A stretch of DNA of 64,000 nucleotides, taken from Methanothrix sp. Its GTDB lineage: Archaea > Halobacteriota > Methanosarcinia > Methanotrichales > Methanotrichaceae. The stretch lies in NCBI GenBank assembly GCA_963682135.1, contig OY821645.1:1440001-1504000 (forward strand), written 5' to 3'. A program made the translations under genes and the position numbers. Below, in pieces: positions 1 to 64,000 of this stretch; position 1 is the first letter of the stretch; each line of letters begins with the position of its first letter. The notes under the pieces were generated by a model. That model saw only the letters and a program-made list of their open reading frames with translations. It made no database searches and was not told where the DNA came from.

Positions 1-152
1 ATAAAAAAAGCCTTTGGAAAAGAGTAATCGCTATGTTGCGGGCGGCCATTGACGCGGATATATTCGTTTTCTCCATCAGTTAAAAAAAGCGAGAGTCTAA
101 CCAAGCGGGAAATCAACCCATATGACATCAAAAAATTCTTATTTCATTTGAG

Positions 153-1499
153 CCCAACCTCCCGAAAAGTTCAGGCGCACAAGTTTAGCGCCTGAAGAAT
201 ATCTCTCTGTTTTTTTGTCATTTCGGTGACGATTATCTGTCCGTCCGCAAGCGCAATTTTCCTTAATTTCTCCAATTGCAAAAGAAGAAGTTCAACGGAA
301 TATTTGTCTAGTATCTCTGCTTTCCTCATCATATTCATCAGTCGTGACCTGATGATCAGACTCAGGAAAGCGATAAAAATGAATCCTCTTGTTGTCTCTT
401 CGCCATGAGTATTCAATGGAAGGATGTCAATTTCGCTTTTCAATGCCTTGAAGCTCTTTTCAATTTCATCGCGTTCGCGATAGAGAGAAAGGCACTTCAT
501 CTCGTCAAAGTTTCCTGAGTAGAATATAATATACTTGCCCATTTTGTTCATTCTTTGTGCAACTGCGTTTTGTTTTATCGTAACTTCAAAGCGATTATCC
601 ATAACATTCCAGTCGAAGAAGTTTCCAAATCCGTGTGCTTTATCTTTGAAAACTACGTGGGGGTTACTGTTCTTATTCAAGCGCACCTTGAGCAACTCTT
701 CACGAATATCATAGAGTCTGCTTAGGAGTGTCTGCTTCTCGGTTTGCTCTAATTTGGGATCATAATAAACATACCCCCTGATTTCAATTGAATCAATAAT
801 ATATGAAATTGGTTTGGCAAAAATGGGATCCTTGTTAAACTTGTGGAGATATTTTACATCATCAAGATCCTTTTGCACTTCCGTCAGCAGGTGCTTCAAA
901 TCATTCAACTGCAATCTGGCCGCCATAATAAATGAGATTTTATTCGTCATCAGCTCGCGAAGGTTGCTCAAGCTGAAAAATCCACGATCCATCACAGCAA
1001 CATAATTTTGGATGCCATGCGCTTTTATCTTTTTTAGAGTGCCGGAAAGCGTACTGACATCGGAAATACTGCCGGGGAAGATGTCATACATCACGGGTAT
1101 CCCTTTATCCTTATCCAGAATCAGGGACAGATTGATTTGCGGAAGAGACTCGCCATCACGATTGTACCCGTACTCAAGAATATTGATGAGTTGAGAGTAA
1201 CTTGACAGGCTCGTAATATCGTAAATGAGTGTGTCTTTCGTACCGGTTCCCTCGATAAGCTGGGACATGAACCTGTCTGGAATATTGCTTTCACCCAATC
1301 GACCAAGAAGCTCACTCACTCGCTGACTGGTTAGATTGATTTGCGGGGATTCAAGGGCAAGAGAAGTTCCTTCATACCAGGAATCTACATTTCTCATTGC
1401 AGTAGGCCGAATAATCCGGTTGAATGCCAATGCACGAACCATGGACACCTCCGAAGGAGGCAATAAAACCTCTAGATAGCGTTCCAGATTAAGCTCTTC
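153..1499 (-). mobile_element. IS1634-family element, 5'-truncated at the IS66 left end
   Basis: The transposase frame stays open up to 1499 (EELNLERYLEVLLPPSEV...), where the IS66 TIR begins. A probable right IR CCCAACCTCCCGAAAAG lies at about 153-169, just after the stop. Confidence 0.7.
171..1499 (-). pseudogene. IS1634-family DDE transposase lacking its N-terminus
   Basis: Motifs YDITSLSSYS, GYNRDG..LPQINL, VMDRGFFS and YRERDEIEKSFKALK are typical of IS1634 transposases. No native start before the IS66 junction. Confidence 0.85.
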
Positions 1500-1960
1500 G
1501 TACGTGTTTAGCCCTCACCTAAATTTTTAAATTTTGCATCAAAATTCATTTAGACCAGAAAAATTAAGTAATATAATCGTAATAATCTTTTATTGGGAGT
1601 ATGGACGAAGGAGAAATTATCAAGCAGCATCGTGAGCTTGTTGAGCAATTAAAGCATGAGAATGAGCTGCTTAAGTTAAGGGTTATCGAACTTGAGTCTC
1701 GCTTAGCTCAATATGAGAATGCACATACCCCACCAAGTCTAAGACGTGGCGGCAATCGCAAAAAAGATCAGGACAAGAAAAACAATGGAAAGCCCGGCCA
1801 AAAAATCGGCCACAAAGGCGTAACAAGACCTTATGCTGCTCCTGATGAGCAAGTGGAAGTCACAATGGACAGATGTCCCGATTGCGGGGCAAAGCTTGGT
1901 TCTCCTTTTCGAATTGATTCCAAGATCATTGAGGAAATCCCTGAACCTGAGCCGATTATA

Positions 1961-3101
1961 GAGGATTCCTATAAACCAGCCCAATTCTTAATATAGAAAT
2001 GTTTATATACTATTAACACCATTATATGTTATGAATTCTTTTACCACTTGGGTATTGCGAGGGCTTAGCGAGACGCAAGGTAAATCTCGGTTATCGCAGA
2101 TATCGGATTTGATCGACTGGTTACCCATTCGCCGGATACTGGATGAGATGTATGACAATAAGAGCGAAAAGGGTGGAAGGCCCAACTGCGATGTAATTTT
2201 GATGTTCAAGATCCTGATACTCCAACAATGGTACGGCTTGAGCGATTTGGAAATTGAGCGACAAATGGCTGACCGCATCTCGTTTATGTCATTTCTTGGT
2301 TTCCCTGATATGTTCCCCGATTCTAGGACGATATGGCTATTTAGAGAGCGCATGGCCAATGCTGGAAAAGATGAAGTTGTCTGGGCAGAACTTCAGAGGC
2401 AATTGGATGCTATGGGTTTACAGGTCAAACATGGAACGATCCAAGATGCCACGTTCATTGAAGCAGATCCCGGAAAGTTCAAGAAACCACGTGGAAAAGA
2501 TGCTAAGACCCGCCGCAGTAGGGATGGGACAATAGCCAAGAAGGGCAATGAATTCCATTTTGGCTACAAACTGCATCAAAAAACCGATATTGATTATTGC
2601 CTGATTCGTGAAATCGAGACTTCCACGGCTTCGTTGCATGATAGTCAGGTTGATCTCTCAATTGAGGATGAAGTGGTGTTAAGAGACAGGGGGTATTTTG
2701 GGGCAAAGGCCAGGGGAATAGATTTTACAATGAAGCGCAGGACAACCGATAAGCCACTGGAGGAACTTGATAAGGAGCGAAATCGATTGATCAGCAAGCT
2801 AAGATCCCCAGGTGAGCGCCCCCATGCAGTGATCAAGAGAATTTTTAACTCGGGCTGGGTGTTGGTTACAACGATAAAGAGGGTTCATATAAAAATGATG
2901 GCTACCGCCTTTGCTTTCAATTTATATCAGCTCTGCACTCTGAAAAAAGCCGGAATCATTTGAGCCTAGCGGACGCTGTCGAAGAATGATCAGAAAAGGG
3001 GGCTGACGAATGAAGTATTTAGCGAAATTGCCTCCTCGTGAAGCGAATTATGCATGAATTTCTGAAAACAATCTCTTAAACCGAAGTAAATAGGAATCCT
3101 C
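1961..3101 (+). mobile_element. IS5-family element nested in IS66
   Basis: 12-bp TIRs GAGGATTCCTAT (1961-1972) and ATAGGAATCCTC (3090-3101). TATA duplicated at 1957-1960 and 3102-3105. Confidence 0.92.
2031..2963 (+). CDS. IS5-family transposase
   Basis: GGRPN..MFKILILQQWYGLSD, PDSRTIWLFRE, IQDATFI, FGYKLH, DRGY; intact 310-aa ORF. Confidence 0.92.
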   Translation: MNSFTTWVLRGLSETQGKSRLSQISDLIDWLPIRRILDEMYDNKSEKGGRPNCDVILMFKILILQQWYGLSDLEIERQMADRISFMSFLGFPDMFPDSRTIWLFRERMANAGKDEVVWAELQRQLDAMGLQVKHGTIQDATFIEADPGKFKKPRGKDAKTRRSRDGTIAKKGNEFHFGYKLHQKTDIDYCLIREIETSTASLHDSQVDLSIEDEVVLRDRGYFGAKARGIDFTMKRRTTDKPLEELDKERNRLISKLRSPGERPHAVIKRIFNSGWVLVTTIKRVHIKMMATAFAFNLYQLCTLKKAGII

Positions 3102-4071
3102 TATAGTCACCGAATACAAAATTGCGCACTACAGATGTCCCTGTTGCTTGAAAGAAGTTGCTGCAAAAGATCCCGGCTGTCCACATGAAGGCAAATTCGG
3201 AAACAATGTAATTGCGCAGGCGACACTGCTAAGATATGATGGCAGAATGCCTCATAGAAAGATTCACGACGCAATGATGAGACTCTTTGGTCTGAAAATA
3301 AGTCCAGCTACGATACTCGATTTAACTCGTCGCGCTGCTGATGCGGTTCAATCGGAATACGACGCGATTCTAAAGATGATTCGAGGTGCTCCAATCCTGT
3401 ATGTGGATGAAACTTCAATCCATGTCCAGGGAGAAAGACATTGGATCTGGACCTTCTCCACGCCATCGGAGTCTTTTTTCGTGATCCGGAAGAGTCGAGG
3501 CATGAAGGTTCTGAACGGAAGTCTTAACTCGGAGATTCAAGGGAATAATCGTGTGCGATGGTTGGAAACCCTATGCCAGGTTCACAAATCGCATTCAGCG
3601 ATGTTGGGCGCATCTACTTAGAGAGTCAAAAGAGATTGCTGAGAAGTTTGAGGAAGCAATTCCGCTACATAACATGCTCAAAGAGCTTTACGAGACACTA
3701 ACCGAAGCTCTAGAAAGCGATCCTCCGCCAAAAGTCAGAAAGACTCTATGGCAATTGGCGCGAAAAGCGCTTCGGCACTGGGTCATGAAAGAGTATTCTA
3801 TCGAGAAAGTCCGGAAATTTATCGGGAAAATCAACAACGGATTTGACTACTGGTTCACCTTTATCGTAATTCCCGGTGTAGAGCCGACTAATAATCGAGC
3901 GGTGAGAGCGTTGCGACCCCATGTTGTTTTGAGAAAGATCCTGGGCACACTGCGCAATGACAAAGGAACTTCGATTCATGAGCGAATCATGACGACACTG
4001 GCCACCTGGGGACAGAGAGGATTGAATTGCCTCCAAATGCTAACTACGAAGCTGACCAGCTAAACACGTAC

Positions 4072-4184
4072 CCCATAGACATTGATGTTCCCGCGCCGAA
4101 AAAGAAACCTATACGTTTTGCAGAAGATAGCTGACTCTTTAGTTCATCTATTTCTCGTGCAATATCATATTTCTTTTCGGACAT
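4072..4184 (-). pseudogene. N-terminal stump of a SIR2-like protein, truncated by IS66
   Basis: MSEKKYDIAREIDELKSQLSSAKRIGFFFGAGTSMSMG contains the SIR2 GAGxS motif. GGAG RBS upstream and a TATA-like TATATATTTA at about 4221-4230. The sequence ends exactly at the IS66 TIR. Confidence 0.7.
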
Positions 4185-4246
4185 GAATAAGTATTCTCCC
4201 AGAAAGGAGAAAATCGTTCTTAAATATATACCTATCTGAAAACAAT

Positions 4247-5580
4247 GGTAGTGTGCCCGCTTTGCTGTAAAATCTCGGTTAAATCCCACGTCAAGAGCCG
4301 ACGTGCTGTGAACGAGATAACAGCAAGTTATTTCTTCACAAGATTTAATAATTAGCCCTGTATCCCCAAAGTTGTCGAAACCTAAGGAGGGACACAGAGC
4401 TATGAATATGGTAGACTTAGCAGAAGATTATCTTATCGATCCAAAAGAGGGTATGAGGAAGTTAATAGCTGGCTATCTAAATGAAGTAATGCAACTTGAA
4501 GCCCAAAAACAAATTCAGGCAGGACCTTACGAGCGCACCGGCAAGAGAAAAGGCCATCGTAACGGATCAAGACCGCGATCACTTAAGACCATTCACGGTG
4601 ACATAACTCTCGATAAACCTGAAATCCGGGAGTTCCCATTCAAGTCAAAAGTATTCGAGAGATATTCTCGTGTAGAGGATTCTGTAAGAGTCGCTGTTGC
4701 GGAATCGTATTTAGAGGGTGTATCAACCAGAAAAGTCGAGAAGATATTCTCGAAATTTGGATTGCATGGCATCTCTGCTTCGGAAGTCTCACGAATAACC
4801 AAACGTCTTGATAAACAGGTTAAAGAGTTCCTTAACAGGCCCATTGAAGGAGCCATCCCTTATTTGTTCGCGGATGCAAGCTATTTCAAGGTTAGAACAG
4901 ATGGCAGGTATATCAACAAGGCATTACTCGTTGTAACCGGCATTCGCGAAGACGGCTATCGTGAGATTCTGAGTGCGGCGGTTGCTGATAGCGAAGAAGA
5001 GTATTGTTGGGAAAGCTGCTTTGAAGATTTGAAAGCCAGAGGACTTGACGGCGTCAAATTAGTGATATCCGATGGTCACAAAGGGATACAGGCTGCGGTT
5101 GAAAAGGTATTCGTTGGTGCATCTTGGCAAATGTGCAATGTCCATTTTATGCGTGCAGTGCTCAAAAACATATCGAAAAAGGATAAAAAAGAAGTTGCGT
5201 ACCTGCTGAAAGATGCTCTTGAAGATGAGCGCAAAATGCAGGAAACAGCAGTAATCCTTGATGGAATGGGTTATAAAAAGTCTGCAGACACAATCGATAG
5301 GTTCCGGTTCGATCTCTGGAATTACAAATCATTTCCAAGATCGCACTGGAGAAAGATCCGGACTACTAACGGTCTGGAAAGAATCAACAAAGAGCTGAAG
5401 CGAAGAAGTCGTGAATCTGGAGCGTACTCTAATGATCAATCACTCCTGAGAGTTGCAGTCTGCATCATGATGGACATCCATGAGGATTGGATAACTGGTA
5501 ATAGGTATTTATCCTTGGAAGAGTAAAAAGAACCAGGATATAGGGCTACTGCGATTTTACAGCAAAGCGGGCACGCTACC
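4247..5580 (+). mobile_element. IS256-family element, intact
   Basis: 28-bp TIRs (4247-4274 and 5553-5580, one mismatch) and an 8-bp TSD AAAACAAT (4239-4246 and 5581-5588). Confidence 0.95.
4402..5526 (+). CDS. IS256-family transposase
   Basis: YLEGVSTRKV, YLFADA, LVISDGHKG, WQMCNVHFMR, TTNGLERINKELKRR. AGGAGG RBS before ATG 4402. Confidence 0.95.
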   Translation: MNMVDLAEDYLIDPKEGMRKLIAGYLNEVMQLEAQKQIQAGPYERTGKRKGHRNGSRPRSLKTIHGDITLDKPEIREFPFKSKVFERYSRVEDSVRVAVAESYLEGVSTRKVEKIFSKFGLHGISASEVSRITKRLDKQVKEFLNRPIEGAIPYLFADASYFKVRTDGRYINKALLVVTGIREDGYREILSAAVADSEEEYCWESCFEDLKARGLDGVKLVISDGHKGIQAAVEKVFVGASWQMCNVHFMRAVLKNISKKDKKEVAYLLKDALEDERKMQETAVILDGMGYKKSADTIDRFRFDLWNYKSFPRSHWRKIRTTNGLERINKELKRRSRESGAYSNDQSLLRVAVCIMMDIHEDWITGNRYLSLEE

Positions 5581-5941
5581 AAAACAATCAAATTTTAATT
5601 AAATTTCAGTTCCATTGAATAGAAGACCGATAAAAGCGATCTTCGTCTGCAATCCCGTTCGCTTCCTTTAAGCTCCCACGTTCATATCTTTTCACAATCC
5701 CTCTGCACAATTCCGACATCTGCCGCCATCTTCTCAAATAATTCCTTATATCCTCGCTCTCACCGCAATCTTGGAGGTGAGGCCAAGACCAGCAGACACG
5801 AGCAAGCACTCCTTTCAAGGGCAAATTCCGAGAAGTTGGGGTTCTCCTCCCCCCAACTCTTCCAGCATGGCGGCGGAGCCAGTGCTAAAAACCGGCAGCT
5901 CCCCAGAAATAAATATTAAATATAAAATAAAATCAAGGTGA

Positions 5942-7074
<1,133 letters not shown>

Positions 7075-7075
7075 A

Positions 7076-7429
7076 ATGAAAGAAGTCCTGGCGGTCATCC
7101 AGATGAACAAGATGGAGTGCACCAAAGACGCCCTGGAGGTCATAGGCATCCCATCCATCACCGTCTACAAAGCCAGCGGCCGGGGAAAGCAGAAAGGTCT
7201 GCAAATCCCCCATCCATCCCAGCTTGATTCGTCGAACAGGAACATGTTATTCATTCCCAAGAGGATGATCTCGGTCATGGTGGAGGACGAATTCGTCCCG
7301 GCAGTGGTGGCAGTTATCACTAAGATCAATCGCACCGGCAACTTCGGTGACGGCAGGATCTTCGTCTGCCCGGTGGAAGAGTCAGTTCGCATAAGGACCG
7401 GTGAGAGAGGGAGCGTGGCCATATCATGA
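7076..7429 (+). CDS. nifI2: PII-family nitrogenase regulator NifI2
   Basis: [24 protein letters not shown]; second PII gene between nifH and nifD. Confidence 0.93.
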   Translation: MKEVLAVIQMNKMECTKDALEVIGIPSITVYKASGRGKQKGLQIPHPSQLDSSNRNMLFIPKRMISVMVEDEFVPAVVAVITKINRTGNFGDGRIFVCPVEESVRIRTGERGSVAIS

Positions 7430-9075
7430 GCGGAGTTGAAAAAACTGTGGAGAGCGTAGTGGATAGTCCGATCCCCGGCGCAAAAGAGCCGATTTCAATC
7501 GCCCACAGCAAACAGGTGGTGGAGGGAATGCTGAAAAGCCTTCCCAAGAAGACGATTGAGGTGAGAAGCAAGCATGTGGTGGTCAAAGATTCCTGCGAGG
7601 TCGAGCAGAAGATCGATGCCAACAGTCGCACCATCCCCGGCATCCTCACCAACCGGGGCTGCGCTTACGCCGGCTCCAAAGGCGTGGTCTTCGGGCCCAT
7701 CAAGGATATCCTGCATATCACACATGGGCCCATCGGATGCGCTTACTTCACCTGGGGAACCAGAAGAAATCTCATGAGCAAAGAAGACGGCAGAGACAAT
7801 TTCGCCGGCTACTGCTTGAGCACTGACGTCAAGGAGACCGATATCGTCTTTGGAGCCGAGAAAAAGCTGGCAGCCGCCATTCGAGAGGCTTATGCCATCT
7901 TCAAGCCCCAGTGCATCTCGGTCTTCTGTACCTGCCCCATCGGCCTCATCGGCGACGATATCGAATCGGTCTGCAAGAAGGCGGAAGCGGATCTGAGAAT
8001 CAAGGTCATCCCCGTGCGCTGTGAGGGCTACCGCGGCGTCAGCCAATCGGCAGGCCACCACATCGCCTCTAATTCACTGATGGAGCACCTGGTGGGCAGC
8101 GAAGAGCTGGAAGACCCCGGGCCCTTCGACGTTAACGTCTTCGGCGAATACAACATCGGTGGAGACTACTGGGTGGTCAAGGATCTGCTGGAGAAGGTGG
8201 GATACAGAGTCGTCAGCCCCTTCACGGGAGATGCTTCCTTCCACGATATCGCCAAAGCTCACCGGGCCAAGCTCAACATCCTGCTCTGCCACCGCTCCAT
8301 CAACTACACCAATCGCATGATGGAAGAGAAGTACGGTATTCCCTGGTTGAAGGTCAACTATCTGGGGGTAGAAGACACCATCAAAACCCTGCGTGACATG
8401 GCCGCCTTCTTCGACAACCCGGATCTGACCAAAAAGACCGAGGCAGTGATCGCCGAGGAGATGGCCAAAATCCAGCCGGTTATCGATATGTACCGCAAGA
8501 GGCTGGCCGGAAAGAGGGTCATGATCCTGGTGGGAGGATCACGCGCTCATCATGTCCGCAATATGTTCGAGACCCTGGGCATGGATGTGGTCGTGGCCGG
8601 CTACGAGTTCGCCCATCGGGATGACTATGAGGGTAGACGTGTGCTCTCCAGCATCGTTCATACCGGACAGTCCAAGGTACTGGCCGATATCCATTACAAA
8701 CGCGATCCCAACGTGGTTTCGCCCTACGACGATGCCGCTATCCAGAAGAAGAAAGAAAAAATTCCAAGACTGATGGACTATGAAGGCCTGCTGCCCCATA
8801 TGAAAGACGGCCAGGTCATGATAGATGACTACAGCCATCACGAGTGCGAGCGCCTGGTGAAGGATCTGGGAATAGATCTCTTCTGTTCGGGAATCAAAGA
8901 CAAGTACGTCTTCCAGAAGATGCACATCCCCTCCCGGCAGATGCACTCCTATGACTACAGCGGACCCTACACCGGCTTTGAAGGCTTCGTGCAGTTTGCC
9001 AAGGACATCGACATGTCTGTGAACAGCCCAACCTGGAAATTCATAAACCCGCCCTGGAGGCAGAACAATGCTTGA
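7426..9075 (+). CDS. nifD: Nitrogenase MoFe protein alpha chain (group II-type insertion)
   Basis: RGCAYAG, HGPIGC, TCPIGLIGDDI, the FeMo-co ligand regions LCHRS and QMHSYDY, YEFAH, and an insertion of about 50 aa after HRDDYEG. Confidence 0.96.
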   Translation: MSGVEKTVESVVDSPIPGAKEPISIAHSKQVVEGMLKSLPKKTIEVRSKHVVVKDSCEVEQKIDANSRTIPGILTNRGCAYAGSKGVVFGPIKDILHITHGPIGCAYFTWGTRRNLMSKEDGRDNFAGYCLSTDVKETDIVFGAEKKLAAAIREAYAIFKPQCISVFCTCPIGLIGDDIESVCKKAEADLRIKVIPVRCEGYRGVSQSAGHHIASNSLMEHLVGSEELEDPGPFDVNVFGEYNIGGDYWVVKDLLEKVGYRVVSPFTGDASFHDIAKAHRAKLNILLCHRSINYTNRMMEEKYGIPWLKVNYLGVEDTIKTLRDMAAFFDNPDLTKKTEAVIAEEMAKIQPVIDMYRKRLAGKRVMILVGGSRAHHVRNMFETLGMDVVVAGYEFAHRDDYEGRRVLSSIVHTGQSKVLADIHYKRDPNVVSPYDDAAIQKKKEKIPRLMDYEGLLPHMKDGQVMIDDYSHHECERLVKDLGIDLFCSGIKDKYVFQKMHIPSRQMHSYDYSGPYTGFEGFVQFAKDIDMSVNSPTWKFINPPWRQNNA

Positions 9076-10426
9076 TTACACACCCAAACAGATGGCCGAG
9101 CGCGAGACATTGGTCATAAACCCAGCCAAGATCTGCCAGCCGATAGGGGCCATTCTTGCCTACAAAGGCATCCACAACTGTATGCCTATCACTCATGGCT
9201 CGCAGGGTTGCTCGTCTTACCTGCGCATGGTGCTGGCCCGCCACTACCGCGAGCCCACGCTGGCGGCAACCTCCTCCTTCACTGAGGATTCGGTGGTCTT
9301 TGGAGGCAGGAACAACCTCAAGGAGGCTGTAGACAACGTGGTCAACATCTACCATCCTGATGTGCTGGCCATAAACACTACCTGCTCCTCTGAAACCATA
9401 GGCGACGATGTGAGCAGCTTCATGGAGGAGATCAAGGAAGAGGAGTTCTTCGATCCCAAGACGAAAGTGGTCATAGCCAATACCCCCAGCTACGTTGGCT
9501 CGCACATCACCGGATACGATAATGCAGTCAAAGCCATCGCCCAGACCTTTCCCAGGAAGAGCAAGCCCAACGGAAGACTGAACATCATTCCCGGTTTCGT
9601 GGACCCGGGAGACATCCGGGAGATCAAGAGGCTGCTTTCCATCATGGGAGTCTCCACGATCGTATTCCCCGATACCACCGATGTCTTCGACGCGCCTCTC
9701 ACCCCGCAGTCAGGCGGCCTGTACCCGCCGGGTGGAACGACTATCCCGGATCTGGTTGACGCCGGCAACTCCCGTGCCACCATCGCTTTGGGAAGAACCG
9801 CCGGAGCTTCTGGTGCTATGGTGCTGAAGGGCAAGTTCGGCATACCTGCGGTCATAGGCCCCATGCCCATCGGCATCAGAAACAGCGATGCCTTCGTCAT
9901 GTCTGTGTCCAGCCTCATGGATGTCCCAATTCCGCAAGATATCGAGTACGAACGGGGCCGGCTGGTGGACATGATGACCGACGCTCATCCTCATTTCCAT
10001 GGCAAGGACCTGGCCATATTCGGAGACCCGGATACCGTTATCGGTCTGGTTAGCCTGGCGGTGGAGATGGGCATGAATCCGGTCTTTGCTCTCACCGGAA
10101 CGCCGGACAAGAAGTTCGCAGAGGAGGTGCATAACCTGGCATCCGATTGCGAAGCACTGCAAGGTGACACCTTCCTTCTCCATCAAAAGATCAAGAACCA
10201 TCCCGTGGATATGCTGATTGGAAACACCTATGGGAAATTGATCGCCCGGGCGGAGGACATCCCGCTGGTACGGGTGGGCTTCCCCATCACCGATCGGGCC
10301 AACCTGCATTATTTCCCAATCATTGGATACGCGGGAACGGCTCGATTGGTGGAGATAATCGGCAACACCTTCCTGGAAAGAAGGGATCGAGACTCGGATG
10401 ACACGCACTTCGAGATGATCCTTTAG
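9068..10426 (+). CDS. nifK: Nitrogenase MoFe protein beta chain
   Basis: INPAKICQPIGA, HGSQGC, TTCSSETIGDD, GFPITDR. Confidence 0.96.
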   Translation: MLDYTPKQMAERETLVINPAKICQPIGAILAYKGIHNCMPITHGSQGCSSYLRMVLARHYREPTLAATSSFTEDSVVFGGRNNLKEAVDNVVNIYHPDVLAINTTCSSETIGDDVSSFMEEIKEEEFFDPKTKVVIANTPSYVGSHITGYDNAVKAIAQTFPRKSKPNGRLNIIPGFVDPGDIREIKRLLSIMGVSTIVFPDTTDVFDAPLTPQSGGLYPPGGTTIPDLVDAGNSRATIALGRTAGASGAMVLKGKFGIPAVIGPMPIGIRNSDAFVMSVSSLMDVPIPQDIEYERGRLVDMMTDAHPHFHGKDLAIFGDPDTVIGLVSLAVEMGMNPVFALTGTPDKKFAEEVHNLASDCEALQGDTFLLHQKIKNHPVDMLIGNTYGKLIARAEDIPLVRVGFPITDRANLHYFPIIGYAGTARLVEIIGNTFLERRDRDSDDTHFEMIL

Positions 10427-10435
10427 GGGACTGGC

Positions 10436-11851
10436 ATGAGCATTGTTAACATCTTTGAGGGCAGAGAGGGGCATATTGCCCAGAAGGGCGAACAGAGCGT
10501 TCCTTTGGCCTGCAATAGCGATAGCCTGGCCGGAGCGGTGAGCCAGAGGGCATGCGTCTACTCCGGAGCGAGGGTGGTGCTCAATCCCATCACAGACGCT
10601 CTGCATCTGGTGCATGGGCCGATCGGCTGCGCCAGCTACACCTGGGACATTCGGGGCAGCACCTCCTCAGGCCCGGATCTCTATAGGAACAGCTTCTCCA
10701 CGGATATGAAGGAGTTGGATGTGATCTTTGGCGGAGAGAAGAAGCTGGCGGCATCTTTGCGGGAACTGGCAAAGAAGTATCATCCGCCTGCCATCTTTGT
10801 CTATTCCACCTGCATCGTAGGAATTATTGGAGACGATCTGACATCCATCTGCAAGAAGGCCTGCCTGGAATTGGGCATTCCAGTATTGCCTGTGAAATCG
10901 GAAGGATTTAGGGGAAGCAAGAACGAGGGCTACAAGGCGGCATGCAATGCACTTACAGAACTTATCGGAATGAAGGACTACAGCCCCAAAGGGCCTTCCA
11001 TCAACCTGCTCGGCGAATACAACGTGGCTGGCGACCTGAGCTTCGTCAAGCCCTTCTTCGAAGAGATGGGCCTGGAAGTGGTGGCCACTTTCACCGGCGA
11101 CTCCAGGGTAGAAGAGCTCGAGAGGGCTCATAGCGCACAGCTCAACTTAGTGCAGTGCAGCGGCTCCATGACCTATCTGGCCAAGAAGATGGAAGAGAAA
11201 TACGGCATTGCCTACCGGCGGATAAGCTTCTTTGGATTGCAGGACATGTCCGACGCTCTTCGTACTGCTGCTGAGTTCTTCGGCTCGGCGGCCATGAAAG
11301 AAAAGGCTGAGGAGATAATTCGCCGGGAGACGGAACGGGTGAGCCCGGAGATCGAAGCCTATCGATCTAACGTTGCCGGAAAGAAGGCCGCCATCTACAT
11401 GGGCGGAGCCGCCAAGGCCGTCTCGCTGGTAAAAGCTTTTCAGGAGCTGGAAATGGAGGTCGTGATAATTGGAACGCAGACTGGAAATCGAGAGGACTAT
11501 GAGAAGATCGCTTACATCATAAAGAGAGGTACCGTAATCATTGATGATGCCAATCCCCTGGAGCTGAAGGAGCTTCTCATCAAACAGAACGCGGACCTGT
11601 TGGTGGCAGGCGTAAAAGAGCGTTTCCTGGCCTACAAAATGGGTATCGCGTTCTGTGACTTTAATCACGATCGAACCACCAGCTTCGAGGGCTATACAGG
11701 AATGATAAATTTTGCCAGAGAGGTATCTATCACCATCAACAGTCCAGTCTGGCAGCTTCCTGTAAAAAGAGAATGCTGCGATGGCAGAGGATCACAATTA
11801 GCGTCTATTCGAGGAGTGAATGATGATATCGAGGAGCCTTGCCACAGTTAA
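10436..11851 (+). CDS. nifE: FeMo-co scaffold NifE
   Basis: SQRACVYSGARVV, HGPIGCASYTWDIRG, TCIVGIIGDD, VQCSGS. Confidence 0.95.
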   Translation: MSIVNIFEGREGHIAQKGEQSVPLACNSDSLAGAVSQRACVYSGARVVLNPITDALHLVHGPIGCASYTWDIRGSTSSGPDLYRNSFSTDMKELDVIFGGEKKLAASLRELAKKYHPPAIFVYSTCIVGIIGDDLTSICKKACLELGIPVLPVKSEGFRGSKNEGYKAACNALTELIGMKDYSPKGPSINLLGEYNVAGDLSFVKPFFEEMGLEVVATFTGDSRVEELERAHSAQLNLVQCSGSMTYLAKKMEEKYGIAYRRISFFGLQDMSDALRTAAEFFGSAAMKEKAEEIIRRETERVSPEIEAYRSNVAGKKAAIYMGGAAKAVSLVKAFQELEMEVVIIGTQTGNREDYEKIAYIIKRGTVIIDDANPLELKELLIKQNADLLVAGVKERFLAYKMGIAFCDFNHDRTTSFEGYTGMINFAREVSITINSPVWQLPVKRECCDGRGSQLASIRGVNDDIEEPCHS

Positions 11852-13139
11852 TCCCTGCTCTATGTGCATGCCCATGGGCAGCGTGCTGGTCTTCCGGGGA
11901 GTTGAGGGCTGCATGCCCCTCTTCCACGGCTCGCAGGGATGCAGCACCTACATGCGCCTCTACCTGGCCCATCACTTCCGTGAGCCTGTGGACATTGCAT
12001 CCACTGCTCTAAGCGAGAAGGGCGCAGTCTATGGTGGATCAGCTAATCTTATGCAGGGGCTGAAGAATGTTATAAGAGGCTACAACCCGAAGGTGATAGG
12101 CATTGCCACCACCTGTCTGGCCGAGACCATCGGGGATGATGTGCCCCAAATAGTTCGCGAGTTTCAGGCACAGGAACCCCTGGCGAGAGATGTAATCATA
12201 GTCCCCGTATCGACACCCAGCTACGCTGCCTCTCATGAAGTTGGATATCGGGTAGCTCTGAAGGGTCTGGTCCAGACGTTGGCCAGGAAATCGAAGCCCA
12301 GCGGACGGATCAACATGCTGGTGGGATCCATCATCTCGCCTGCTGATGTTCGTTTTCTGCGGCGGCTCTTTGATGACTGGGGCCTGGGGTATATTCTGAT
12401 GCCGGATATATCCGAGACCTTTGATGCCACCCTCAGCCAAGATCTGCCACTCATCCCCAAGGGCGGAACGCCCCTGGAAGACATCCGGGATACGGCTAAC
12501 TCAAAAGCGACACTGACCATAGGCGGATGGGTGCAAGAGCCGGGAGCGGGAGACTATTTAGAAAAGGAATTCAAAGTTCCCCATGTTGCTCTGCCTCTGC
12601 CCATAAGTTTAGAATTCACCGATCGTCTGGCTGCAAATCTGGAAGAGCTGACGGGGCTATCCATGCCGGAGAGCTACGAACGGGAGAGGGGACGATTGCT
12701 GGATACAATGGTCGATGCCCATAAGATCCTAGCTGATGTTAAGACGGCGGTCTACGGAGATACCGAGATGGTCTTGGGCATAACCCGCATCATGATGGAA
12801 CTGGGCATGAAACCGCAGATAGTGGCCACGGGAGCCGCAAATCCTGCGTTTGCGGAAAATGCCGCGGAGATTGCACCCGGATCCAAGGTTTCCATGGGGG
12901 CTGATTTCTCACAGATCGCAGAAGAAGCGGTGAGCCGGGATATCGAGCTGATGGTAGGCCCCTTCACAGGAAGAGGGATTGCCAGAAGAGAGAATATTCC
13001 GCTCTTGCGGGTGGGACTGCCCAATCATGATCGCTACGGAGCCTCCCACCAGTTGTTCCTCGGATATGAGGGCTCGATGAATTTGGTGGAAGGAATGGCC
13101 AACGCCCTGCTTGAAAGCAAAGAGAGGGCAGCGACATGA
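11820..13139 (+). CDS. nifN: FeMo-co scaffold NifN
   Basis: NPCSMCMPMG, HGSQGCSTY, HFREPVDIAST, TTCLAETIGDD. Confidence 0.95.
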   Translation: MMISRSLATVNPCSMCMPMGSVLVFRGVEGCMPLFHGSQGCSTYMRLYLAHHFREPVDIASTALSEKGAVYGGSANLMQGLKNVIRGYNPKVIGIATTCLAETIGDDVPQIVREFQAQEPLARDVIIVPVSTPSYAASHEVGYRVALKGLVQTLARKSKPSGRINMLVGSIISPADVRFLRRLFDDWGLGYILMPDISETFDATLSQDLPLIPKGGTPLEDIRDTANSKATLTIGGWVQEPGAGDYLEKEFKVPHVALPLPISLEFTDRLAANLEELTGLSMPESYERERGRLLDTMVDAHKILADVKTAVYGDTEMVLGITRIMMELGMKPQIVATGAANPAFAENAAEIAPGSKVSMGADFSQIAEEAVSRDIELMVGPFTGRGIARRENIPLLRVGLPNHDRYGASHQLFLGYEGSMNLVEGMANALLESKERAAT

Positions 13140-13513
13140 GAGATGACTACAAGCTGGAGCAATTTCAGAATAAAGAGTATATAAGACTTGAAACCGTTAA
13201 AAGGAACGGACAGATGGTCCCGACGCCCGTATGGTTTGTTGTAGATGAGGGCAGGCTCTTCATTCGGTCCTATGCCAATAGCGGCAAGGTCAAACGGATG
13301 TGCAATAACCCTCATGTCCGGGTTACACCTTCGGATGCAGTGGGCAAATCTCGCGGCGTGACCATCGATGGCACTGCAGTTCGAGCTAATGGTGATATGG
13401 AGATCAAGATAAGTCAGCAGCTCTACCGCAAATACGGTTTGATGAAGATGTCCTTTGATCTCTGGGGCGCCATTAAGCAGTTCGACTGGGCAGTATTTGC
13501 CATTGAGGTTTGA
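13136..13513 (+). CDS. PPOX-class putative F420-dependent oxidoreductase
   Basis: YIRLETVKRNG..VPTPVWFV, SGKVKR..NNPHVRV and KYG match the split-barrel PPOX/FDOR pattern. ATGA overlap with nifN. Confidence 0.8.
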   Translation: MRDDYKLEQFQNKEYIRLETVKRNGQMVPTPVWFVVDEGRLFIRSYANSGKVKRMCNNPHVRVTPSDAVGKSRGVTIDGTAVRANGDMEIKISQQLYRKYGLMKMSFDLWGAIKQFDWAVFAIEV

Positions 13514-13520
13514 AAAAAAC

Positions 13521-14393
13521 ATGGCTTCCAACCAGGCGGAATTAATACATCAGCGCGAGATAGCAAACAGAGAACCAGAGTTCATCGGTATTTCAGACCG
13601 CTTAGCGGAGGTCTCCTTGAAAGCCGGCCTTGCAACCTTGCTGATTTTGGCCATGGCTTTCATAGCCTTGCCGGTGGTTGCGCTCTTCCTGAAGAGCCCG
13701 CTGGATACGACTCTGCGATCACTGCATGATCCGATGGTGTTGGATGCCCTCCGTCTGTCTCTTATGACTTCGACCTTGACTACAATGGTTGTGGTCATTA
13801 TGGGGACGCCCATTGCCTACGTCAGCGCTCGCTTCCACTATTTCGGCAAAGAGATAGCTGATTCTCTAATCGATCTGCCAGTTATCATGCCGCCTGCCGT
13901 AGCCGGGATTGCTCTGCTTATGGCCTTTGGAAGGATGGGTATTGTGGGCCACTACCTGAGCGCCTTTGGAATAAGCATCGCCTTTACCACCCTGGCCGTG
14001 ATCATAGCCCAGGTCTTCGTCTCCTCGCCTTTTTATATCCGCCAGGCAAGGACGAGCTTTGAAGACGTGGACCTGGCCTTTGAGAATGCAGCCCGCACTT
14101 TAGGCGCCTCCCGGGTTTACACCTTCTTCCATGTGATCCTGCCCATAGCTATGAGCGGCCTTATCTCCGGTGCCATCATGGCCTTCGCTCGATCTTTGGG
14201 TGAATTCGGTGCTACCATCATGTTTGCTGGAAACTTCCAGGGCCGCACGCAGACCATGCCTCTGGCCATCTACACCGCCATGCAGGGTGATCTGGATGTC
14301 TCGCTCTGTCTATCCATAATACTGGTAGCTATCTCCTTTGTGGTCATCATTATCGTAAAAACAATGACCAGGCGGGTGATTAAGAGATGCTAG
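13521..14393 (+). CDS. modB: Molybdate/tungstate ABC transporter permease
   Basis: DLPVIMPPAVAGIALL, EAA-like loop ENAARTLGAS, FARSLGEFGAT. Confidence 0.9.
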   Translation: MASNQAELIHQREIANREPEFIGISDRLAEVSLKAGLATLLILAMAFIALPVVALFLKSPLDTTLRSLHDPMVLDALRLSLMTSTLTTMVVVIMGTPIAYVSARFHYFGKEIADSLIDLPVIMPPAVAGIALLMAFGRMGIVGHYLSAFGISIAFTTLAVIIAQVFVSSPFYIRQARTSFEDVDLAFENAARTLGASRVYTFFHVILPIAMSGLISGAIMAFARSLGEFGATIMFAGNFQGRTQTMPLAIYTAMQGDLDVSLCLSIILVAISFVVIIIVKTMTRRVIKRC

Positions 14394-15094
14394 AGATTGA
14401 TATCAAGAAGAGGCTGCGAGATTTCGATTTACGGGTCCAGCTGGACATCGCCAGAGGCAAGACGCTTATGCTGGTGGGAGATAACGGCTGCGGCAAGACC
14501 ACGTTGCTTAACCTGGTGGCGGGGCTCGATAATCCCGATAAAGGGAGAATTGCGCTCGACGGCAGAGTGCTTTATGATTCCGAGAATGGCACGAATGTTC
14601 CTCCGGAGGCCAGGGGCATTGGATATGTCTTTCAGAGCTACGCCCTCTTTCCTCACATGAGCCTCTACGACAATGTGGCATTTGGACTGCGTACCCGGAG
14701 GATGGCGGACGGCGAGATCAAAATCCTAGTAAAAGAGCATCTAGAGGCGGCTGGGCTTTGGGAGATAAGAACTGCAAAGGCGGCAGATATCTCGGGCGGC
14801 CAGAAGCAGAGGGTGGCATTGGCCAGGGCGCTCATCATCGAGCCTCGCCTCCTTCTGCTGGACGAACCGCTTTCCGCCCTGGATGTCAGGAAGCAAGCTT
14901 CTATGAGAAAAGAGCTCCGAGAGACAATTCGCGCCTGCGGCGTTCCCTGCATCATCGTAACTCATGACCTGAGGGATGTGGCCTGCATGGGAGATCAGGC
15001 CTGCCTTCTGGAGCAGGGAATGATTGCTCAACACGCAGGCGCCGAAGAGGTTCTCAGCTGGGGATTGAGCACGGACTTAATAAGCCAGAGATAA
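14387..15094 (+). CDS. modC: Molybdate ABC transporter ATPase
   Basis: GDNGCGKTT, VFQSYALFPH, SGGQKQRVALARA, LLLDEP; overlaps modB. Confidence 0.88.
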   Translation: MLEIDIKKRLRDFDLRVQLDIARGKTLMLVGDNGCGKTTLLNLVAGLDNPDKGRIALDGRVLYDSENGTNVPPEARGIGYVFQSYALFPHMSLYDNVAFGLRTRRMADGEIKILVKEHLEAAGLWEIRTAKAADISGGQKQRVALARALIIEPRLLLLDEPLSALDVRKQASMRKELRETIRACGVPCIIVTHDLRDVACMGDQACLLEQGMIAQHAGAEEVLSWGLSTDLISQR

Positions 15095-15380
15095 CTGTCT
15101 TCTGATCATCTATTGCGCTGACCTTTTCCTGCTATAATGGAAAGATACTCCATTTTACTCTTCTAAATTGTTGTAGCCAGTCTTAAAAAAGATTACTTTA
15201 TTAATATCGTAAATGTTATATGATATCTCAGATGCTCTGTATTCATACAAGAATCACTATTTTATGTGATACTAAGAAATGTTCTCAAAAATATATTTAA
15301 GTTTGTAATCTCAGTACGGATGATTGTAGGGGTTTCGCGATTATGAATGAATATGAATAGATCAGATCAATTCCGATTTT

Positions 15381-15390
15381 CTATTAAATA
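15381..15390 (+). promoter_or_regulatory. Candidate TATA box for amtB-glnK
   Basis: CTATTAAATA about 125 nt upstream of amtB in an AT-rich intergenic region. Confidence 0.35.
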
Positions 15391-15513
15391 CCCTTTTAAC
15401 TGCCACGATTAAGTCCCTTGCAGCGATGTGCCAATGGATCTCGTTGCACAGGCCTCAGAGTTAATACAAAAATTAAATAGGTTTGACTAGACAATTGATT
15501 AAGGGTGATGTAG

Positions 15514-16722
15514 TTGGAAATTAATAGTGGAGACACAGCGTGGGTTCTGGTTTCAACAGCCATGGTCATGCTCATGACACCCGGCGTGGGTTTGTTCTAT
15601 GGCGGCTTGGTACGCAGCAAGACCGTCGTCTCGATGATCGGTCTGTCCTTCCTGGCTTTTGCTCTAGCCAGCATACAATGGGTGCTGTTCGGCTACAGCC
15701 TGTCCTTTGGGTCCGATATATCCGGAATTATCGGCGGGCTGAACTACTTTGCGTTGAGCGGCGTGGGTCTGGGTGCGGCACCCTTAGCCGGAAATCTGCC
15801 TCATCTCATCTATGTGGCCTTCCAGTTGGTCTTCGCAGCTGTGACTCTTGCCATCCTCACTTCTGCCGTGGCAGAAAGGGTCCGTCTCAGCTCGTTCATC
15901 GTGCTGGCTCTCCTCTGGACCACTCTGGTCTATGATCCACTGGCTCATTGGGTTTGGGCGGGCGGTTGGATGGCCCAGATGGGGGCGCTCGACTTTGCCG
16001 GCGGAACGGTGGTGCACATCAGCTCCGGCTTTTCCGCCCTGGCCATCGCGTTGGTCATAGGCAAGAGAATGGGCTATGGCGCCTATGTCATGGAGCCGCA
16101 TAACATTCCCATGGCCATGATCGGAGCGGGCCTGCTCTGGTTCGGATGGTTCGGCTTCAACGCCGGCTCCGCCCTTGCTGCCAATGGTTTGGCTGCCTCC
16201 GCTCTGTTGGTCACCAACACCTCCGCCGCTGCCGGCGCACTCACCTGGCTTTTTGCCAGCTGGCTGAAAGGAAAGCCCAGCGCTCTGGGAATGGTGAGCG
16301 GCGGCATAGCCGGTCTGGTGGCCATAACGCCTGCTGCGGGATATGTTGATGTGACTGGTGCCCTGGTCATTGGTGCCGTCTCCGGTGTGATCTGCTACAT
16401 GGCCCTGCTCTTTCGCGTGGGTCGCGGCCTGGATGAGAGCTGCGATGCCTGGGCGGTGCACGGCATGGGCGGCCTGTGGGGCGCTATTGCCACAGGCATA
16501 TTCGCCACCGCCTCAGTTAACAGCTACACCGGCCTGATCTACGGCAACTTTCATCAATTCGCAGTACAGATAATGGCAGCCGGTGCATCTGTGGTCTATG
16601 CCTTCGTGATGACGCTTATCCTGGCCAAGATCGTTGATCGCGTCATGGGCTTGAGAGTCACAGAGGAGGAAGAATATGTTGGCCTTGATATCTCCCAGCA
16701 CGGCGAGAAGGCCTATGCTTAA
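15514..16722 (+). CDS. amtB: Ammonium transporter
   Basis: [37 protein letters not shown] start with GGGTGA RBS. Confidence 0.96.
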
Positions 16723-16733
16723 AGGTGATATGA

Positions 16734-17063
<330 letters not shown>

Positions 17064-17080
17064 GAAATCTTTTTTGCTAA

Positions 17081-18205
17081 TCACAGTGTTCGCAGCAAGT
17101 TCATGGGAAGTCTGGGGAGCAGCCAGCACATGAAATCCTTGTAAGATATCTTGGCTGCAGCAATCTCGATATACATGTCCAAAACCTCTTCCTGGCAGGC
17201 CAGGATGCGCAGAAATATTTCCGGATAGCGATGCATCATTTTAGAGAAGAATAATGCATACTTCAGCTCTTCGCCGAAATCCTTCATGCATCTCTCCTGG
17301 TAGGTCTGGGCCACTTCGTGGGCAGATACTTCCCCGATCACCTGGCCTGCTATCTTTCCGGAGGCAAGAGCATAGCAGATGCCTTCACCTGTGAAAGCAT
17401 CCACAAATCCGGCTGAGTCTCCCGCGAGGAGTACTCTGCCAAGAGCTGCTCTTGTCTTATTGCCGCCTTGAGGTATTAGGTGGCCATGAAGCTTCTGCCT
17501 TTGCGAAAAACCATTTTTCGTGAGGAACTGCAACATGGCCCGGCGAGGATGAAGCAGGCGAGAAGAAAGGCCGCCTATGCCCACCGAATAGTATCCCCTG
17601 TGCGGAAAGATCCATCCGTATCCTCCTTCTGCCACACCAAAGTGGATGTCCAGTGTGCCCGCCAGCTGCTCTTCAATCTTCTCACCATCTTCCACGATAT
17701 CGGCAACCAGGCATATTCCGGTGCTTTCTTTCCTGTCCGGGCCTAGTATTCTGTTTTTCAGTTTATCCTGGCATCCCGAGGCGATCACCAGAAACCTGCA
17801 ATGATAAATCCCGGCATTGGTCTTCACACAGACATGTCCATCTTTTTCCTGGAAGTCCATGGCCTTTTGCGTTTTAATTCCAGCTCCGGCCTCTTCTGCC
17901 TTTTTCAGGAGATGATTATCGAAGCGGCAACGATCTATTAATGTGGTGAGATTGTAGCCCTTGTGCGTCTCTAATACTCTATCTTGAAAATGGACACGCG
18001 CTCCGGTTATGGTCCTCTCGCAAATATGATCGGGAAGCGGAAAGTCCAGAAGCGATTCCGCTTTGCTGGAGAGAGCGCCTCCGCATGGCTTGTACCTGGG
18101 AAAAGTCTCTTTTTCCAGGATGAGCGTATCCAACCCCAGCAAAGCAGCTGCTCGGGCAGCCGTTGATCCGGCCGGCCCGGCACCCGCGACGATCAGATCG
18201 TACAT
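17081..18205 (-). CDS. Geranylgeranyl reductase-family FAD oxidoreductase
   Basis: GAGPAGS, PRYKPCGG, GYGWIFP, GDSAGFVDAFTGEGI. Confidence 0.88.
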   Translation of the reverse strand: MYDLIVAGAGPAGSTAARAAALLGLDTLILEKETFPRYKPCGGALSSKAESLLDFPLPDHICERTITGARVHFQDRVLETHKGYNLTTLIDRCRFDNHLLKKAEEAGAGIKTQKAMDFQEKDGHVCVKTNAGIYHCRFLVIASGCQDKLKNRILGPDRKESTGICLVADIVEDGEKIEEQLAGTLDIHFGVAEGGYGWIFPHRGYYSVGIGGLSSRLLHPRRAMLQFLTKNGFSQRQKLHGHLIPQGGNKTRAALGRVLLAGDSAGFVDAFTGEGICYALASGKIAGQVIGEVSAHEVAQTYQERCMKDFGEELKYALFFSKMMHRYPEIFLRILACQEEVLDMYIEIAAAKISYKDFMCWLLPRLPMNLLRTL

Positions 18206-18217
18206 TGCAATAGAATG

Positions 18218-18700
18218 CTAGCCGAAGAATAGGCTATAGCCGAACTGAAGGAAGCTGGTGCTGGAGAGAAGGGCCTTTATCTTGGCATTTGCCAGCCAGG
18301 TTTTCCCCTCGAAGCGAATTTGGCCTGCGTCCGCCTGGTTTTTAAAAGCGGCTATTCTATCCTTCGATTTTACTACCTCGTTTAAGGCGCTTTGTGTGGT
18401 GGTTACTATGATTGTGGGATTGCTAATGCCACCATCAACGGTTCTCTCGATCCGTGCGCTCACTATATCCATACCCACACGAAACACACTACCATCTTCT
18501 CGGGTTACGATTATGTTAACCTTCTCGCTGCCGAGCATGCTCTTTACGACGGTAGGAACATTATTAATCTGGGTATTATACGTGTCGACATATTTTTGTG
18601 TGGTCGGCATGTCAAATGAAAACGCATCTGCAAAGGAGATGGAGAGCATCATCAGAACGACTAGATAAAGGATCGTTTGTCTTCTAACAGGCATCCGCAT
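18218..18700 (-). CDS. Secreted hypothetical protein, possible SCP2-like lipid-binding fold
   Basis: Real start is probably MRMPVRRQTILYLVVLMMLSISFADA (signal peptide). The C-terminal pattern PTIIVTT..AL...GQIRFEG resembles SCP2. The longer 19201 start overlaps DUF373 and is unlikely. Confidence 0.6.
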   Translation of the reverse strand: MRMPVRRQTILYLVVLMMLSISFADAFSFDMPTTQKYVDTYNTQINNVPTVVKSMLGSEKVNIIVTREDGSVFRVGMDIVSARIERTVDGGISNPTIIVTTTQSALNEVVKSKDRIAAFKNQADAGQIRFEGKTWLANAKIKALLSSTSFLQFGYSLFFG

Positions 18701-18779
18701 AACGTATACTTCACTTTGATTAGATATATATCTTATCTCCACAGAATCCTTTAAGTACAATCTTTTCAAATAGTAGCCT

Positions 18780-19883
18780 ATGGATGTCCTGGTGCTCTGT
18801 ATTGACCGTGACAATGATTTAGGCCGCAAGGGTGGAGTCGTAAGTCCGGTTGTGGGCAGGCAGGAAAATATCGATGCCGCACTCAAGCTGGGCTTGGCCG
18901 ATCCGGAGGATTCGGATGTAAATACTATCTTCGGAGGCATAAAGGTCTTGGATGAGCTTGCCCTTTCCGGTAAGACCGTGGAGATCGCCTCCCTGGCTGG
19001 CGACCTGAAAGTGGGATTGGTCTCTGACAGCAAGCTTGCCGCACAGTTGGAAATGTTACTGGAGCGCCTGCATCCCGATGGAGTGATCGTAGTCTCAGAC
19101 GGAGCCGAGGACGAGGCCATCTTGCCTATCATCCATTCTCGCATCAAAGTGAACGGCGTACGTCGTGTGCTGATCAAACAAAGTCCCAACTTGGAGAGCA
19201 CTTACTATCTTCTCAAGCAGGTCTTTAACGATCCCAAGATCAGCCATACCGTCTTTATTCCTCCCGCTTTGGCTCTGCTCATGTTTGCCATCTTCAGCTT
19301 GCTGGGTTACCCAAACGGCGCTGTAGTGGCCATTACCGGTGCAGTGGGCCTTTATCTCCTATTTCGGGGCCTGGGGTTGGACGATTCTATGGAAGAGGCC
19401 AAGCAGACTCTGAGAAAATCCCTTTATGCCGGAAAAATCGCATTCATAACCTATATTTTGGCGGCTATGCTGGTGGTCATAGCCACGGTAAGGGGATTTG
19501 CCTATTCCTGGCAGTATTACCATGAACCCATATCACCCGGAGTCTTTATCTTGGTGATGATTTACCTTCATGAAAGCATCTGGTGGTATGTTGTAGCCGC
19601 CCTGTGTGTGGATCTGGGAAAGATTATGGACATGTACCTGGAGGGCTTAAAAGATGCTCGCACCATTTCCTATCTCTTTTTCTTGCTGGCAACGGGTCTT
19701 ATCATTTGGTCTGCAACCGGCTTCATCCTGGCCAGCAATTCCGACCTGAAATTCGGCATCGGCATGGTGGAATCTGTGCAAAATCTGGCCATATCAGCGA
19801 TAGTCGCTATCCTCATAACCGTAATTGGAGTCAATGTATCCAAGCGTATCGCTGGAGACGTACCTGAGCAGATTGTTAAGTGA
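18780..19883 (+). CDS. DUF373-family membrane protein
   Basis: LVLCIDRDNDLG, DPEDSDVN, VSDGAEDE, KQSPNLESTYY, followed by multiple TM helices. Confidence 0.9.
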   Translation: MDVLVLCIDRDNDLGRKGGVVSPVVGRQENIDAALKLGLADPEDSDVNTIFGGIKVLDELALSGKTVEIASLAGDLKVGLVSDSKLAAQLEMLLERLHPDGVIVVSDGAEDEAILPIIHSRIKVNGVRRVLIKQSPNLESTYYLLKQVFNDPKISHTVFIPPALALLMFAIFSLLGYPNGAVVAITGAVGLYLLFRGLGLDDSMEEAKQTLRKSLYAGKIAFITYILAAMLVVIATVRGFAYSWQYYHEPISPGVFILVMIYLHESIWWYVVAALCVDLGKIMDMYLEGLKDARTISYLFFLLATGLIIWSATGFILASNSDLKFGIGMVESVQNLAISAIVAILITVIGVNVSKRIAGDVPEQIVK

Positions 19884-20797
19884 TTAAAATGCTGCGAATC
19901 GATGCCTCGGGCGAGAAATGTCTTTGCGATTTTACCTTCGATTTCTTCTGGCAGCATAAAGGCACAAGACTCGACATGGATCAGACGGTAAGCGGCATCA
20001 GCTTTCGCAGAATGGTGCAGGCCCTGCGCCAGGGTGAGACTGTTGAGATCGTGGGGGATGCCGGCAGCCGCCTGGGTTCGAGTATGGGTGTGGATCTGCT
20101 GCGACTGGGGGGAAAGGGCGGGCCTGTAGAGGGGACAGGCAAGATAATCGTGGACGGCAATGTAGGCAGCCATATGGGAATCTCCATGCTGCGTGGAGCA
20201 ATCTATGTCTCAGGGGAGATAAAATCACCACTGGGAAACGTTGTGCAGGTACAATCCGATATGAGCGGTTACCGAAAGTTCGTATCCGCCACGCAAATAT
20301 TGGAAAAAAGCCTGACCGTCCTGGAGCCAAATACAGCCGATAAAAATGGCCTGACCATTTGTGACGGCATTTTAAGGGATACTCTGGGGGCCAGAAATCC
20401 CACAGATAAAACCATTTGTCTGCAAGCTGATGCGGGAATGAGTACAGGAATACTCATGCGCTCCGGCCTAATTGAGGTTTTGGGTGATGCCGGCCAAAAC
20501 ACGGGCGTGCTCATGCAGGGTGGCAGAATTGTAGTCAGGGGCAAATGCGGCGACTTTACAGGCGTAGAGATGCGTCGTGGCGAGATCATAGTGGGTCATG
20601 ATGCGGGAAGCTTCACCTGTGCTCGAATGAGGGGCGGAGCCGTTTATGCGAGGGATGCCAAGAGCCTGCCGCCTATTATGGTACAGATGCCTTCTTCCCA
20701 GGAGCTGTCAGCCATTGCCCAGGCTCTGAAGATTCCAATGCTACATGCCATGATGTACCGTAAAATGTGCCTGCCAGACGCGGATAAAATAAGATAA
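19880..20797 (+). CDS. GltB/FwdC-like GXGXG beta-helix protein
   Basis: Repeated GxxMxGGxIxVxGxxG units; GTGA overlap with DUF373. Confidence 0.82.
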   Translation: MIKMLRIDASGEKCLCDFTFDFFWQHKGTRLDMDQTVSGISFRRMVQALRQGETVEIVGDAGSRLGSSMGVDLLRLGGKGGPVEGTGKIIVDGNVGSHMGISMLRGAIYVSGEIKSPLGNVVQVQSDMSGYRKFVSATQILEKSLTVLEPNTADKNGLTICDGILRDTLGARNPTDKTICLQADAGMSTGILMRSGLIEVLGDAGQNTGVLMQGGRIVVRGKCGDFTGVEMRRGEIIVGHDAGSFTCARMRGGAVYARDAKSLPPIMVQMPSSQELSAIAQALKIPMLHAMMYRKMCLPDADKIR

Positions 20798-20820
20798 CAA
20801 AGAGCCTGCGCTCTTGTTAT
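20794..20820. terminator. Hairpin between convergent genes
   Basis: ATAACAAAGAGC-ctgc-GCTCTTGTTAT inverted repeat followed by Ts. Confidence 0.5.
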
Positions 20821-20823
20821 TTT

Positions 20824-21189
20824 CTACTGCCTGATCTTCTCAATAGCCAGGTCGCCATCAACCCCGATCACTATAGAGAATATCCACTCACTGAGCTTGG
20901 CGCAATGCTCAGGAATGCACTCTTCGATGCAGCCAGCGCAGGGTTCGAAGGCGTCAAGAGCCAGCAATGGATCGAAACGCCTGCCGCGAGGCTTAACCGT
21001 GCAACTAAGTCGATAGGTCCTGATGCCTTCTGCCGACTCCACCTCTCTGGTGATGAGATTATCTTTGAGGAGCTTGGCCACGATACGGGAGCATTTTCGA
21101 GAATCGATCTTCAAAATCTTCCATAGATCGCTTTGCAGGGCTCCTTCAGGACGCGACTTTATATACTCCAGCGCCTCCTCAGCAGACAT
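20824..21189 (-). CDS. Winged-helix protein with C-terminal Cys cluster (archaeal RPC34/TFE-beta-like)
   Basis: GALQSDLWKILKIDSRKCSRIV (wHTH) plus PCAGCIEECIPEHC..LSEW (Fe-S-type motif); next to an Lsm gene. Confidence 0.75.
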   Translation of the reverse strand: MSAEEALEYIKSRPEGALQSDLWKILKIDSRKCSRIVAKLLKDNLITREVESAEGIRTYRLSCTVKPRGRRFDPLLALDAFEPCAGCIEECIPEHCAKLSEWIFSIVIGVDGDLAIEKIRQ

Positions 21190-21210
21190 TTCCTACCTCT
21201 CTAGTCATCT

Positions 21211-21435
21211 TCATTCAATTGGACTTATGAGAATAATGTTGTTGCCACGCAGGATAACCGATCCTAAAGAGCGAGTCTTCTCGCCGCCTATCAGCTCCAC
21301 GGTCTCCTGGAGGTGAAGGTTCAAGTATTCATCCACACTGTTAAGAATTCCTTCCAGAACATAACGAGGTGAACCCTTCATCTCTACCTGAATCTTGCTG
21401 CCTACCAGACTCTGTACCTTTTTAGTTGGGAACAT
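21211..21435 (-). CDS. Sm/Lsm-family RNA-binding protein
   Basis: Sm1 GILNSVDEYLNLHL and Sm2 LGSVILRGNNII. Confidence 0.93.
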   Translation of the reverse strand: MFPTKKVQSLVGSKIQVEMKGSPRYVLEGILNSVDEYLNLHLQETVELIGGEKTRSLGSVILRGNNIILISPIE

Positions 21436-21523
21436 AAATCAGACTCCTCAGTAATTTGTTTGAGCGAATATTAGCATATCTGAATGTTTTCTCAATTTGC
21501 GCGAATAAAATTGAGCGCAATCC

Positions 21524-21751
21524 TCAGGCGGAAATCACGCCTTTTACGCCCGCTACGTTCTTCATGAGTTCTTTCTCGATGAAATTTTTAAGCGTCATCT
21601 GAGAGAAGGGACAACCTGCACAGTGCCCTTGCAGCTTTACCTTCACTATTCCATCTACTATATCGACGAGCTCTACATCTCCACCGTCTACGCGAAGACC
21701 TTGCCTGATCTTTTCCAGAGCGAACTCGACGTCATCTTTGAGGTTTTCCAT
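21524..21751 (-). CDS. NifU C-terminal/Nfu-type Fe-S carrier
   Basis: IRQGLRVDGGDVELV..LQGHCAGCPFSQMTLK. Confidence 0.92.
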   Translation of the reverse strand: MENLKDDVEFALEKIRQGLRVDGGDVELVDIVDGIVKVKLQGHCAGCPFSQMTLKNFIEKELMKNVAGVKGVISA

Positions 21752-21758
21752 GAGTATT

Positions 21759-22085
21759 TCAATCTCCTTTTACCTTTATAGATGTGACTTTGTGACCAAT
21801 GATCGTGTACCTAATCCCTTTTAAAGCTTCCTCGAGCTGCTTTATGAGTCTTTCGCACTTGTCGGAGCCGACTACAGTGTTGACCATAACTCCCGGCTCG
21901 GAGTGGTCCCGGATCGCTTTCAATGCCATATCAAGGTTCTCGCTCAGTCGGAAGGTCTTCCAGGTATTTGGCGCCATTCCTTGATACTCCACGAGGTAAA
22001 ATCCGGTAATCCCCAGCTCGGTTAAGGTATTTATGACTCGAACCAAATGCTCGTGATCCACAAAAATCTTGACCATCGTCTTCAT
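21759..22085 (-). CDS. MJ1244-family (PII-like fold) protein
   Basis: INTLTELGITGFYLVEYQGMAP..W pattern recalled from the methanogen MJ1244 family. Confidence 0.7.
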   Translation of the reverse strand: MKTMVKIFVDHEHLVRVINTLTELGITGFYLVEYQGMAPNTWKTFRLSENLDMALKAIRDHSEPGVMVNTVVGSDKCERLIKQLEEALKGIRYTIIGHKVTSIKVKGD

Positions 22086-22183
22086 AGAGTTCCCCTATGT
22101 CTATTGTGCAATCAGACCTTAAATAACTTCGCGATTTTAACCAGATATTTTTTTATCCTACTACGGCTAACTCGTGTCTTACC

Positions 22184-22663
22184 ATGGCCATGAGAGATAT
22201 CAGAGATGTGCTGGATAGCATGGGAATACACGAAGACGATGTCGTATCCGCGGCAATGCAGCTTTACTTTCCTCATCCGGGTGTGGAGACCCGCGAGAAG
22301 GCGGAGGCTGTGTTTTTGCGGGAATTGGCTCTTGCCTTGTCCGATCCCAATCTGGCGCTCCTTATTTATGCCGGAGTTTTGCTGGAATCGGAGGGAGAGA
22401 GATGCAATCTTCCCAATCTGCGGTCCGACGACTATGAAAACGATCTAACCTGCCTTATCGCGGATGAGGTCTTGGGTCTTTCTATTGCTAAATATGTGGG
22501 TGGCTACAAAGGGCTTTTCGATTACGTTCGCTACGACAAGGCCAAGCCGGGAATCCTCTCCCGCCTGGGCCCCTTCATGGATGATGTAGTTGCCGGGCTC
22601 ATCGGTGGAGTGTCCGCCAATATGTATACCCGAGCAGCTCTGTCCGAAGGGAGCCAAGATTGA
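22184..22663 (+). CDS. cobZ: Alpha-ribazole phosphatase CobZ (PgpA-like)
   Basis: DPNL, LIADEVLG..IA.Y.GGYKGLF.Y.RYD..KPGIL..LGPFMDD; upstream of cobS. Confidence 0.82.
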   Translation: MAMRDIRDVLDSMGIHEDDVVSAAMQLYFPHPGVETREKAEAVFLRELALALSDPNLALLIYAGVLLESEGERCNLPNLRSDDYENDLTCLIADEVLGLSIAKYVGGYKGLFDYVRYDKAKPGILSRLGPFMDDVVAGLIGGVSANMYTRAALSEGSQD

Positions 22664-23424
22664 AAGACCTGCTCTTTGCTCTTAAGTCCGGATTTGGCTG
22701 GCTGTCTACCATACCGGTAGGTATATCCATGGAAGGCATCGAGGCCCTGATGAGGCATGTCTACGTATTTCCTCTGGTAGGCCTGGTTCTGGGAGCCATT
22801 TTGGGCGCTTTGGCTTATCTGGCAGGCCTTGTGCTATCTGCCAATCTGGTGGCCATCGCGGTGATTGTTGCCATCTACAAACTCTGCGGCATAAATCATA
22901 TCGATGGGCTGGCCGATTTTGGGGATGGGGTGATTGCTCATGGCCCTCGTGAGAAGAAAATCGCAGCCATGAAGGATGTCTCCCTTGGCACGGGGGGCGC
23001 AGTTTTCATGGCCATAATCCTGCTGGCCGCATTCGCGACTCTATCGGAGGCGCCCCGTGCTCTTCTGCCTCTGGCACTGCTGGTTGCGGAGGTATCCGCC
23101 AAAGAGGCCATGATCTCTTTTGCTGCGTTCTCTACTTCTCTGCAGAAGGGCTTTGGCCAGATCATGATTGAGCGGACAGGGCCGCGGCAGTTTCTCCTGG
23201 GCCTGGCCATTTCTGCGATCTTGTGCGCGGCGGTTTTGGGCCCCCTGGGCCTGGCAGCTCTGGCTGCGGCTCAGGCGACGGCCTTTTACATGGTTCATGT
23301 GGCAAGATGCAATTTCGGAGGGGCCACAGGAGACGGGATAGGCGCGACCAACGAGATAGCGAGAGTGGTTGCCCTGGCAGTGACTCTGACTTTAGGAGGT
23401 GTTCTTCCCTGGATGCTCTGGTGA
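22660..23424 (+). CDS. cobS: Adenosylcobinamide-GDP ribazoletransferase
   Basis: HIDGLADFGDG, MKD..LGTGG, FGGATGDGIGATNE. Confidence 0.93.
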   Translation: MKDLLFALKSGFGWLSTIPVGISMEGIEALMRHVYVFPLVGLVLGAILGALAYLAGLVLSANLVAIAVIVAIYKLCGINHIDGLADFGDGVIAHGPREKKIAAMKDVSLGTGGAVFMAIILLAAFATLSEAPRALLPLALLVAEVSAKEAMISFAAFSTSLQKGFGQIMIERTGPRQFLLGLAISAILCAAVLGPLGLAALAAAQATAFYMVHVARCNFGGATGDGIGATNEIARVVALAVTLTLGGVLPWMLW

Positions 23425-24011
23425 TGGCCGGGGGTCGCGGCTCGCGGCTGCGTATGGGAGAAAAGCCGCTCGCGACTCTCTTTGGCAGGCCGCTCATTGA
23501 GTATGTGGCCTTGGCTATCGAGGACAGCACCATAGACAGGATATTTGTAGCCACCACAGACAATGTGCCCCGTACCCGTGAGTGGGCTGTGCACAGGGGG
23601 CTTTGCGTGGTGGAGACGGCTGGATATGGCTATGTGGCGGACATGATTGAAGCCGTGAAGAATGCAAGGGTTATTGATCCCATAATGATCATCATGGCCG
23701 ACCTTCCTCTGGTAACTTCTGATTTGATTGACGACATCATCGAGGTTTATGAGGATCGACCCGAGCCGGCACTCTCTACACATACGCCTCTCGATCTGCA
23801 CAGTCGTCTTGGCCGAAGGCCTGATTCCCTCTTCAACTACGGCGGCCGGCTCATCGTTCCGGCAGGCATAAATGTTCTGGATGGTTCTGAGATAGAACGT
23901 GAGCAGGAGGACTTTCACCTGATATTGGAGAGAATCGAGCTTGCGGTGAATGTAAATGTAGCTGGGGACCTCATGCTCTGCGAGAGAATAATGCAAGGTG
24001 ATTTCCTTTGA
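23409..24011 (+). CDS. cobY: Adenosylcobinamide-phosphate guanylyltransferase CobY
   Basis: DALVMAGGRGSRL..EKPL, GYVADM, ADLPL, NVN. Probable CTG start at 23409 behind AGGAGGT. Confidence 0.85.
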   Translation: MDALVMAGGRGSRLRMGEKPLATLFGRPLIEYVALAIEDSTIDRIFVATTDNVPRTREWAVHRGLCVVETAGYGYVADMIEAVKNARVIDPIMIIMADLPLVTSDLIDDIIEVYEDRPEPALSTHTPLDLHSRLGRRPDSLFNYGGRLIVPAGINVLDGSEIEREQEDFHLILERIELAVNVNVAGDLMLCERIMQGDFL

Positions 24012-24379
24012 ATAATTCCATAGCTATAGATGGCGAAAAGTTCCCCCTCGAAGACCTTCTGCTACTTTCCGGAGCAGATGAGATCAAGGAGCCAGGTAAG
24101 ATCAAGAGCTACATCCTGCTCGTGGCCAGGGCTCTGAGAAATCCCATGAGGCTGCCGTGGCTGCTCAAGGATATCTTCAGCCTCTGCATCCAGGAGGAGG
24201 ACCAACGGGATCTGAGGCTGTGCCTGATCCGGGTGCAGGTGGAGGCGGAGCTGAAGATGAACCAGGACATTCAGAGGTATCAGCAGAGGCGCTATGTGGC
24301 CCAGGTGATCGAGATCCTGCTCTTCAATGAGCTCTTGCTTGCACCGCGCGAGCCGGTGGAAGAGGGCGAGGTGGAGTAG
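24008..24379 (+). CDS. Hypothetical protein
   Basis: 123-aa ORF coupled (TTGA) to cobY with host-like codon usage. Confidence 0.7.
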   Translation: MNNSIAIDGEKFPLEDLLLLSGADEIKEPGKIKSYILLVARALRNPMRLPWLLKDIFSLCIQEEDQRDLRLCLIRVQVEAELKMNQDIQRYQQRRYVAQVIEILLFNELLLAPREPVEEGEVE

Positions 24380-24446
24380 GGCCTAAACCGTTTTCTCCTC
24401 CACTTGATCGCTCGCTGTTGAGGACGACTTCGATTTCGGGGCGAAT

Positions 24447-24569
24447 CTGATGCCGGTGATCTCTCGTAGCTTACGCTGAAGGGAGATGAACTGAGAGAGC
24501 GTGGGGCACTTGCTCGAACTCTACTAGAATATCAAGATCGCTACGCTTATGCTGCTCGCCCCTGACATA
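24447..24569 (-). pseudogene. Remnant of a minimal nucleotidyltransferase (MNT)
   Basis: The minus strand reads YVRGEQHKRSDLDILVEFEQVP, then after a frameshift LSQFISLQRKLREITGI. No start codon or N-terminus. Confidence 0.65.
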
Positions 24570-24581
24570 TTGGATCGCGTC

Positions 24582-25442
24582 TCAGAAGTATTTTTTATTT
24601 CGTGGTCCTTCTATCGGACCTAATGCCCGTGGATTCTTGCCGGAGTTTGGCTTTTCCGCCAACACCTCCAAGCGCATCATCTGCACGTGGGTCTGTCCTT
24701 TTTCATCCAGTGGGTATATCTCCAGATACTTTCCTGCTATCTCCTTTACGAACCGGTCTTGCAGATGGACAGGCAGCCTCTGGGTATAAGGCAGCCAGGT
24801 ATTCCTGATTATGCCCTCCAGGCCTGCTTGACCCTGATGGATCATCTCCTTGGCTACAAGCTCTGCCCGCAGGGGCAGCAGTCCCGCTTCATCCAGCCAG
24901 GTTCTATACTCTACCGGCCCGTAAAAGTGGTAGGGAAAGGAAAAGCCTGAGAAGTAGTTCTTCCACGGCGGGCTCTTGATGAGCTCGCCGGTCAGATCCA
25001 GGATCTGGGCGGCGTTTCCCCTTCCCCCGCACTGCATAAGAAAGCGACCTCCAGGCACCAGGCTCTGCTGGACGGCTTTCAGAACGGGCAGATGTTCTTT
25101 AATCCAGTGCAGGCAAGCAAAGGACACCACCAGATCAAATTCCTCGATGAAGTGCAGCGCTGAGGCATCGCTCACCCGAAAAGAGAGATGGGGATGATCT
25201 GCATACTTGCCGGCAGCAAAGCCGATCATTTCCGGGGAGAGATCTATTCCCAGGACGCTGCCGTTGGGCACCATGTCGGCCAGGTGGGCGGTAATCCGGC
25301 CATCTCCACATCCGATATCCAGGATGCGTTCATCGCCGTCAAGCAACAGATCGTCAATTAGAGCCATGGCCCAATTGTACTGGGCTGAGGAGCTCTTCTC
25401 ATAGTCTGCTGGATTCCATTTGTGCATTTCAGGAGATCTCAT
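24582..25442 (-). CDS. Class I SAM-dependent methyltransferase (Tam-like)
   Basis: WNPADY, ILDIGCGDG, GIDLSPEMI, FDLVVSFACLHW. Confidence 0.9.
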   Translation of the reverse strand: MRSPEMHKWNPADYEKSSSAQYNWAMALIDDLLLDGDERILDIGCGDGRITAHLADMVPNGSVLGIDLSPEMIGFAAGKYADHPHLSFRVSDASALHFIEEFDLVVSFACLHWIKEHLPVLKAVQQSLVPGGRFLMQCGGRGNAAQILDLTGELIKSPPWKNYFSGFSFPYHFYGPVEYRTWLDEAGLLPLRAELVAKEMIHQGQAGLEGIIRNTWLPYTQRLPVHLQDRFVKEIAGKYLEIYPLDEKGQTHVQMMRLEVLAEKPNSGKNPRALGPIEGPRNKKYF

Positions 25443-25445
25443 ATT

Positions 25446-25847
25446 TCAGTTGCTCTCATCATCACCCTTAATCTGCACATGCGTCTCTTTCTTGCGAGTC
25501 AGACCTTCCAGAAGCTTGGGCACAGTGTCTGCCACATGCTCTAATAGTGTATGTTGAGTTTCCTTTAGCCGCTCCACTCTCACCCCATCCTGGTCGATTA
25601 TTATGACGGCTACGGGCTTCATGCCCAATGCACCTGCGCCTCCTCCGGGATTATCGGCCTTTCCCGAGCTTGAACCTGCACCAAAGCCCATGCCCATGCT
25701 CATCAGAGGAATTACTGTCTTGCCATCCACGGTGACGGGGTCACCCACCGCATTCTTGGCAGATAAGGCCTTTTGCATCTCTCCGGTTATGGTTTTCAGT
25801 ATCTCGGATAGTTCCTGCGTCTTCTCACTGCCTGCCAATAATTTCAC
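25446..25847 (-). CDS. YtfJ/GerW-family protein
   Basis: VGDPVTVDGKTVIPL..MGFGAG..GGGAG..PVAVIII. Confidence 0.85.
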   Translation of the reverse strand: MKLLAGSEKTQELSEILKTITGEMQKALSAKNAVGDPVTVDGKTVIPLMSMGMGFGAGSSSGKADNPGGGAGALGMKPVAVIIIDQDGVRVERLKETQHTLLEHVADTVPKLLEGLTRKKETHVQIKGDDESN

Positions 25848-25854
25848 ACTCCTG

Positions 25855-26856
25855 TTAATAATTGTCCTGGATAGATGAAAAAGCTTTCTTCTTCTCCTTG
25901 AACTTTATCAGGGCGGTGAGAAGGTCATTGTAGGGTGTACTGATACCATAATCCCGAGCATACGAAGAGATGGCCCCGTTCAAAACATCGATCTCCGTTT
26001 GCCTGCCCAGCAGAATATCCTGCAGCATGCTGGCGCGATGGCCAACTGTGGGGGGAAGCTGCTTTTCCAGCAGATAATGGTAATACTCATCAGCATCCTG
26101 ATAAGGAACTTTTACGCCTTTGGCCCTTAAAACCCGAAAGATCTCTTCAATTATGACCTTGATGATACCTCTCGTCTCTTCATTTTCGCCCAGATCGCCA
26201 TAAGCCACACCCAACAATGCACCCAGAGGATTTAATGAGCAGTTGTAGAGCACCTTTCCCCAGATGGCTGCCCAAATCTCGTCCTTGCTCACAATTCTGC
26301 AGGGAATACCGCAATGAGTTAGATCCGTCTCTAATGCCTGCAAAAGCGGTCGGTTCACGGCCTGGAATGGCTCGCCCAGCAGGACATCGTCAGCGTTGAC
26401 TGTAACATTAGCATGGCCCGGCTCAAGAATCTCGGCTCCAAAGATGACGCGCGCTCCCACGGTGCGATCTTCCCCAACCTGATGGGCGATGGTCTCCCAG
26501 TTATTCAGGCCGTTTTGCATGGAGACTATGATGCCGTCCTCTTCAAGCAGCGTCTTCGCCTCGATTGCTGCCGCATAGGTGTCTTTGGCTTTTACGCAGA
26601 GCAGGATGATGGAAAATTGCTTTTTCCCGGCAGAGGTGGAAGGTGCCTTGGAAGGAATCTGCATCTCTTTTGCCAAGATAAAGTGCTCTCCCCAGATGCC
26701 CGTGATCCTCAATCCCTTTTTGGAAAAAGACCGAAAGTGTTCGCCTCTGCCTATGTAGGTGACAGGACGACCCAATTTTTGCAGAAATCCACCTAAAACG
26801 CTGCCTATGGCTCCTGCACCGTAGATGAGATAGTCGGGGCTTATGCCAGGTTTCAT
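25855..26856 (-). CDS. panE: 2-dehydropantoate 2-reductase
   Basis: IYGAGAIGS, CVKA, MQNG, WGKVLYNCSLNPL, SMLQD..GRQTEID.LNG. Confidence 0.9.
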   Translation of the reverse strand: MKPGISPDYLIYGAGAIGSVLGGFLQKLGRPVTYIGRGEHFRSFSKKGLRITGIWGEHFILAKEMQIPSKAPSTSAGKKQFSIILLCVKAKDTYAAAIEAKTLLEEDGIIVSMQNGLNNWETIAHQVGEDRTVGARVIFGAEILEPGHANVTVNADDVLLGEPFQAVNRPLLQALETDLTHCGIPCRIVSKDEIWAAIWGKVLYNCSLNPLGALLGVAYGDLGENEETRGIIKVIIEEIFRVLRAKGVKVPYQDADEYYHYLLEKQLPPTVGHRASMLQDILLGRQTEIDVLNGAISSYARDYGISTPYNDLLTALIKFKEKKKAFSSIQDNY

Positions 26857-27188
26857 AAACGGGAAAAGGATTTGGTCCCTTAAGAGGGTTTCGAAAACGA
26901 TTTGCATCTAAGGTAGGTTCATCAATCAAGGTGCTGATGGGATTCAAGAGACCTTTTCAGTAAATCAAGTACAAGACAGGCTATTGCCCATATCGCCAAA
27001 GATTCCGATCAGCCAAAAGGGTAGAGTCGCACCAATTCGCCTCTATGGGGGGAAATGTTTTTAAACAAATTGCTCGACAAAGATCATTGTAGTACATCTT
27101 AGTACATAGTGGGGAGTAGATATATGAATATGCTTATGATTTCACGCAGTGTCGGAACTTATCTGCACTAATGGGAGGAAAAAAGATT

Positions 27189-27281
27189 ATGCCTTTACCT
27201 TATTTCGCTTTGCTGGTATCAATTATTATTATGCTCTCTATAACACTCTTCGTTCTGATGAGGAGGTACCATGATCAATGA
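27189..27281 (+). CDS. 30-aa single-TM small protein upstream of an SSS transporter
   Basis: MPLPYFALLVSIIIMLSITLFVLMRRYHDQ with a GGAGG RBS; overlaps the SSS start. Below the ORF-track cutoff. Confidence 0.6.
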   Translation: MPLPYFALLVSIIIMLSITLFVLMRRYHDQ

Positions 27282-28698
27282 ACTGCTGCTCGTAGCCTAT
27301 GTAGCATTCATAGTCCTGCTCTCGTTCAAGCTGCGCCAGGGGACTTTCTCGGGCTTCGTTATCTCCGATCGCAATGTCGCCTATCCGGCAGTCATTGGCA
27401 TCGCCTTTACCGCTGCCTATTTCAGTGCAGCCTCCTTCCTGGGCGGGGGAGGATACGGCCTGATCGCCGGCATGCCATGGGTCGTATTCTGTACCTTCTT
27501 TCATGTGGCCTTCGCGTGCCTCGCCTGGCTCATGGCAGGAAAGATCTGGGCCATGGCCAAGCAGTATGATGCCAAGACCGTGCCCCAACTGCTGGAAAAG
27601 AGGTACAACTCCCCCACCGGCAAGGTAATCCTGGCAGCGATCATGCTGCTACTCTATACTGTATATCTGGTGCCGATCTTCAAAGGATGCGCTACCCTCT
27701 TTCAGGGATTGATCGGCGTCACCTACCTGGAAGGTCTCATGATCGCTGTGGCTATTGTGGCCGTCTACTACGCCATCGGCGGACTGCCGGCTATCATCTG
27801 GATCGGCTTTATTCAGGGCGTTCTTATGCTCGCAGGAGCCGTCTTGCTCTACGGCGGGATCTTCTCTGTCGGCGGCGGCATGCAGATATGGGACCACATC
27901 CCTGCAAATGTGCTCTCCATGCAAGGCCTCAATGTGCCCTGGCAAAAGACCCTGGGAATGGCCTTTTCCATCAGCCTGGGCCTCTTGGCGCTCCCTGATT
28001 TGCTCATCATGATATTCTCGGCCAAAGACCGAAGAGTGGTCCGCTTTGCCGGCGTCTGGGGGCCGCTCTCCATTGCCGTCTACGCTCTTTGCATCTTCTC
28101 CCTGGGAATTCTGGCCTATGGAGTCTTGAGTGCCGAGCAGCTGGCACCATTCCTCAAGAATCCAGATGGTCTGGTGCCATTCCTGGCGACGACCTTCCTT
28201 CCGCAGGGATTTGACGGCATCATTCTGCTGGCGGCAATCTCGGCAGCAATGTCCACCATGAGCGCTATTGTGCTGGTTACCACTACCTCCCTCACCTCAG
28301 ATATTCTGCTCTACCTGCATCCCGAAATCTCCGACAAAAAGACGCTGCTGCTCACTCGCATCGTAGGAGTGACCATCCTTATGATCGCCGCCATATCGGC
28401 GGTCGATGTTCCCCAGCAGATCGTGCCCCTGGTCTCTGTGAGCATGGGCGTCATCGCCTGCTGCGTCTTTGTTCCGCTTATCTTCGGCATTTACTGGGAC
28501 CGAGGGACACAAACGGGCTTTGTCGCCAGCCTGCTGGCTTCTTTCTCTTCCGTTGTCGCCTGGAACTTTTACGGCAATCCGCTCATCCACCCTGTCTTCA
28601 TAGGCCTGGTGTGCGCCGCGGTGGCTTATGTGCTGGGAAGTCTGGCGACGAGCCGCCCCAGTAGAGTGCAGGAGGCACTGGGGGACAAAGCCGCCTAA
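27271..28698 (+). CDS. Sodium:solute symporter (SSS/SLC5; PanF/PutP-like)
   Basis: YFSAASFLGGGG, LEKRYNS, AAISAAMST; about 13 TM helices. Confidence 0.9.
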   Translation: MINELLLVAYVAFIVLLSFKLRQGTFSGFVISDRNVAYPAVIGIAFTAAYFSAASFLGGGGYGLIAGMPWVVFCTFFHVAFACLAWLMAGKIWAMAKQYDAKTVPQLLEKRYNSPTGKVILAAIMLLLYTVYLVPIFKGCATLFQGLIGVTYLEGLMIAVAIVAVYYAIGGLPAIIWIGFIQGVLMLAGAVLLYGGIFSVGGGMQIWDHIPANVLSMQGLNVPWQKTLGMAFSISLGLLALPDLLIMIFSAKDRRVVRFAGVWGPLSIAVYALCIFSLGILAYGVLSAEQLAPFLKNPDGLVPFLATTFLPQGFDGIILLAAISAAMSTMSAIVLVTTTSLTSDILLYLHPEISDKKTLLLTRIVGVTILMIAAISAVDVPQQIVPLVSVSMGVIACCVFVPLIFGIYWDRGTQTGFVASLLASFSSVVAWNFYGNPLIHPVFIGLVCAAVAYVLGSLATSRPSRVQEALGDKAA

Positions 28699-28899
28699 GG
28701 AATGGCAAAGGGAAGAACTCATCAGGCTCTTTGCTAATTCTATTTTTAGATAATTTATTTTTTGCTGAAACATATTCCGAATTGGCAAAAGCGTTTGCGG
28801 CAAAGTCCTATACCTCTTTTGCCCCTTTTTAGGGTACACTTGGATTAAATTAATATACCGAATCAGAGAGGCTATTCATATCCACGAAGGAGGAAAAAT

Positions 28900-29166
28900 A
28901 TGGCTGAGATGAGAAATTTCGCCCTGCGCGATGCTGAGGGAAATGAGATTGGAGTTTTTACGGGAAAATCACCCAGACAGGCAGCTCTGAAGGCAGCTAA
29001 CCGGGGCTACACCGATATCAAGCTGCGTGAACGCGGTACCAAGAAGGTGCATGTGTTTACAGGAGAGCGAGTGCAGGTGGACAAGCCCGCTGGTGCACCG
29101 GCCTGGATGCCGGACAAGATTTGGAAGCCAAAGGTAAAGAAGGTAGGCATCGAGAAACTGGAATAA
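28900..29166 (+). CDS. Non-histone chromosomal protein MC1
   Basis: RNFALRD..GNEIGVFTGKSPRQAALKAANRG..LRERGTKKVHVF..PAWMP; AGGAGG RBS. Confidence 0.96.
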   Translation: MAEMRNFALRDAEGNEIGVFTGKSPRQAALKAANRGYTDIKLRERGTKKVHVFTGERVQVDKPAGAPAWMPDKIWKPKVKKVGIEKLE

Positions 29167-29297
29167 ATCCAAAAGATGCTCGCGCATGTTGATCTACGGC
29201 TAGTCCGTTGAATATTAGGCTTCTAGCGCCTAAATGTTATGGGATGATGAGGGCCAGGTTGGCCTCATCCCCCGCGTACCAGCTTCGTTGCGGGAAA

Positions 29298-30467
29298 TTA
29301 TCCCATCCGTGCTTTTTTCGCATTCTTGCCTGGCTTAAAGGCACATATTGTTTCGAAATACCTCCAGCCACTCCACGGGCCATCAATTCCGCCATCGTTG
29401 CTGGCATGTATGCGCCAGAAGTAAACTGGATCGTCATCAGGCAGGGATCCCAATGAGCCTGAACATCTGAATCCTTTTGTCACTTTATTGGCTTCAAACC
29501 ATCCCTCATCCACTAGAATGAAATCGTCCGCTGGGCTTCTATTGCGATTATAGACCTCTAAATGGTACTCAGTGGCAGCAGAGGCTGCCGTCCAGACAAA
29601 GGTTGGCGAGTCGGTGGAGATGAGGCCCTGAGGGGATATAGGAGTAGGCTTGCCGGGAGGCACTATCATGTATCTGAAGTCATTATAATAGCTCCAAGGC
29701 CCTTCTCCCTTGCAATTGATAGCCTGAATCCACCATCTGTAATAGGTTTTTTCTTCGAGATCCGGGGACAGGACGGGCCCTACGGAGCAAGTCTGGTCCG
29801 TATTTGAGAACACATCTTCGGCATCATAGGTCTTATCGAAGATGGACGCATCCGGACTGCCGGCCTTGGCCACCTTTAGGCGATACCGGGTGCATCCACT
29901 CACGGGCATCCATACAAAGATCGGATTCCTGCTGCCGATGGTATCTTTAGGCGAGATGAGGGTCGCCTTGCCGGGTAAAGATGTGCAAACTGTAAATTCC
30001 ATCTCTTCGCTCAACTGATAATGGCCGCGGTTTCGGCATAAGATGCTCCAGGTATAGACTCCGGAAGGCAGGCTTTTGCTTGGTGTCTTGGAGTATATCG
30101 TTTTAATTGGCAAGGCATTATACAATTGGTTTATGAATACCTTTTTCTGATCGTTCTTCACCACCAGGCAGTAGCTCTGGCTTGTGCTCACGCCCTTCCA
30201 GGTGTAGGTGAGCTTTCCGCTGTTCTGGATTCCAAATGGCGATACAAGCTCGGGTGGAGCAAGATCCAGGCTGATCGATGAATTCGACAAATCAGTATCA
30301 TCCAAGATTTGCAGACGGGGGTCATTGGCATTGCAGTTCGTGCAGCTCTCCTGTCCACTATTCTGTAGTGGTGTCTGGGCGAAACACGGCGTCGCCAGGA
30401 GCAGCATCAGCATCCCTGCCAATGCCGCAATTGCCAGATTCTTTTTCAGCGATTCTCGTCTAATCAT
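29298..30467 (-). CDS. Secreted protein with three FN3/Ig-like repeats
   Basis: Signal peptide, then repeats of PGK.T.ISP...P.F.W...Y.L.V...Y.W.I.A.N..G.GPWS. Confidence 0.75.
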   Translation of the reverse strand: MIRRESLKKNLAIAALAGMLMLLLATPCFAQTPLQNSGQESCTNCNANDPRLQILDDTDLSNSSISLDLAPPELVSPFGIQNSGKLTYTWKGVSTSQSYCLVVKNDQKKVFINQLYNALPIKTIYSKTPSKSLPSGVYTWSILCRNRGHYQLSEEMEFTVCTSLPGKATLISPKDTIGSRNPIFVWMPVSGCTRYRLKVAKAGSPDASIFDKTYDAEDVFSNTDQTCSVGPVLSPDLEEKTYYRWWIQAINCKGEGPWSYYNDFRYMIVPPGKPTPISPQGLISTDSPTFVWTAASAATEYHLEVYNRNRSPADDFILVDEGWFEANKVTKGFRCSGSLGSLPDDDPVYFWRIHASNDGGIDGPWSGWRYFETICAFKPGKNAKKARMG

Positions 30468-30696
30468 GAGATCATCTCTTTTCGTATGAAGTAATTTGTA
30501 GACAAGTAATATATATTTTTTCCTTAAAGAATTGGAATTCATCGAATTAGATACTTAGAATAACTACCAAAACCAGATAAAAATAATCTCTGTATGACAA
30601 TTTTATGTTTGATGGCTTAGCCGCAAAATTGGTTTGAAATATCCTAAGAAATTCAAAAAAGAAAGAATGCAGCTAAATTTGAAAGCGCCTGTGCCT

Positions 30697-32001
30697 CTAG
30701 GGCACCAGCCGTCTTCTATCCCTTGGGAAAAGAACTGCATCGCGAATATTTTCCAGCTTGAGCATGGTCATGACCAGCCGGGAGAGTCCCAATCCCCAGC
30801 CGGCATGCGGCGGCATGCCATAGCGGAAGGCCTTGAGGTAGAACTCAAATCCGTCCGGGTCCAGCCCTTTTTCTTTTATGCGCTCTACCAGCTGGTTGTA
30901 GTCATGAACTCTTTGCGCCCCGCTGGCCAGCTCCATGGTGGGATGCATGAGATCAAATCCCCGGCAAACCTCCGGCTTGTCCTCATAGGGCAAAGTGTAG
31001 TAGGGTTTTATGGAGGAAGGCCAGTCGGTGAGGAAGTAGTGCTCGCCTATGGTCTCGCCCAAGAACCTCTCGGTCTCGGTATCCAGATCATCTCCCCACT
31101 GCATCTTAACGCCTGCCTTCTTTGCAGCCAGATCCAGTGCCTCAGAATAAGTGATTCTTTTGAAGGGAAGCTTCGGAACCTGCAGGTCCAGGCCCAGGAC
31201 CTCCAACTGGTAGCGGCAGTTCTCGGCCACATGCTGATAGCACCCAGCCACCGCCTCTTCCAAGATCTCCATAACGTCCTTGTCATCGACAAAGCTGACC
31301 TCAATATCTATGGAGATGGCCTCATTGAGGTGTCGGCGGGTGTCGTGCTCCTCAGCCCGGAAGATGGGGCCGATCTCAAAGACCCGATCCATACCTGCAC
31401 CCATGAGCATCTGTTTGAAGAGCTGGGGGCTCTGATTGAGGAAAGCCTCCTTCTCAAAGTAGCTGATAGGGAAGAGATCAGTTCCACCCTCTGTAGCCGC
31501 AGCCACAATCTTGGGGGTGAAGACCTCGGTCAATCCTTTTTGAGAGAAGAAGCTTCTCAGATATTGCAGGACCGCGCTCTCGATCTCGAAGGCGGCCAGA
31601 ACGCAGGGCCTTCTAATATCCATGAATCTGGCATCGAGTCGTGTGTCCAGCTCGCACTCCACCTTCTCTGTGGGATCCAGGGGCAAAGGCACCTGTGCAG
31701 CGTTCAACACCTGTATTTCGGTAGGAAGGATCTCGTATCCGCGAGGAGCTTTCGGCTCTGCCTTGACATTTCCTCGTACCAGTACTACGCTCTCTCTGCT
31801 GATGGAGCGGGCACTCTTGAAAGCCTCTTTTCCCAAAAGCTTCTTGACGAGAGTCACCTGTGCCAGCCCTTTTCTGTCCCGCAGTACCAGGAAGGCTATA
31901 CCTCCCAGGTCGCGCATCTCGTGAGCAAAGCCGGTTAAAATAACCTCTTTGCCATCCAACTGCGCGTTAATATCGCCTGAATAATGAGTTCTAAGGATCA
32001 A
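30697..32001 (-). CDS. aspS: Aspartate--tRNA(Asp/Asn) ligase, archaeal type
   Basis: N-terminal OB fold, [38 protein letters not shown]. Confidence 0.97.
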
Positions 32002-32118
32002 GTCGTCTCACGTGAGCAAGAATGAATTCCTGATATAAAAGCAGTCTGGATAAGATAAAGACAAATAAGATGAGAGCCCATCCAATAAAAAGTGACGAGG
32101 TGGGTGGATTTGAACTTG

Positions 32119-32787
32119 ATGAACAGGATACCCACAGGAATTCCAGGTCTGGATAACATGATTGAGGGGGGTCTTCCCAGACCGTCCCTTACCCTTCTAT
32201 CGGGCGACGCTGGGGCAGGCAAGACCACATTTTGCACTCAGTTTCTCTGCAAGGGAGCTGATCTAGGTGAGCACTGCCTGTACCTGCTGCCTTTTGGCGG
32301 ACCATCTGATCTGCAAATCAATTACGCCACCAGTTATGAATTTGTCAAGAGCGCCTATTTTGGCAAGGAGATCTGCTACCTGGAGCTGGAAGAGATGGTC
32401 GAAAAAGCATGCCGATCGAAAGACTTTTTGGACATATTGGAGCGAGAGATGGATACGCTAAAGCCGACTCGAATCGTCATTGAAAACCTCTCCATTCTGG
32501 AAGGTGTTCTCAAAGACGAATACTGGCGTTTTCTCCTTAAATTGTCTCATATGATCAAAGCAAAAGCAGTGGTGACACTGGTGGCAGAGGATGCACAGCC
32601 GGGCATACCTTATCCTGCGAACATAGCCCAGGTTGCAGATGGAATTATCCTGCTGCAAAATGAAGAGATTAATTTCGCACGGAGAAGGTCCATCGAAATC
32701 CTGAAGATGTGCGGCACATCTCATCATTTGGGAAAGCATGCAGTAGATATATCTGTCAAAGGGTTAGTTGTTTATCCGGGTCTGTAA
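32119..32787 (+). CDS. KaiC/RAD55-family ATPase (single domain)
   Basis: RIPTGIPGLDNMIEGGLP, GDAGAGKT, ADGIILL, RRSIEILKM.GT.H. Confidence 0.9.
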   Translation: MNRIPTGIPGLDNMIEGGLPRPSLTLLSGDAGAGKTTFCTQFLCKGADLGEHCLYLLPFGGPSDLQINYATSYEFVKSAYFGKEICYLELEEMVEKACRSKDFLDILEREMDTLKPTRIVIENLSILEGVLKDEYWRFLLKLSHMIKAKAVVTLVAEDAQPGIPYPANIAQVADGIILLQNEEINFARRRSIEILKMCGTSHHLGKHAVDISVKGLVVYPGL

Positions 32788-32788
32788 T

Positions 32789-32998
32789 ATGACAAAATCC
32801 ATGCAGGATCTCCTAGGCCAGAAGGAATTCTGGGTTTTTCTCTTCGTCTTAGGGTGGGTGCTGCTCAACTGGCCATTAATCGAACTGGCTAACGGCTACG
32901 CAATATTGGGCATGCCTGCCATACTGGTTTATGTTGCCTCGATTTGGCTATTCTTCATACTGGCTCTGTACCTTTTCGATCGGGGGAATTATGATTGA
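32789..32998 (+). CDS. Small 2-TM membrane protein (SSS-associated)
   Basis: FWVFLFVLGWVLLNWPLI...ILGMPAILVYVASIW; sits between kaiC-like gene and SSS fusion with coupled stops and starts. Confidence 0.8.
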   Translation: MTKSMQDLLGQKEFWVFLFVLGWVLLNWPLIELANGYAILGMPAILVYVASIWLFFILALYLFDRGNYD

Positions 32999-35900
32999 TC
33001 GGACAGCATGTAGCTCTGGTTGTAATGGTCCTTTACCTGCTGCTGCTCTTTGGCATTGCTCGGTATGCTGATCACCAAAAACACCTGGGAAGAAGCATCG
33101 TGGCCAATCCCTATGTTTATGCATTATCTCTATGTGTATATGTTTCGGCATGGACCTTTTACGGCTCTATCGGAAGAGCGGCATCCACGGGCCTCGAGTT
33201 TCTGCCCATCTACCTGGGCCCCGTCCTGGCCATGACTGCCGGCTGGATCATAATCAAAAAGATGATCCGTGTCTCGAAAGAACACCGTCTGACATCCATC
33301 AGCGATTTTATTAGCTTTCGCTATGGGCGAAGCTACACCATAGGCGCTGTGGTGGCTGTGTTGAGCCTTATCATGGTAACGCCTTATGTGGCACTGCAGC
33401 TCATTGCCATCTCCACATCTCTTGATATATTGAGCGGATCGAACCTCATATTTCTGGGCTTTAATGTGGAAAGCAAGTTGGTAGTGGCCGTTCTCCTGGG
33501 AGCATTTGCGGTGATATTCGGAGCCAGACACCTCGATCCCATGGAGCGCCATGAGGGGCTAATTGCGGTGGTGGCCTTTGAATCTCTGGTGAAAATAGTG
33601 GCCTTTCTTCTTGCAGGACTCTATGTCGCTTACGGCATCTTTTCGGGATACGGAAATATTATGAGCGGGATGATCGACCTGGCAGCAAAAAATCCGGGAT
33701 ACGATACACTCATGGATATAGATCCAACGCTCTGGTTCACCTTGACTTTGTCCTCCTTCTTTGCCATCCTATTCTTGCCCAGACAGTTTCATGTCATGGT
33801 GGTAGAAAACTCCGATGAGCTGCATCTCAAGAAGGCCATGTGGCTCTTTCCTCTCTATCTTTTGTTGATCAATTTATTTGTTCCTGCAATCGCCTGGGGT
33901 GGTGTGCTCCTCAATACACCGGGTCTGAAGGATGCCTTCATAATAACCATACCTTATACCATGGGTCAGGACGCTCTCTCGCTTTTCGTGTTCATAGGCG
34001 GCACTTCTGCCGCCACGGCTATGATCCTGATTGAATCGGTTGCCGTGGGTACCATGCTGCTCAACGATTTGGAGATGCCTTATATTTTGGGCCATATTAA
34101 GAAGGATAGAAATCTGGCCAATACGCTTCTCAATACGAGACGGGTGAATATACTTCTGGTCGTGCTCTTAGGATACCTGTATTCGCGCGCTGTAGCTTAC
34201 CAGACACTGGGAGATATTGGTGTCGTCTCTTTTCTGGCGGCCAGCCAGTTAGCGCCCGCCGCGTTGGGCGGACTGTACTGGAAGACCGGCAACCGAAAAG
34301 GGGCCATGGCGGGCCTGGCGTCAGGCTTCTTGCTTTGGGCCTACACCGCCCTCATTCCCACAGTTGCGAAAGGTAATGCATGGCTGGGTGATTGGGTCAG
34401 AGATGGGCCTCTGGACATGTCCCTCCTCAGGCCTACCAATCTTTTGGGGCTTGATCTGGATATCTGGACAAACTCCGTATTCTGGACCCTTCTCGTCAAC
34501 TGCAGCCTGTATGTTCTCGTATCTTTGGCAAGCAAACCCAGTTCGGATGAAGAGAGCACCGCTGATTGCTTCGTGGATGCTTACCAGCAAGGGAGAACCT
34601 CCCACTTTCTGGATAAGGGAACGATACACCAGGGAACGGTTGATGAGCTGGAGGCAACTCTGGCGCACTATATTGGTGAGACGCCGGCCAGGAGAGAGGT
34701 CGATGCCTACCTTGAACGTCTGGGCACCAGCCGGGAGAAGATTGAGTCAGACCAGCTTCGGCAGTTGTGGGACCAATTTGAGAAGACGCTTACCGGTTCG
34801 GTGGGACCTTCGGCTACCAGGATGATTGTGGAAGATCATGTGACGGTGAAACCGGTTATGGAAGCGGCCAAGGAAACCCTTCCTGCATACGATCTGGCGC
34901 GTGGAAAGATCTATGTCGTGCCTGAGATTGCCTATGCGGTCTTCACCGATCAGATCACTCACGGCGTAGAAGGACTATGCATCACGCATGATCCCCCGGA
35001 GGATGTGAGGCAACGCTGGGGATTTATTGAGACACCCATCATAAAACTCTCCGACGAAAAAGGAAGCGATCGCTACATATCTCCCAGAAATCTGCCCCTC
35101 CTATTTGTGACTATAAAGTCATTCGTTGAGTCCAGCAAGAACAGCATCGTTCTAATAGACAGCATTGAGAAGCTCATCAAAGAAAATGAAGGCAAAATTC
35201 CGCAAAGGGAGATACTCGACTACGTCTACCAAATGGAGCTTTTGGCCCATAAATCGCATTTTATACTGGCGGAAGACCCAGATTTTGTCCATGCGGAAAT
35301 GACCTCAAGCATAAATGAGGTAAATGAGCTGCTTTTCTCGTTAGGTCCCCTTTCCAGCTATCTCTTCCAAGCCTTCTCCGATACCATGCTCTCCAGGCTC
35401 AACGATGATGCAAGAAGAGAGGCAGTTATGCAGGCCAATGAGCAAATAGCCTCAGGGCAATTCTTTGAGACAAGCAATCAAACAAAGCCGCTCTCTGATG
35501 ATTCAGTTAGCGCCTGCGAGCCGGATATGAAAGACGCCCTGCATTCCGGTATGTCTCTTAGTATCCGCCCAGATCTGGTGCTAACAAGACGCAGTTTCTT
35601 TGTGGCCGTGAGAAGGCTGGGTAGGATAATCAAAACATATGATCCTGCCTTCGACATCGTCGCGGCATTGGCAGAGCTCATGAAGAGTTATGGACGAAGT
35701 CCCTATGAGATCGCTCTTATTCCTGGGACCACTTATATTATTGCCGAAGAAAAGCCGCAAAAGAGCCTGGAGTTATTCAGCGAGTTAGTGAGGCACGGCA
35801 TGGATGGGCTGTGCTTGAGCCGCTATAATCCAGCAACCCTTAATGAAAGGTACAATGTGCCTGCAGATACGGTCATATGGTTGACGCAAAAGAGCGAGCC

Positions 35901-36174
35901 AGGATATAGAACTGTGGACCCGACTAACTTCCCCCGGCTCTCCAGTATGATCTCCGATTTTCTGGGAAGGGCCAACTATCCCATTATCTTACTGGAAGGG
36001 ATGGGATATCTCATCACCCAGAGCAACTACGAGACTGTGCTCCGGTTTGTTCAATCTCAGAGAGATGAGATCGCCCTAAAGAACGCTATAATGCTGGTAC
36101 ATATCGATCCACTCTCTCTGGACACAAAGGAGCTGCATCGTTTGGGAAGCGAAATGGAGACTTTTAAGGCATGA
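32995..36174 (+). CDS. SLC5 (SSS)-STAC-2xDUF835 fusion, putative solute sensor
   Basis: CrbS-like SLC5 region (LSLCVYVSAWTFYGSIGRA, FLPIYLGP, LPRQFHV.VVEN), a STAC-like helical segment (ELEATLAHYIG...EKTLTGSVGPSATR), and two DUF835-like repeats (GLCITHDPP..; GLCLSRYNP..IWLT..VDPTN..LLEG..YL). Confidence 0.85.
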   Translation: MIGQHVALVVMVLYLLLLFGIARYADHQKHLGRSIVANPYVYALSLCVYVSAWTFYGSIGRAASTGLEFLPIYLGPVLAMTAGWIIIKKMIRVSKEHRLTSISDFISFRYGRSYTIGAVVAVLSLIMVTPYVALQLIAISTSLDILSGSNLIFLGFNVESKLVVAVLLGAFAVIFGARHLDPMERHEGLIAVVAFESLVKIVAFLLAGLYVAYGIFSGYGNIMSGMIDLAAKNPGYDTLMDIDPTLWFTLTLSSFFAILFLPRQFHVMVVENSDELHLKKAMWLFPLYLLLINLFVPAIAWGGVLLNTPGLKDAFIITIPYTMGQDALSLFVFIGGTSAATAMILIESVAVGTMLLNDLEMPYILGHIKKDRNLANTLLNTRRVNILLVVLLGYLYSRAVAYQTLGDIGVVSFLAASQLAPAALGGLYWKTGNRKGAMAGLASGFLLWAYTALIPTVAKGNAWLGDWVRDGPLDMSLLRPTNLLGLDLDIWTNSVFWTLLVNCSLYVLVSLASKPSSDEESTADCFVDAYQQGRTSHFLDKGTIHQGTVDELEATLAHYIGETPARREVDAYLERLGTSREKIESDQLRQLWDQFEKTLTGSVGPSATRMIVEDHVTVKPVMEAAKETLPAYDLARGKIYVVPEIAYAVFTDQITHGVEGLCITHDPPEDVRQRWGFIETPIIKLSDEKGSDRYISPRNLPLLFVTIKSFVESSKNSIVLIDSIEKLIKENEGKIPQREILDYVYQMELLAHKSHFILAEDPDFVHAEMTSSINEVNELLFSLGPLSSYLFQAFSDTMLSRLNDDARREAVMQANEQIASGQFFETSNQTKPLSDDSVSACEPDMKDALHSGMSLSIRPDLVLTRRSFFVAVRRLGRIIKTYDPAFDIVAALAELMKSYGRSPYEIALIPGTTYIIAEEKPQKSLELFSELVRHGMDGLCLSRYNPATLNERYNVPADTVIWLTQKSEPGYRTVDPTNFPRLSSMISDFLGRANYPIILLEGMGYLITQSNYETVLRFVQSQRDEIALKNAIMLVHIDPLSLDTKELHRLGSEMETFKA

Positions 36175-36218
36175 TTTGGAAAAAGCCTTTTAATAGTTAG
36201 CGATTATAATTCGATGTC

Positions 36219-36461
36219 ATGTACGATGCAGGACTTATATTATTATTTGTAGTCATAGTCTTTGGCACATTCTTGATCCTGAGATCCATCAAGAATTTCG
36301 TGCTTAATGCCATAATGGGGTTGGTAATTCTTATTCTGGCAAATGCCGTGGCCGGTCTTGGAATTGGTTATAGCTGGCTGGTGATCTTGATCTGCGGCAT
36401 AGGTGGAGTCCTGGGTGCATTCCTGGTGATATTGCTTCATTTTCTGGGATTTGGGATTTAG
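36219..36461 (+). CDS. BofA-like small membrane protein
   Basis: LNAIMGLVILILAN...ICGIGGVLGA; three TM helices. Confidence 0.75.
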   Translation: MYDAGLILLFVVIVFGTFLILRSIKNFVLNAIMGLVILILANAVAGLGIGYSWLVILICGIGGVLGAFLVILLHFLGFGI

Positions 36462-36715
36462 AGAGAATCCAATTTTTCATTTACTGTTGAATTTATATCA
36501 TTAATATTTTGCAGCAGCTCATATCCGGAAGACGTTGTCTTATATAGCCGTTCTTCTTTGACAAGATAACCGTGCGAAGTCAACCATTCGAGGTACTGTC
36601 CTGCATTTTTGAAATTAAGGTTTACCTGGTAGACTATTTTGGTCTTACTTGATCCTTCTGTTTTGCATATATTGAGAATACCGCCAAGTATCTCTATCTT
36701 GTTTCTGCGCGTCAT
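36458..36715 (-). CDS. Winged-helix DNA-binding protein
   Basis: RRNKIEI..IL, SKTKIVYQVNLNF..YLEWL, YKTT..G. Confidence 0.85.
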   Translation of the reverse strand: MTRRNKIEILGGILNICKTEGSSKTKIVYQVNLNFKNAGQYLEWLTSHGYLVKEERLYKTTSSGYELLQNINDINSTVNEKLDSL

Positions 36716-36887
36716 CTCCTAATTTCCCCTCTTTAGTCGGCCTCCATACACCTTATTATATTAGATACTGATAAAACTTTCGTAACTTTGATATTAGGTA
36801 TTTTTGGTTCTGAATCAATATAGATATATAAATTATACAGTATGTTTACTGCAATGCATGTGGCAGGTCTGCTGCACTGAAAAAGAG

Positions 36888-37343
36888 TTAATTCGACACA
36901 CGGGATGAAATGGCTTTATCCAGTTCGTCTGCATCCATTCGTAGAAGTTCATCTCCTTGGCTCTTAAGTCTTGCCAGATCCCTGCGTAAGGGTCCCAAAC
37001 GCAGGACTGCATCCGGTTCCCCTGTCGAGGAGACCATCTGCTGCAACCTCTCCAGCCTCAGCCTCATTGCATCCTGCCCATTTAGCAATTCCGACAGATC
37101 TCGCAGGGCCTTTACAACGTTTTTGCCGCGTGCCGTTAGCTCCAGGTAATTGATCCTTCCTTCTGGTCGCGACTTGATCAAACCCTGCGCTTCCAGCTCA
37201 CGAAAAATGCTACAGGTATGAGGAAAGGTAGAATCGATACGCTTAGCGACCAGCGCCGCATAAGCATGCTCGGTCTCGTCCACAGCAATTAATGCTGAAA
37301 CGGGCTTTTCCCGGAGGAAAAGCCGCTCTAGTGGTTTCTGCAT
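36888..37343 (-). CDS. MarR-like winged-helix protein
   Basis: LFLREKP, AKRIDSTFPH, LEAQGLI..GRI..LTARG. Confidence 0.8.
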   Translation of the reverse strand: MQKPLERLFLREKPVSALIAVDETEHAYAALVAKRIDSTFPHTCSIFRELEAQGLIKSRPEGRINYLELTARGKNVVKALRDLSELLNGQDAMRLRLERLQQMVSSTGEPDAVLRLGPLRRDLARLKSQGDELLRMDADELDKAISSRVSN

Positions 37344-37366
37344 TATTTCTCAGACTTTTTCAGTTC

Positions 37367-38323
37367 TCAGGCATCCGCTTGCATTTGGATCTGAGTAGGT
37401 GTTATGACAGGGGCAGAAAGGGCCAGCTTTGGCAAAGTTATGTCTGTAGGCTTGTCAAAGTCATAATACAGATCATCCGTCACTATGCTCACCGATATTT
37501 CTCCCAGTCGGATAGACTGATTGAACATCTTCATCTGGCTTGTACTGGGATCCAGTCCACCTATGATCTCCGGTGTCATGGAAAAGCTCATGGTGCTCAG
37601 GTATTTCACAGGCAGGTAAGATTTCTTGGAGATCCAAATCGTCTTTTCTATCTTGCCAGTCTCATTCAGCTCGGTTCTGTTGACCGAGGGCAAGTACATG
37701 GGATACTGGGTAACCTTGGCAGCAATGGCAAAAGCGGCATTTTGTAGACTGATGTTATCCCCGCTACCGGTTACAATCTTCAATTTGTAGGCGTCTTCGC
37801 CACTGATAGCCTCCGAGCCGAGATCCTCGGTCGTTGACAGATTAAACGTCGCGGCTATGGCCTTTACCTGATTATTTTTATCAGGGCCCCAAACTTCTTG
37901 CATGGACCTGGGGTCCGCAAGATGTGTCCAATTGCCGCTCTCATCATATACATAGGTTGAATTTCCGATCTGATATACATTGGCACTTGTGGTGCTGGTG
38001 TTTGCCGGCTGGCCGGTCATCTCCATCTGGTTCTGAGTCGAACCGGTGGCATGAGCCTCTAAGCTCGACAGGTTTACAACGGCAACAGTCTCAGCGTTTT
38101 CCGTAATTGTAGTTGACTTATCAGCAGTTGCATTGCTTCCTGAATCAAGCTTTAGCGTCTGAGTCATTGAACTCTTGATGCTGTAGCTGGTCAGGTTTTC
38201 GGCTGCTGCAACAGACAGTGTCTTAAGCTCAGTTGCACTCTTATCGGCAACACTTGGACCTTTCTCCGTGCAGCCGGAGAACGCCACGACAATTAACACA
38301 AGGACTAGTAATAATCTCTTCAT
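37367..38323 (-). CDS. Lipoprotein (LolA/LppX-like fold possible)
   Basis: MKRLLLVLVLIVVAFSGC lipobox; IWISKKSYLPVKY and YYDFDKPTDITLP. Confidence 0.8.
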   Translation of the reverse strand: MKRLLLVLVLIVVAFSGCTEKGPSVADKSATELKTLSVAAAENLTSYSIKSSMTQTLKLDSGSNATADKSTTITENAETVAVVNLSSLEAHATGSTQNQMEMTGQPANTSTTSANVYQIGNSTYVYDESGNWTHLADPRSMQEVWGPDKNNQVKAIAATFNLSTTEDLGSEAISGEDAYKLKIVTGSGDNISLQNAAFAIAAKVTQYPMYLPSVNRTELNETGKIEKTIWISKKSYLPVKYLSTMSFSMTPEIIGGLDPSTSQMKMFNQSIRLGEISVSIVTDDLYYDFDKPTDITLPKLALSAPVITPTQIQMQADA

Positions 38324-38348
38324 ATTTTTCAGCTCCAATCTCAATCAA

Positions 38349-39284
38349 TCACGTAATCACGCCTGAATCTTGCTTGGCGGGCAAAAACTTTTCGCCTGTA
38401 ATCATCTCGAAGAGTTTGATATAGATTCTGCTTGTCTCTTGCACCACTTCCAGTGGCAGCGTTGGGATGGGAGGCTCACTTTGGCCGGCGTCTCGGGCCA
38501 CATAAAGCTGGTCTTTGTAGCCAGTCCGGCGATAGTACTGGCGCACATACTCCTTGGACAGGTCCACGAACTCGCCCTGCTCATAGCGGGCCTTGTCCCA
38601 GAAGCGGTCCTCATCTGCGGTTCCGTAGACATCGATCACCATGATCTGTCTCTCATCGTCAAAGGCCAGCTCCTTTTTGCCATCCACGTGAATCAGACCA
38701 CGCGAGGCAACGTTTCTGCCGATGTCTTCGTCGATCTTGAGCACCAACTCTCTGGCATCCTCATATTCTTGAGGTGTCAGGCCTGAGATCTGCAGTGCTT
38801 CCTCTTTTTTCAGCAATCTGTCCGTCTTCTCCAGCTTTGTGGAGACCTCGATGAAAGGCTCGGGCAGAGCCTCGCCTGAGTAAATCTTGTGCCCGGAGGC
38901 AAAGCCCAGATCCTTAGCCAGGACCTTGCCTTCTTTTACGCGGTCGTAGAGAGAGCCGGCCACAAACCAGCGGCAGATCCACTCCAGAGGTATGAGGTAG
39001 TTCCTGGAATTTGCGGTGATCTGCTGCGGCTGGATTATGTCCACCTTCTTGCAGATCATGCCTGCCGGAGGCAGGTACTCGATAAAGTGGGTCTTGATGC
39101 CCATCTTCTCGGCTCTCTTGAACCAGTACATGCCCTCTTTGCTGAGGGTCTCACCCTTGAAGGGAATCAGACTGGGAATGATCTTATCAAAGACGGAGAT
39201 GTTGTCTGTAAAGCGGAATTCCAGCCGGTCGCCAAGGTCGTAGGCCTCTTTGACCTTGCCCTTCATCAAAAGCTTGCGCTGCAT
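38349..39284 (-). CDS. purC: SAICAR synthase
   Basis: GKVKEAY, DNISVFD, GLIHVDGKKE, TADEDRFW, SKEYVRQ. Confidence 0.95.
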   Translation of the reverse strand: MQRKLLMKGKVKEAYDLGDRLEFRFTDNISVFDKIIPSLIPFKGETLSKEGMYWFKRAEKMGIKTHFIEYLPPAGMICKKVDIIQPQQITANSRNYLIPLEWICRWFVAGSLYDRVKEGKVLAKDLGFASGHKIYSGEALPEPFIEVSTKLEKTDRLLKKEEALQISGLTPQEYEDARELVLKIDEDIGRNVASRGLIHVDGKKELAFDDERQIMVIDVYGTADEDRFWDKARYEQGEFVDLSKEYVRQYYRRTGYKDQLYVARDAGQSEPPIPTLPLEVVQETSRIYIKLFEMITGEKFLPAKQDSGVIT

Positions 39285-39411
39285 CGCAGCCTATCTGACA
39301 TGGAAAGATGATAACACTTTTGCTTTTAGTACCAGCCAACGAAAGTGTGCCCGCAATTCGGCCTGCAATGTGGGTGATAGGAAAAATGATGATAAAGAGG
39401 TTAAGAGAGGT

Positions 39412-41061
39412 CTATTCCTCTCCGCCCATACCGCCCATACCAGGTGGCATTCCACCCATGCCGCCGGGCATGCCGCCCGCTCCGCCTGACTTGGAAGCGA
39501 TGACATCATCGATACGCAGAATCATGACTGCAGCCTCGGTGGCACTGTTGATGGCCTGGGTCTTGACCCGCAGGGGTTCGACCACGCCAAGGGCTAGCAT
39601 ATCAACCGGCTCGCCGGTGTCCATATCCAGACCAGCGCTCTTAACGCCCTTCTCATGCTGGCTTCTCAGAGAGACCAGGGAATCGATCTGATCAAGGCCA
39701 GCGTTCTCGGCCAGGGTCTTGGGGATTACCTCCATAGAGTCCGCGAAGGCCTCGATGGACAGCTGCTCGCGACCGCCCACGGTTGCCGCGTACTCGCGCA
39801 GACGCAGCGCCAGCTCTACCTCAGGGGCACCGCCGCCTGGGACCAGCTGTTTGTCCTCCACGACTACGCCCACAACGCGCAGAGCATCTTCCATAGCCCG
39901 GTTGAGTTCATCGACCACGTGCTCGGTTCCGCCCCGCAGGATGATGGAGACTGACTTGGGGTTCTCGCACTCTTCTACGAAGGTCATCTTCTCGTCGCCG
40001 ATCTTTCTCTCCTCGACCTTGCCTGCTTTGCCCAGGTCGTTCTTGGTCAGATCGTGGATGCTGGTGACAACCCTTCCGCTCGTAGCGCGAGCGAGCTTCT
40101 CCATGTCGCTCTTCTTGACACGGCGTACGGTGTAGATGCCGGCCTTTGCCAGGAAGTGCTGGGCCAGGTCATCAATGCCCTTCTGGCAGAAGACGACGTT
40201 TGCGCCGGTGGCCATGATGTCATCCACCATGCCCTTGAGCATTGTCTCTTCCTGGTCCAGGAAAGCCTGCAGCTGATCGGGAGAGGTGATCTCGATCTTG
40301 GCATCGACTTCAGTCTTCTCGATCTCGATGGCAGCGTTGAGCAGTGCGATCCTGGCGCCGGTGACCTTCTTGGGCATATTGGGGTGCAGCCGGTCCTTGT
40401 CGATGACCATGCCGTGCACCAGCTGGGAATCGGTAATTCCGCCGCCTACTTTCTTCTCCACGGTGATGTTGTCGGTATCAACTGATCCGTCATCATCCAC
40501 CACGGCCCGGACGGCTTCAACGGCCAGATTGGCCAGCTCTTCTCGAGCTGTGCCGGAGCCCTTGCCGGTCATGGCAGTGACGGCGATCTTCTTTAGAAAC
40601 TCGGCATCTTTAACAGAGACATCCACGGCAATGGTCCTCAGAATTTCCAGTGACTTGTCTGCCGCAGCCCTGTAGCCGGCAGCGATAACCGTGGGATGGA
40701 TATCCTGATCCAGCAGAGCCTCGGCCTGCTTGAGCAGTTCACCGGCGAGAACCACAGCGGTGGTTGTTCCATCTCCCACCTCGGCATCCTGGGTCTTGGC
40801 GATCTCCACCATCATCTTGGCGGCGGGGTGTTCGATGTCCATCTCCTTGAGAATGGTGACACCATCGTTGGTTATTACTACGTCGCCTAGAGTATCGACC
40901 AGCATCTTGTCCATGCCCTTGGGACCGAGTGTAGTTCTGACGGCTCCTGCCACAGCCTTGGCGGCCATGATGTTCGACCTCTGTGCTTCCTTGCCAGCCG
41001 TTCTCTGGCTGCCTTCCTTAAGAATAAGCACTTGCGCTCCACCAAATTGTCCTGCTGCCAT
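39412..41061 (-). CDS. Thermosome (group II chaperonin) subunit
   Basis: [26 protein letters not shown]-terminal GGM repeats; GGAGGT RBS. Confidence 0.98.
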
Positions 41062-41275
41062 TTAATACCTCCAATAGCGATTTAGATCAAAGTGTGATAT
41101 CGGGTGTTTGAACGTCTATATGAAGGTGGCGAGTGGAGGTTCTGTTTTGTGGCGGCTGACGGGTGATATCAGTATCATGCGACGGTCACAAATGTCGCAC
41201 TTTTCGCTGATATTCCCTGCGAAAAAAAGTTCTCAGGGCAATTAGTCTTTCGGGCTCTTATCCGCTTCAGGGCTT

Positions 41276-41881
41276 TTATCCGTCCCTGGTATTCTGTTGA
41301 TATTTTGTGCCTAGTATGCCCTCAGAGCCTGGCGGTGTTACTATATAAAAATTAATAATCGTATTTGCATGTTCGTTTCCATCTTTAATATAAACTAACT
41401 TTACACTATACGCACCTGGCTTCCAGGTTAACTGCTTGCATTGAGCGGGACTGGCCGGGCCATTGGTAGATTTACAAATTTGATCAGGAAGCAAATCGAT
41501 AAAGTACTGGCAATCGCTCGAGGTATCATAAACCGAAGCGATGTGGACACCAGGACCATCGGCAGGAACGAAGAGCGTTTCAAGCTTAAAATTGCCACCA
41601 TCCAACAGGCAGATCGGGCTTCCTAATTGGGTAATACTAAGGGTGAAGCTCAATGGTTTGGAATTTTCGGCAAATGCGCCGTCGCCGGCAGGATCAATAT
41701 TATAGGGGTACATCACAATGTTTTCCCCTTGATGAGTTTGCTGTTCAGACTCGGTAAGAACTTCGCCAGGCATCGGCTGTCGGCTCACAACGCAACCTAT
41801 CCGTAATTGACATTATCTGGTATAGACCAACACCAGAAAAAGAAAGCACATGGCAATGGCACTTGCCGCAGCCAAAGTCAT
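41276..41881 (-). pseudogene. Secreted hypothetical protein, apparently interrupted by an in-frame TAA
   Basis: ATG 41881 gives MTLAAASAIAMCFLFLVLVYTR, then TAA (41813-41815), and the same frame continues into the 170-aa ORF 41276-41788. Confidence 0.5.
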
Positions 41882-41909
41882 GCCATCACGGGATTTTCGG
41901 GAAGGAAGT

Positions 41910-44900
41910 CTAATTGATCGCTATCGTATCCGCATAGACTACTCTTCGGCCATCATTTCCTGGAGCGTCACTGTCCTTTGGGAAGGCCTCATATTCTTTT
42001 ATCACAAGGCGCATCCGATTCCCTCGAAGCTGAACTTTTGAAACCTCCAGGTTCGCACTCCAGATAAAGTATTCCGGATCATAACCTGGTTCTCCTGGCT
42101 GCGGGCCCAATCGCGGGAAGATGGTTATTTCCTTCTTCTTCCAGCCCAGTGGCTCTTCACCGGCTTGATTGTCCAAATCATTTATTTCCGCAATCAATTC
42201 GATCTCCGTATGCTGAATTGCGCTATTTTCGCCTACTGGCTTATAGCCCTCCAGTTTTACGGTTATGATTGATATTAGGCTATTGCCAGGTTTTGGTTGG
42301 CGAGTGAATGTGAGTATCCTGGTTGGTACGATCTGAATGAACTCGGTCAAGACAACCGACGAGATCTTGGCATCGTCCTTCAATGACGTCGCGGGCGTAG
42401 GAACAGAATGGGACTGATAGCGTGCAAGAGCCAGACGGATGAATGGATAGTAAGCTTTTATCTTCCTCATATCCAGTTGTATATCTGCATACCAGCGGTC
42501 CTGCTCTTTTCCATATTTTACGTCAAATGCTGCTATATCCACTTTTGCGCTGGGAGATTCAATTAAATGGCAATCATAGTCGTATTCAGGAGCACTGGTC
42601 TTGCCATCCTTTTCCGGGACGAGGAAGTCGTTTGCCGTCAGAGAGTAATTGCTGCCACCGGAAGCCCAGACCGGGTCTTTGCCGAATAAAGTGACCAAAT
42701 GCCCTATCTTTAGCAGTTTTCCTGCGCTGTCCTCCATAATCTCTCCAGGCCTCAGCAGGACCACGGCGATCTGTTCGTCGGGACCGGAGGCGAACCAGGG
42801 CCTTTCCAGGTATATTCTGAGCCCACCACCCAGGCGAGTGCGTACAAAGCCATTGAGAATCTCCGATTGAGTCCAGGCGAATGTCGGGATTACATAGGCC
42901 ACCTTAGGAGCTGGCGGTCTGGTGGAGTTGGGAATATCTACTCTAACCGGTTTGCCGGTTATGGTGTGGTTATCGACCTCATATCTTAATTTTTTTTCTT
43001 TTTCTTCCGGTGCGTCTGATGTGTTCGGATTGGGCGGGAAATACTCTCTAAATCGTGTAGTTGCCCTCATGCTATAATAGACCCAGTGGTGGTTGGTGTC
43101 GCCAATCTGGTGGCATGCGGAAAGGTCGTATTTCAGATTAACCGAGCTGATGATTGTCTCATCTACAAACTGATTATGTTGACGCGTCTTAAGCTTGCCT
43201 TCAACATCAACCGGACTGCCATTCAGGGGATCATCCCATGGGTCCTCCCAATTGGCCATCAGTTCTATTTTGCCCGTGCTGGCTACATTCAGATCCATGC
43301 CGCTCTTGATAATGACCGACGTTTCATTTACTTGTTTACGGATGTTAATCAGCATGCTGAATCCAGGTGCTTGCAGCGGTTTGTCTACGGCATGCACTAG
43401 TGTCAATGTGCGGTACGGCGTGAGCATCCAGAGCAGGCCGAGCAGAGCATTCATATCATTGATGAAGGGGTTATCTGTTAGCTCCTTGAGCCACTTCCAG
43501 ACGCCGAGGTAACTCAGAATGGACGGATTGAGCAGACTGCTGCAACGAAGATCGAGGACCTGCGCCTTTTTCAGGAATATGGATAACTCTCGGCAGGATG
43601 CGTCCCATTGGATCATGCCCTGTCCAATTTCTTTGGCTTTCTTAAGGACCAATCTAAAAGGAGAATAATCGGGCCATGTTGGATTGACACCGTTTTTCTC
43701 TGAATATCGCACACGTGCGGTGAATATATCTCCGGTATTTTTCACCATATCAGGCGGCAGTTTGGCGGCAATTTCATTTAGATTTTCTGGCCAGTGCCAT
43801 TCGCCCGGACGGGGTATCTCGGATAGATTCTTGCCATACCAGAATACCGCCCCCAGAACTCCTGGATCGGGCAGGTAGGGCAGTTGTAGCTTCTGCTCTT
43901 CCTGTACATCTTTCAGGACTCCTTTCTCCTTTGAAGCCACTCTAAAAGCCGATTCAAAATCACCGGTCTTCAGCCACTTATCCAGTGCACCGCTTTTTTC
44001 CGCCATGTCGATTGACGTTTTTGGAGGTACTATATGGCGCTCAGAAGGACTATCAACGACCATAGGCGGCAATGAAGCCTCCTTCGCATCATCCTCGAAG
44101 TTGCGGGCAGCATCTGTATTGGTGTAGCTGCGAATGACCATGCGTTCCAGGGATTCTCCTTCAATAAACAAATAGCGCGGGACAATCACAGGTGGGCTTA
44201 AGGGCTCATACCTCTGGAAAATCAGCTCGTCAGAGGCATATCGAGATACCTGGGAGCCGTATTGAAGACCATTGCCAGCCAGGTCCACCGCCCTCGCTCG
44301 CAGGCGATACTTTCTGCCGAAGCGAAGGATTGGCAAGCTCTTCGGCGGGACGCTGTAGTGTGCCTCAAAGGGAAACGTAGGCACAGAGTCATTCTCTTCA
44401 TTGACATGCTTGGCGTTGGCATAATGATCCAGCCTTTCGCTGGCGGACTGCGCGGCAAGTCCCGGGAGCTTGACTACGAGGCTCCAGCCGTTCCACTGCA
44501 TGACCGCTTCATGAAGGCGCTCTTGGTCCGACTTCTTGCAGGTAGAGGTACTGCTTGTGCTTTTTATAAAACCCTCGTCAGTGTCGTTCAAATTCATGGT
44601 GGCGAGCCCGGCATTGGGAAAGATAATATTGCCTGCCCTTCGGCATAGAGAGCGCCACGAGGAGCCCGTGTCCAGTGAATCGAGAATATCGAGCCGGTAG
44701 CCTCTCAAAAGGTCGTCCCAGTAAAACTCGATATCGCACTCGCCTCCTTCACTGCTGGAGCTGGATACGGCGATCTTTTCCAGAGCCGCGTTCAATTCTT
44801 TGTTGCGTCTCAGGCGGTCCATCAGGCCTTCTTTCCGGCCTGCCCGGACCAGTGATATTCCTGCAGAACGAAGGGCTGGCAATCCGATCTCATTGGGTTG

Positions 44901-45911
44901 ATTTACATAATCATGAACAGAATTTTCGTATATGTTGGCGATGGTGCAAGAGAGGTTCTTGAGTTTGATGGCGGCTCCATCCATATCGAATTGCACTAGG
45001 TCGTACTTGGTTCGATAACTGGTCTGAATATCGCTTACATGCTGAAGATCGAGGTATCCTTCAATTATCTCGCTGCCGGATTTGCTCTGCGCCCGGAAAT
45101 CTTTGTCCGTTAAGATATAATTGGTGTAGGGTGTGACATTGCGCGGCTGGGTGTATGTGCCCGGCGTATTCCACTTATTGCCCATGCCTGACCACTTCAG
45201 TCCTATCCTCAGTTTGCCGTTCTTGCTCGTGATCGAATTCATTGGAAGCTCAAAGTCGATGATCAGGCCGAGCTTTCGCAATGCAGCAGGATGGTCGCCC
45301 AGAGCTGAGATCAGTTGATGGAAATCAAATATGGGTGGATCAATAGGTTTGTCCTTTAATTCGCAGTCAAAAAAGTCCTGAACCTCGGGAAATGATGGGA
45401 AATAATCCCCGTCCATTTCCCTCAATATCATTAGAGGATCGTCGTATACGAATTTAAAAGAATCTTCTTTGCGCCTAATGGGGATTAGTGAGATGGGAGA
45501 CGCGTTTGCTGTTAATTTATAAATATCCCTTATTGACCCGATAGCGCTGCGCACCGGATATGTTTTAAACTCCCGACTGCTGTAGTCCTTAAATTGGTAA
45601 GGCTCAACCAGCGTCTCTCTGGGAAATAGACCTTTCCAATATTTGCTGGCATCCTTATCTATAAAGGGCTTGACAATAAAGGATTTGCCGCTGCCCGCGG
45701 GAAAATTGATAGAGAACACGAGGTCCCTCAATACGCCCGGCCAGTCCAGGAAACAGGGAAAATCTTTTAGCGTCGTCTCATTTTTCCAATATAGGCGCGG
45801 AGACACAAAAACAGATAGGTATGCTAGATTGTCCTTTGTCCCATTGGGCAATGCCGACCACATGATCACCGGACCGTTGATTAGCGATTTAATTGGAATT
45901 TTATTTGGCAT
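41910..45911 (-). CDS. Giant hypothetical protein (about 1333 aa), beta-rich, Ig-like motif
   Basis: Uninterrupted 4-kb ORF. ATG 45911 lies one base after the upstream stop. No signal peptide; contains YRLRARAVDLAGN. Confidence 0.9.
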   Translation of the reverse strand: MPNKIPIKSLINGPVIMWSALPNGTKDNLAYLSVFVSPRLYWKNETTLKDFPCFLDWPGVLRDLVFSINFPAGSGKSFIVKPFIDKDASKYWKGLFPRETLVEPYQFKDYSSREFKTYPVRSAIGSIRDIYKLTANASPISLIPIRRKEDSFKFVYDDPLMILREMDGDYFPSFPEVQDFFDCELKDKPIDPPIFDFHQLISALGDHPAALRKLGLIIDFELPMNSITSKNGKLRIGLKWSGMGNKWNTPGTYTQPRNVTPYTNYILTDKDFRAQSKSGSEIIEGYLDLQHVSDIQTSYRTKYDLVQFDMDGAAIKLKNLSCTIANIYENSVHDYVNQPNEIGLPALRSAGISLVRAGRKEGLMDRLRRNKELNAALEKIAVSSSSSEGGECDIEFYWDDLLRGYRLDILDSLDTGSSWRSLCRRAGNIIFPNAGLATMNLNDTDEGFIKSTSSTSTCKKSDQERLHEAVMQWNGWSLVVKLPGLAAQSASERLDHYANAKHVNEENDSVPTFPFEAHYSVPPKSLPILRFGRKYRLRARAVDLAGNGLQYGSQVSRYASDELIFQRYEPLSPPVIVPRYLFIEGESLERMVIRSYTNTDAARNFEDDAKEASLPPMVVDSPSERHIVPPKTSIDMAEKSGALDKWLKTGDFESAFRVASKEKGVLKDVQEEQKLQLPYLPDPGVLGAVFWYGKNLSEIPRPGEWHWPENLNEIAAKLPPDMVKNTGDIFTARVRYSEKNGVNPTWPDYSPFRLVLKKAKEIGQGMIQWDASCRELSIFLKKAQVLDLRCSSLLNPSILSYLGVWKWLKELTDNPFINDMNALLGLLWMLTPYRTLTLVHAVDKPLQAPGFSMLINIRKQVNETSVIIKSGMDLNVASTGKIELMANWEDPWDDPLNGSPVDVEGKLKTRQHNQFVDETIISSVNLKYDLSACHQIGDTNHHWVYYSMRATTRFREYFPPNPNTSDAPEEKEKKLRYEVDNHTITGKPVRVDIPNSTRPPAPKVAYVIPTFAWTQSEILNGFVRTRLGGGLRIYLERPWFASGPDEQIAVVLLRPGEIMEDSAGKLLKIGHLVTLFGKDPVWASGGSNYSLTANDFLVPEKDGKTSAPEYDYDCHLIESPSAKVDIAAFDVKYGKEQDRWYADIQLDMRKIKAYYPFIRLALARYQSHSVPTPATSLKDDAKISSVVLTEFIQIVPTRILTFTRQPKPGNSLISIITVKLEGYKPVGENSAIQHTEIELIAEINDLDNQAGEEPLGWKKKEITIFPRLGPQPGEPGYDPEYFIWSANLEVSKVQLRGNRMRLVIKEYEAFPKDSDAPGNDGRRVVYADTIAIN

Positions 45912-45912
45912 A

Positions 45913-48900
45913 TTACCATCCCACAAAAGCTAAACAGTATTCCTTCCAGGGCTCTACCAGATTTGCATTCTTAATCGGTTTTATAATGATCGAAACCGGC
46001 CTGTATGGCTTCAAAACCAGTCTCGTCAAAGCAATGAAGACCGATTTGTCTGAGGGCTCTCCAGATATCGAATCAAAGAAGAAAGCATATCCTGCTTTTA
46101 TCGGATCAAGGAATAACAGGCGATGCTTCTGATCTTCGAGGATAAGCTGGCCGTTAGGTGCATATATCTGGTAGGGTGCCATCACATCCTCGAAGGTCGG
46201 ATCTCCCGATGAACCGGCAAACTTGCGCTCGCATGAGATCTCCACAGAGGTGCTGAAGAATAGAATATCTACTTCGACGGTTATGCTCGCCCGGCCCACA
46301 GCCTTGCCATTTTCATAACCAAGTGTCATATAAAGTTCGATGGAGGCGCTGATGAGGCCCAGGACATCCACCTCGCCACCCATGCGAAGGTATCCATATA
46401 AATTGGTAGGGGCAGTGCTGAGATATTTGATATATATGCCGCCCATGACATAGATTCCACCGCTAGCGACTCCGAAGTTTACGGAGACTGTAGCCCCGAA
46501 CTCCAAAGAAAGCTCCAGCACCACTAGCTGCTTGGTTGTCATCTCCAGAGCCAGAAATCCTCCCCCTCCAAAGATTCCAACGGAAAGAGTGAAAGGCGAA
46601 TGCCTTTGGGCGAAGTTGAAACGCACAATTGCCGAAATATCGTGGAAAGGCAGTTCGAGTCCAGCAGCAAAGCTGATATTTTGCAGGCTGAAGATGCCGA
46701 TGGCAATGGTTGGAAGGGAAAGGCTGTAGCCGCAAGAAATTCCACTTCCAGTTACTTCCAAATAGGGCGGATCGCTGAAGCCATTTCCCGGAATATATCT
46801 GGAAAGTTCCTGCAAATAATCCAGGGGAGAGGCGAAAACAACATCAACGTCTGCAATGACATCCGGTTTGCGGCCGGTGTTCTTCACAAAACTGAGGCTC
46901 TTGAAGTTCAGGCTTATCAATTTGAAATCCAGTATAAAACTGGAGATCGTTGCTTTCATGGTCGTTTGGGATGAATCCTGACTACCTCTCGGAATCTTGG
47001 CCTCGATCAGCAGGTCCAGATTTGTGTTAAGAGCTGGATTCCTGGGATCATTAGGGTCATTGATGGTTTTGAATATGGAGTCTGTTGATCGCAGCGGTAT
47101 ATTGTTCCAGGAGATGGTATGCACCAGATTATCCCCACTCTGGGTTATCATCTTGGGGAATCCGTCAAGATCGCTTTCGCTTAGCAGACTCTTCAGGTCG
47201 AATTGGCCCAGGAGCCTGGCTGCCATGCCTTCAAATATCGATGGAGAGAACTTGCCGCTATCGAGTGCGCTAAGATCGCCTGCCGCCGGGCCGATCTCCC
47301 GGGACAGTCCCTTTATCTCCATATTCGGGGTAAAGAGTCCGCCCGAGCGAGATGAAGGAAACCACAGAATAATTTCTGATGATTGATAGAGGTCGTTTGC
47401 CCCCTGCCAGTCGACATATATGATCTCGGCATAAACCTGTCCAGGACCGCTTTTATCCTGCAGGTATGGCAGATGATAGCCGATAGTTGTGTTCTCAGTA
47501 TTACCGGTGAAGTGCTCCAGCTCGGGGATGAAGACATCGGCGCTGAGCAGAGCCGGGAAGAAAACAGGCTTTCCCATGTAAGCAAGCAGATCCATCTTGG
47601 GACGGTCATCTATGGGCATGGTAAATGCAGGAGGCATCAGCGCACCAAAGCGAATTTTGTGCGTTTCATAGCTGGTTCCTCCTTTGCCCTCCAGGGGAGT
47701 GGCATAAGTAAGCATCTGCCCAACGAAATCACAGGTGCGGCGCGTTCTCCATCGATTTGCCTTATCACTGCTGGATCCGTCCGCAGAGAGGTTGAACTTA
47801 TCAATATATGGCCCCAAAACGGCGGATCTATTTGTCTCCTGGCCTACGAAGAGCAGTGGCACATCGAACTCGATCTCGTGGCCTCCCAGGTCAATGGCCA
47901 GAATGTGGAAGTTGTAGTCCTGGCCTTCAACCATCGGCCAGAATAGCGATTGCCCATCGTCGCTCAGGTCCGAGTTGGCAGGAAGATCCAGATCAGGTGT
48001 GACCAGGTTTTGTATGCGAATCGATTTGAACGGAAAGAAATTTCGAACTATTATTTTTTCATCGCTTTGATTTGTTGGGTGTTTGACCGTCAGATCGCCG
48101 ACCTTGGTCTGATAATATGGGAAGGGAAGAATATCATTATCAGGGTAATTCTTTTGCGGCTCGCGAATAACGATAAACATGCGCTGGCGCAGGTATGCCG
48201 CTTTTCCGCTGCCGTCCTTTTCCAGCTCTCGCGCCGTGACTTTGACCAAGGCGGCTCGATGGCCGAAGGGAAACAGGAACCCCTCGTAGACTATGCGGCA
48301 GTAATGATCGCGGCCCATAGTGGCGTGATGGCACCATTCGGAAACGGAGAGAGCTTGTCCCCTGCCCATGCGGGACAGCATTCTTACATCCCAGCTTCCT
48401 CGCAGGTCCAGCCAGGCACCAAGGGCGGAGAGCATCAAGCGGTTTGCATCTATAGGTTTAGTGATTGGAGCAAGGTTGGTATTGGAACTCAATTGGACCA
48501 GATTAAACCTGTCTGCAGCATCCAGTGACATGCGGAATGGTTTCTCTTGGTGAGCAGGGCCGCTATTGGCTTCAAAGTTCGATCCGGAAAGATAATCTTT
48601 GTTTATCGCATCTGTGGACCAGCAGGCCCTGATCTTCGCCAGGTTGTCCCGGACAATGCCATTCTCATCTTTGGCAGACAGTCGGGTGTGCCATAGCTCT
48701 GTTCGGTCCGATGGGGAAGCCACGGGAATCGAGGCATGGTCCCAGCAGCTATTCTCGACCGGCGAGATCAGCAGGTGAAAGGGTGCTTCGATAAAGGATA
48801 CATATTGGCTTGTCAGCCATGGATGCTGAACTCCCTGAGGAGGGATGCTCAAATCCATTTCCTGGATGGCTTTCAGCAGGCTTTCCAGGGTAAATACGAT

Positions 48901-49545
48901 TGAATGATCGGGATTTTTCTCCAGGTAACTATTGGCGAGGAATACCAGATAGCTCGGGCCGGAGAGAAGAGCCTTTGCCGGCGTATGAGGTGCTTCTTCG
49001 GTGGGAGAGATATTAAACCACGAATCAGATTCTCCCGTGATTATGCATAGAGGTATGTAGGTTGGATTTGGGTTATTAGGGTCCAGCTTGGACAGTTCCC
49101 ATCTGTTGGAATTAATCTTGGAGACGCGACATTTTTGCGGCAGATAGATGCCCAGCTGGTCCGCCACCATCTTTGGGAAATCGCCCAGATCGACTTCGTT
49201 TTGTCCAGCGCTGTCCAGTACATTCTTGATTCCCCACGCCCAAATCCGGAAATTGAGTTTTCCGGAGGACTTGAAGAATGCCTCTTCGCCGATATGCTGA
49301 GGTGGAAACTTTATCTTGATGGCGCACCTCTTGCCGGGATCGCTGATCACCAGCTTTTGAGGGCTGCTTCCTGTCAAAGCAAAATTTTCAAAATATATAT
49401 CCAAAATCAGCATGTCTTTGGGACGCACGATTGAAAAGGGAATCCCTGGATCGATTACATCAGCTTTAATTGGTGCAAAATTATAATCGGATTGAATATG
49501 ATCCGGTCTATTTATATCTGCAGCAAAGGGCAATTTATCAGACAT
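45913..49545 (-). CDS. Giant hypothetical protein (1210 aa) with Gly-rich amphipathic beta C-terminus
   Basis: Uninterrupted 3.6-kb ORF with a GAGGT RBS; no signal peptide. Confidence 0.9.
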   Translation of the reverse strand: MSDKLPFAADINRPDHIQSDYNFAPIKADVIDPGIPFSIVRPKDMLILDIYFENFALTGSSPQKLVISDPGKRCAIKIKFPPQHIGEEAFFKSSGKLNFRIWAWGIKNVLDSAGQNEVDLGDFPKMVADQLGIYLPQKCRVSKINSNRWELSKLDPNNPNPTYIPLCIITGESDSWFNISPTEEAPHTPAKALLSGPSYLVFLANSYLEKNPDHSIVFTLESLLKAIQEMDLSIPPQGVQHPWLTSQYVSFIEAPFHLLISPVENSCWDHASIPVASPSDRTELWHTRLSAKDENGIVRDNLAKIRACWSTDAINKDYLSGSNFEANSGPAHQEKPFRMSLDAADRFNLVQLSSNTNLAPITKPIDANRLMLSALGAWLDLRGSWDVRMLSRMGRGQALSVSEWCHHATMGRDHYCRIVYEGFLFPFGHRAALVKVTARELEKDGSGKAAYLRQRMFIVIREPQKNYPDNDILPFPYYQTKVGDLTVKHPTNQSDEKIIVRNFFPFKSIRIQNLVTPDLDLPANSDLSDDGQSLFWPMVEGQDYNFHILAIDLGGHEIEFDVPLLFVGQETNRSAVLGPYIDKFNLSADGSSSDKANRWRTRRTCDFVGQMLTYATPLEGKGGTSYETHKIRFGALMPPAFTMPIDDRPKMDLLAYMGKPVFFPALLSADVFIPELEHFTGNTENTTIGYHLPYLQDKSGPGQVYAEIIYVDWQGANDLYQSSEIILWFPSSRSGGLFTPNMEIKGLSREIGPAAGDLSALDSGKFSPSIFEGMAARLLGQFDLKSLLSESDLDGFPKMITQSGDNLVHTISWNNIPLRSTDSIFKTINDPNDPRNPALNTNLDLLIEAKIPRGSQDSSQTTMKATISSFILDFKLISLNFKSLSFVKNTGRKPDVIADVDVVFASPLDYLQELSRYIPGNGFSDPPYLEVTGSGISCGYSLSLPTIAIGIFSLQNISFAAGLELPFHDISAIVRFNFAQRHSPFTLSVGIFGGGGFLALEMTTKQLVVLELSLEFGATVSVNFGVASGGIYVMGGIYIKYLSTAPTNLYGYLRMGGEVDVLGLISASIELYMTLGYENGKAVGRASITVEVDILFFSTSVEISCERKFAGSSGDPTFEDVMAPYQIYAPNGQLILEDQKHRLLFLDPIKAGYAFFFDSISGEPSDKSVFIALTRLVLKPYRPVSIIIKPIKNANLVEPWKEYCLAFVGW

Positions 49546-49633
49546 ATATTACCTCTCTTTCAATTACCTCTCCCCAAGTGGTAGAGAGAAAACTATCAGC
49601 CTGCCGATATATTACTTCAATTCCGTCATTTAC

Positions 49634-49648
49634 TATTTAAAACTTTTG
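49634..49648 (-). promoter_or_regulatory. Candidate BRE/TATA promoter of the giant-protein operon
   Basis: The minus strand reads CAAAAGT-TTTAAATA about 90 nt upstream of ATG 49545. Confidence 0.5.
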
Positions 49649-49823
49649 AATAAATTATCAAAATTATTTTTTAAAAATTTTTTGATTTACCCCGCAAACG
49701 AGCGAAATCTCGACGAATAAGAAAGATTAATAATGTTATTTTAGAATAATTTTGCGGTGACGATTATATCGTGATACTACCATTTTCCCATTCCGACCTC
49801 TCTCCAAAATGATGTTGCGGTTC

Positions 49824-49980
49824 AGCCGACTTGAAGCTGCGGTCACAGATGAAGCGGATCTTGTAGCGCTGCAATTCCAGGTGGTTGCTCCGGGCTACGG
49901 CGAGCACCTCCACGGGAGCGACCATGAGGCTGTTGGTCTCGGGGGCCAGGGAGACGGCGTGGTGTAGTTCGATTTCGATG
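49824..49980 (-). pseudogene. Fragment of a conserved methanogen hypothetical protein
   Basis: EIELHHAVSLAPETNSLMVAPVEVL....NHLELQRYKIRFIC resembles, from memory, the N-terminus of a Methanomicrobia family. No ATG and truncated. Confidence 0.35.
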
Positions 49981-50214
49981 ATAGGATATGGGTGGATATG
50001 GGTGGACCCGGGGGATATGAGGGCGATGCAAGGGGGCGGGGCGAAAGTGAAGGGCGCAATCCGCAAAATGAAGGCATAGTGATGGATACAGGGCCTTAAT
50101 AACAATTTACAGAAAATTAGTTAAGCTGCCATATGTTTTAAAATTAATAATTTTTGTCCAATCAGCCCCAGCTATCAGTCAAATCTATAAACCAAGAGCG
50201 ACCTGTATCCTCTC

Positions 50215-50307
50215 ATGGACATAATGACTATCGCCTTTTACGCCATCCTTTTCATCATCGCTTTCATGATCGCCCGCATCATCATGAAAATCATGCGCGG
50301 CTACTAG
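50215..50307 (+). CDS. 30-aa single-TM small protein
   Basis: MDIMTIAFYAILFIIAFMIARIIMKIMRGY with strong C-ending codon bias. TCTATAAA at 50184-50191 is spaced for a leaderless mRNA. Confidence 0.6.
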   Translation: MDIMTIAFYAILFIIAFMIARIIMKIMRGY

Positions 50308-50376
50308 GCCGGGCCAGCGGACTTTGGCAGACGGGCAAGGCCCGGAAAGGGCTAAGCGACAGACTTAATATTTGCG

Positions 50377-51672
50377 ATGCCTAAACCTGCCGTCATGTTT
50401 CCCCAGGTCTTAGCCACAGTCGGCGGCTCAGGAACTCGTTTATACCCGCTCACCTTAGATCAGCCCAAGCCGCTGGTGGAGCTATGCGACACAGCCATAA
50501 TCGCCAACTTATTCCGGGTTTTGGCCAGCCAGGGCTGCAGAAGGTTCATCCTGGGCAGCAAGGGTGCCAGCAACACCCTCAACCTCAGCAATTACTTCAA
50601 AGCAGGCGAGGGCTTTTTCAAACGGCTGGGGATCACCGACCACCAGGACTTTTCTTACCAGCCTCTCTACGACGACAAGGGAAGCGCCGATTCACTGCGC
50701 TATTGCATGAACTATTTTGATATCAACGACGACCTGTTGGTGGTCTCGGGCGACAACCTGATCGATATAGACCTCGCAAGCTTCGTCGAGTTTCACAGAA
50801 AGCACAAGCCTTTGCTCACGGTGGCCCTGAAAGAGCTGGGACCAGAGGAGAACATCTCCCAGTACGGCGTGGCCCGCTTGGATGATGATATGCGCATCTT
50901 GGGATTCGTAGAAAAGCCGAAAACTGGAAGCGAGCCCAGCCGCATGATCAACACCGCCTTTTACCTCTTCTCGCCCCAGATTCGCGAGGTTCTGGCCGAG
51001 ATGGGAGACAAAGGCCGCGACATCGGCGGCGACCTGATACCCTACTTAACCGAGAACGGCTATCCCGTTTACGGATATCCCATTACAGGCTATTGGATAG
51101 ATATCGGCACTCCGGAGCGGCTGCATCAGGCATCCATGGACTGCCTCTCGGGGGCTGTCCGCCATTTCGACCGCAAATACCACTATAAGCCCAATCAGTG
51201 GATTCATCCCAGCACACTAGCCAAGATCGAGCCAGCTCTCGCCTCGGGCGATATACTGCTTTTGGGCAACGTCTCCATCGGCAGGAACTGCCATATCGAA
51301 AAGGGCGTTACCATCGAGAACTCTCACATCGGTCATACCAGCCTCATTGAACGCAATGTAGAGATCAAAGAGAGCATGATCATGAGCTTCGCTCATATCC
51401 AGCACATGGTCAATATCCGGCGCACCATCGTCGGCAGGCACACTACAATAGAGGAGCATAGCGCTATCGGAGGGGAAAATGGTGCAGGGGAGAGACTCAT
51501 TGCAGTCATCGGCGAGAATGCCATTCTTCCGCCCGAATCGGTGGTACCCGCCGGGGTAAGGGTTGCACCGCTCAAACACAGCCACAGCATTCTGGCCACA
51601 GGCAGATTCGCGGAGCTGGGAATTGATGAAAGAAATATATACTTTGCAGAAAAAAGTTCGATGAAACGCTAG
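50377..51672 (+). CDS. NDP-sugar pyrophosphorylase (GlgC/GDP-Man PPase-like) with hexapeptide tail
   Basis: GGSGTRLYPLT..PKPLV, VSGD, FVEKP, YWIDIGTP, left-handed beta-helix. Alternative start at 50395. Confidence 0.9.
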   Translation: MPKPAVMFPQVLATVGGSGTRLYPLTLDQPKPLVELCDTAIIANLFRVLASQGCRRFILGSKGASNTLNLSNYFKAGEGFFKRLGITDHQDFSYQPLYDDKGSADSLRYCMNYFDINDDLLVVSGDNLIDIDLASFVEFHRKHKPLLTVALKELGPEENISQYGVARLDDDMRILGFVEKPKTGSEPSRMINTAFYLFSPQIREVLAEMGDKGRDIGGDLIPYLTENGYPVYGYPITGYWIDIGTPERLHQASMDCLSGAVRHFDRKYHYKPNQWIHPSTLAKIEPALASGDILLLGNVSIGRNCHIEKGVTIENSHIGHTSLIERNVEIKESMIMSFAHIQHMVNIRRTIVGRHTTIEEHSAIGGENGAGERLIAVIGENAILPPESVVPAGVRVAPLKHSHSILATGRFAELGIDERNIYFAEKSSMKR

Positions 51673-51689
51673 TTCCTAATTTTTGGCAA

Positions 51690-51926
51690 CTAGTAGTAGC
51701 GCTCCCAAGCCCCTTCGACCTTTTTAATTTTATATTTTGCCCCGCTATCCAACAGGTATCGGTTCAGGTCCTGAGCATCCTGGAAAAAGCGCTTATCTCT
51801 CAGGTTATTATAGATGTCTTCTGTGGTAAACCCTTTCAGCTCACCCTTGCCGTAAACGATCCTCTCAATGGCATAATAGATGTCGTCAAACTTCCTCAAG
51901 GGATAAGTCCACTCTGCAAACTGCAT
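51690..51926 (-). CDS. Hypothetical protein
   Basis: 78-aa ORF with GAGGAGG RBS. Confidence 0.7.
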   Translation of the reverse strand: MQFAEWTYPLRKFDDIYYAIERIVYGKGELKGFTTEDIYNNLRDKRFFQDAQDLNRYLLDSGAKYKIKKVEGAWERYY

Positions 51927-52028
51927 CTCGTGCCCTCCTCATTTGGCTACAGGTTTTGAGCAAATAAGAACCTTTCGTTTTCCATGAAGAAAAAGATTAT
52001 CAATAACGGAAATGAAAAAGTCATACTC

Positions 52029-52577
52029 ATGAATCCAATCGATCTTCCCCATATTGATCAGCAAATCTGCGCCTGCCACCTCTGCTCCCTCTTTTCAGGG
52101 AGAACGATCGCCGTACCGGGCTGCGGCCCAGCTCCCGCTGATATCATGCTGGTAGGAGAAGCTCCCGGTAAAGAAGAGGACCTAACAGGAAAGCCGTTCG
52201 TAGGCAGGGCGGGAAGACTGCTGGATGAAGCGCTAGTGCAGGCAGGTCTGGAGAGATCAAAGGTGTTTATAACCAGCGTCATAAAATGCCGCCCCCCGCA
52301 AAACAGAAAACCTAAAAAAATAGAGATCGATCGATGTCGTCCCTATTTGCAGTCCCAAATAGATATTCTCCATCCAAAAATCATCTGCCTGATGGGAAAT
52401 ACGGCTACACAGGCCGTCTTAGGCAGACAGGGTATCGCAAACTTGCGCGGGCAAATCTTGCAGGATCGCTATCTTGTCACCTTTCATCCTGCCGCCGTCT
52501 TGAGAAATAGAAATCTCATGAATGATTTCGTCTCCGACCTCAAAATATTGAATACCGGGAGCCACAGACTTGTTTAG
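52029..52577 (+). CDS. Family 4 uracil-DNA glycosylase
   Basis: CxxC, VGEAPG.EED..G.PFVGRAG, KCRPP.NR, HPAA. Confidence 0.93.
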   Translation: MNPIDLPHIDQQICACHLCSLFSGRTIAVPGCGPAPADIMLVGEAPGKEEDLTGKPFVGRAGRLLDEALVQAGLERSKVFITSVIKCRPPQNRKPKKIEIDRCRPYLQSQIDILHPKIICLMGNTATQAVLGRQGIANLRGQILQDRYLVTFHPAAVLRNRNLMNDFVSDLKILNTGSHRLV

Positions 52578-53070
52578 CCTCACCTACGATCTTTGGAAGG
52601 AGATCATTGTAGATATTGCTCAGGCCCACGATTCACTTTTTGTTGCTATGCACCAGGCGGCAGAAGAGCTCCAGCTCTGTGCGGCTCTGGTTGATGATTT
52701 GAAGAAGAAAAGAGAATTGACGATCGCAAATGATCCCTGGGAATTGCAGCTCGAAATCGAATTTATCGAGGATAAAATCAATGGTTTCACAATCTTCCTT
52801 GTCGCGAAAGAGCCACTGGAAGTATTAGAAGAGATCAAGGCGAATATAGCATCAGACCAGGGATTTTCACTAGAAGAGATCGAAGGCTTTGAGCTTGAAC
52901 ACGGCCTGGATATACAGGAAGAGATATTTGTAGAGATCGAGGAGAGCTACGGGGTCACGGCTGAGATCAGAGAGAACGTTGTCATTTATGAACTGGTGAT
53001 CTTTGACAGCCAGGACATTGATAATAGCCGATCCAGCAATCTGGCAGAAGATGAGGAGCTTGTGAATTAA
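52570..53070 (+). CDS. Acidic hypothetical protein
   Basis: 166-aa ORF overlapping the UDG stop; E/D-rich. Confidence 0.7.
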   Translation: MFSLTYDLWKEIIVDIAQAHDSLFVAMHQAAEELQLCAALVDDLKKKRELTIANDPWELQLEIEFIEDKINGFTIFLVAKEPLEVLEEIKANIASDQGFSLEEIEGFELEHGLDIQEEIFVEIEESYGVTAEIRENVVIYELVIFDSQDIDNSRSSNLAEDEELVN

Positions 53071-53114
53071 AGTCAGGTGAAACTTTTATATATTCCCGTT
53101 CAATATCGAAAGCC

Positions 53115-55331
53115 ATGGATCAAGGGAGGAGAAGCGAGCCGGCAGAACTGGTTGCAGTTTTAGTGCTGGGCCTGTTGTTGAGGCTATTTGCCGGGAGAAA
53201 CTCTTTAACAGAAAATGGCATTGTGCTGCCTGGATATGATGAATATTATCATCTACGCAGAATTTTGTTTACAGTAATACATTTTCCCAATACGCTCTGG
53301 TTTGATTCTTACCTGAACTATCCTCACGGATTGGAGATTACCTGGCCCCCTCTCTTCGATCAGATCTCTGCCGCCCTCTGTGTGGCTTTGGGCCAGCATA
53401 GCAAACCCGGAATCGAGCTGACGGCCTGCTTTGCACCTCTGATCATGGGCTTAATCGCCATAGTAGTAGTCTACTATATAGTCAGAGAGCTCTTCGATCA
53501 TAAAGTGGCACTTCTTGCCGCATTCATGACCGCTCTGGCGCCGTATTATCTCCTTTATACCATGTTTGCCGCCCTGGATCACCACTGCCTGGAGGTACTG
53601 TTCTTACTCATCATACTCCTCTTCATGATCATGTGTATCAGCCGAAAGGAGAAGAGATACCTCTACATCTTTGCGTGTGGAGTTGCTATGGCCGCCCTGG
53701 CATATACCTGGCAAGGGGCAGATATCTACCTGGCAATATTCCTGCTCTACGCAGCCGTCCAGATAACATTGGACCTTAAAGAGGGCAAATCACCTAAAGA
53801 GACAGCGACAATGCTCTTGGCAGCATATGCTATCGCTTTCATCCTGGTTCTGCCATTTGGGAATACAGCCTGGCTCTCTGCGTCCTTCCACGGAATAGGA
53901 GCAATGATCATTGCCCTTTGTATTATGTTCGCCCTTGCCTACATCATGGCCAAGAGGAAAATATCCTGGAAGGCGTTTCCTTTGAGCATCCTGATAGTCT
54001 CTGCATTATTTGCCATTATCTCAGAGCTTGCCGGCGGATTTTTCGGTGTGGGGGCACTGATTCTGTCTGGGGTAAAATACATATGGGGAGGAGAGATGAT
54101 CGGAAAGATCGGCGAGGCCGAGCCGCTCATCTATGATGCAGAGACATTTTCTCAGGTGGCCTTCTCTATGCTGGGATTGAATCTTCTCTTCTCTCTGGGA
54201 GGGATGGTCGCGTCCTTAATTTGCATCCGTCGCAGTACTGGTCCCAAGAGACAGGGCCAGATCCTGCTCTTGCTATGGATAGCAGCCACACTCATTCTCA
54301 CATTGGGACAGTCTCGGTTCCTTTATGTATCTACGATAACCATGGGAATTTTGATAAGTATACTATTATTCTTTTTATGGGATATGGTCGATAGAAGGCG
54401 CCAGGAAGCAGAACAAGCATCATCTGCAAGACACTCGAGACTATTAGCCGGATTTTTATTCCTGCTTCTTGTCCTGCCCACCGCCTGGGATGCGGCCTCC
54501 TTTGCCGAGAGTTCTCCCCCGGCAATGACTGGTGACTGGCAGGAGTCACTTGCCTGGCTAAAAGAAAACAGCAATACAACCAGCTTCTTTGAGGCACCTC
54601 AAGAAGTTGCCGAATACAGCGTCATGAGCTGGTGGGACTATGGCAACTGGGTCTTATATTTGGCACAACGACCGGTAGTAGCCAACAATTTCCAGGCAGG
54701 AGTGGCGGATGCTGCCAAATTCTATCTATCGGAAAATGAAGAGGAAGCCATCGCCGTGCTGGAGGCAAGAGGAGCGAAGTACATCATTGTGGATAATAAA
54801 TTGATCTACGGCAAACTTGCCGCTCTCACCACCTGGGCCAATGAGGATCTGAGCAGTTACATAAGAGAAGAAGACTACGGCTCGCAATTTGTGGCCACAC
54901 CACAGGAAAAGCTCTTTAATACGACATTGGGAAAGCTTTATTTATTCGATGGAGCAGGAACGGGTCACTTCCGTCTGATCCATGAATCGAAGACATTTGT
55001 AGGATCAAGCCCGCCCAAGAGCGAGGTCAAGATCTTCGAGTATGTTCCTGGAGCTTTGATAAAGGTCAGAACTGGGTCGAACCAGAAGGTAGGCGCCCTG
55101 CTTAACATGACCTCCAATCAAAGAAGGGAATTTATTTACATCAATGAGGGCACTCTAAACGGTGACTCATTTGAGATAAGAGTTCCTTACTCAACAAAGG
55201 GTGGGTATGAATGCCACGCAACCAGCCCGTATTTGATCTACTCAGGAAATGAAGCCGGTGCAACGGTGAAGAATCTTGATGTGAGCGAGGAAGACGTAAT
55301 GTTAGGCAGAACTATCGAGCTGACCTTTTAA
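53115..55331 (+). CDS. aglB: Oligosaccharyltransferase (STT3 family)
   Basis: DEYYH, DHH, IGEAEP, WWDYG and ANNFQ motifs; multi-TM. Confidence 0.93.
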   Translation: MDQGRRSEPAELVAVLVLGLLLRLFAGRNSLTENGIVLPGYDEYYHLRRILFTVIHFPNTLWFDSYLNYPHGLEITWPPLFDQISAALCVALGQHSKPGIELTACFAPLIMGLIAIVVVYYIVRELFDHKVALLAAFMTALAPYYLLYTMFAALDHHCLEVLFLLIILLFMIMCISRKEKRYLYIFACGVAMAALAYTWQGADIYLAIFLLYAAVQITLDLKEGKSPKETATMLLAAYAIAFILVLPFGNTAWLSASFHGIGAMIIALCIMFALAYIMAKRKISWKAFPLSILIVSALFAIISELAGGFFGVGALILSGVKYIWGGEMIGKIGEAEPLIYDAETFSQVAFSMLGLNLLFSLGGMVASLICIRRSTGPKRQGQILLLLWIAATLILTLGQSRFLYVSTITMGILISILLFFLWDMVDRRRQEAEQASSARHSRLLAGFLFLLLVLPTAWDAASFAESSPPAMTGDWQESLAWLKENSNTTSFFEAPQEVAEYSVMSWWDYGNWVLYLAQRPVVANNFQAGVADAAKFYLSENEEEAIAVLEARGAKYIIVDNKLIYGKLAALTTWANEDLSSYIREEDYGSQFVATPQEKLFNTTLGKLYLFDGAGTGHFRLIHESKTFVGSSPPKSEVKIFEYVPGALIKVRTGSNQKVGALLNMTSNQRREFIYINEGTLNGDSFEIRVPYSTKGGYECHATSPYLIYSGNEAGATVKNLDVSEEDVMLGRTIELTF

Positions 55332-55370
55332 CGAAAGGAGATGAGGCAGCGTACCTCATCTTCCTTTTCG
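55332..55370. terminator. Hairpin between convergent aglB and hemB
   Basis: CGAAAGGAGATGAGG-cagcgta-CCTCATCTTCCTTTTCG imperfect inverted repeat. Confidence 0.55.
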
Positions 55371-55433
55371 CGGGATATGAATATAGCAGGTTTATGATGG
55401 CCCTACAAAATCTGGAAACCTTTATTTTTGCTC

Positions 55434-56387
55434 TTAAAGGCCGAGCTTGGCATACTCCTTGGCCCAGTAGGTGATTATCATATCTGCGCCCGCCCTCTTG
55501 ATACAGGTCAGCGATTCCAGGAAGGCCGCCCTTTCATCCAGCCAGCCCTGCTTTGCCGCGGCTGCAATCATGGAATATTCGCCTGAGACCTGATAAGCGG
55601 CCGTAGGCATGGCAAACATGTCCTTGACAGCGCGCAGAACATCGAGGTAGGGCATGGCCGGCTTGACCATACACATGTCCGCACCTTCTTCTACATCCAA
55701 TTGTACCTCCCAGAGGGCCTCGGAAAAGTTGGCGGGATTCATCTGGTACCCTTTGCGATCCCCCCAGGCAAAGCCGGATTCAGCCGCCTCGCGGAAGGGG
55801 CCGTAAAAAGTAGATGCGTACTTGGCGGAATAGGATAAAATAGACGTGTCTTTGTATCCGTCCAGATCCAGAGCAGTGCGGATGGCCTGTACCATGTGAT
55901 CCATCATGCCGCTGGGAGCTACAATATCAGCGCCCGCCTGGGCGTGGCTCACCGCCGTCTCTCCTAATATGGGCAGGGTCTCATCATTGAGGATCTTCTC
56001 ACCCCGAACGAGGCCGCAGTGCCCGTGGCTGGTGTACTCACACAGGCACAAATCAGTTATTACTATCAGGCTGGTGGTCTCCTTGATAGCGGCTATTGCC
56101 TTCTGAATAATGCCATGCGGATCGTAGGCTGCAGATCCCATCTCATCCTTGTGGACTGGCAGGCCGAATAAAAGCACCGCAGGAACACCCAAATCCTCCA
56201 GGGCTTGCGCCTCAGCCGCCACGCTCTCCAGACTCTGCCGCAACTGGCCGGGCATAGCCTCAATTGCTCTCGGCTCGGATATTCTCTCATCCACAAATAT
56301 GGGCTGCACCAAATCATTGCAGGATAGCCTTGTTTCTGCTACCATATCCCTAATCTTTGGCGCTCTTAGCCGTCTCATTCTCCTCAT
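55434..56387 (-). CDS. hemB: Porphobilinogen synthase
   Basis: [48 protein letters not shown]. Confidence 0.97.
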
Positions 56388-57630
56388 ATATTTCCTCCAG
56401 CCGGAATAGTTCAATGATAGCATTAAGGATATTAGTGTCCCCAAGCTCTGCCGCCCTCTTGAGAGTCTTGGTGGGCTCAGAGAAGAGCTTGTTCACAATG
56501 GAATGACTCATGTCCTGCAGTACCTGCTGCTCGATCTCGCCCAGAGTATGCCTGGCCGAGAGCTTGTTCATGGCCCGCTTGACCTCTTGATCCTTAATAA
56601 TTTCGGCTTTGGAGTACAGCCTGGCCAGCAGATCCTCAGCCTGTTTTCTCTTATATTTGGCCTTTAAGAGCTGCATCTCTTCTGCTATGATGGCCTCGAC
56701 CCTGCTAGCCTCCTCCATCCTCTGCCTCATATTCTCGCTGCTGATATTCTTCAAGCTGTCAATGTTATGCAGCTGTACGCCTGGAACCTCTGCCGCCGCC
56801 TCGTCTACGTCTCTGGGATTGGCGATATCTATTATGAGCAGCTTGGTATCTCTTCCTGCCATGGCCTTCTCTATGTCCTCTTTGAGAAGAATATAATGGG
56901 GCGCAGAGGTAGCGCTTATGACCACGTCAGAGGTCTTGAGACGATCCTTCATCTCATCAAAAGGAACCGCAGAAGCACCCAAACACTCGGCCAGGCACTG
57001 GGCTGAGCTGTAGGTCCTGTTGGTGACCACCAGCGAGCCGATATCCTTGGCCAAGAGCGCCCGAGATATCAGCTCCCCCGTCTCCCCGGCGCCAATCACC
57101 AGAACGGACAATCCTTTCAGATCGCCCAGAATTTCCTGGGCCAGGTCAACGGCTGCAGATCCTACGGATACGGACCTCTCGTTAATTTGGGTCTCCTTTC
57201 GCACCCGCTTTCCTACAGCTATGGCTTTTTTGAAGGCGGTATCCAGCATCCACCCGGTTGTTCCCGCCTTGGCTGCTATCTGCACCAGATCCTTCATCTG
57301 ACCCAGGATCTGATCCTCGCCGATGATCATGGACTCAAGCCCCGAGGCCAGGCGCAGTAGATGAAGCAGAGACTCATCGTGATCATGAAAATCGATTATG
57401 CGAGAAGAGACGCGCGCCTTTTTGGCCAGGTCGAAGAGCACCTTCTCGCCGCGCGTACTGACTACATAAATCTCTACGCGATTGCAGGTCTTTAGCACAG
57501 CGCACTCTTCTACCCTCTCCAGTGAGCCCACCCATTTGAGAAGGGTCTGTACATCTCCGTGCCAGGCCCGCTCAATCTCATCAATGGAGGCCTTGCGGTG
57601 TGTCACCAGCATCGAGGCTATCTCGCTCAT
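56350..57630 (-). CDS. hemA: Glutamyl-tRNA reductase
   Basis: [36 protein letters not shown]. Confidence 0.97.
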
Positions 57631-58288
57631 TGAGGCAAACATGTGAGCGGGCTCTCATATAGGCCTTTTCATAGGATACTCTGAGAAGCCTCCAAACTTC
57701 ATCGTCTAATAATATATCCCAGATTATGCGAGCTCTATCCTTCTGCGCGGCTACAATTTCTTTGTTCTCTCTGCGTATCTGGGAGAGCAGCCGGGCCATG
57801 TCCTGATAGTTATCGGTCAGCTCCTCTTCCAGGCGGAGACGAAGGTATTTGGTGAGGGCCGGGTTCTCTGTAGAGATGGCAACCGCAATGGTTCCCCTTC
57901 GCAGAATAGACGGGACCACCACATCCCCCGCGCCCTCTACATTGTTTACGAGAATATTCATATCCTGCGCCACCTCTTCAATGGCGTGATTTAGGTTTGA
58001 GTCGCTTGTGGCAGGTATTGCGATAAATGCACCCTGCAGATATTTGCTGAAATCACAGGTTAGATCGCACTCCACGAGCTCAACCTGGCCTTGCGAGTCC
58101 TTCGCCAGCTCCTGGATCCCCAGAGAGAAATCGCGGGACAGGACTCTCACCGGCCCGTATTGGGAAAACAGCCTGGCTTTGCGCTCGCCAACGGCTCCCC
58201 CTCCAAAAATCACCACAAGCCGAGACTGAAGGTCCAGAAAAAGTGGCAATCGCGGCCCGGCTGATTGGAGGTCTCTTTGCTTTGCCAT
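57581..58288 (-). CDS. sirC: Precorrin-2 dehydrogenase (SirC/CysG-N-like)
   Basis: LPLFLDL..VVIFGGGAVGERKA, ATSD..LN, VAIST..PAL. Confidence 0.88.
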   Translation of the reverse strand: MAKQRDLQSAGPRLPLFLDLQSRLVVIFGGGAVGERKARLFSQYGPVRVLSRDFSLGIQELAKDSQGQVELVECDLTCDFSKYLQGAFIAIPATSDSNLNHAIEEVAQDMNILVNNVEGAGDVVVPSILRRGTIAVAISTENPALTKYLRLRLEEELTDNYQDMARLLSQIRRENKEIVAAQKDRARIIWDILLDDEVWRLLRVSYEKAYMRARSHVCLNERDSLDAGDTPQGLH

Positions 58289-58298
58289 TATCGCCTCA

Positions 58299-58757
58299 TT
58301 AAATCCTGGCGCTGGTTTTCTTGTACTCAAAATCGCTAAAGAGCACCCGATAATCACTTATGCCTGATCTTTGCGACAGCCTATCTGCAATCATCAGGCA
58401 GTCATCTCGGCTTTTTGAGTGTACCATGGTGTAAAGATTATAAGGCCAATCCTCAGCGATCGCCCTCTCGTAGCAGTGGGTAACCTCATCGACTGAGGCG
58501 AATAGCAGGCCCGCACTTTCTACTTCTTCGGGAGCCACCCTCCAGGCAATCATAGCATTGGCCACAATTCCCAGGGCCCTGTGACCAATGGTAGCGGCAA
58601 AGCGACGAATTATGCCTGCCTCCTGCAGGGCACGCAGCCGAACTATTACTTCCTCCTCGGATATGCCCACCAGATCTCCTAAGACCTGATAGGGTCGCGA
58701 CGTAAGCTCCACACCATCCTGGGCAATCTTGAGCAGATCAAGATCCTTTTCATCCAT
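58299..58757 (-). CDS. ahbB: Siroheme decarboxylase subunit AhbB
   Basis: Lrp-like N-terminus, IRRFAA..HR, VTHCYER..WPYNLYTMVH, EYKKTS. Confidence 0.88.
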   Translation of the reverse strand: MDEKDLDLLKIAQDGVELTSRPYQVLGDLVGISEEEVIVRLRALQEAGIIRRFAATIGHRALGIVANAMIAWRVAPEEVESAGLLFASVDEVTHCYERAIAEDWPYNLYTMVHSKSRDDCLMIADRLSQRSGISDYRVLFSDFEYKKTSARI

Positions 58758-60889
58758 CAGAGCCACCCCCAGGGGTCCTGGAAAGGATAGCTATCTACGC
58801 CACCCCCGGGAATCTGGCGCGGCTGATCGGCAGGGTTGCCAATCACCGGATGGTCGCTCCAGTAATTTCCACCGGCTTTTGGCCCACCGTCCCACTGGTT
58901 TTGCCCGTTATCGGCTGCATTCTGGATGCCATTGTTCGCGAAGACGTTGTGGTAGAGCAAAGATCCGGCGCAGTCCACCAAATTGGCGCCTGCCATCCGA
59001 TTATCATAGATGTTATTCTCGGAGATATTGCAGTGCATCGAGCTGCTCATGCGCAGGCCAAAACGGCTATTCTCACCCAGGATATTTCCAGTGATCGACA
59101 GATTGCGAGAGGACTGGACATAAATTCCCTGGCCGTTTCTCAGAGCAGTGTTGTTCTGGACAATTGCATAAACCAACTGTTGCAGCGAAAAGCCATCTAC
59201 TTTGTTCTCGCTGACATTGTTTGCCTGCAGATAGCAGGAATTGCTGCCTGCAAGGTATATGCCTCGATCATTGGTTTTTGCTGCATTTCCCAGGAGAGTG
59301 CAATTATAGGATTTGATGAGCTCTAGCCCATCCTCCTGGTTATCGTTCGCGCTGCAATTTTGAATCCTGCATAGCCGGGACCCATGAAGAGCCATGCCAG
59401 TCTGGCAGAACTGCATTTCGCACCCCAATAGGCTCAGGCCCTGTGCATTGTCAGCACGAAATCCTTCGGCTGAGCAATTGCGGACCTGGTTGTAAGAAAA
59501 CTGGCACCAGGAAGATGATTCGGCCACAAAGCCAATCCGGCAATCGCGGGCCTTGCTATGGGAGACTATGCAGGCGAGACTATCTTGGAGGAGATAGCCA
59601 GTTTCGGCCCATGTGATGCTGCAATTTTTTATATTGCATTTAGTGGAATTGACCAGCAACACCCCTGCGCTGCTGTTTTCTAGGGTTAAGTTGGCGGCGC
59701 TAATGTTTTTGCAGGATACAATCCCCAAGAAGCCGCAGTCTTCAGGAGCCATGAGATTGGCTTTACCTATCAGATAACAGGTCGGCTTATTGTCCACAAG
59801 ATTGCTCGGATCGATATCCTGCAAAAAGAAATTATAGTTATCTGACTCTGATTGGCCCTGGCCAGAATCGATGCGCAGATTGTAAGAGTTTTCCCAGAGG
59901 ATGTTCTCCCTCAGCATATTTTTTGTGCTGCCCCGCAAAGAGATTCCATAGATGTTGCGGTATACCTGGTTGGAGATAAGCGAGTCTTCCGCACAGCCTT
60001 GAAGAAGGATACCGTTGCCGTTTTCAGAAAGATTATTAGCAACCAGTTGGTTTTGATAGCTTCCTTCGGCAAATATTCCTGCCCGCTCGTTCTTCTCGCA
60101 GATGTTACCGGTGACGAGGCAGCTTTGCGATCCCCTCAGGCTTATACCGACTTTGCCGCCCGTTATGTAGTTATTCGTCAGATTATTGCTGGCGGAATCG
60201 ACCACATCAAGAGCGCTCACATAGCCGCGGGAAAAGTTGTTATACGAAACATTGTTGCTGTGAGACCGGGTGAGCACCACACCAAATCCGTCTCCAGAAA
60301 ATGTGTTATTAGTGACATAATTTTCCCTAGAGTCTTCTATTTGTATGCCCTGCAAGGCAGAGATTTGGCAACCGGATATCATGCCACCCCATGTGTTGTT
60401 AATTCTAATGGCTGTGCTGCCCGATATGACGCTGTGCAAAACATCACAATTCGCGCCGAATATCTCCACACCAGCAGGCGAATCGATGCGACAATCCCTT
60501 ATGGAATTATTCAAACCCGTGACTTTAATGGCCGTCGCGATTCCGGTTATGGTGCAACCTACAAGTTGATTGTCAGGGGAAACAAGGCTTACGGCAGAAT
60601 CTTTTCCACCGGCCTTTATGGTGATATCGGATACCCTGCAGCCGGGTGCAGTTATTGCTAATGATCCCACTACTATTACGCGGCCTCTTGCGGTGATGTT
60701 CACACTTCTGTCGACAACAGCACCGGCATAATCTCCCGGCTGGATTTGAATCGTATCACCATTGCCTGCCTGATAGATGGCGGCCATTAGCGTCTTGGCA
60801 TCTCCGGATTCGCCCGGATCGACAATCAGCGTCTTGGCCTGGCAGGAGGCGACTAAAGCCAGGAGAAAGAAGGCAATGCATGGTTTCAT
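58757..60889 (-). CDS. Secreted NosD/CASH right-handed beta-helix protein
   Basis: Signal peptide, many N..GI.L..S.N repeats, terminal GGNYWSD...D.YP. Alternative start at 60907. Confidence 0.88.
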   Translation of the reverse strand: MKPCIAFFLLALVASCQAKTLIVDPGESGDAKTLMAAIYQAGNGDTIQIQPGDYAGAVVDRSVNITARGRVIVVGSLAITAPGCRVSDITIKAGGKDSAVSLVSPDNQLVGCTITGIATAIKVTGLNNSIRDCRIDSPAGVEIFGANCDVLHSVISGSTAIRINNTWGGMISGCQISALQGIQIEDSRENYVTNNTFSGDGFGVVLTRSHSNNVSYNNFSRGYVSALDVVDSASNNLTNNYITGGKVGISLRGSQSCLVTGNICEKNERAGIFAEGSYQNQLVANNLSENGNGILLQGCAEDSLISNQVYRNIYGISLRGSTKNMLRENILWENSYNLRIDSGQGQSESDNYNFFLQDIDPSNLVDNKPTCYLIGKANLMAPEDCGFLGIVSCKNISAANLTLENSSAGVLLVNSTKCNIKNCSITWAETGYLLQDSLACIVSHSKARDCRIGFVAESSSWCQFSYNQVRNCSAEGFRADNAQGLSLLGCEMQFCQTGMALHGSRLCRIQNCSANDNQEDGLELIKSYNCTLLGNAAKTNDRGIYLAGSNSCYLQANNVSENKVDGFSLQQLVYAIVQNNTALRNGQGIYVQSSRNLSITGNILGENSRFGLRMSSSMHCNISENNIYDNRMAGANLVDCAGSLLYHNVFANNGIQNAADNGQNQWDGGPKAGGNYWSDHPVIGNPADQPRQIPGGGVDSYPFQDPWGWL

Positions 60890-60993
60890 CGTTTCTGCTT
60901 TATGCATTTATAGGCTATTAAATCTATGGCGATATGTAGAAAGATAGAAATATGCAAATCTAATATCCATATTTTAAGCGGGGAAGGATTCTC

Positions 60994-62250
60994 ATGGCAG
61001 GATTTCGCATACTAATTATCGAAGATGATCCGGAACATGCCGAACTGATTCGGATGGGCTTTAGAAGACATGATGAATTCTTCCTGGACTTTGCGGCCTC
61101 AGGTGAAGAGGGGCTGAGGATGATGGCAGCCACCGCATATGACCTGATCTCCGTAGACCTGGTCTTGCCGGGCATTGGTGGACTGGATGTTCTGGTGAGG
61201 ATCAGAAAGCTCGACCAGGATATTCCTGTGGTCATGGTCTCCGGCCACGGCACTACAGAGATGGCAGTGGTCGCCTTTGAGAATAGAGCCACCAAATATG
61301 TGGTGAAAAGCCTGGAAAGCTTCAAGAGTCTGCCTTATGTCTTTGAGAACCTCATTCAAGAGGCCAGGTTTAAAAGCAACGAAAGAGCAATGCGCGGACA
61401 GATCGAGCGATCGGAGAGAATTCATAGAAATATTGTAGAGAACGCCCTGGCTGGAATTTATATCCTGCAGGATGGTGGCTTTCGGCTGGTCAATCCAAAA
61501 TTGGGCGAGATATTCGGCTGCTCAGCACAGAGCCTGCTTGGCCTGCCCTTCTGGAAGCTCGTCAAGCCCGATGATATGCAGTGCGTCAGCCGCCTGCCGC
61601 GCGACCTGTCGTCGGATATACCTGTTTATGAATCGAAGGTGCAGCGCAAAGACGGAAGTTGCCGCTGGATTGAGTTTCGGACAGTTCCCATCGAATACGA
61701 AGGCAAAAGGGCAATGCTGGGCAATCTTCTGGACATAACGGATAGAAAAGAGAGAGAGATTGGAATAATGCAGGCAAACCGGGAACTTGCTGCCATGGAC
61801 GGCATAATGCAGACCTGTTTGTCCTCATCGGATGATATGGATAAGAAGCTGACCGATGCCCTGGCTCATCTCGTAACGGGCATGGGATGTGCACAGATAG
61901 GGGGAATATTTCTCAGGGAAGAGAGCGGCCTGGTGCTGCGGGCGCTGCATGGATCGGTGGAGGACCTGATCGAATTTATCAATGGAATGGATTTAGGTAT
62001 TCTCCTGGTCATGCCCCGCATCCATAAATGCGAACCGGTCTCGGATCGGAAATGGATTTCGGCGCCCATCGCATGTGCAGGTGAGGCAAAGGGTGCTGTG
62101 GTTGTTGCCTGTGCGGATGCTAACGGCGCACAAGACCTCAACTTTCTGGAAAAGGCCGCCGGACGCATCAGCTATCTCCTGGATGTATGCGACCCTAGTA
62201 AAATGAAGCTCTCATCAGAAGAGCCCCTGGCCCAGATAAAAACCAGTTAA
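60994..62250 (+). CDS. Response regulator, REC-PAS-GAF architecture
   Basis: ILIIEDD, DL.LPGIGG, YVVKS; PAS (GIYILQDG, RKDGS.RW, DITDRK); GAF-like C-terminus. Confidence 0.85.
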   Translation: MAGFRILIIEDDPEHAELIRMGFRRHDEFFLDFAASGEEGLRMMAATAYDLISVDLVLPGIGGLDVLVRIRKLDQDIPVVMVSGHGTTEMAVVAFENRATKYVVKSLESFKSLPYVFENLIQEARFKSNERAMRGQIERSERIHRNIVENALAGIYILQDGGFRLVNPKLGEIFGCSAQSLLGLPFWKLVKPDDMQCVSRLPRDLSSDIPVYESKVQRKDGSCRWIEFRTVPIEYEGKRAMLGNLLDITDRKEREIGIMQANRELAAMDGIMQTCLSSSDDMDKKLTDALAHLVTGMGCAQIGGIFLREESGLVLRALHGSVEDLIEFINGMDLGILLVMPRIHKCEPVSDRKWISAPIACAGEAKGAVVVACADANGAQDLNFLEKAAGRISYLLDVCDPSKMKLSSEEPLAQIKTS

Positions 62251-62266
62251 GCACTCAATATTATTT

Positions 62267-62770
62267 TCAGCCAAAAAAACCGGTCAGCCAGTCGACCTGT
62301 CCCGCAGGAAGCTGCAGCTTTCCCTGGACTATTTCTGTAACCAGCTCTGTCACCTCTTTAGGGCTCTTTTCTGTGGTATCAATCTCATCAACCCGGTCGC
62401 AGCGCTCAGCCGCCTCGAATAAAATGACATCCAGCGCTTCTGCCTCCAGGTTCTCCTGGATTTTGGAGGAGGAATAGCCCCGTGCCACCAGACGCGACTT
62501 GAGGACAGAGGGTGCCAGCCGCAAGACGATGGCCCAGTTTGCGAAGTGATGAGAGAAATGGCCTTCCAGGATGAGGACCTCATCACAGTCCTGTTCTACC
62601 AGATGGTCTGCCAGAGCATCCATGTCTGCTTCCAGGCAGCCCCTATCCGGATCTTTGCCAAAATTCATGCCCCCTTTCACCAGGGCATTTATATCTATGA
62701 CCCGGTAGGGCAAAAGGGCGGCAATGGTAGTCTTTCCCGTGCCGGGCGTGCCGGTCAATGCTACTAGCAT
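62267..62770 (-). CDS. Atypical adenylate kinase (AK6/Fap7 family)
   Basis: LTGTPGTGKTT, LEGHFSH, RGYS..KI.EN..AE. Confidence 0.9.
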   Translation of the reverse strand: MLVALTGTPGTGKTTIAALLPYRVIDINALVKGGMNFGKDPDRGCLEADMDALADHLVEQDCDEVLILEGHFSHHFANWAIVLRLAPSVLKSRLVARGYSSSKIQENLEAEALDVILFEAAERCDRVDEIDTTEKSPKEVTELVTEIVQGKLQLPAGQVDWLTGFFG

Positions 62771-63831
62771 ATTTCCTGAAAAGCGGAAAGGAAGCGGTCG
62801 TTCTCAGAAGGCGTTCCAACGGTCACGCGGGCATGATGCTCGCCTGCCCCCCAAAAGGAGCGACAATCTCGAATGATGATGCCTCGGGCCAGAAATCTCT
62901 CCACATACTCGCGGGAGTCCTGCTCCGTCTCCAGGTAAAGGAAGTTGGCCTGAGAGGGGTGCGCCCCTATAACCTTTTGCAACCGCAGCCGCTCCGATTT
63001 TATCTTTTCCACGCAGCTTCGCATGAATGGCAGATCAGAGAGAGCCGCAGCACCAGCCGCGACTGTTGCACAGCTGATGCCGTAGAAGGGGGGCGCAGCT
63101 CTCCTGTATTGGTCAGCTATCCACCGGGGCGCGACGGCATAGCCCAGACGCATGCCGGCCAGACCAAAGGCTTTGGACAATGTGCGGCCCACAATCAGGT
63201 TGTCGTACTGCTCCACCAGTCGGATGAGACTCTTGTCTGCGAATTCCACATAAGCCTCATCCAGGAACACAATTGCCCCTGTGCACTCCAGCAGAGCGGA
63301 AACCTCCTCCTCGCTCATCACATTGCCGGTGGGATTGTTGGGAGAGCAGAGAAAGGCCATCTTTATGTCCGGCGGCATATCGCCTGCAATCTCAAAATGA
63401 GGGCCCCGGGACGAGAGCAAAGGCGTGGCTCCGGCAGTAATGGTCAATATCTCATAGTAGCTGAAGGTTGGTGTGGGAATGAACGTCCGATCGCCCTTTT
63501 CCAAGAAGAGGCGGGTCAGGGTGTCCATAACACCATCCATGCCCGCTCCGATGATTACCATCTCTTCGGGAAAGCCGGTATAGGCAGCGATGCCCGCGAT
63601 CAGCTCCTCGGGTTCAGGGTATCTCTCTGGAGAGATGCCGGCCAAAGCCTGCGCTACCTTGGGGCTGGGTCCATAGGGATTTTCGTTGCTGCCCAGCTTC
63701 ACAATCGCCTCCGGTGCGATCCCGTATTTGCGGGAGATCTCTCCGAAACCTTTGCCTGCTACATAGGGCTTGAGCTGACCTAAAGCTGGCCGAAGCTTCG
63801 AGCTGCGCCAGGAATCAGAGTGACTCTCCAA
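62764..63831 (-). CDS. hisC: Histidinol-phosphate aminotransferase
   Basis: KLGSNENPYG, SPNNPTG, DEAY.EF, RTLSKAFGLAG.RLGY. Confidence 0.95.
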   Translation of the reverse strand: MESHSDSWRSSKLRPALGQLKPYVAGKGFGEISRKYGIAPEAIVKLGSNENPYGPSPKVAQALAGISPERYPEPEELIAGIAAYTGFPEEMVIIGAGMDGVMDTLTRLFLEKGDRTFIPTPTFSYYEILTITAGATPLLSSRGPHFEIAGDMPPDIKMAFLCSPNNPTGNVMSEEEVSALLECTGAIVFLDEAYVEFADKSLIRLVEQYDNLIVGRTLSKAFGLAGMRLGYAVAPRWIADQYRRAAPPFYGISCATVAAGAAALSDLPFMRSCVEKIKSERLRLQKVIGAHPSQANFLYLETEQDSREYVERFLARGIIIRDCRSFWGAGEHHARVTVGTPSENDRFLSAFQEIC

Positions 63832-64000
63832 TCACACTCACCACTTTATCGATTTCATCTTTTCCGACAACCAGAGGCGGTATAAAGCGCAGGGTGTGCT
63901 CGCCTGTGCTGTTGAGCAGAACTCCCTTTGCCAGAGCCTTTTCGACCAATGCCTTGCAGTCCGCGTCCAGGTCAAGGCCTACCATCAATCCCAGACCGCG
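63815..64000 (-). CDS. argD: Class III aminotransferase C-terminus (probable acetylornithine aminotransferase), partial
   Basis: RGLGLMVGLDL...GVLLNSTGEHTLRFIPPLVV; runs off the window end. Confidence 0.8.
   Translation of the reverse strand, partial: RGLGLMVGLDLDADCKALVEKALAKGVLLNSTGEHTLRFIPPLVVGKDEIDKVVSVIGESL

Follow-up and report, generated by a model that had tools for sequence, protein, structure and literature searches.

The question raised by this locus is how a solute sensor of bacterial type could signal in an archaeon by means other than a kinase. It lies in the window, by which we mean the whole 64,000-nucleotide stretch of Methanothrix sp. DNA that was analyzed (OY821645.1:1440001-1504000), and its largest gene encodes a 1059-aa protein composed of an SLC5 transporter domain, a STAC domain and two DUF835 domains. 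The protein showed no HisKA, HATPase, PAS, GAF or REC domain with a threshold of E<=0.01, nor did separate scans of its parts with one of E<=10.

Organization of the locus

Three coupled ORFs are found in the same orientation on the + strand of the window, at 32092/32119-32787, 32768/32789-32998 and 32995-36174, encoding a KaiC-like protein, a 69-aa peptide and the 1059-aa protein, respectively. The TAA stop codon of the KaiC-like gene (32785-87) is separated by 1 nt from the ATG of the peptide gene (32789), and the TGA stop codon of the peptide gene (32996-98) overlaps the TTG start codon (32995-97) of the 1059-aa gene. The three coupled genes of the original prediction are present at the stated place. 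A GTG start codon at 32092 is also open for the KaiC-like gene; the ATG at 32119 is favored because several orthologues have stop codons at query positions 2-6. A TATA-like box (GATATAAAA, 32032..32040, + strand), read off the sequence, is a candidate promoter for the operon and lies in the 117 nt that separate the KaiC-like gene from a divergently oriented AspRS gene. A contig from an RNA library spans the junction of the KaiC-like and peptide genes, which is a weak hint drawn from contigs only.

The three genes are followed, 44 nt beyond the 1059-aa gene and on the same strand, by a small fourth one, a BofA-like membrane ORF of 80 aa (36219..36461, + strand; Pfam BofA score 33 bits, cut-off 26.1). 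This ORF occurs downstream in 18 of the 21 loci from the same genus and at locus L037, is absent at locus L036, and possibly belongs to the same transcription unit as the three genes.

The input module resembles CbrA

Residues 9-616 of the 1059-aa protein align with PDB 10ed_A, a 606-aa ‘histidine kinase’ (E 1.5e-84) that corresponds to the CbrA SLC5-STAC construct of Pseudomonas (PMC13022988). By this alignment, the SLC5 (LeuT-fold) transporter domain occupies approximately residues 1-520 (32995..34554, + strand) and the STAC domain approximately residues 545-616 (34627..34842, + strand), a region through which the similarity to CbrA extends. STAC, a four-helix domain, has a loop motif given as LGPx(x)A (PMC4834066) that reads VGPSA here. 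Although precomputed Pfam annotation assigns SSF to many close homologues, a search of the N-terminal 545 aa gave no match to this model with a threshold as loose as E<=10. In a representative library, 3973 relatives were found at E<=1e-3. Judged by its SLC5 homology and STAC features, the protein is a member of the SLC5-STAC family. The predicted architecture, SLC5-STAC followed by two DUF835 domains in place of a kinase, agrees with the CbrA alignment and VGPSA loop, with two above-cut-off matches to PF05763 (52.1 and 128.4 bits), and with the lack of HisKA and HATPase.

The likeness to the CbrA-CbrX complex of Pseudomonas putida (PDB 10ED) covers about 600 residues of SLC5 and STAC. The lysine at the Na2 site (CbrA K196), which a preprint links to proton coupling (PMC13022988), is conserved in the window protein, as are most of the residues of the CbrA pocket. 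These pocket residues do not discriminate between ligands, since they are near-invariant across the whole SLC5-STAC family. CbrA A56 and F248 are replaced by Thr and Ser in the window protein; these are the family-majority residues and also occur in the CrbS- and RpuS-type rows. The two systems differ in their outputs, which are PAS-DHp-CA in CbrA and two DUF835 domains in the window protein, and in their partner genes, a sigma-54 response regulator and a KaiC-like protein, respectively.

The SLC5-STAC input is modular: in bacteria, STAC leads into a histidine kinase, a PP2C phosphatase or c-di-GMP enzymes. Outputs were typed for 154 proteins, comprising the window protein, 150 listed representatives and three named references, and included histidine kinases (78), histidine kinases with REC (38), GGDEF/EAL (5), SpoIIE (3), HD (1) and DUF835 (2). 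Both DUF835-output proteins come from one cluster, being the window protein and the representative of its own cluster.

The input module has bacterial affinities

In the best trees (FastTree and IQ-TREE), the SLC5-STAC module is placed among sensors from Nitrospirota and Desulfobacterota, apart from the CrbS/RpuS references. A joint clade with CrbS/RpuS was not rejected by the AU test (p 0.208); the branches leading to both groups are long, and the group was defined with the tree already in view. The nearest relatives of the input module form a starred 21-row group in the IQ-TREE phylogeny, from Nitrospirota and Desulfobacterota, with 41-46% identity; their outputs include PP2C phosphatases (5 rows) and histidine kinases (11 rows). 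The sequence of the input module is thus of bacterial affinity. Nitrospirota/Desulfobacterota SLC5-STAC sensors carry GAF-SpoIIE or histidine kinase outputs and have no KaiC-like neighbor, whereas the window locus has DUF835 domains and a KaiC-like gene.

CrbS/MxtR and RpuS, hybrid kinases that govern the use of acetate or pyruvate, belong to the same SLC5-STAC family as the window protein (35-37% identity by tblastn) and share its majority-type pocket residues. However, all three CrbS/RpuS references end in PAS_7-HK-REC and lack an upstream peptide, in contrast to the two DUF835 domains and upstream peptide of the window protein. The PAS_7-HisKA-HATPase-REC arrangement is seen in references L033 and L035, and L035 is adjoined by a response regulator; L033 is presumably P. 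aeruginosa MxtR, given its length of 1159 aa and its gene context. No PAS_7-HK-REC output was seen in a domain scan of the window ORFs, and the locus has no LuxR-type partner corresponding to CrbR. The term ‘CrbS-like’ used in the original prediction is consequently appropriate at the level of the family only, as the best trees separate the protein from the CrbS/RpuS references, a separation that is not decisive (AU p 0.21).

A two-helix peptide accompanies the sensor gene

The 69-aa peptide (32789..32998, + strand) has two hydrophobic helices and a CbrX-like position, and matches no Pfam or NCBIfam family. A profile built from 73 bacterial upstream peptides matched it with an E-value of 9.4e-17, as the sole match among 837 window ORFs. 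Peptides of this two-helix family are located upstream in 74 of 80 SLC5-STAC loci of the Nitrospirota/Desulfobacterota type, and the peptide is found upstream in all 21 Methanotrichaceae loci that include the N-terminus. By profile similarity and position, the peptide belongs to a bacterial family, so far without annotation, whose members are encoded ahead of SLC5-STAC genes. The layout is that of CbrX, a 58-aa coupled peptide: a small two-helix membrane peptide is encoded upstream of the sensor gene and overlaps it. No significant sequence match to CbrX was obtained; a 40-member peptide profile matched CbrX chain 10ed_X weakly over its whole length (E=2, 11 bits), and the single 69-aa sequence did not match it.

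The tandem DUF835 domains

The first DUF835 domain (34891..35394, + strand; Pfam core 34933-35190) and the second, which includes the stop codon (35710..36174, + strand; Pfam core 35749-36156), score 52.1 and 128.4 bits against PF05763, for which the cut-off is 33.1, and match each other at 24-31% identity. They are separated by a linker of about 105 residues (35395..35709, + strand) that has no Pfam or PDB match and is the least conserved part of the protein (25-80% identity to family orthologues). The second domain is the most conserved region (68-96% identity to all compared orthologues), and its conservation is equal with or without a KaiC-like neighbor.

DUF835 has been termed an inactivated KaiC-like domain, and REC-DUF835 proteins are listed as response regulators (PMC5847659). 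On inspection of the alignment, neither domain contains a Walker A motif (GxxxxGK[ST]); in the second domain the corresponding loop is EEKPQKS, and the first domain has a shortened one. The best PDB match of a DUF835 profile was FlaH/ArlH (4yds_A, E 0.0029), and weak hints of a KaiC-like fold came from NCBIfam FlaH (E 0.0016) and Pfam KaiC (E 0.05). When the DUF835 and KaiC-like subfamily profiles were compared directly (hhalign), no significant similarity emerged. The DUF835 domains may represent KaiC/RecA-like folds that lack a P-loop.

Genes for DUF835 and KaiC-family proteins are also linked elsewhere. The other DUF835 gene of this genome is clustered with a KaiC-family gene, and a KaiC-family gene lies <=1.5 kb from a DUF835 gene in nine genomes of the class Methanosarcinia and in two of another family. 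Of 30 loci sampled, only 11 showed such adjacency, and only two families besides Methanotrichaceae are represented. The window protein resembles other archaeal DUF835 (‘iKaiC’) proteins in having DUF835 at the C-terminus after a sensor module, the usual layout among the ORFs of 430-1270 aa in the sample of the phylum, and in adjoining a KaiC-family gene, as is the case in several lineages. It differs in having two DUF835 domains in tandem and a bacterial SLC5-STAC input, where the others have REC, PAS or ordinary membrane sensors.

The KaiC-like protein

The gene directly upstream of the peptide (32119..32787, + strand) encodes a single-domain KaiC-like P-loop protein of 222 aa that matches Pfam KaiC (PF06745) with 117 bits against a cut-off of 26.6. 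A Walker A motif, G-x-x-G-x-GKT[TS], is present in 121/121 members of its subfamily. The catalytic Glu pair of KaiC (FEE) is replaced by FGG, the Walker B Asp by Glu (RIVIEN for RVVIDS in KaiC), and the columns of KaiC S431/T432 hold Ala and Gln. Against the NCBIfam KaiC equivalogs, this protein scores well short of the cut-offs. Identity with the clock KaiC is rejected by these losses and by the single domain. The motifs suggest that the protein can bind ATP but probably hydrolyzes it poorly. The description ‘KaiC-like ATPase’ in the original prediction was accurate with regard to family; the ATPase part sits badly with the missing Glu pair.

Across the family there is an apparent series of motifs, from ‘SE’ with a Walker B Asp in the most divergent members to ‘GG’ with Asp and then ‘GG’ with Glu, and truncated or interrupted copies occur in genomes G095, G042 and G050. 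A comparable protein is ArlH/FlaH of the archaellum motor, which likewise consists of a single RecA-like domain with Walker A, binds ATP, and for which a preprint describes ATP-dependent binding to a partner in the absence of measurable ATPase activity. ArlH, however, has Glu or Gln at the catalytic position, where the window protein has Gly-Gly, and autophosphorylates. The NCBIfam FlaH match is weak for both window proteins (42-46 bits against cut-offs of 194-215).

Conservation in Methanotrichaceae

The fusion gene is newly recognized here as part of the Methanotrichaceae core genome, where it occurs as a single copy. It was found in 103 of 105 genomes of the family, in all 64 of high quality and in all 16 genera, and in 0/385 genomes from other families of the phylum sample. 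The KaiC-like gene is present in 59 of the 105 genomes; its orthologue is located directly upstream (210-235 nt) in 58 of 60 places and in 14 of 16 genera, a position that is kept at L036 and L037, whose flanking genes differ. At E<=1e-40 it is missing from 46 of the 105, including 24 of the 64 high-quality genomes. In five of five such genomes checked there was no orthologue elsewhere, the best match being 27-29% identical. The large protein must therefore work without the KaiC-like protein in these genomes. Co-conservation is supported where the KaiC-like gene exists, and weakened by its frequent loss. Among 78 bacterial SLC5-STAC loci, no KaiC-like gene was found save for one weak match.

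Discussion

The wider idea behind the original prediction, a solute-sensing module wired to KaiC-family parts, is supported. The reading we prefer, with chances we would put at about even, is a kinase-free ‘transceptor’ whose SLC5-STAC input acts through two DUF835 outputs on KaiC-family P-loop proteins. The H+-coupled SLC5 domain, the two-helix peptide and STAC would form an input of bacterial origin. The SLC5 domain would bind, and probably carry, a small solute, for which a carboxylate or amino acid is the likeliest candidate. Its conformational state would be conveyed to STAC docked beneath the transporter, as proposed for CbrA, in which STAC docks below the SLC5 hash subdomain and CbrX is bound to TM3/TM8 (PMC13022988). 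STAC would then pass the signal to the tandem DUF835 domains, which we infer to act by protein-protein contact, recruiting or releasing KaiC-family P-loop proteins; the dedicated single-domain protein encoded directly upstream may be one such partner where its gene exists. All downstream targets are putative. The CbrA transporter domain is dispensable for signaling when the kinase is over-produced (PMC6591292, PMC7918813), so flow of a signal from SLC5 through STAC is putative even in the model system.

The homology to CbrA, the modular input, the core-gene status, the upstream position of the KaiC-like gene, its near absence from bacterial SLC5-STAC loci, the DUF835-KaiC clusters elsewhere and the conservation of the second DUF835 domain argue for the transceptor, and ArlH may offer a precedent by analogy. 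The losses of the KaiC-like gene, the equal conservation of the second DUF835 domain without this neighbor, the limited adjacency among sampled loci and the non-significant profile comparison with the KaiC-like subfamily argue against it. If the KaiC-like gene is a decaying passenger without a working tie, DUF835 would serve oligomerization, membrane scaffolding or another role. The apparently progressive erosion of its motifs, the broken copies and the many losses would fit such decay. However, across 14 genera the gene, when retained, keeps its place immediately ahead of the peptide gene at a distance of 1 nt, a junction that the RNA contig bridges as a weak hint, and Walker A is invariant; we regard a mere passenger as very unlikely.

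The protein could instead be mainly a transporter, in which SLC5 and the peptide import a substrate and the STAC-DUF835 tail, with or without the KaiC-like protein, gates import by nucleotide or energy state. Histidine is transported by the CbrA SLC5 domain (PMC13022988, PMC7918813), the pocket and Na2-site residues are conserved here, and regulation of solute transport was proposed by those who defined STAC (PMC4834066). A single-copy core gene throughout a family with a narrow substrate range, not decaying where its partner is lost, would also suit this role. Nevertheless, among the 154 typed proteins this input module almost always leads into signaling outputs, the C-terminal DUF835 domain and not the transporter is most conserved, and acetate uptake in Methanotrichaceae is currently ascribed to AceP homologues (PMC10598746). 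We consider this explanation unlikely, if deserving of some weight. A sensor of acetate or short carboxylates equivalent to CrbS, controlling acetyl-CoA synthetase (ACS) and acetate use, is a doubtful alternative: the protein falls outside the CrbS/RpuS clade in the best trees (though AU p 0.21), lacks the PAS_7-HK-REC output and LuxR-type regulator, and has near-invariant pocket residues that are uninformative on acetate; passages of the CrbS literature name no ligand, and there are no acetate-pathway genes among the neighboring window ORFs. In its favor, Methanosaeta species activate acetate via ACS (PMC7746861), the enzyme class that is under CrbS/R control in bacteria, the gene is confined in the phylum sample to an obligately acetoclastic family, and at the A56/F248 positions of CbrA, a histidine sensor, it has the majority Thr/Ser of CrbS- and RpuS-type proteins.

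New here are the core-gene status of the fusion, the bacterial placement of its input module, the peptide family, the linkage and loss of the KaiC-like gene, and the Gly-Gly that replaces its Glu pair. Archaeal DUF835 proteins and a proposed KaiC signaling hub are the reported subject of Makarova, Galperin and Koonin (2017) and of Galperin et al. (2018). In the furthest-reaching interpretation, which we hold to be improbable, the transceptor would define the family Methanotrichaceae: a proton-coupled binder or carrier of acetate or another short monocarboxylate would have been acquired from anaerobic bacteria by the ancestor of the family, and its occupancy would be signaled through pseudo-ATPase DUF835 domains and KaiC-type P-loop switches, without phosphotransfer. 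If true, the proposed hub would gain its first tractable path from input to output, and high-affinity acetoclastic methanogenesis a regulator. The fusion itself offers a testable example of kinase-free solute signaling in archaea, in a family of acetate-eating methanogens.

Organization of the locus

Three consecutive + strand ORFs occupy 32092-36174, each abutting or overlapping the next, which bears out the three-gene arrangement of the original prediction. The KaiC-like ORF starts at ATG 32119 (222 aa; 231 aa from GTG 32092), ends with TAA at 32785-87 and matches Pfam KaiC with 117 bits. One base past this stop codon, ATG 32789 opens an ORF for a small peptide of 69 aa with two hydrophobic stretches, whose TGA (32996-98) overlaps the TTG start codon (32995-97) of a large ORF that encodes 1059 aa and ends at 36174. 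The block leaves no space for an internal promoter. Upstream of the KaiC-like gene, the spacer to the divergent aspartyl-tRNA synthetase gene is 117 nt long and contains a TATA-like GATATAAAA at 32032-40, a candidate promoter element. Contigs from runs X2, X3 and X6 (kind of run unspecified) fork within the upstream spacer at 31973-32012. The alternative spacer sequence, at ~10x depth in X2, has a better TATA box, CTTATATAAAA, and may come from a co-existing strain with a different upstream arrangement.

The locus was represented in one RNA run only, at 6% of sampled words. The seven contigs from this run are short, 90-97% alike and of depth ~3; they touch the KaiC-like gene, the KaiC-like/peptide junction (32730-32932) and two parts of the SLC5 region, and the parts they leave uncovered carry no meaning. 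They are a hint only, because contigs cannot demonstrate a transcript. An Rfam search of 29000-38500 gave no match.

Downstream, 44 nt past the large gene, lies an ORF for an 80-aa BofA-like membrane protein (36219-36461, + strand), which is conserved in 18 of 21 same-genus loci and in the divergent family locus L037. It is retained downstream more often than the KaiC-like gene is retained upstream. Two genes for small winged-helix proteins (36458-36715 and 36888-37343, both - strand; HTH_45 with 76.5 bits and a weak DUF6293_C match) converge on the locus. Both are genus-restricted and missing from the divergent loci L036 and L037, which leaves no evidence for a functional link to the locus.

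Domain composition of the large protein

Pfam identified DUF835 twice in the large protein (52.1 and 128.4 bits; cut-off 33.1) and nothing else. The two predicted DUF835-like C-terminal domains and the predicted absence of a histidine kinase are thus both upheld. In the first 545 residues the Pfam SSF model gave no match, even with the threshold relaxed to E<=10. Residues 9-616 align to PDB chain 10ed_A (E 1.5e-84) in an alignment that spans the STAC region. This chain, a 606-aa 'histidine kinase', is a truncated SLC5-STAC construct of Pseudomonas putida CbrA (PMC13022988, preprint). The STAC loop motif, described as LGPx(x)A (PMC4834066), reads VGPSA in the large protein and, together with the CbrA alignment, confirms the SLC5-STAC part. 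In CbrA, K196 fills the Na2 site and is tied there to proton coupling (PMC13022988). This lysine is kept in the large protein and is Lys in 158 of 160 family rows. Pocket residues were considered as a predictor of the ligand and rejected, as they are near-invariant across the family.

With 24-31% identity between them, the two DUF835 domains arose by duplication. The P-loop position in the DUF835 alignment reads EEKPQKS or is shortened, and the Walker B strand is retained as hhhh[DE]G. The best PDB match of the DUF835 profile is the KaiC-like protein FlaH/ArlH (E 0.0029), and DUF835 has been listed as an inactivated KaiC-like domain (PMC5847659). Comparison of the KaiC-like subfamily and DUF835 alignments by hhalign was not significant, with both profiles shallow (Neff 2-3). 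The linker between the domains had no PDB match, and an ESM Atlas search returned DUF835 clusters only, all scoring <0.9. Conservation within the large protein peaks in the C-terminal DUF835 domain, and does so in all orthologues compared, whether a KaiC-like neighbour is present or not. Published DUF835 fusions include REC-DUF835 (PMC5847659); the literature searched describes no characterised DUF835 protein.

The small peptide

The small peptide has no Pfam or NCBIfam family and no PDB match. It is found directly upstream in 21 of 21 related loci whose stretch includes the 5' end of the large gene. Loci of the SLC5-STAC module were also collected from named genomes (n=80; 78 bacterial and 2 from Methanotrichaceae). 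In a crude scan, 74 of these 80 have a small ORF that contains two or more hydrophobic segments and abuts the sensor gene. Among the six misses, the L037 peptide was recovered by tblastn and those of L064, L081 and L098 under a second criterion; L038 has just 169 nt upstream, and L105 lacks the peptide. A profile built from 73 bacterial peptides matches the window's peptide at E 9.4e-17, the sole match among 837 window ORFs. The bacterial upstream peptides (loci L038-L115) are two-helix proteins of 57-126 aa with a pattern like LFNYPLL ... G(I/V)P.LY.Y.F..W..LI. Forty such peptides share no common Pfam family. One member of the peptide family weakly matches DUF3311, a small partner of MctP-type symporters.

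The known counterpart is CbrX, a two-helix peptide of 58 aa. Its gene overlaps cbrA, and the two are translationally coupled (PMC6591292); the peptide itself binds TM3/TM8 of CbrA (PMC13022988). By position, topology and family the small peptide is a CbrX-type companion, although the bacterial-peptide profile matches CbrX itself at E=2 only, if over its whole length. Two bacterial Pseudomonas loci, L093 and L112, were rejected as CbrA orthologues: they encode ~925-aa kinases without a GAFTGA activator downstream and so cannot connect the peptide family to CbrX. No such upstream ORF was found at the three CrbS/RpuS-type reference loci. A widespread family of two-helix peptides, outside Pfam coverage, precedes bacterial SLC5-STAC genes, which suggests that a CbrX-type subunit is a general feature of SLC5-STAC sensors.

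Distribution and origin of the fusion

The SLC5-STAC-DUF835 fusion is a single-copy core gene of the whole family Methanotrichaceae. It is present at full length, mostly in single copy, in 103 of 105 Methanotrichaceae genomes, including all 64 high-quality genomes and all 16 GTDB genera; the two genomes without it have a completeness of 56% and 71%. The best 120 of 1561 homologues share its length at 70-95% identity, and those with a name are Methanothrix or Methanotrichaceae. Of 401 genomes sampled from the phylum, 16 had a match to the N-terminal 620 residues; all of these are Methanotrichaceae, and none of the 385 genomes from outside the family matched. Among the 150 best cluster representatives at 50% identity for the N-terminal part, DUF835 occurs in one, the family's own cluster. 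The other representatives are bacterial where named, with histidine-kinase, SpoIIE, GGDEF/EAL or HD outputs. A second copy of the KaiC-like gene and fusion cluster occurs in a genome of the same genus (G103:C27:6888-10956) and is interrupted by several stop codons. Searches of article texts returned nothing on this gene for Methanothrix transporters or KaiC. They also returned no work combining a STAC domain with KaiC; Makarova et al. 2017 and Korycinski et al. 2015 lay outside the search, and either may mention the architecture.

In a quick IQ-TREE analysis (LG+G4, 86 rows), the five Methanotrichaceae rows form a clade with support 100. This clade is nested in a starred 21-row group whose other rows are Nitrospirota (8), Thermodesulfobacteriota (5), 'Deltaproteobacteria' bins (2) and a Pseudomonadota bin (1); the outputs of these bacterial rows are GAF-SpoIIE or histidine kinase. 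The references comprised a P. aeruginosa protein that we take to be MxtR/CrbS from its length and gene context, a CrbS-like gene of S. meliloti that is convergent with a response regulator, and an RpuS-like gene of S. fredii. Of the predicted 'CrbS-like' character, membership in the SLC5-STAC sensor family stands. The CrbS/RpuS references fall in a separate starred clade in the opposite half of the IQ-TREE tree, and FastTree with 160 rows agrees, though an AU test did not reject placing the archaeal and CrbS/RpuS rows together (p 0.208; both lie on long branches, and the group was named after the tree was seen). What can safely be said is that the module is a member of the SLC5-STAC sensor family that nests within bacterial sequences, with no specific tie to CrbS.

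The KaiC-like protein and its linkage to DUF835

Compared with clock KaiC structures, the KaiC-like protein has an intact Walker A (GDAGAGKT), whereas the catalytic pair FEE has become FGG. Walker B has changed from RVVIDS to RIVIEN, and the KaiC S431/T432 columns hold Ala and Gln. The label 'KaiC-like ATPase' therefore fits in its Pfam match and Walker A and fails at the catalytic Glu pair, described in a preprint as the general base in KaiC. Walker A does not vary across 121 subfamily members, all of which have Gly-Gly or Gly-Trp in place of the Glu pair. The most divergent family members (L036 and L037) have Ser-Glu with the Walker B Asp, and Gly-Gly with Asp is seen in two further genera, which makes loss of the Glu pair a derived trait. 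A precedent is the KaiC-like protein ArlH, which, according to a preprint, binds ATP, has no ATPase activity in standard assays and acts via ATP-dependent binding. PADLOC returned a weak mad8 match only (E 6e-4), and thus no sign of a defence system.

Co-conservation of the three genes holds in part. With a threshold of E<=1e-40, KaiC-like orthologues are present in 59 of 105 family genomes, covering 14 of 16 genera. By coordinate comparison, 58 of their 60 places are on the same strand as the large gene and 210-235 nt upstream of it. The exceptions are G010, where the pair is split by contig ends, and G071, where the gene is on another contig. The three-gene order is retained in L036 and L037 despite different flanking genes. 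However, the KaiC-like gene is missing from 46 genomes, among them 24 of the 64 of high quality and, in one genus, 15 of 16, and the copies in G095, G042 and G050 are truncated or interrupted. In all five genomes without the gene that were checked, nothing closer than a paralogue of 27-29% identity was found elsewhere, and at their loci the tRNA synthetase gene abuts the peptide gene.

The only other DUF835 gene of the genome (G000:C1:2962286-2965566; L031 787-4066) lies in a same-strand cluster of a receiver, a PAS-histidine kinase, the Cys-rich DUF835 protein, a PadR-like regulator and a KaiC-family protein with a degenerate Walker A (GAEGTLKS). From this arrangement, a two-component system may feed into a DUF835/KaiC pair with a transcription factor. 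A third KaiC-family paralogue (G000:C1:2469887-2470621; L032 2388-3122), of 244 aa with Walker A GSSGTGKT, keeps a Glu near the catalytic position and adjoins a 594-aa ORF. This paralogue could be an alternative partner of the DUF835 domains.

In another family of the class, a KaiC-family gene lies just downstream in seven of seven DUF835 loci. A wider draw found one within 1.5 kb of DUF835 in 11 of 30 loci. Five of these 30 are the SLC5 loci, with the KaiC-like gene beyond the stretch covered; the 11 positives come from two families only and are for the most part in genomes that also supplied the seven. Apart from one weak match, no KaiC-like gene was present at the 78 bacterial SLC5-STAC loci. 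Together these counts indicate that the DUF835-KaiC linkage is real and not universal.

Discussion

The observation behind the original prediction is confirmed, and its interpretation as a whole is partly supported. The best reading, whose chances we put at about even, is a kinase-free transceptor. A bacterial peptide-SLC5-STAC module would have been captured at the root of the family as the input and coupled to an archaeal output, a pair of pseudo-ATPase DUF835 domains. They would work through contact with P-loop proteins of the KaiC family, among them the dedicated neighbour in genomes that still have it.

The main rival, about half as likely, is a transporter with a cytoplasmic tail that controls its transport activity; the retained Na2-site lysine counts in its favour. 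A sensor of acetate, as originally proposed, is attractive and less probable again. The family is obligately acetoclastic and uses ACS (PMC7746861), the enzyme under CrbS control in bacteria; against this, the pocket residues are family-invariant and acetate uptake is currently ascribed to AceP (PMC10598746). Most doubtful is the view that the KaiC-like gene is a decaying passenger, of which the genomes give a mixed picture: frequent loss and broken copies, and a fixed position beside the large gene where it persists.

Much of the acetate-derived methane in digesters, wetlands and rice soils comes from Methanotrichaceae. To our knowledge, acetate sensing or uptake at low concentrations by this family is poorly understood. 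Two systems so far studied apart come together in the locus: bacterial SLC5-STAC transceptors, for which a cryo-EM structure now exists, and a proposed archaeal KaiC signalling hub. Because a family core gene joins the two, both input and output are defined and testable: an input domain with a limited ligand class and an output of two DUF835 domains, with or without the KaiC-like protein, amenable to work with purified parts. Genomes of Methanotrichaceae with and without the KaiC-like partner provide a natural comparison.

What the first reader, a model, noticed from the sequence alone, without database searches (positions are those of the whole stretch)
41276..49650. Operon of two giant uncharacterised beta-rich proteins: candidate undescribed two-protein machine
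Seen: two intact ORFs of 1210 aa and about 1333 aa that are tightly coupled (TAA-t-ATG at 45915-45909). They have their own BRE/TATA and RBS and are followed by a third small gene. The block sits between the thermosome and housekeeping genes, with an AT-rich spacer and a gene fragment at its edge. Neither protein has a signal peptide, TM helix or recognisable catalytic motif. Both carry Trp/Pro/Arg-rich blocks that look conserved (TELWHTRL, LSALGAWL, W.HHATMGRDHY.RIVYEGFLFPFGHRAALVKVT; WSALPNG..LSVFVSPRL, WNGWSLVV, GLRIYLERPWFASG, YYPFIRLALARYQ). From memory, similar gene pairs occur as hypothetical proteins in diverse bacteria, which I could not verify. Inference: a horizontally acquired heteromeric complex of unknown function, such as a membrane-inserting or toxin-delivery assembly, a lipid-bridge, or a defence system.
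Basis: partly seen in the sequence, partly recalled or inferred. Interest (0 to 1): 0.88.

Follow-up and report, generated by a model that had tools for sequence, protein, structure and literature searches.

The report
Widespread paired giant beta-protein cassette
An archaeal genome carries a horizontally acquired pair of giant, unannotated genes that recurs as a strict pair in hundreds of bacterial and archaeal species; the two proteins are predicted to bind each other, and one ends in a porin-like beta-barrel although it has no export signal.

Summary
Gene A (45913-49545, minus strand, 1210 aa) and gene B (41910-45911, minus strand, 1333 aa from the ATG) are intact and joined by TAA-t-ATG.

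- **No known family.** Neither protein matches Pfam, NCBIfam, PADLOC, PHROGs or any PDB sequence.
- **Large families.** A has 4376 representatives at 50% identity with E<=1e-3.
- **Strict pairing.** B follows A on the same strand in 79 of 80 loci from many bacterial phyla and a few archaea, and in 16 plasmid records. No third gene is conserved.
- **Third gene is separate.** The small gene C is a native, lineage-specific gene, not part of the cassette.
- **Likely acquired.** B was found in 0 of 40 relatives, and the cassette sits at a synteny break.
- **Folds.** A ends in a roughly 190-residue amphipathic beta-meander that resembles outer-membrane barrels (Z 13). It has no signal peptide, and its hosts include monoderms and archaea. 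The C-terminal half of B is a string of FN3-like domains.
- **Predicted binding.** A complex model supports binding (score 0.67, best control 0.00) through the most conserved residues of both proteins.

The function is not established. My best guess (about 0.4) is a membrane-engaging binary complex. Defence context is not supported.

The parts
45913..49545 (-). Gene A, 1210 aa. A giant beta-rich protein of an unannotated family.
   Evidence: ORF. No family or PDB sequence match. 856 homologues in the word-index search and 4376 representatives with E<=1e-3. Model of residues 11-1210: pLDDT 76, pTM 0.66.
46207..47022 (-). C-terminal amphipathic beta-meander, a porin-like barrel domain of A (residues about 842-1113). 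It holds the FGGGGF and GVASGG motifs.
   Evidence: VIA-align: all 50 listed rows are transmembrane beta-barrels, on model residues 908-1103 (protein 918-1113). Examples: CymA Z 12.5-13.0, rmsd about 7 A, 185-190 residues; FhuA Z 11.8, rmsd 3.8 A, 181 residues. The strands alternate a hydrophobic face (about +3 KD) and a polar face. This is the most hydrophobic part of A homologues.
45916..45957 (-). Conserved C-terminal tail of A (residues 1197-1210, consensus PWxEYCxAFA). Predicted docking peptide for B.
   Evidence: W1200 is invariant; Y1203, A1206, F1207 and A1208 are >=90% conserved. pLDDT is low in the monomer model. This tail makes the lowest-error contacts with B residues 481-492 and 526-533 in the complex model.
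45909..45915 (-). TAA-t-ATG junction between A and B.
   Evidence: Read directly. In related loci the nominal A-stop to B-start distance is -60 to +62 nt in 61 of 78 loci.
41910..45911 (-). Gene B, 1333 aa from the ATG (1338 aa from the upstream TTG at 45926). A giant protein conserved over its whole length.
   Evidence: ORF. No family or PDB sequence match. 1866 homologues. Model of residues 6-1205: pLDDT 84, pTM 0.75.
44193..45863 (-). N-terminal half of B (residues about 22-578). Predicted to hold A's tail and A's last barrel strands. No fold match obtained.
   Evidence: Interface residues are listed. They include the invariant G480/W481, P488/G489 and L531/P532/L534. The fold searches barely tested this part.
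42318..44201 (-). String of about three FN3/Ig-like beta-sandwich domains in B (residues about 576-1203).
   Evidence: Foldseek gave 103 PDB hits with E<=1e-3, all of the 50 listed being beta-sandwich proteins, mostly tandem Ig/FN3 arrays. VIA-align gave Z 8.2-8.3 to FN3 domains and to the DT57C straight fibre. These are generic matches.
49546..49790 (-). AT-rich upstream spacer with TATA-like strings and an RBS-like GAGAGG before the ATG of A.
   Evidence: Read. GC is 0.42 for 49500-49999. Not tested functionally.
41835..41846 (-). Oligo-T stretch (ctttctttttct) after the stop codon of B. A candidate archaeal terminator that separates B from gene C.
   Evidence: Read. Inference only.
41147..49810 (.). 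Stretch with no counterpart in four same-genus genomes, taken as the acquired block. It also contains the native-family gene C.
   Evidence: DNA search of window 31000-50400 against 4 relatives. Matches stop at 41146. They resume only as a multi-copy repeat at 49810-50056 and as the syntenic NTP-transferase upstream region from 50169.

Best explanation
**Shown or strongly supported.** A and B form a self-contained two-gene cassette that was acquired horizontally. It belongs to a large, unannotated prokaryotic family. Both proteins are made without export signals.

**Supported by a model.** The two proteins form a complex. A's conserved C-terminal tail and its last barrel strands dock into the N-terminal half of B.

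**Inferred.** A's C-terminal domain is about 20 long amphipathic strands in a porin-like meander, with one strongly hydrophobic face. I take it to be the working end. In the resting complex it is kept soluble by B and by A's own N-terminal domains. When triggered it engages or inserts into a lipid membrane. B, with its FN3-like string, would serve as scaffold and as recognition or oligomerisation arm. The variable N-terminal extensions of A homologues would add specificity.

**Biological role.** I commit to a membrane-perforating conflict weapon that does not depend on envelope type. It would act on the producer's own cytoplasmic membrane from inside, or on foreign cells after release. This would explain why one cassette works in diderms, monoderms and archaea.
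For: **Pairing.**
- B lies immediately downstream of A on the same strand in 79 of 80 loci.
- The nominal gaps are short: -60 to +62 nt in 61 of 78 loci.
- A lies adjacent to B in the 16 plasmid records that hold substantial matches to both proteins; a 17th B record has only a partial match, with a partial A match about 8 kb away.
- No other family recurs among the 129 immediate neighbours; the most frequent is Sulfatase, 4 of 129.

**Acquisition.**
- B was found in 0 of 40 relatives.
- The cassette sits at a synteny break.
- Phylum labels are intermixed in the tree, 23 label changes against a minimum of 12.

**Binding.**
- Complex prediction on A 840-1210 with B 6-625 gave a median score of 0.67, and the best of 3 controls scored 0.00.
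- That mark was reached by 58 of 80 solved complexes and by 2 of 110 mismatched pairs.
- The runs agree in >=49% of contacts, and partner pLDDT is >=72.
- The contacts fall on invariant residues of both families.
- No solved relative exists, so the result is not recalled from a known structure.

**Barrel domain.**
- All 50 rows of the wide structural search are transmembrane beta-barrels, with Z up to 12.5-13.0.
- The strand faces alternate about +3 and about -2 KD.
- Hydrophobic 19-mers in A homologues are commonest near the GGGG motif of this domain: 23 of the 55 segments lie from 100 residues before it to 100 after it.

**No export signal.** An N-terminal hydrophobic stretch occurs in 2 of 120 A homologues and 0 of 120 B homologues.

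**Hosts of every envelope type.** They include Bacillus and Streptomyces plasmids, proteobacteria and archaeal MAGs.
Against: - **No functional evidence.** There are no functional data at all.
- **Barrel geometry unchecked.** I could not inspect the model's coordinates. Whether the sheet closes into a barrel, and which way the hydrophobic face points, is unknown. An amphipathic sheet could equally pack on a protein core or bind lipid without forming a pore.
- **No conflict context.** PADLOC gave no hit for A, B or C. Only 2 of 129 immediate neighbours hit defence models, both of them kinases.
- **No accessory genes.** No immunity, lysis or secretion gene is conserved nearby.
- **Conservation is atypical.** Both families keep 30-45% identity across phyla with dozens of invariant residues. 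This is atypical of arms-race sensors.
- **Limits of the complex model.** Only parts of both proteins were modelled together, and one of the three runs scored 0.39.
- **STAND and SIR2 neighbours are weak evidence.** The STAND loci were picked by size, and the SIR2 neighbour is a single case.
Confidence: 0.4

Rival explanations
1. Lipid-binding or lipid-handling complex with no conflict role. A's amphipathic sheet lines or wraps a hydrophobic cargo, such as lipid, a hydrophobic polymer or a storage-body surface, in the manner of the amphipathic beta-belts of large lipid-transfer proteins. B acts as scaffold.
For: - The sheet has one strongly hydrophobic face.
- Foldseek listed MTP, ApoB100 and LptD among its weak hits.
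- Long A homologues carry a helical insert whose profile weakly matches apolipoprotein A-IV and E, among other coiled coils.
- A distant giant relative is annotated 'apolipoprotein A1/A4/E domain-containing protein'.
- There is no defence context.
Against: - The lipid-protein hits have low probability (0.06-0.14) and TM about 0.05.
- The 50 top VIA rows are all pore-type barrels, not lipid-transfer folds.
- The window's own A lacks the helical insert.
- No lipid-metabolism gene recurs nearby.
- A patchy, plasmid-borne, multi-copy distribution is unusual for lipid housekeeping.
Confidence: 0.2
2. A purely structural, non-membrane assembly, such as an intracellular or released cage, fibre or adhesin-like particle. 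The barrel-like domain is just a soluble beta-fold or an oligomerisation module, and B's FN3 string is a spacer or a binding arm.
For: - Both proteins are very strongly conserved and motif-rich, as in structural machines.
- B carries an FN3 string like phage fibres, S-layer proteins and adhesins.
- Some A homologues have accessory Ig-like N-terminal domains: TTR-52 in 2 of 30 and SoxZ in 1 of 30.
- No catalytic family was detected.
Against: - There is no signal peptide for a surface role.
- The hydrophobicity of the barrel strands exceeds what a simple soluble domain needs.
- No assembly, chaperone or secretion partners are conserved.
Confidence: 0.2
3. Anti-phage abortive-infection system in the strict sense. 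B senses a phage component, and A then perforates the host membrane.
For: - The distribution is patchy, the cassette is self-contained, and it occurs on plasmids and in several copies in some genomes.
- STAND NTPases, one with a TIR domain, lie upstream in 4 of the 7 large upstream ORFs examined, which came from 5 loci; these were chosen by size.
- SIR2 lies next to a distant giant relative.
Against: - PADLOC gave no hit.
- Only 2 of 129 immediate neighbours match defence models.
- No phage record holds a relative.
- High conservation argues against an arms-race sensor.
Confidence: 0.12
4. Remnant of a phage-tail or tailocin module (central fibre or host-specificity protein) that is no longer part of a virus.
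For: - B's FN3 string ties with the straight fibre of phage DT57C (Z 8.2) and with T5 pb4.
- Weak BFVD hits for A include tail fibres and host-specificity protein J.
Against: - PHROGs gave 0 hits.
- tblastn of B against 50,697 phage records gave no match.
- BFVD gave 0 hits with E<=1e-3.
- No phage gene family appears among the 25 most frequent Pfam families that one search lists for the 129 neighbours (122 families matched in all); the few phage-named families in the 861 ORFs were not looked for separately.
- The FN3 matches are generic.
Confidence: 0.05

Closest known systems
Monomeric outer-membrane beta-barrel porins (OmpG, CymA) and other OMP barrels (FhuA, FhaC, usher PapC)
   Same: About 190 residues of A (918-1113) superpose on these barrels. 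CymA gives Z 12.5-13.0, rmsd about 7 A. FhuA gives Z 11.8, rmsd 3.8 A. PapC gives Z 10.2, rmsd 2.6 A over 161 residues. A has long antiparallel meander strands with alternating hydrophobic and polar faces.
   Different: - No signal peptide.
- The domain sits at the end of a 1210-aa cytoplasmically made protein.
- Hosts include archaea and monoderms, which lack an outer membrane.
- No OMP Pfam family matches.
- The sequence is highly conserved, which OMP barrels usually are not.
- Barrel closure was not verified.
ABC (Tc) toxin complexes and Rhs/teneurin YD shells
   Same: These are giant multi-subunit beta-rich proteins made without signal peptides. They spread by horizontal transfer and are encoded by adjacent genes. 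This part is established knowledge that I recall. Teneurin, Rhs and YenB appear in the Foldseek list.
   Different: Those Foldseek hits have probability <=0.07 and TM about 0.05. No RHS, YD or Tc Pfam family is detected. The subunit number and architecture differ.
Phage T5-like central or straight fibre (pb4, DT57C) and other FN3 strings
   Same: The C-terminal half of B is a string of FN3-like sandwiches. It matches 8hre at Z 8.2 over 284 residues and 7zn2_g at Z 7.4.
   Different: These matches tie with eukaryotic FN3 arrays and are therefore generic. There is no phage sequence match or phage context.
Large lipid-transfer proteins (ApoB100, MTP) with amphipathic beta-sheets
   Same: An amphipathic beta-sheet with one hydrophobic face. 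Weak Foldseek rows for 6i7s_H and 9e9r. Apolipoprotein-like helical inserts occur in long homologues.
   Different: Probabilities are 0.06-0.14. None of these proteins appears among the 50 top VIA rows. There is no sequence relation.
Two-gene giant pair on Rhizobium ruizarguesonis plasmid pRlX3 (2489-aa 'apolipoprotein A1/A4/E domain-containing protein' plus a 2569-aa hypothetical protein)
   Same: The C-terminus of the first protein matches the A profile over the barrel and tail (HMM positions 849-1261, domain E 1.5e-23). It is followed directly by a second giant gene.
   Different: The rest of that protein consists of long helical repeats. Its partner is not detectably related to B. It is itself uncharacterised.

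Membership tests
Outer-membrane beta-barrel proteins (porin/OMP superfamily) | Antiparallel meander beta-barrel fold | tested here: met
   All 50 VIA-wide rows are TM barrels, Z up to 12.5. In the second look, 241 of 982 chains reach Z>=8, top Z 13.0, and all 50 listed rows are outer-membrane-type barrels. Closure of the barrel in the model could not be inspected.
Outer-membrane beta-barrel proteins (porin/OMP superfamily) | N-terminal Sec signal peptide | tested here: not met
   There is no hydrophobic N-terminus in A. Only 2 of 120 A homologues have an N-terminal hydrophobic 10-mer. This is a heuristic test, not SignalP.
Outer-membrane beta-barrel proteins (porin/OMP superfamily) | Host has an outer membrane with BAM-type insertion | tested here: not met
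   The window is archaeal (thermosome, AglB). Homologous pairs occur on Bacillus and Streptomyces plasmids.
Outer-membrane beta-barrel proteins (porin/OMP superfamily) | Match to an OMP sequence family | tested here: not met
   Pfam and NCBIfam gave 0 families for A at E<=1. None of the three Pfam families that matched any of the 30 A homologues is an OMP family.
Known anti-phage defence systems (PADLOC-DB 2.0) | Protein matches a defence-system model | tested here: not met
   0 families for A, B and C at E<=1.
Known anti-phage defence systems (PADLOC-DB 2.0) | Residence in defence islands (neighbours are defence genes) | tested here: not met
   2 of 129 immediate neighbours hit defence models, both Ser/Thr kinases matching PD-T4-6. 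Only the +-1 neighbours were scanned.
Tc/ABC toxins and Rhs/YD-repeat shells | RHS/YD repeats or TcA/TcB/TcC domains | tested here: not met
   No such Pfam family was detected. Foldseek probability <=0.07.
Phage tail fibre / central fibre proteins | Sequence relatives in phages, or a phage gene context | tested here: not met
   PHROGs gave 0 hits. tblastn of B against 50,697 phage records gave none. No phage family appears among the 25 most frequent Pfam families listed for the 129 neighbours.
Phage tail fibre / central fibre proteins | String of FN3/Ig-like domains | tested here: met
   This is a generic feature shared with many non-phage proteins.
Type V secretion (two-partner or inverse autotransporter: barrel plus Ig-like passenger) | Signal peptides on both parts, POTRA or periplasmic domains, diderm host | tested here: not met
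   No signal peptides. Monoderm and archaeal hosts. POTRA was not specifically tested, and no Pfam hit was found.
DUF6603 (PF20248), a lead from the protein atlas (score 0.78) | Profile similarity to a DUF6603 protein | tested here: not met
   hmmscan gave no hit. hhalign of A1 against a DUF6603 protein gave probability 0.2%, and A4 gave 0.3%.
Bridge-like lipid-transfer proteins (AsmA/TamB/VPS13) | Repeating beta-groove fold | tested here: inconclusive
   These proteins are not among the rows listed. The lists are filled by one domain, and the other parts of A were barely tested.

The most novel reading that the evidence does not exclude
A and B define a new class of two-component machine that does not depend on envelope type. 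Its effector is a porin-type beta-barrel made in the cytoplasm without a signal peptide and delivered into a membrane with the help of its FN3-rich partner. This would be the first OMP-like barrel family native to monoderm bacteria and archaea as well as diderms. It would also be a previously unrecognised, widespread membrane-perforating system, with more than 4000 sequence clusters.
Probability: 0.25. Interest if true: 0.9.

Novelty: categorically new. Interest (0 to 1): 0.74.

Why it matters
Two protein families of more than 1200 residues each have no entry in Pfam, NCBIfam, PADLOC, PHROGs or the PDB. They are large (4376 clusters at 50% identity for A), conserved across more than a dozen phyla and both prokaryotic domains, and always encoded as a pair.

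A conserved, mobile, self-contained pair of this size almost certainly builds a machine. Its most recognisable module is a barrel of the outer-membrane type, found where such barrels are not expected: with no export signal and in hosts with no outer membrane.

The predicted A-tail to B-pocket interface gives a concrete, mutable handle for experiments. The cassette also occurs in tractable bacteria such as Cupriavidus metallidurans CH34 and Rhizobium plasmids.

In the archaeal host it is a clear case of inter-domain gene acquisition.

Tried and rejected
- **DUF6603 lead** (atlas score 0.78). Rejected by hhalign. A first family search in 5 genomes was uninformative because the control rang nowhere.
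- **PG_binding_1 lead for B** (atlas score 0.76). No such Pfam hit was found in 30 B homologues.
- **PDB profile hits of A1** (spike HR1, designed helical bundles, unc-13, apolipoproteins). These fall on a coiled-coil insert of long homologues that the window's A lacks, so I treat them as coiled-coil noise.
- **VirC2** (E 0.23) for B and **phrog_15435** (E 0.22) for C. Noise.
- **A-B fusions.** Apparent read-throughs (L009, L034, L075) were artefacts of HSPs or of open frames in GC-rich DNA. No true fusion was seen in the 80 loci.
- **Expression.** The look-up of sequencing runs listed no RNA holder.
- **Viral structure library.** 0 hits with E<=1e-3.
- **Sigma-70 promoter and terminator scan.** No excess over shuffles.
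- **IQ-TREE run.** It timed out and was replaced by FastTree.
- **Literature.**
  - 'DUF6603' gave 0 papers.
  - Two multi-term searches gave 0 papers.
  - No paper was read.
  - I found no description of these families in these searches. That is weak evidence of absence from print, and paper supplements were not available.
- **Fold coverage.** I make no claim that these parts have new folds.


Full report
**1. What is in the sequence**

The minus strand holds three ORFs:
- A, 45913-49545, 1210 aa.
- B, 41910-45926, 1338 aa from a TTG. The ATG at 45911 gives 1333 aa.
- C, 41276-41788, 170 aa.

An AT-rich spacer with TATA-like strings and a GAGAGG-type RBS lies upstream of A. An oligo-T run follows B's stop.

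The flanking genes are archaeal housekeeping genes. Thermosome and SAICAR synthetase lie on one side. An NDP-sugar-type nucleotidyltransferase, UDG and AglB lie on the other. No tRNA gene and no Rfam family was found in the window.

**2. No known family**

A, B and C match nothing credible in any sequence library:
- Pfam, NCBIfam and PADLOC at E<=1.
- PHROGs.
- PDB sequences, as single sequences and as profiles. The only hits were coiled-coil noise on an insert that the window's A lacks.

Scans of 30 homologues of each protein added little. For A there were occasional accessory domains: TTR-52 in 2 of 30, Baculo_PEP_C in 2 of 30 and SoxZ in 1 of 30. For B there was nothing meaningful.

The atlas lead to DUF6603 was tested and rejected.

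**3. The families are large, and the pair is obligate**

Family size:
- The word-index search found 856 proteins for A among 7998 scored candidates.
- It found 1866 proteins for B among 8000 scored candidates. Where named, nearly all are 'hypothetical protein'; one is named a fibronectin type III domain-containing protein.
- An exhaustive phmmer search of 1.84 billion representatives found 4376 proteins with E<=1e-3, 3407 with E<=1e-10 and 2087 with E<=1e-30 for A.
- In one-genome-per-species contigs, 577 of 600 pattern matches encode an A relative.
- The 80 loci kept come from Armatimonadota, Acidobacteriota, Chloroflexota, Actinomycetota, Bacillota, Pseudomonadota, Cyanobacteriota, Nitrospirota, Chlorobiota and other phyla. 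A few are from archaeal MAGs.

Pairing:
- B lies directly downstream of A on the same strand in 79 of 80 loci. The exception, L065, lies in a genome that has two further B copies elsewhere.
- The nominal intergenic distance is -60 to +62 nt in 61 of 78 loci.
- On plasmids, A and B lie adjacent in the 16 records that hold substantial matches to both. The hosts are Bacillus cereus-group megaplasmids, Rhizobium, the Cupriavidus metallidurans CH34 chromid, Streptomyces and Diaphorobacter.

No third partner:
- Clustering of 861 neighbourhood ORFs shows no other family in more than 7 loci. Those that recur come from closely related genomes.
- Among the 129 immediate neighbours the most frequent Pfam family is Sulfatase, 4 of 129.
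- Gene C was found next to the pair in 0 of 80 loci. It does have homologues in 8 of 24 same-genus genomes that lack A and B, plus a paralogue in the window's own genome. It is therefore a native gene, not part of the cassette.

**4. Acquisition**

- B was not found in 40 relatives, 24 of them in the same genus and several 98-99% complete.
- DNA of window 31000-41146 and of 50169 onward matches same-genus genomes. Window 41147-49810 does not.
- In those genomes the thermosome side and the nucleotidyltransferase side lie 116-220 kb apart, or on different contigs. The cassette therefore sits at a rearrangement point.
- In a FastTree of 56 B proteins, phylum labels are intermixed: 23 changes against a minimum of 12. 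The window's B is sister to unnamed metagenome proteins, at best 46% identical. It does not group with the other archaeal row.
- Composition is not alien. GC is 0.49-0.50 against 0.50 for the window. GC3 is 0.55, similar to AglB and DUF835. The transfer is therefore either not recent or came from a donor of similar composition.

**5. Structure**

*Protein A.* The model covers residues 11-1210, with pLDDT 76 and pTM 0.66. It is mostly beta.
- Its C-terminal third is a meander of about 20 long strands.
- Foldseek finds only weak hits, with barrel proteins at high probability but low TM.
- In the Foldseek-independent search, all 50 listed rows are transmembrane beta-barrels aligned to model residues 908-1103:

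| Match | Z | rmsd | Aligned residues |
|---|---|---|---|
| CymA | 12.5 | 7.1 A | 185 |
| OmpG | 11.7 | 6.7 A | 174 |
| PapC | 10.2 | 2.6 A | 161 |
| FyuA | 10.2 | 4.2 A | 184 |

- The second look gives CymA at Z 13.0 and 241 of 982 chains at Z>=8.
- Across 50 homologues the strands alternate a hydrophobic face (mean about +3 KD) and a polar face.
- The hydrophobic 19-mers of A homologues are commonest in this domain, around the invariant FGGGGF motif.
- The last roughly 100 residues are modelled with low confidence, although they end in a conserved PWxEYCxAFA motif.

*Protein B.* The model covers residues 6-1205, with pLDDT 84 and pTM 0.75.
- Residues about 576-1203 form a string of roughly three FN3-like sandwiches. 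Foldseek gives 103 hits with E<=1e-3, the 50 listed all being beta-sandwich proteins, mostly Ig/FN3 arrays. VIA-align gives Z about 8. These are generic matches.
- The N-terminal half mixes a long beta-hairpin with helices and received no informative match.

*No export signals.* Neither protein has a TM helix or a signal peptide. The homologues lack them too: 2 of 120 for A and 0 of 120 for B.

**6. Do A and B bind?**

I modelled A 840-1210 together with B 6-625, using the family alignments.
- The verdict was that the model supports binding; it does not show it.
- The median score was 0.67 (runs 0.72, 0.39 and 0.67), and the best of 3 controls scored 0.00.
- This mark was reached by 58 of 80 solved complexes and by 2 of 110 mismatched pairs. 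These counts hold only roughly, because my own alignments were used.
- The runs agree in >=49% of contacts, and partner pLDDT is >=72.
- The lowest-error contacts join A 1199-1207 (W1200, Y1203, A1206, F1207) to B 481-492 and 526-533. These are exactly the invariant WxGWS, PG and LPxLRFG columns.
- A's last barrel strands (1060-1104) touch B helices 314-382 and B's N-terminal hairpin.
- No relative has a solved structure, so the result is unlikely to be recalled from a known complex.
- The interface explains why A's tail is conserved yet disordered in the monomer model.

**7. Interpretation**

*Firm.* This is a real, intact, horizontally acquired two-gene cassette of a large uncharacterised family. 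Its proteins are made without export signals.

*Probable.* The two proteins form a complex through A's C-terminus and B's N-terminal half.

*Inferred.* The amphipathic, porin-like domain of A is the functional end and engages a membrane or lipid. B holds it and provides a scaffold of FN3-like domains.

I commit, at about 0.4, to a membrane-perforating conflict device whose action does not depend on envelope type.

Four points weaken this reading:
- Barrel closure and the orientation of the hydrophobic face could not be checked.
- Defence context is absent: PADLOC gave no hit for the proteins, and only 2 of 129 neighbours hit defence models.
- No immunity, lysis or secretion partner is conserved.
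- The high conservation fits a structural machine better than a sensor.

The STAND NTPases seen upstream, in 4 of the 7 large ORFs examined, were selected by size. The SIR2 gene next to a distant giant relative is a single case. Neither carries much weight.

The rivals are a lipid-binding or lipid-handling complex, a non-membrane structural assembly, strict abortive-infection defence, and a phage-tail remnant. They are weighed in their own sections.

**8. Novelty**

No curated family, defence model, phage family or solved structure covers either protein. The only resemblances are at domain-fold level. My literature searches found nothing, but they were few and indirect, and paper supplements were closed.

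I rate the system as categorically new in kind, with the function still open.

Noticed in passing
window 41276-41788 (-): Gene C (170 aa) belongs to a small, genus-restricted family. It has homologues in 8 of 24 same-genus genomes and a paralogue in the window's own genome at G000:C1:2582414-2582752. Several relatives' copies carry in-frame stop codons. It has no Pfam family.
   Followed up: partly
window 49810-50056, overlapping ORF 49764-50105 (-): Short repeat next to the cassette. The own genome holds three copies in all: the window's own, plus two others 81% and 74% identical. Several copies occur in same-genus genomes. The overlapping 113-aa ORF and its counterpart in L103 have no Pfam family. 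It could mark a recombination or insertion hotspot.
   Followed up: partly
window about 41100 and about 50170: The two flanks of the cassette are not neighbours in relatives. They lie 116 kb apart in G005 and 222 kb apart in G022, and on different contigs in G015 and G024. This indicates a genome rearrangement at this point.
   Followed up: partly
L101 (Rhizobium ruizarguesonis plasmid pRlX3) 2434-17637: A distant, even larger pair. The first protein (2489 aa, 'apolipoprotein A1/A4/E domain-containing protein') has a C-terminus that matches the A barrel and tail profile (domain E 1.5e-23). It is followed by a 2569-aa hypothetical protein with no detectable likeness to B. A SIR2 family gene lies next to the pair.
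   Followed up: partly
L008 versus L009: Contigs labelled Methanothrix sp. MAG and Syntrophorhabdus sp. MAG are 99.6% identical over 7.2 kb, including the A-B pair. Either one is mis-binned or the transfer is very recent. The archaeal label of L008 is therefore uncertain.
   Followed up: yes
L019, L038, L068 and L069, upstream of the pair: Large STAND-type NTPase genes lie just upstream of A in these loci. Their architectures are TIR-AAA_16-TPR, BTAD-hydrolase-AAA_16-TPR, cyclase-AAA_16-TPR and nSTAND. The ORFs were chosen by size, so no frequency is implied.
   Followed up: partly
A homologues of 1650-1950 aa (for example P0016, P0018, P0021): Long forms of A carry a helical or coiled-coil insert before the barrel domain and N-terminal extensions of up to about 700 aa. 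Long forms of B (1650-1820 aa) sit on the same contigs as mid-length A forms, judged by matching contig lengths.
   Followed up: no
L091 (Bacillus wiedmannii plasmid pBwiPL1-1) 18411-28146: Next to the A-B pair, on the opposite strand, lies a run of four other hypothetical genes, three of them very large. Three encode proteins of about 450, 1114 and 1485 aa, and one is cut by the end of the locus. None matches the A or B profiles.
   Followed up: partly
L029 and L081; G158: Some genomes carry more than one cassette. Two loci come from one Symbiobacteriaceae MAG. G158 holds one lone A plus two further B copies, at least one of them with A upstream.
   Followed up: partly
window 32995-36174 (+): A 1059-aa protein with a C-terminal DUF835 domain (E 1e-50) and a long N-terminal part with no family match.
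   Followed up: no
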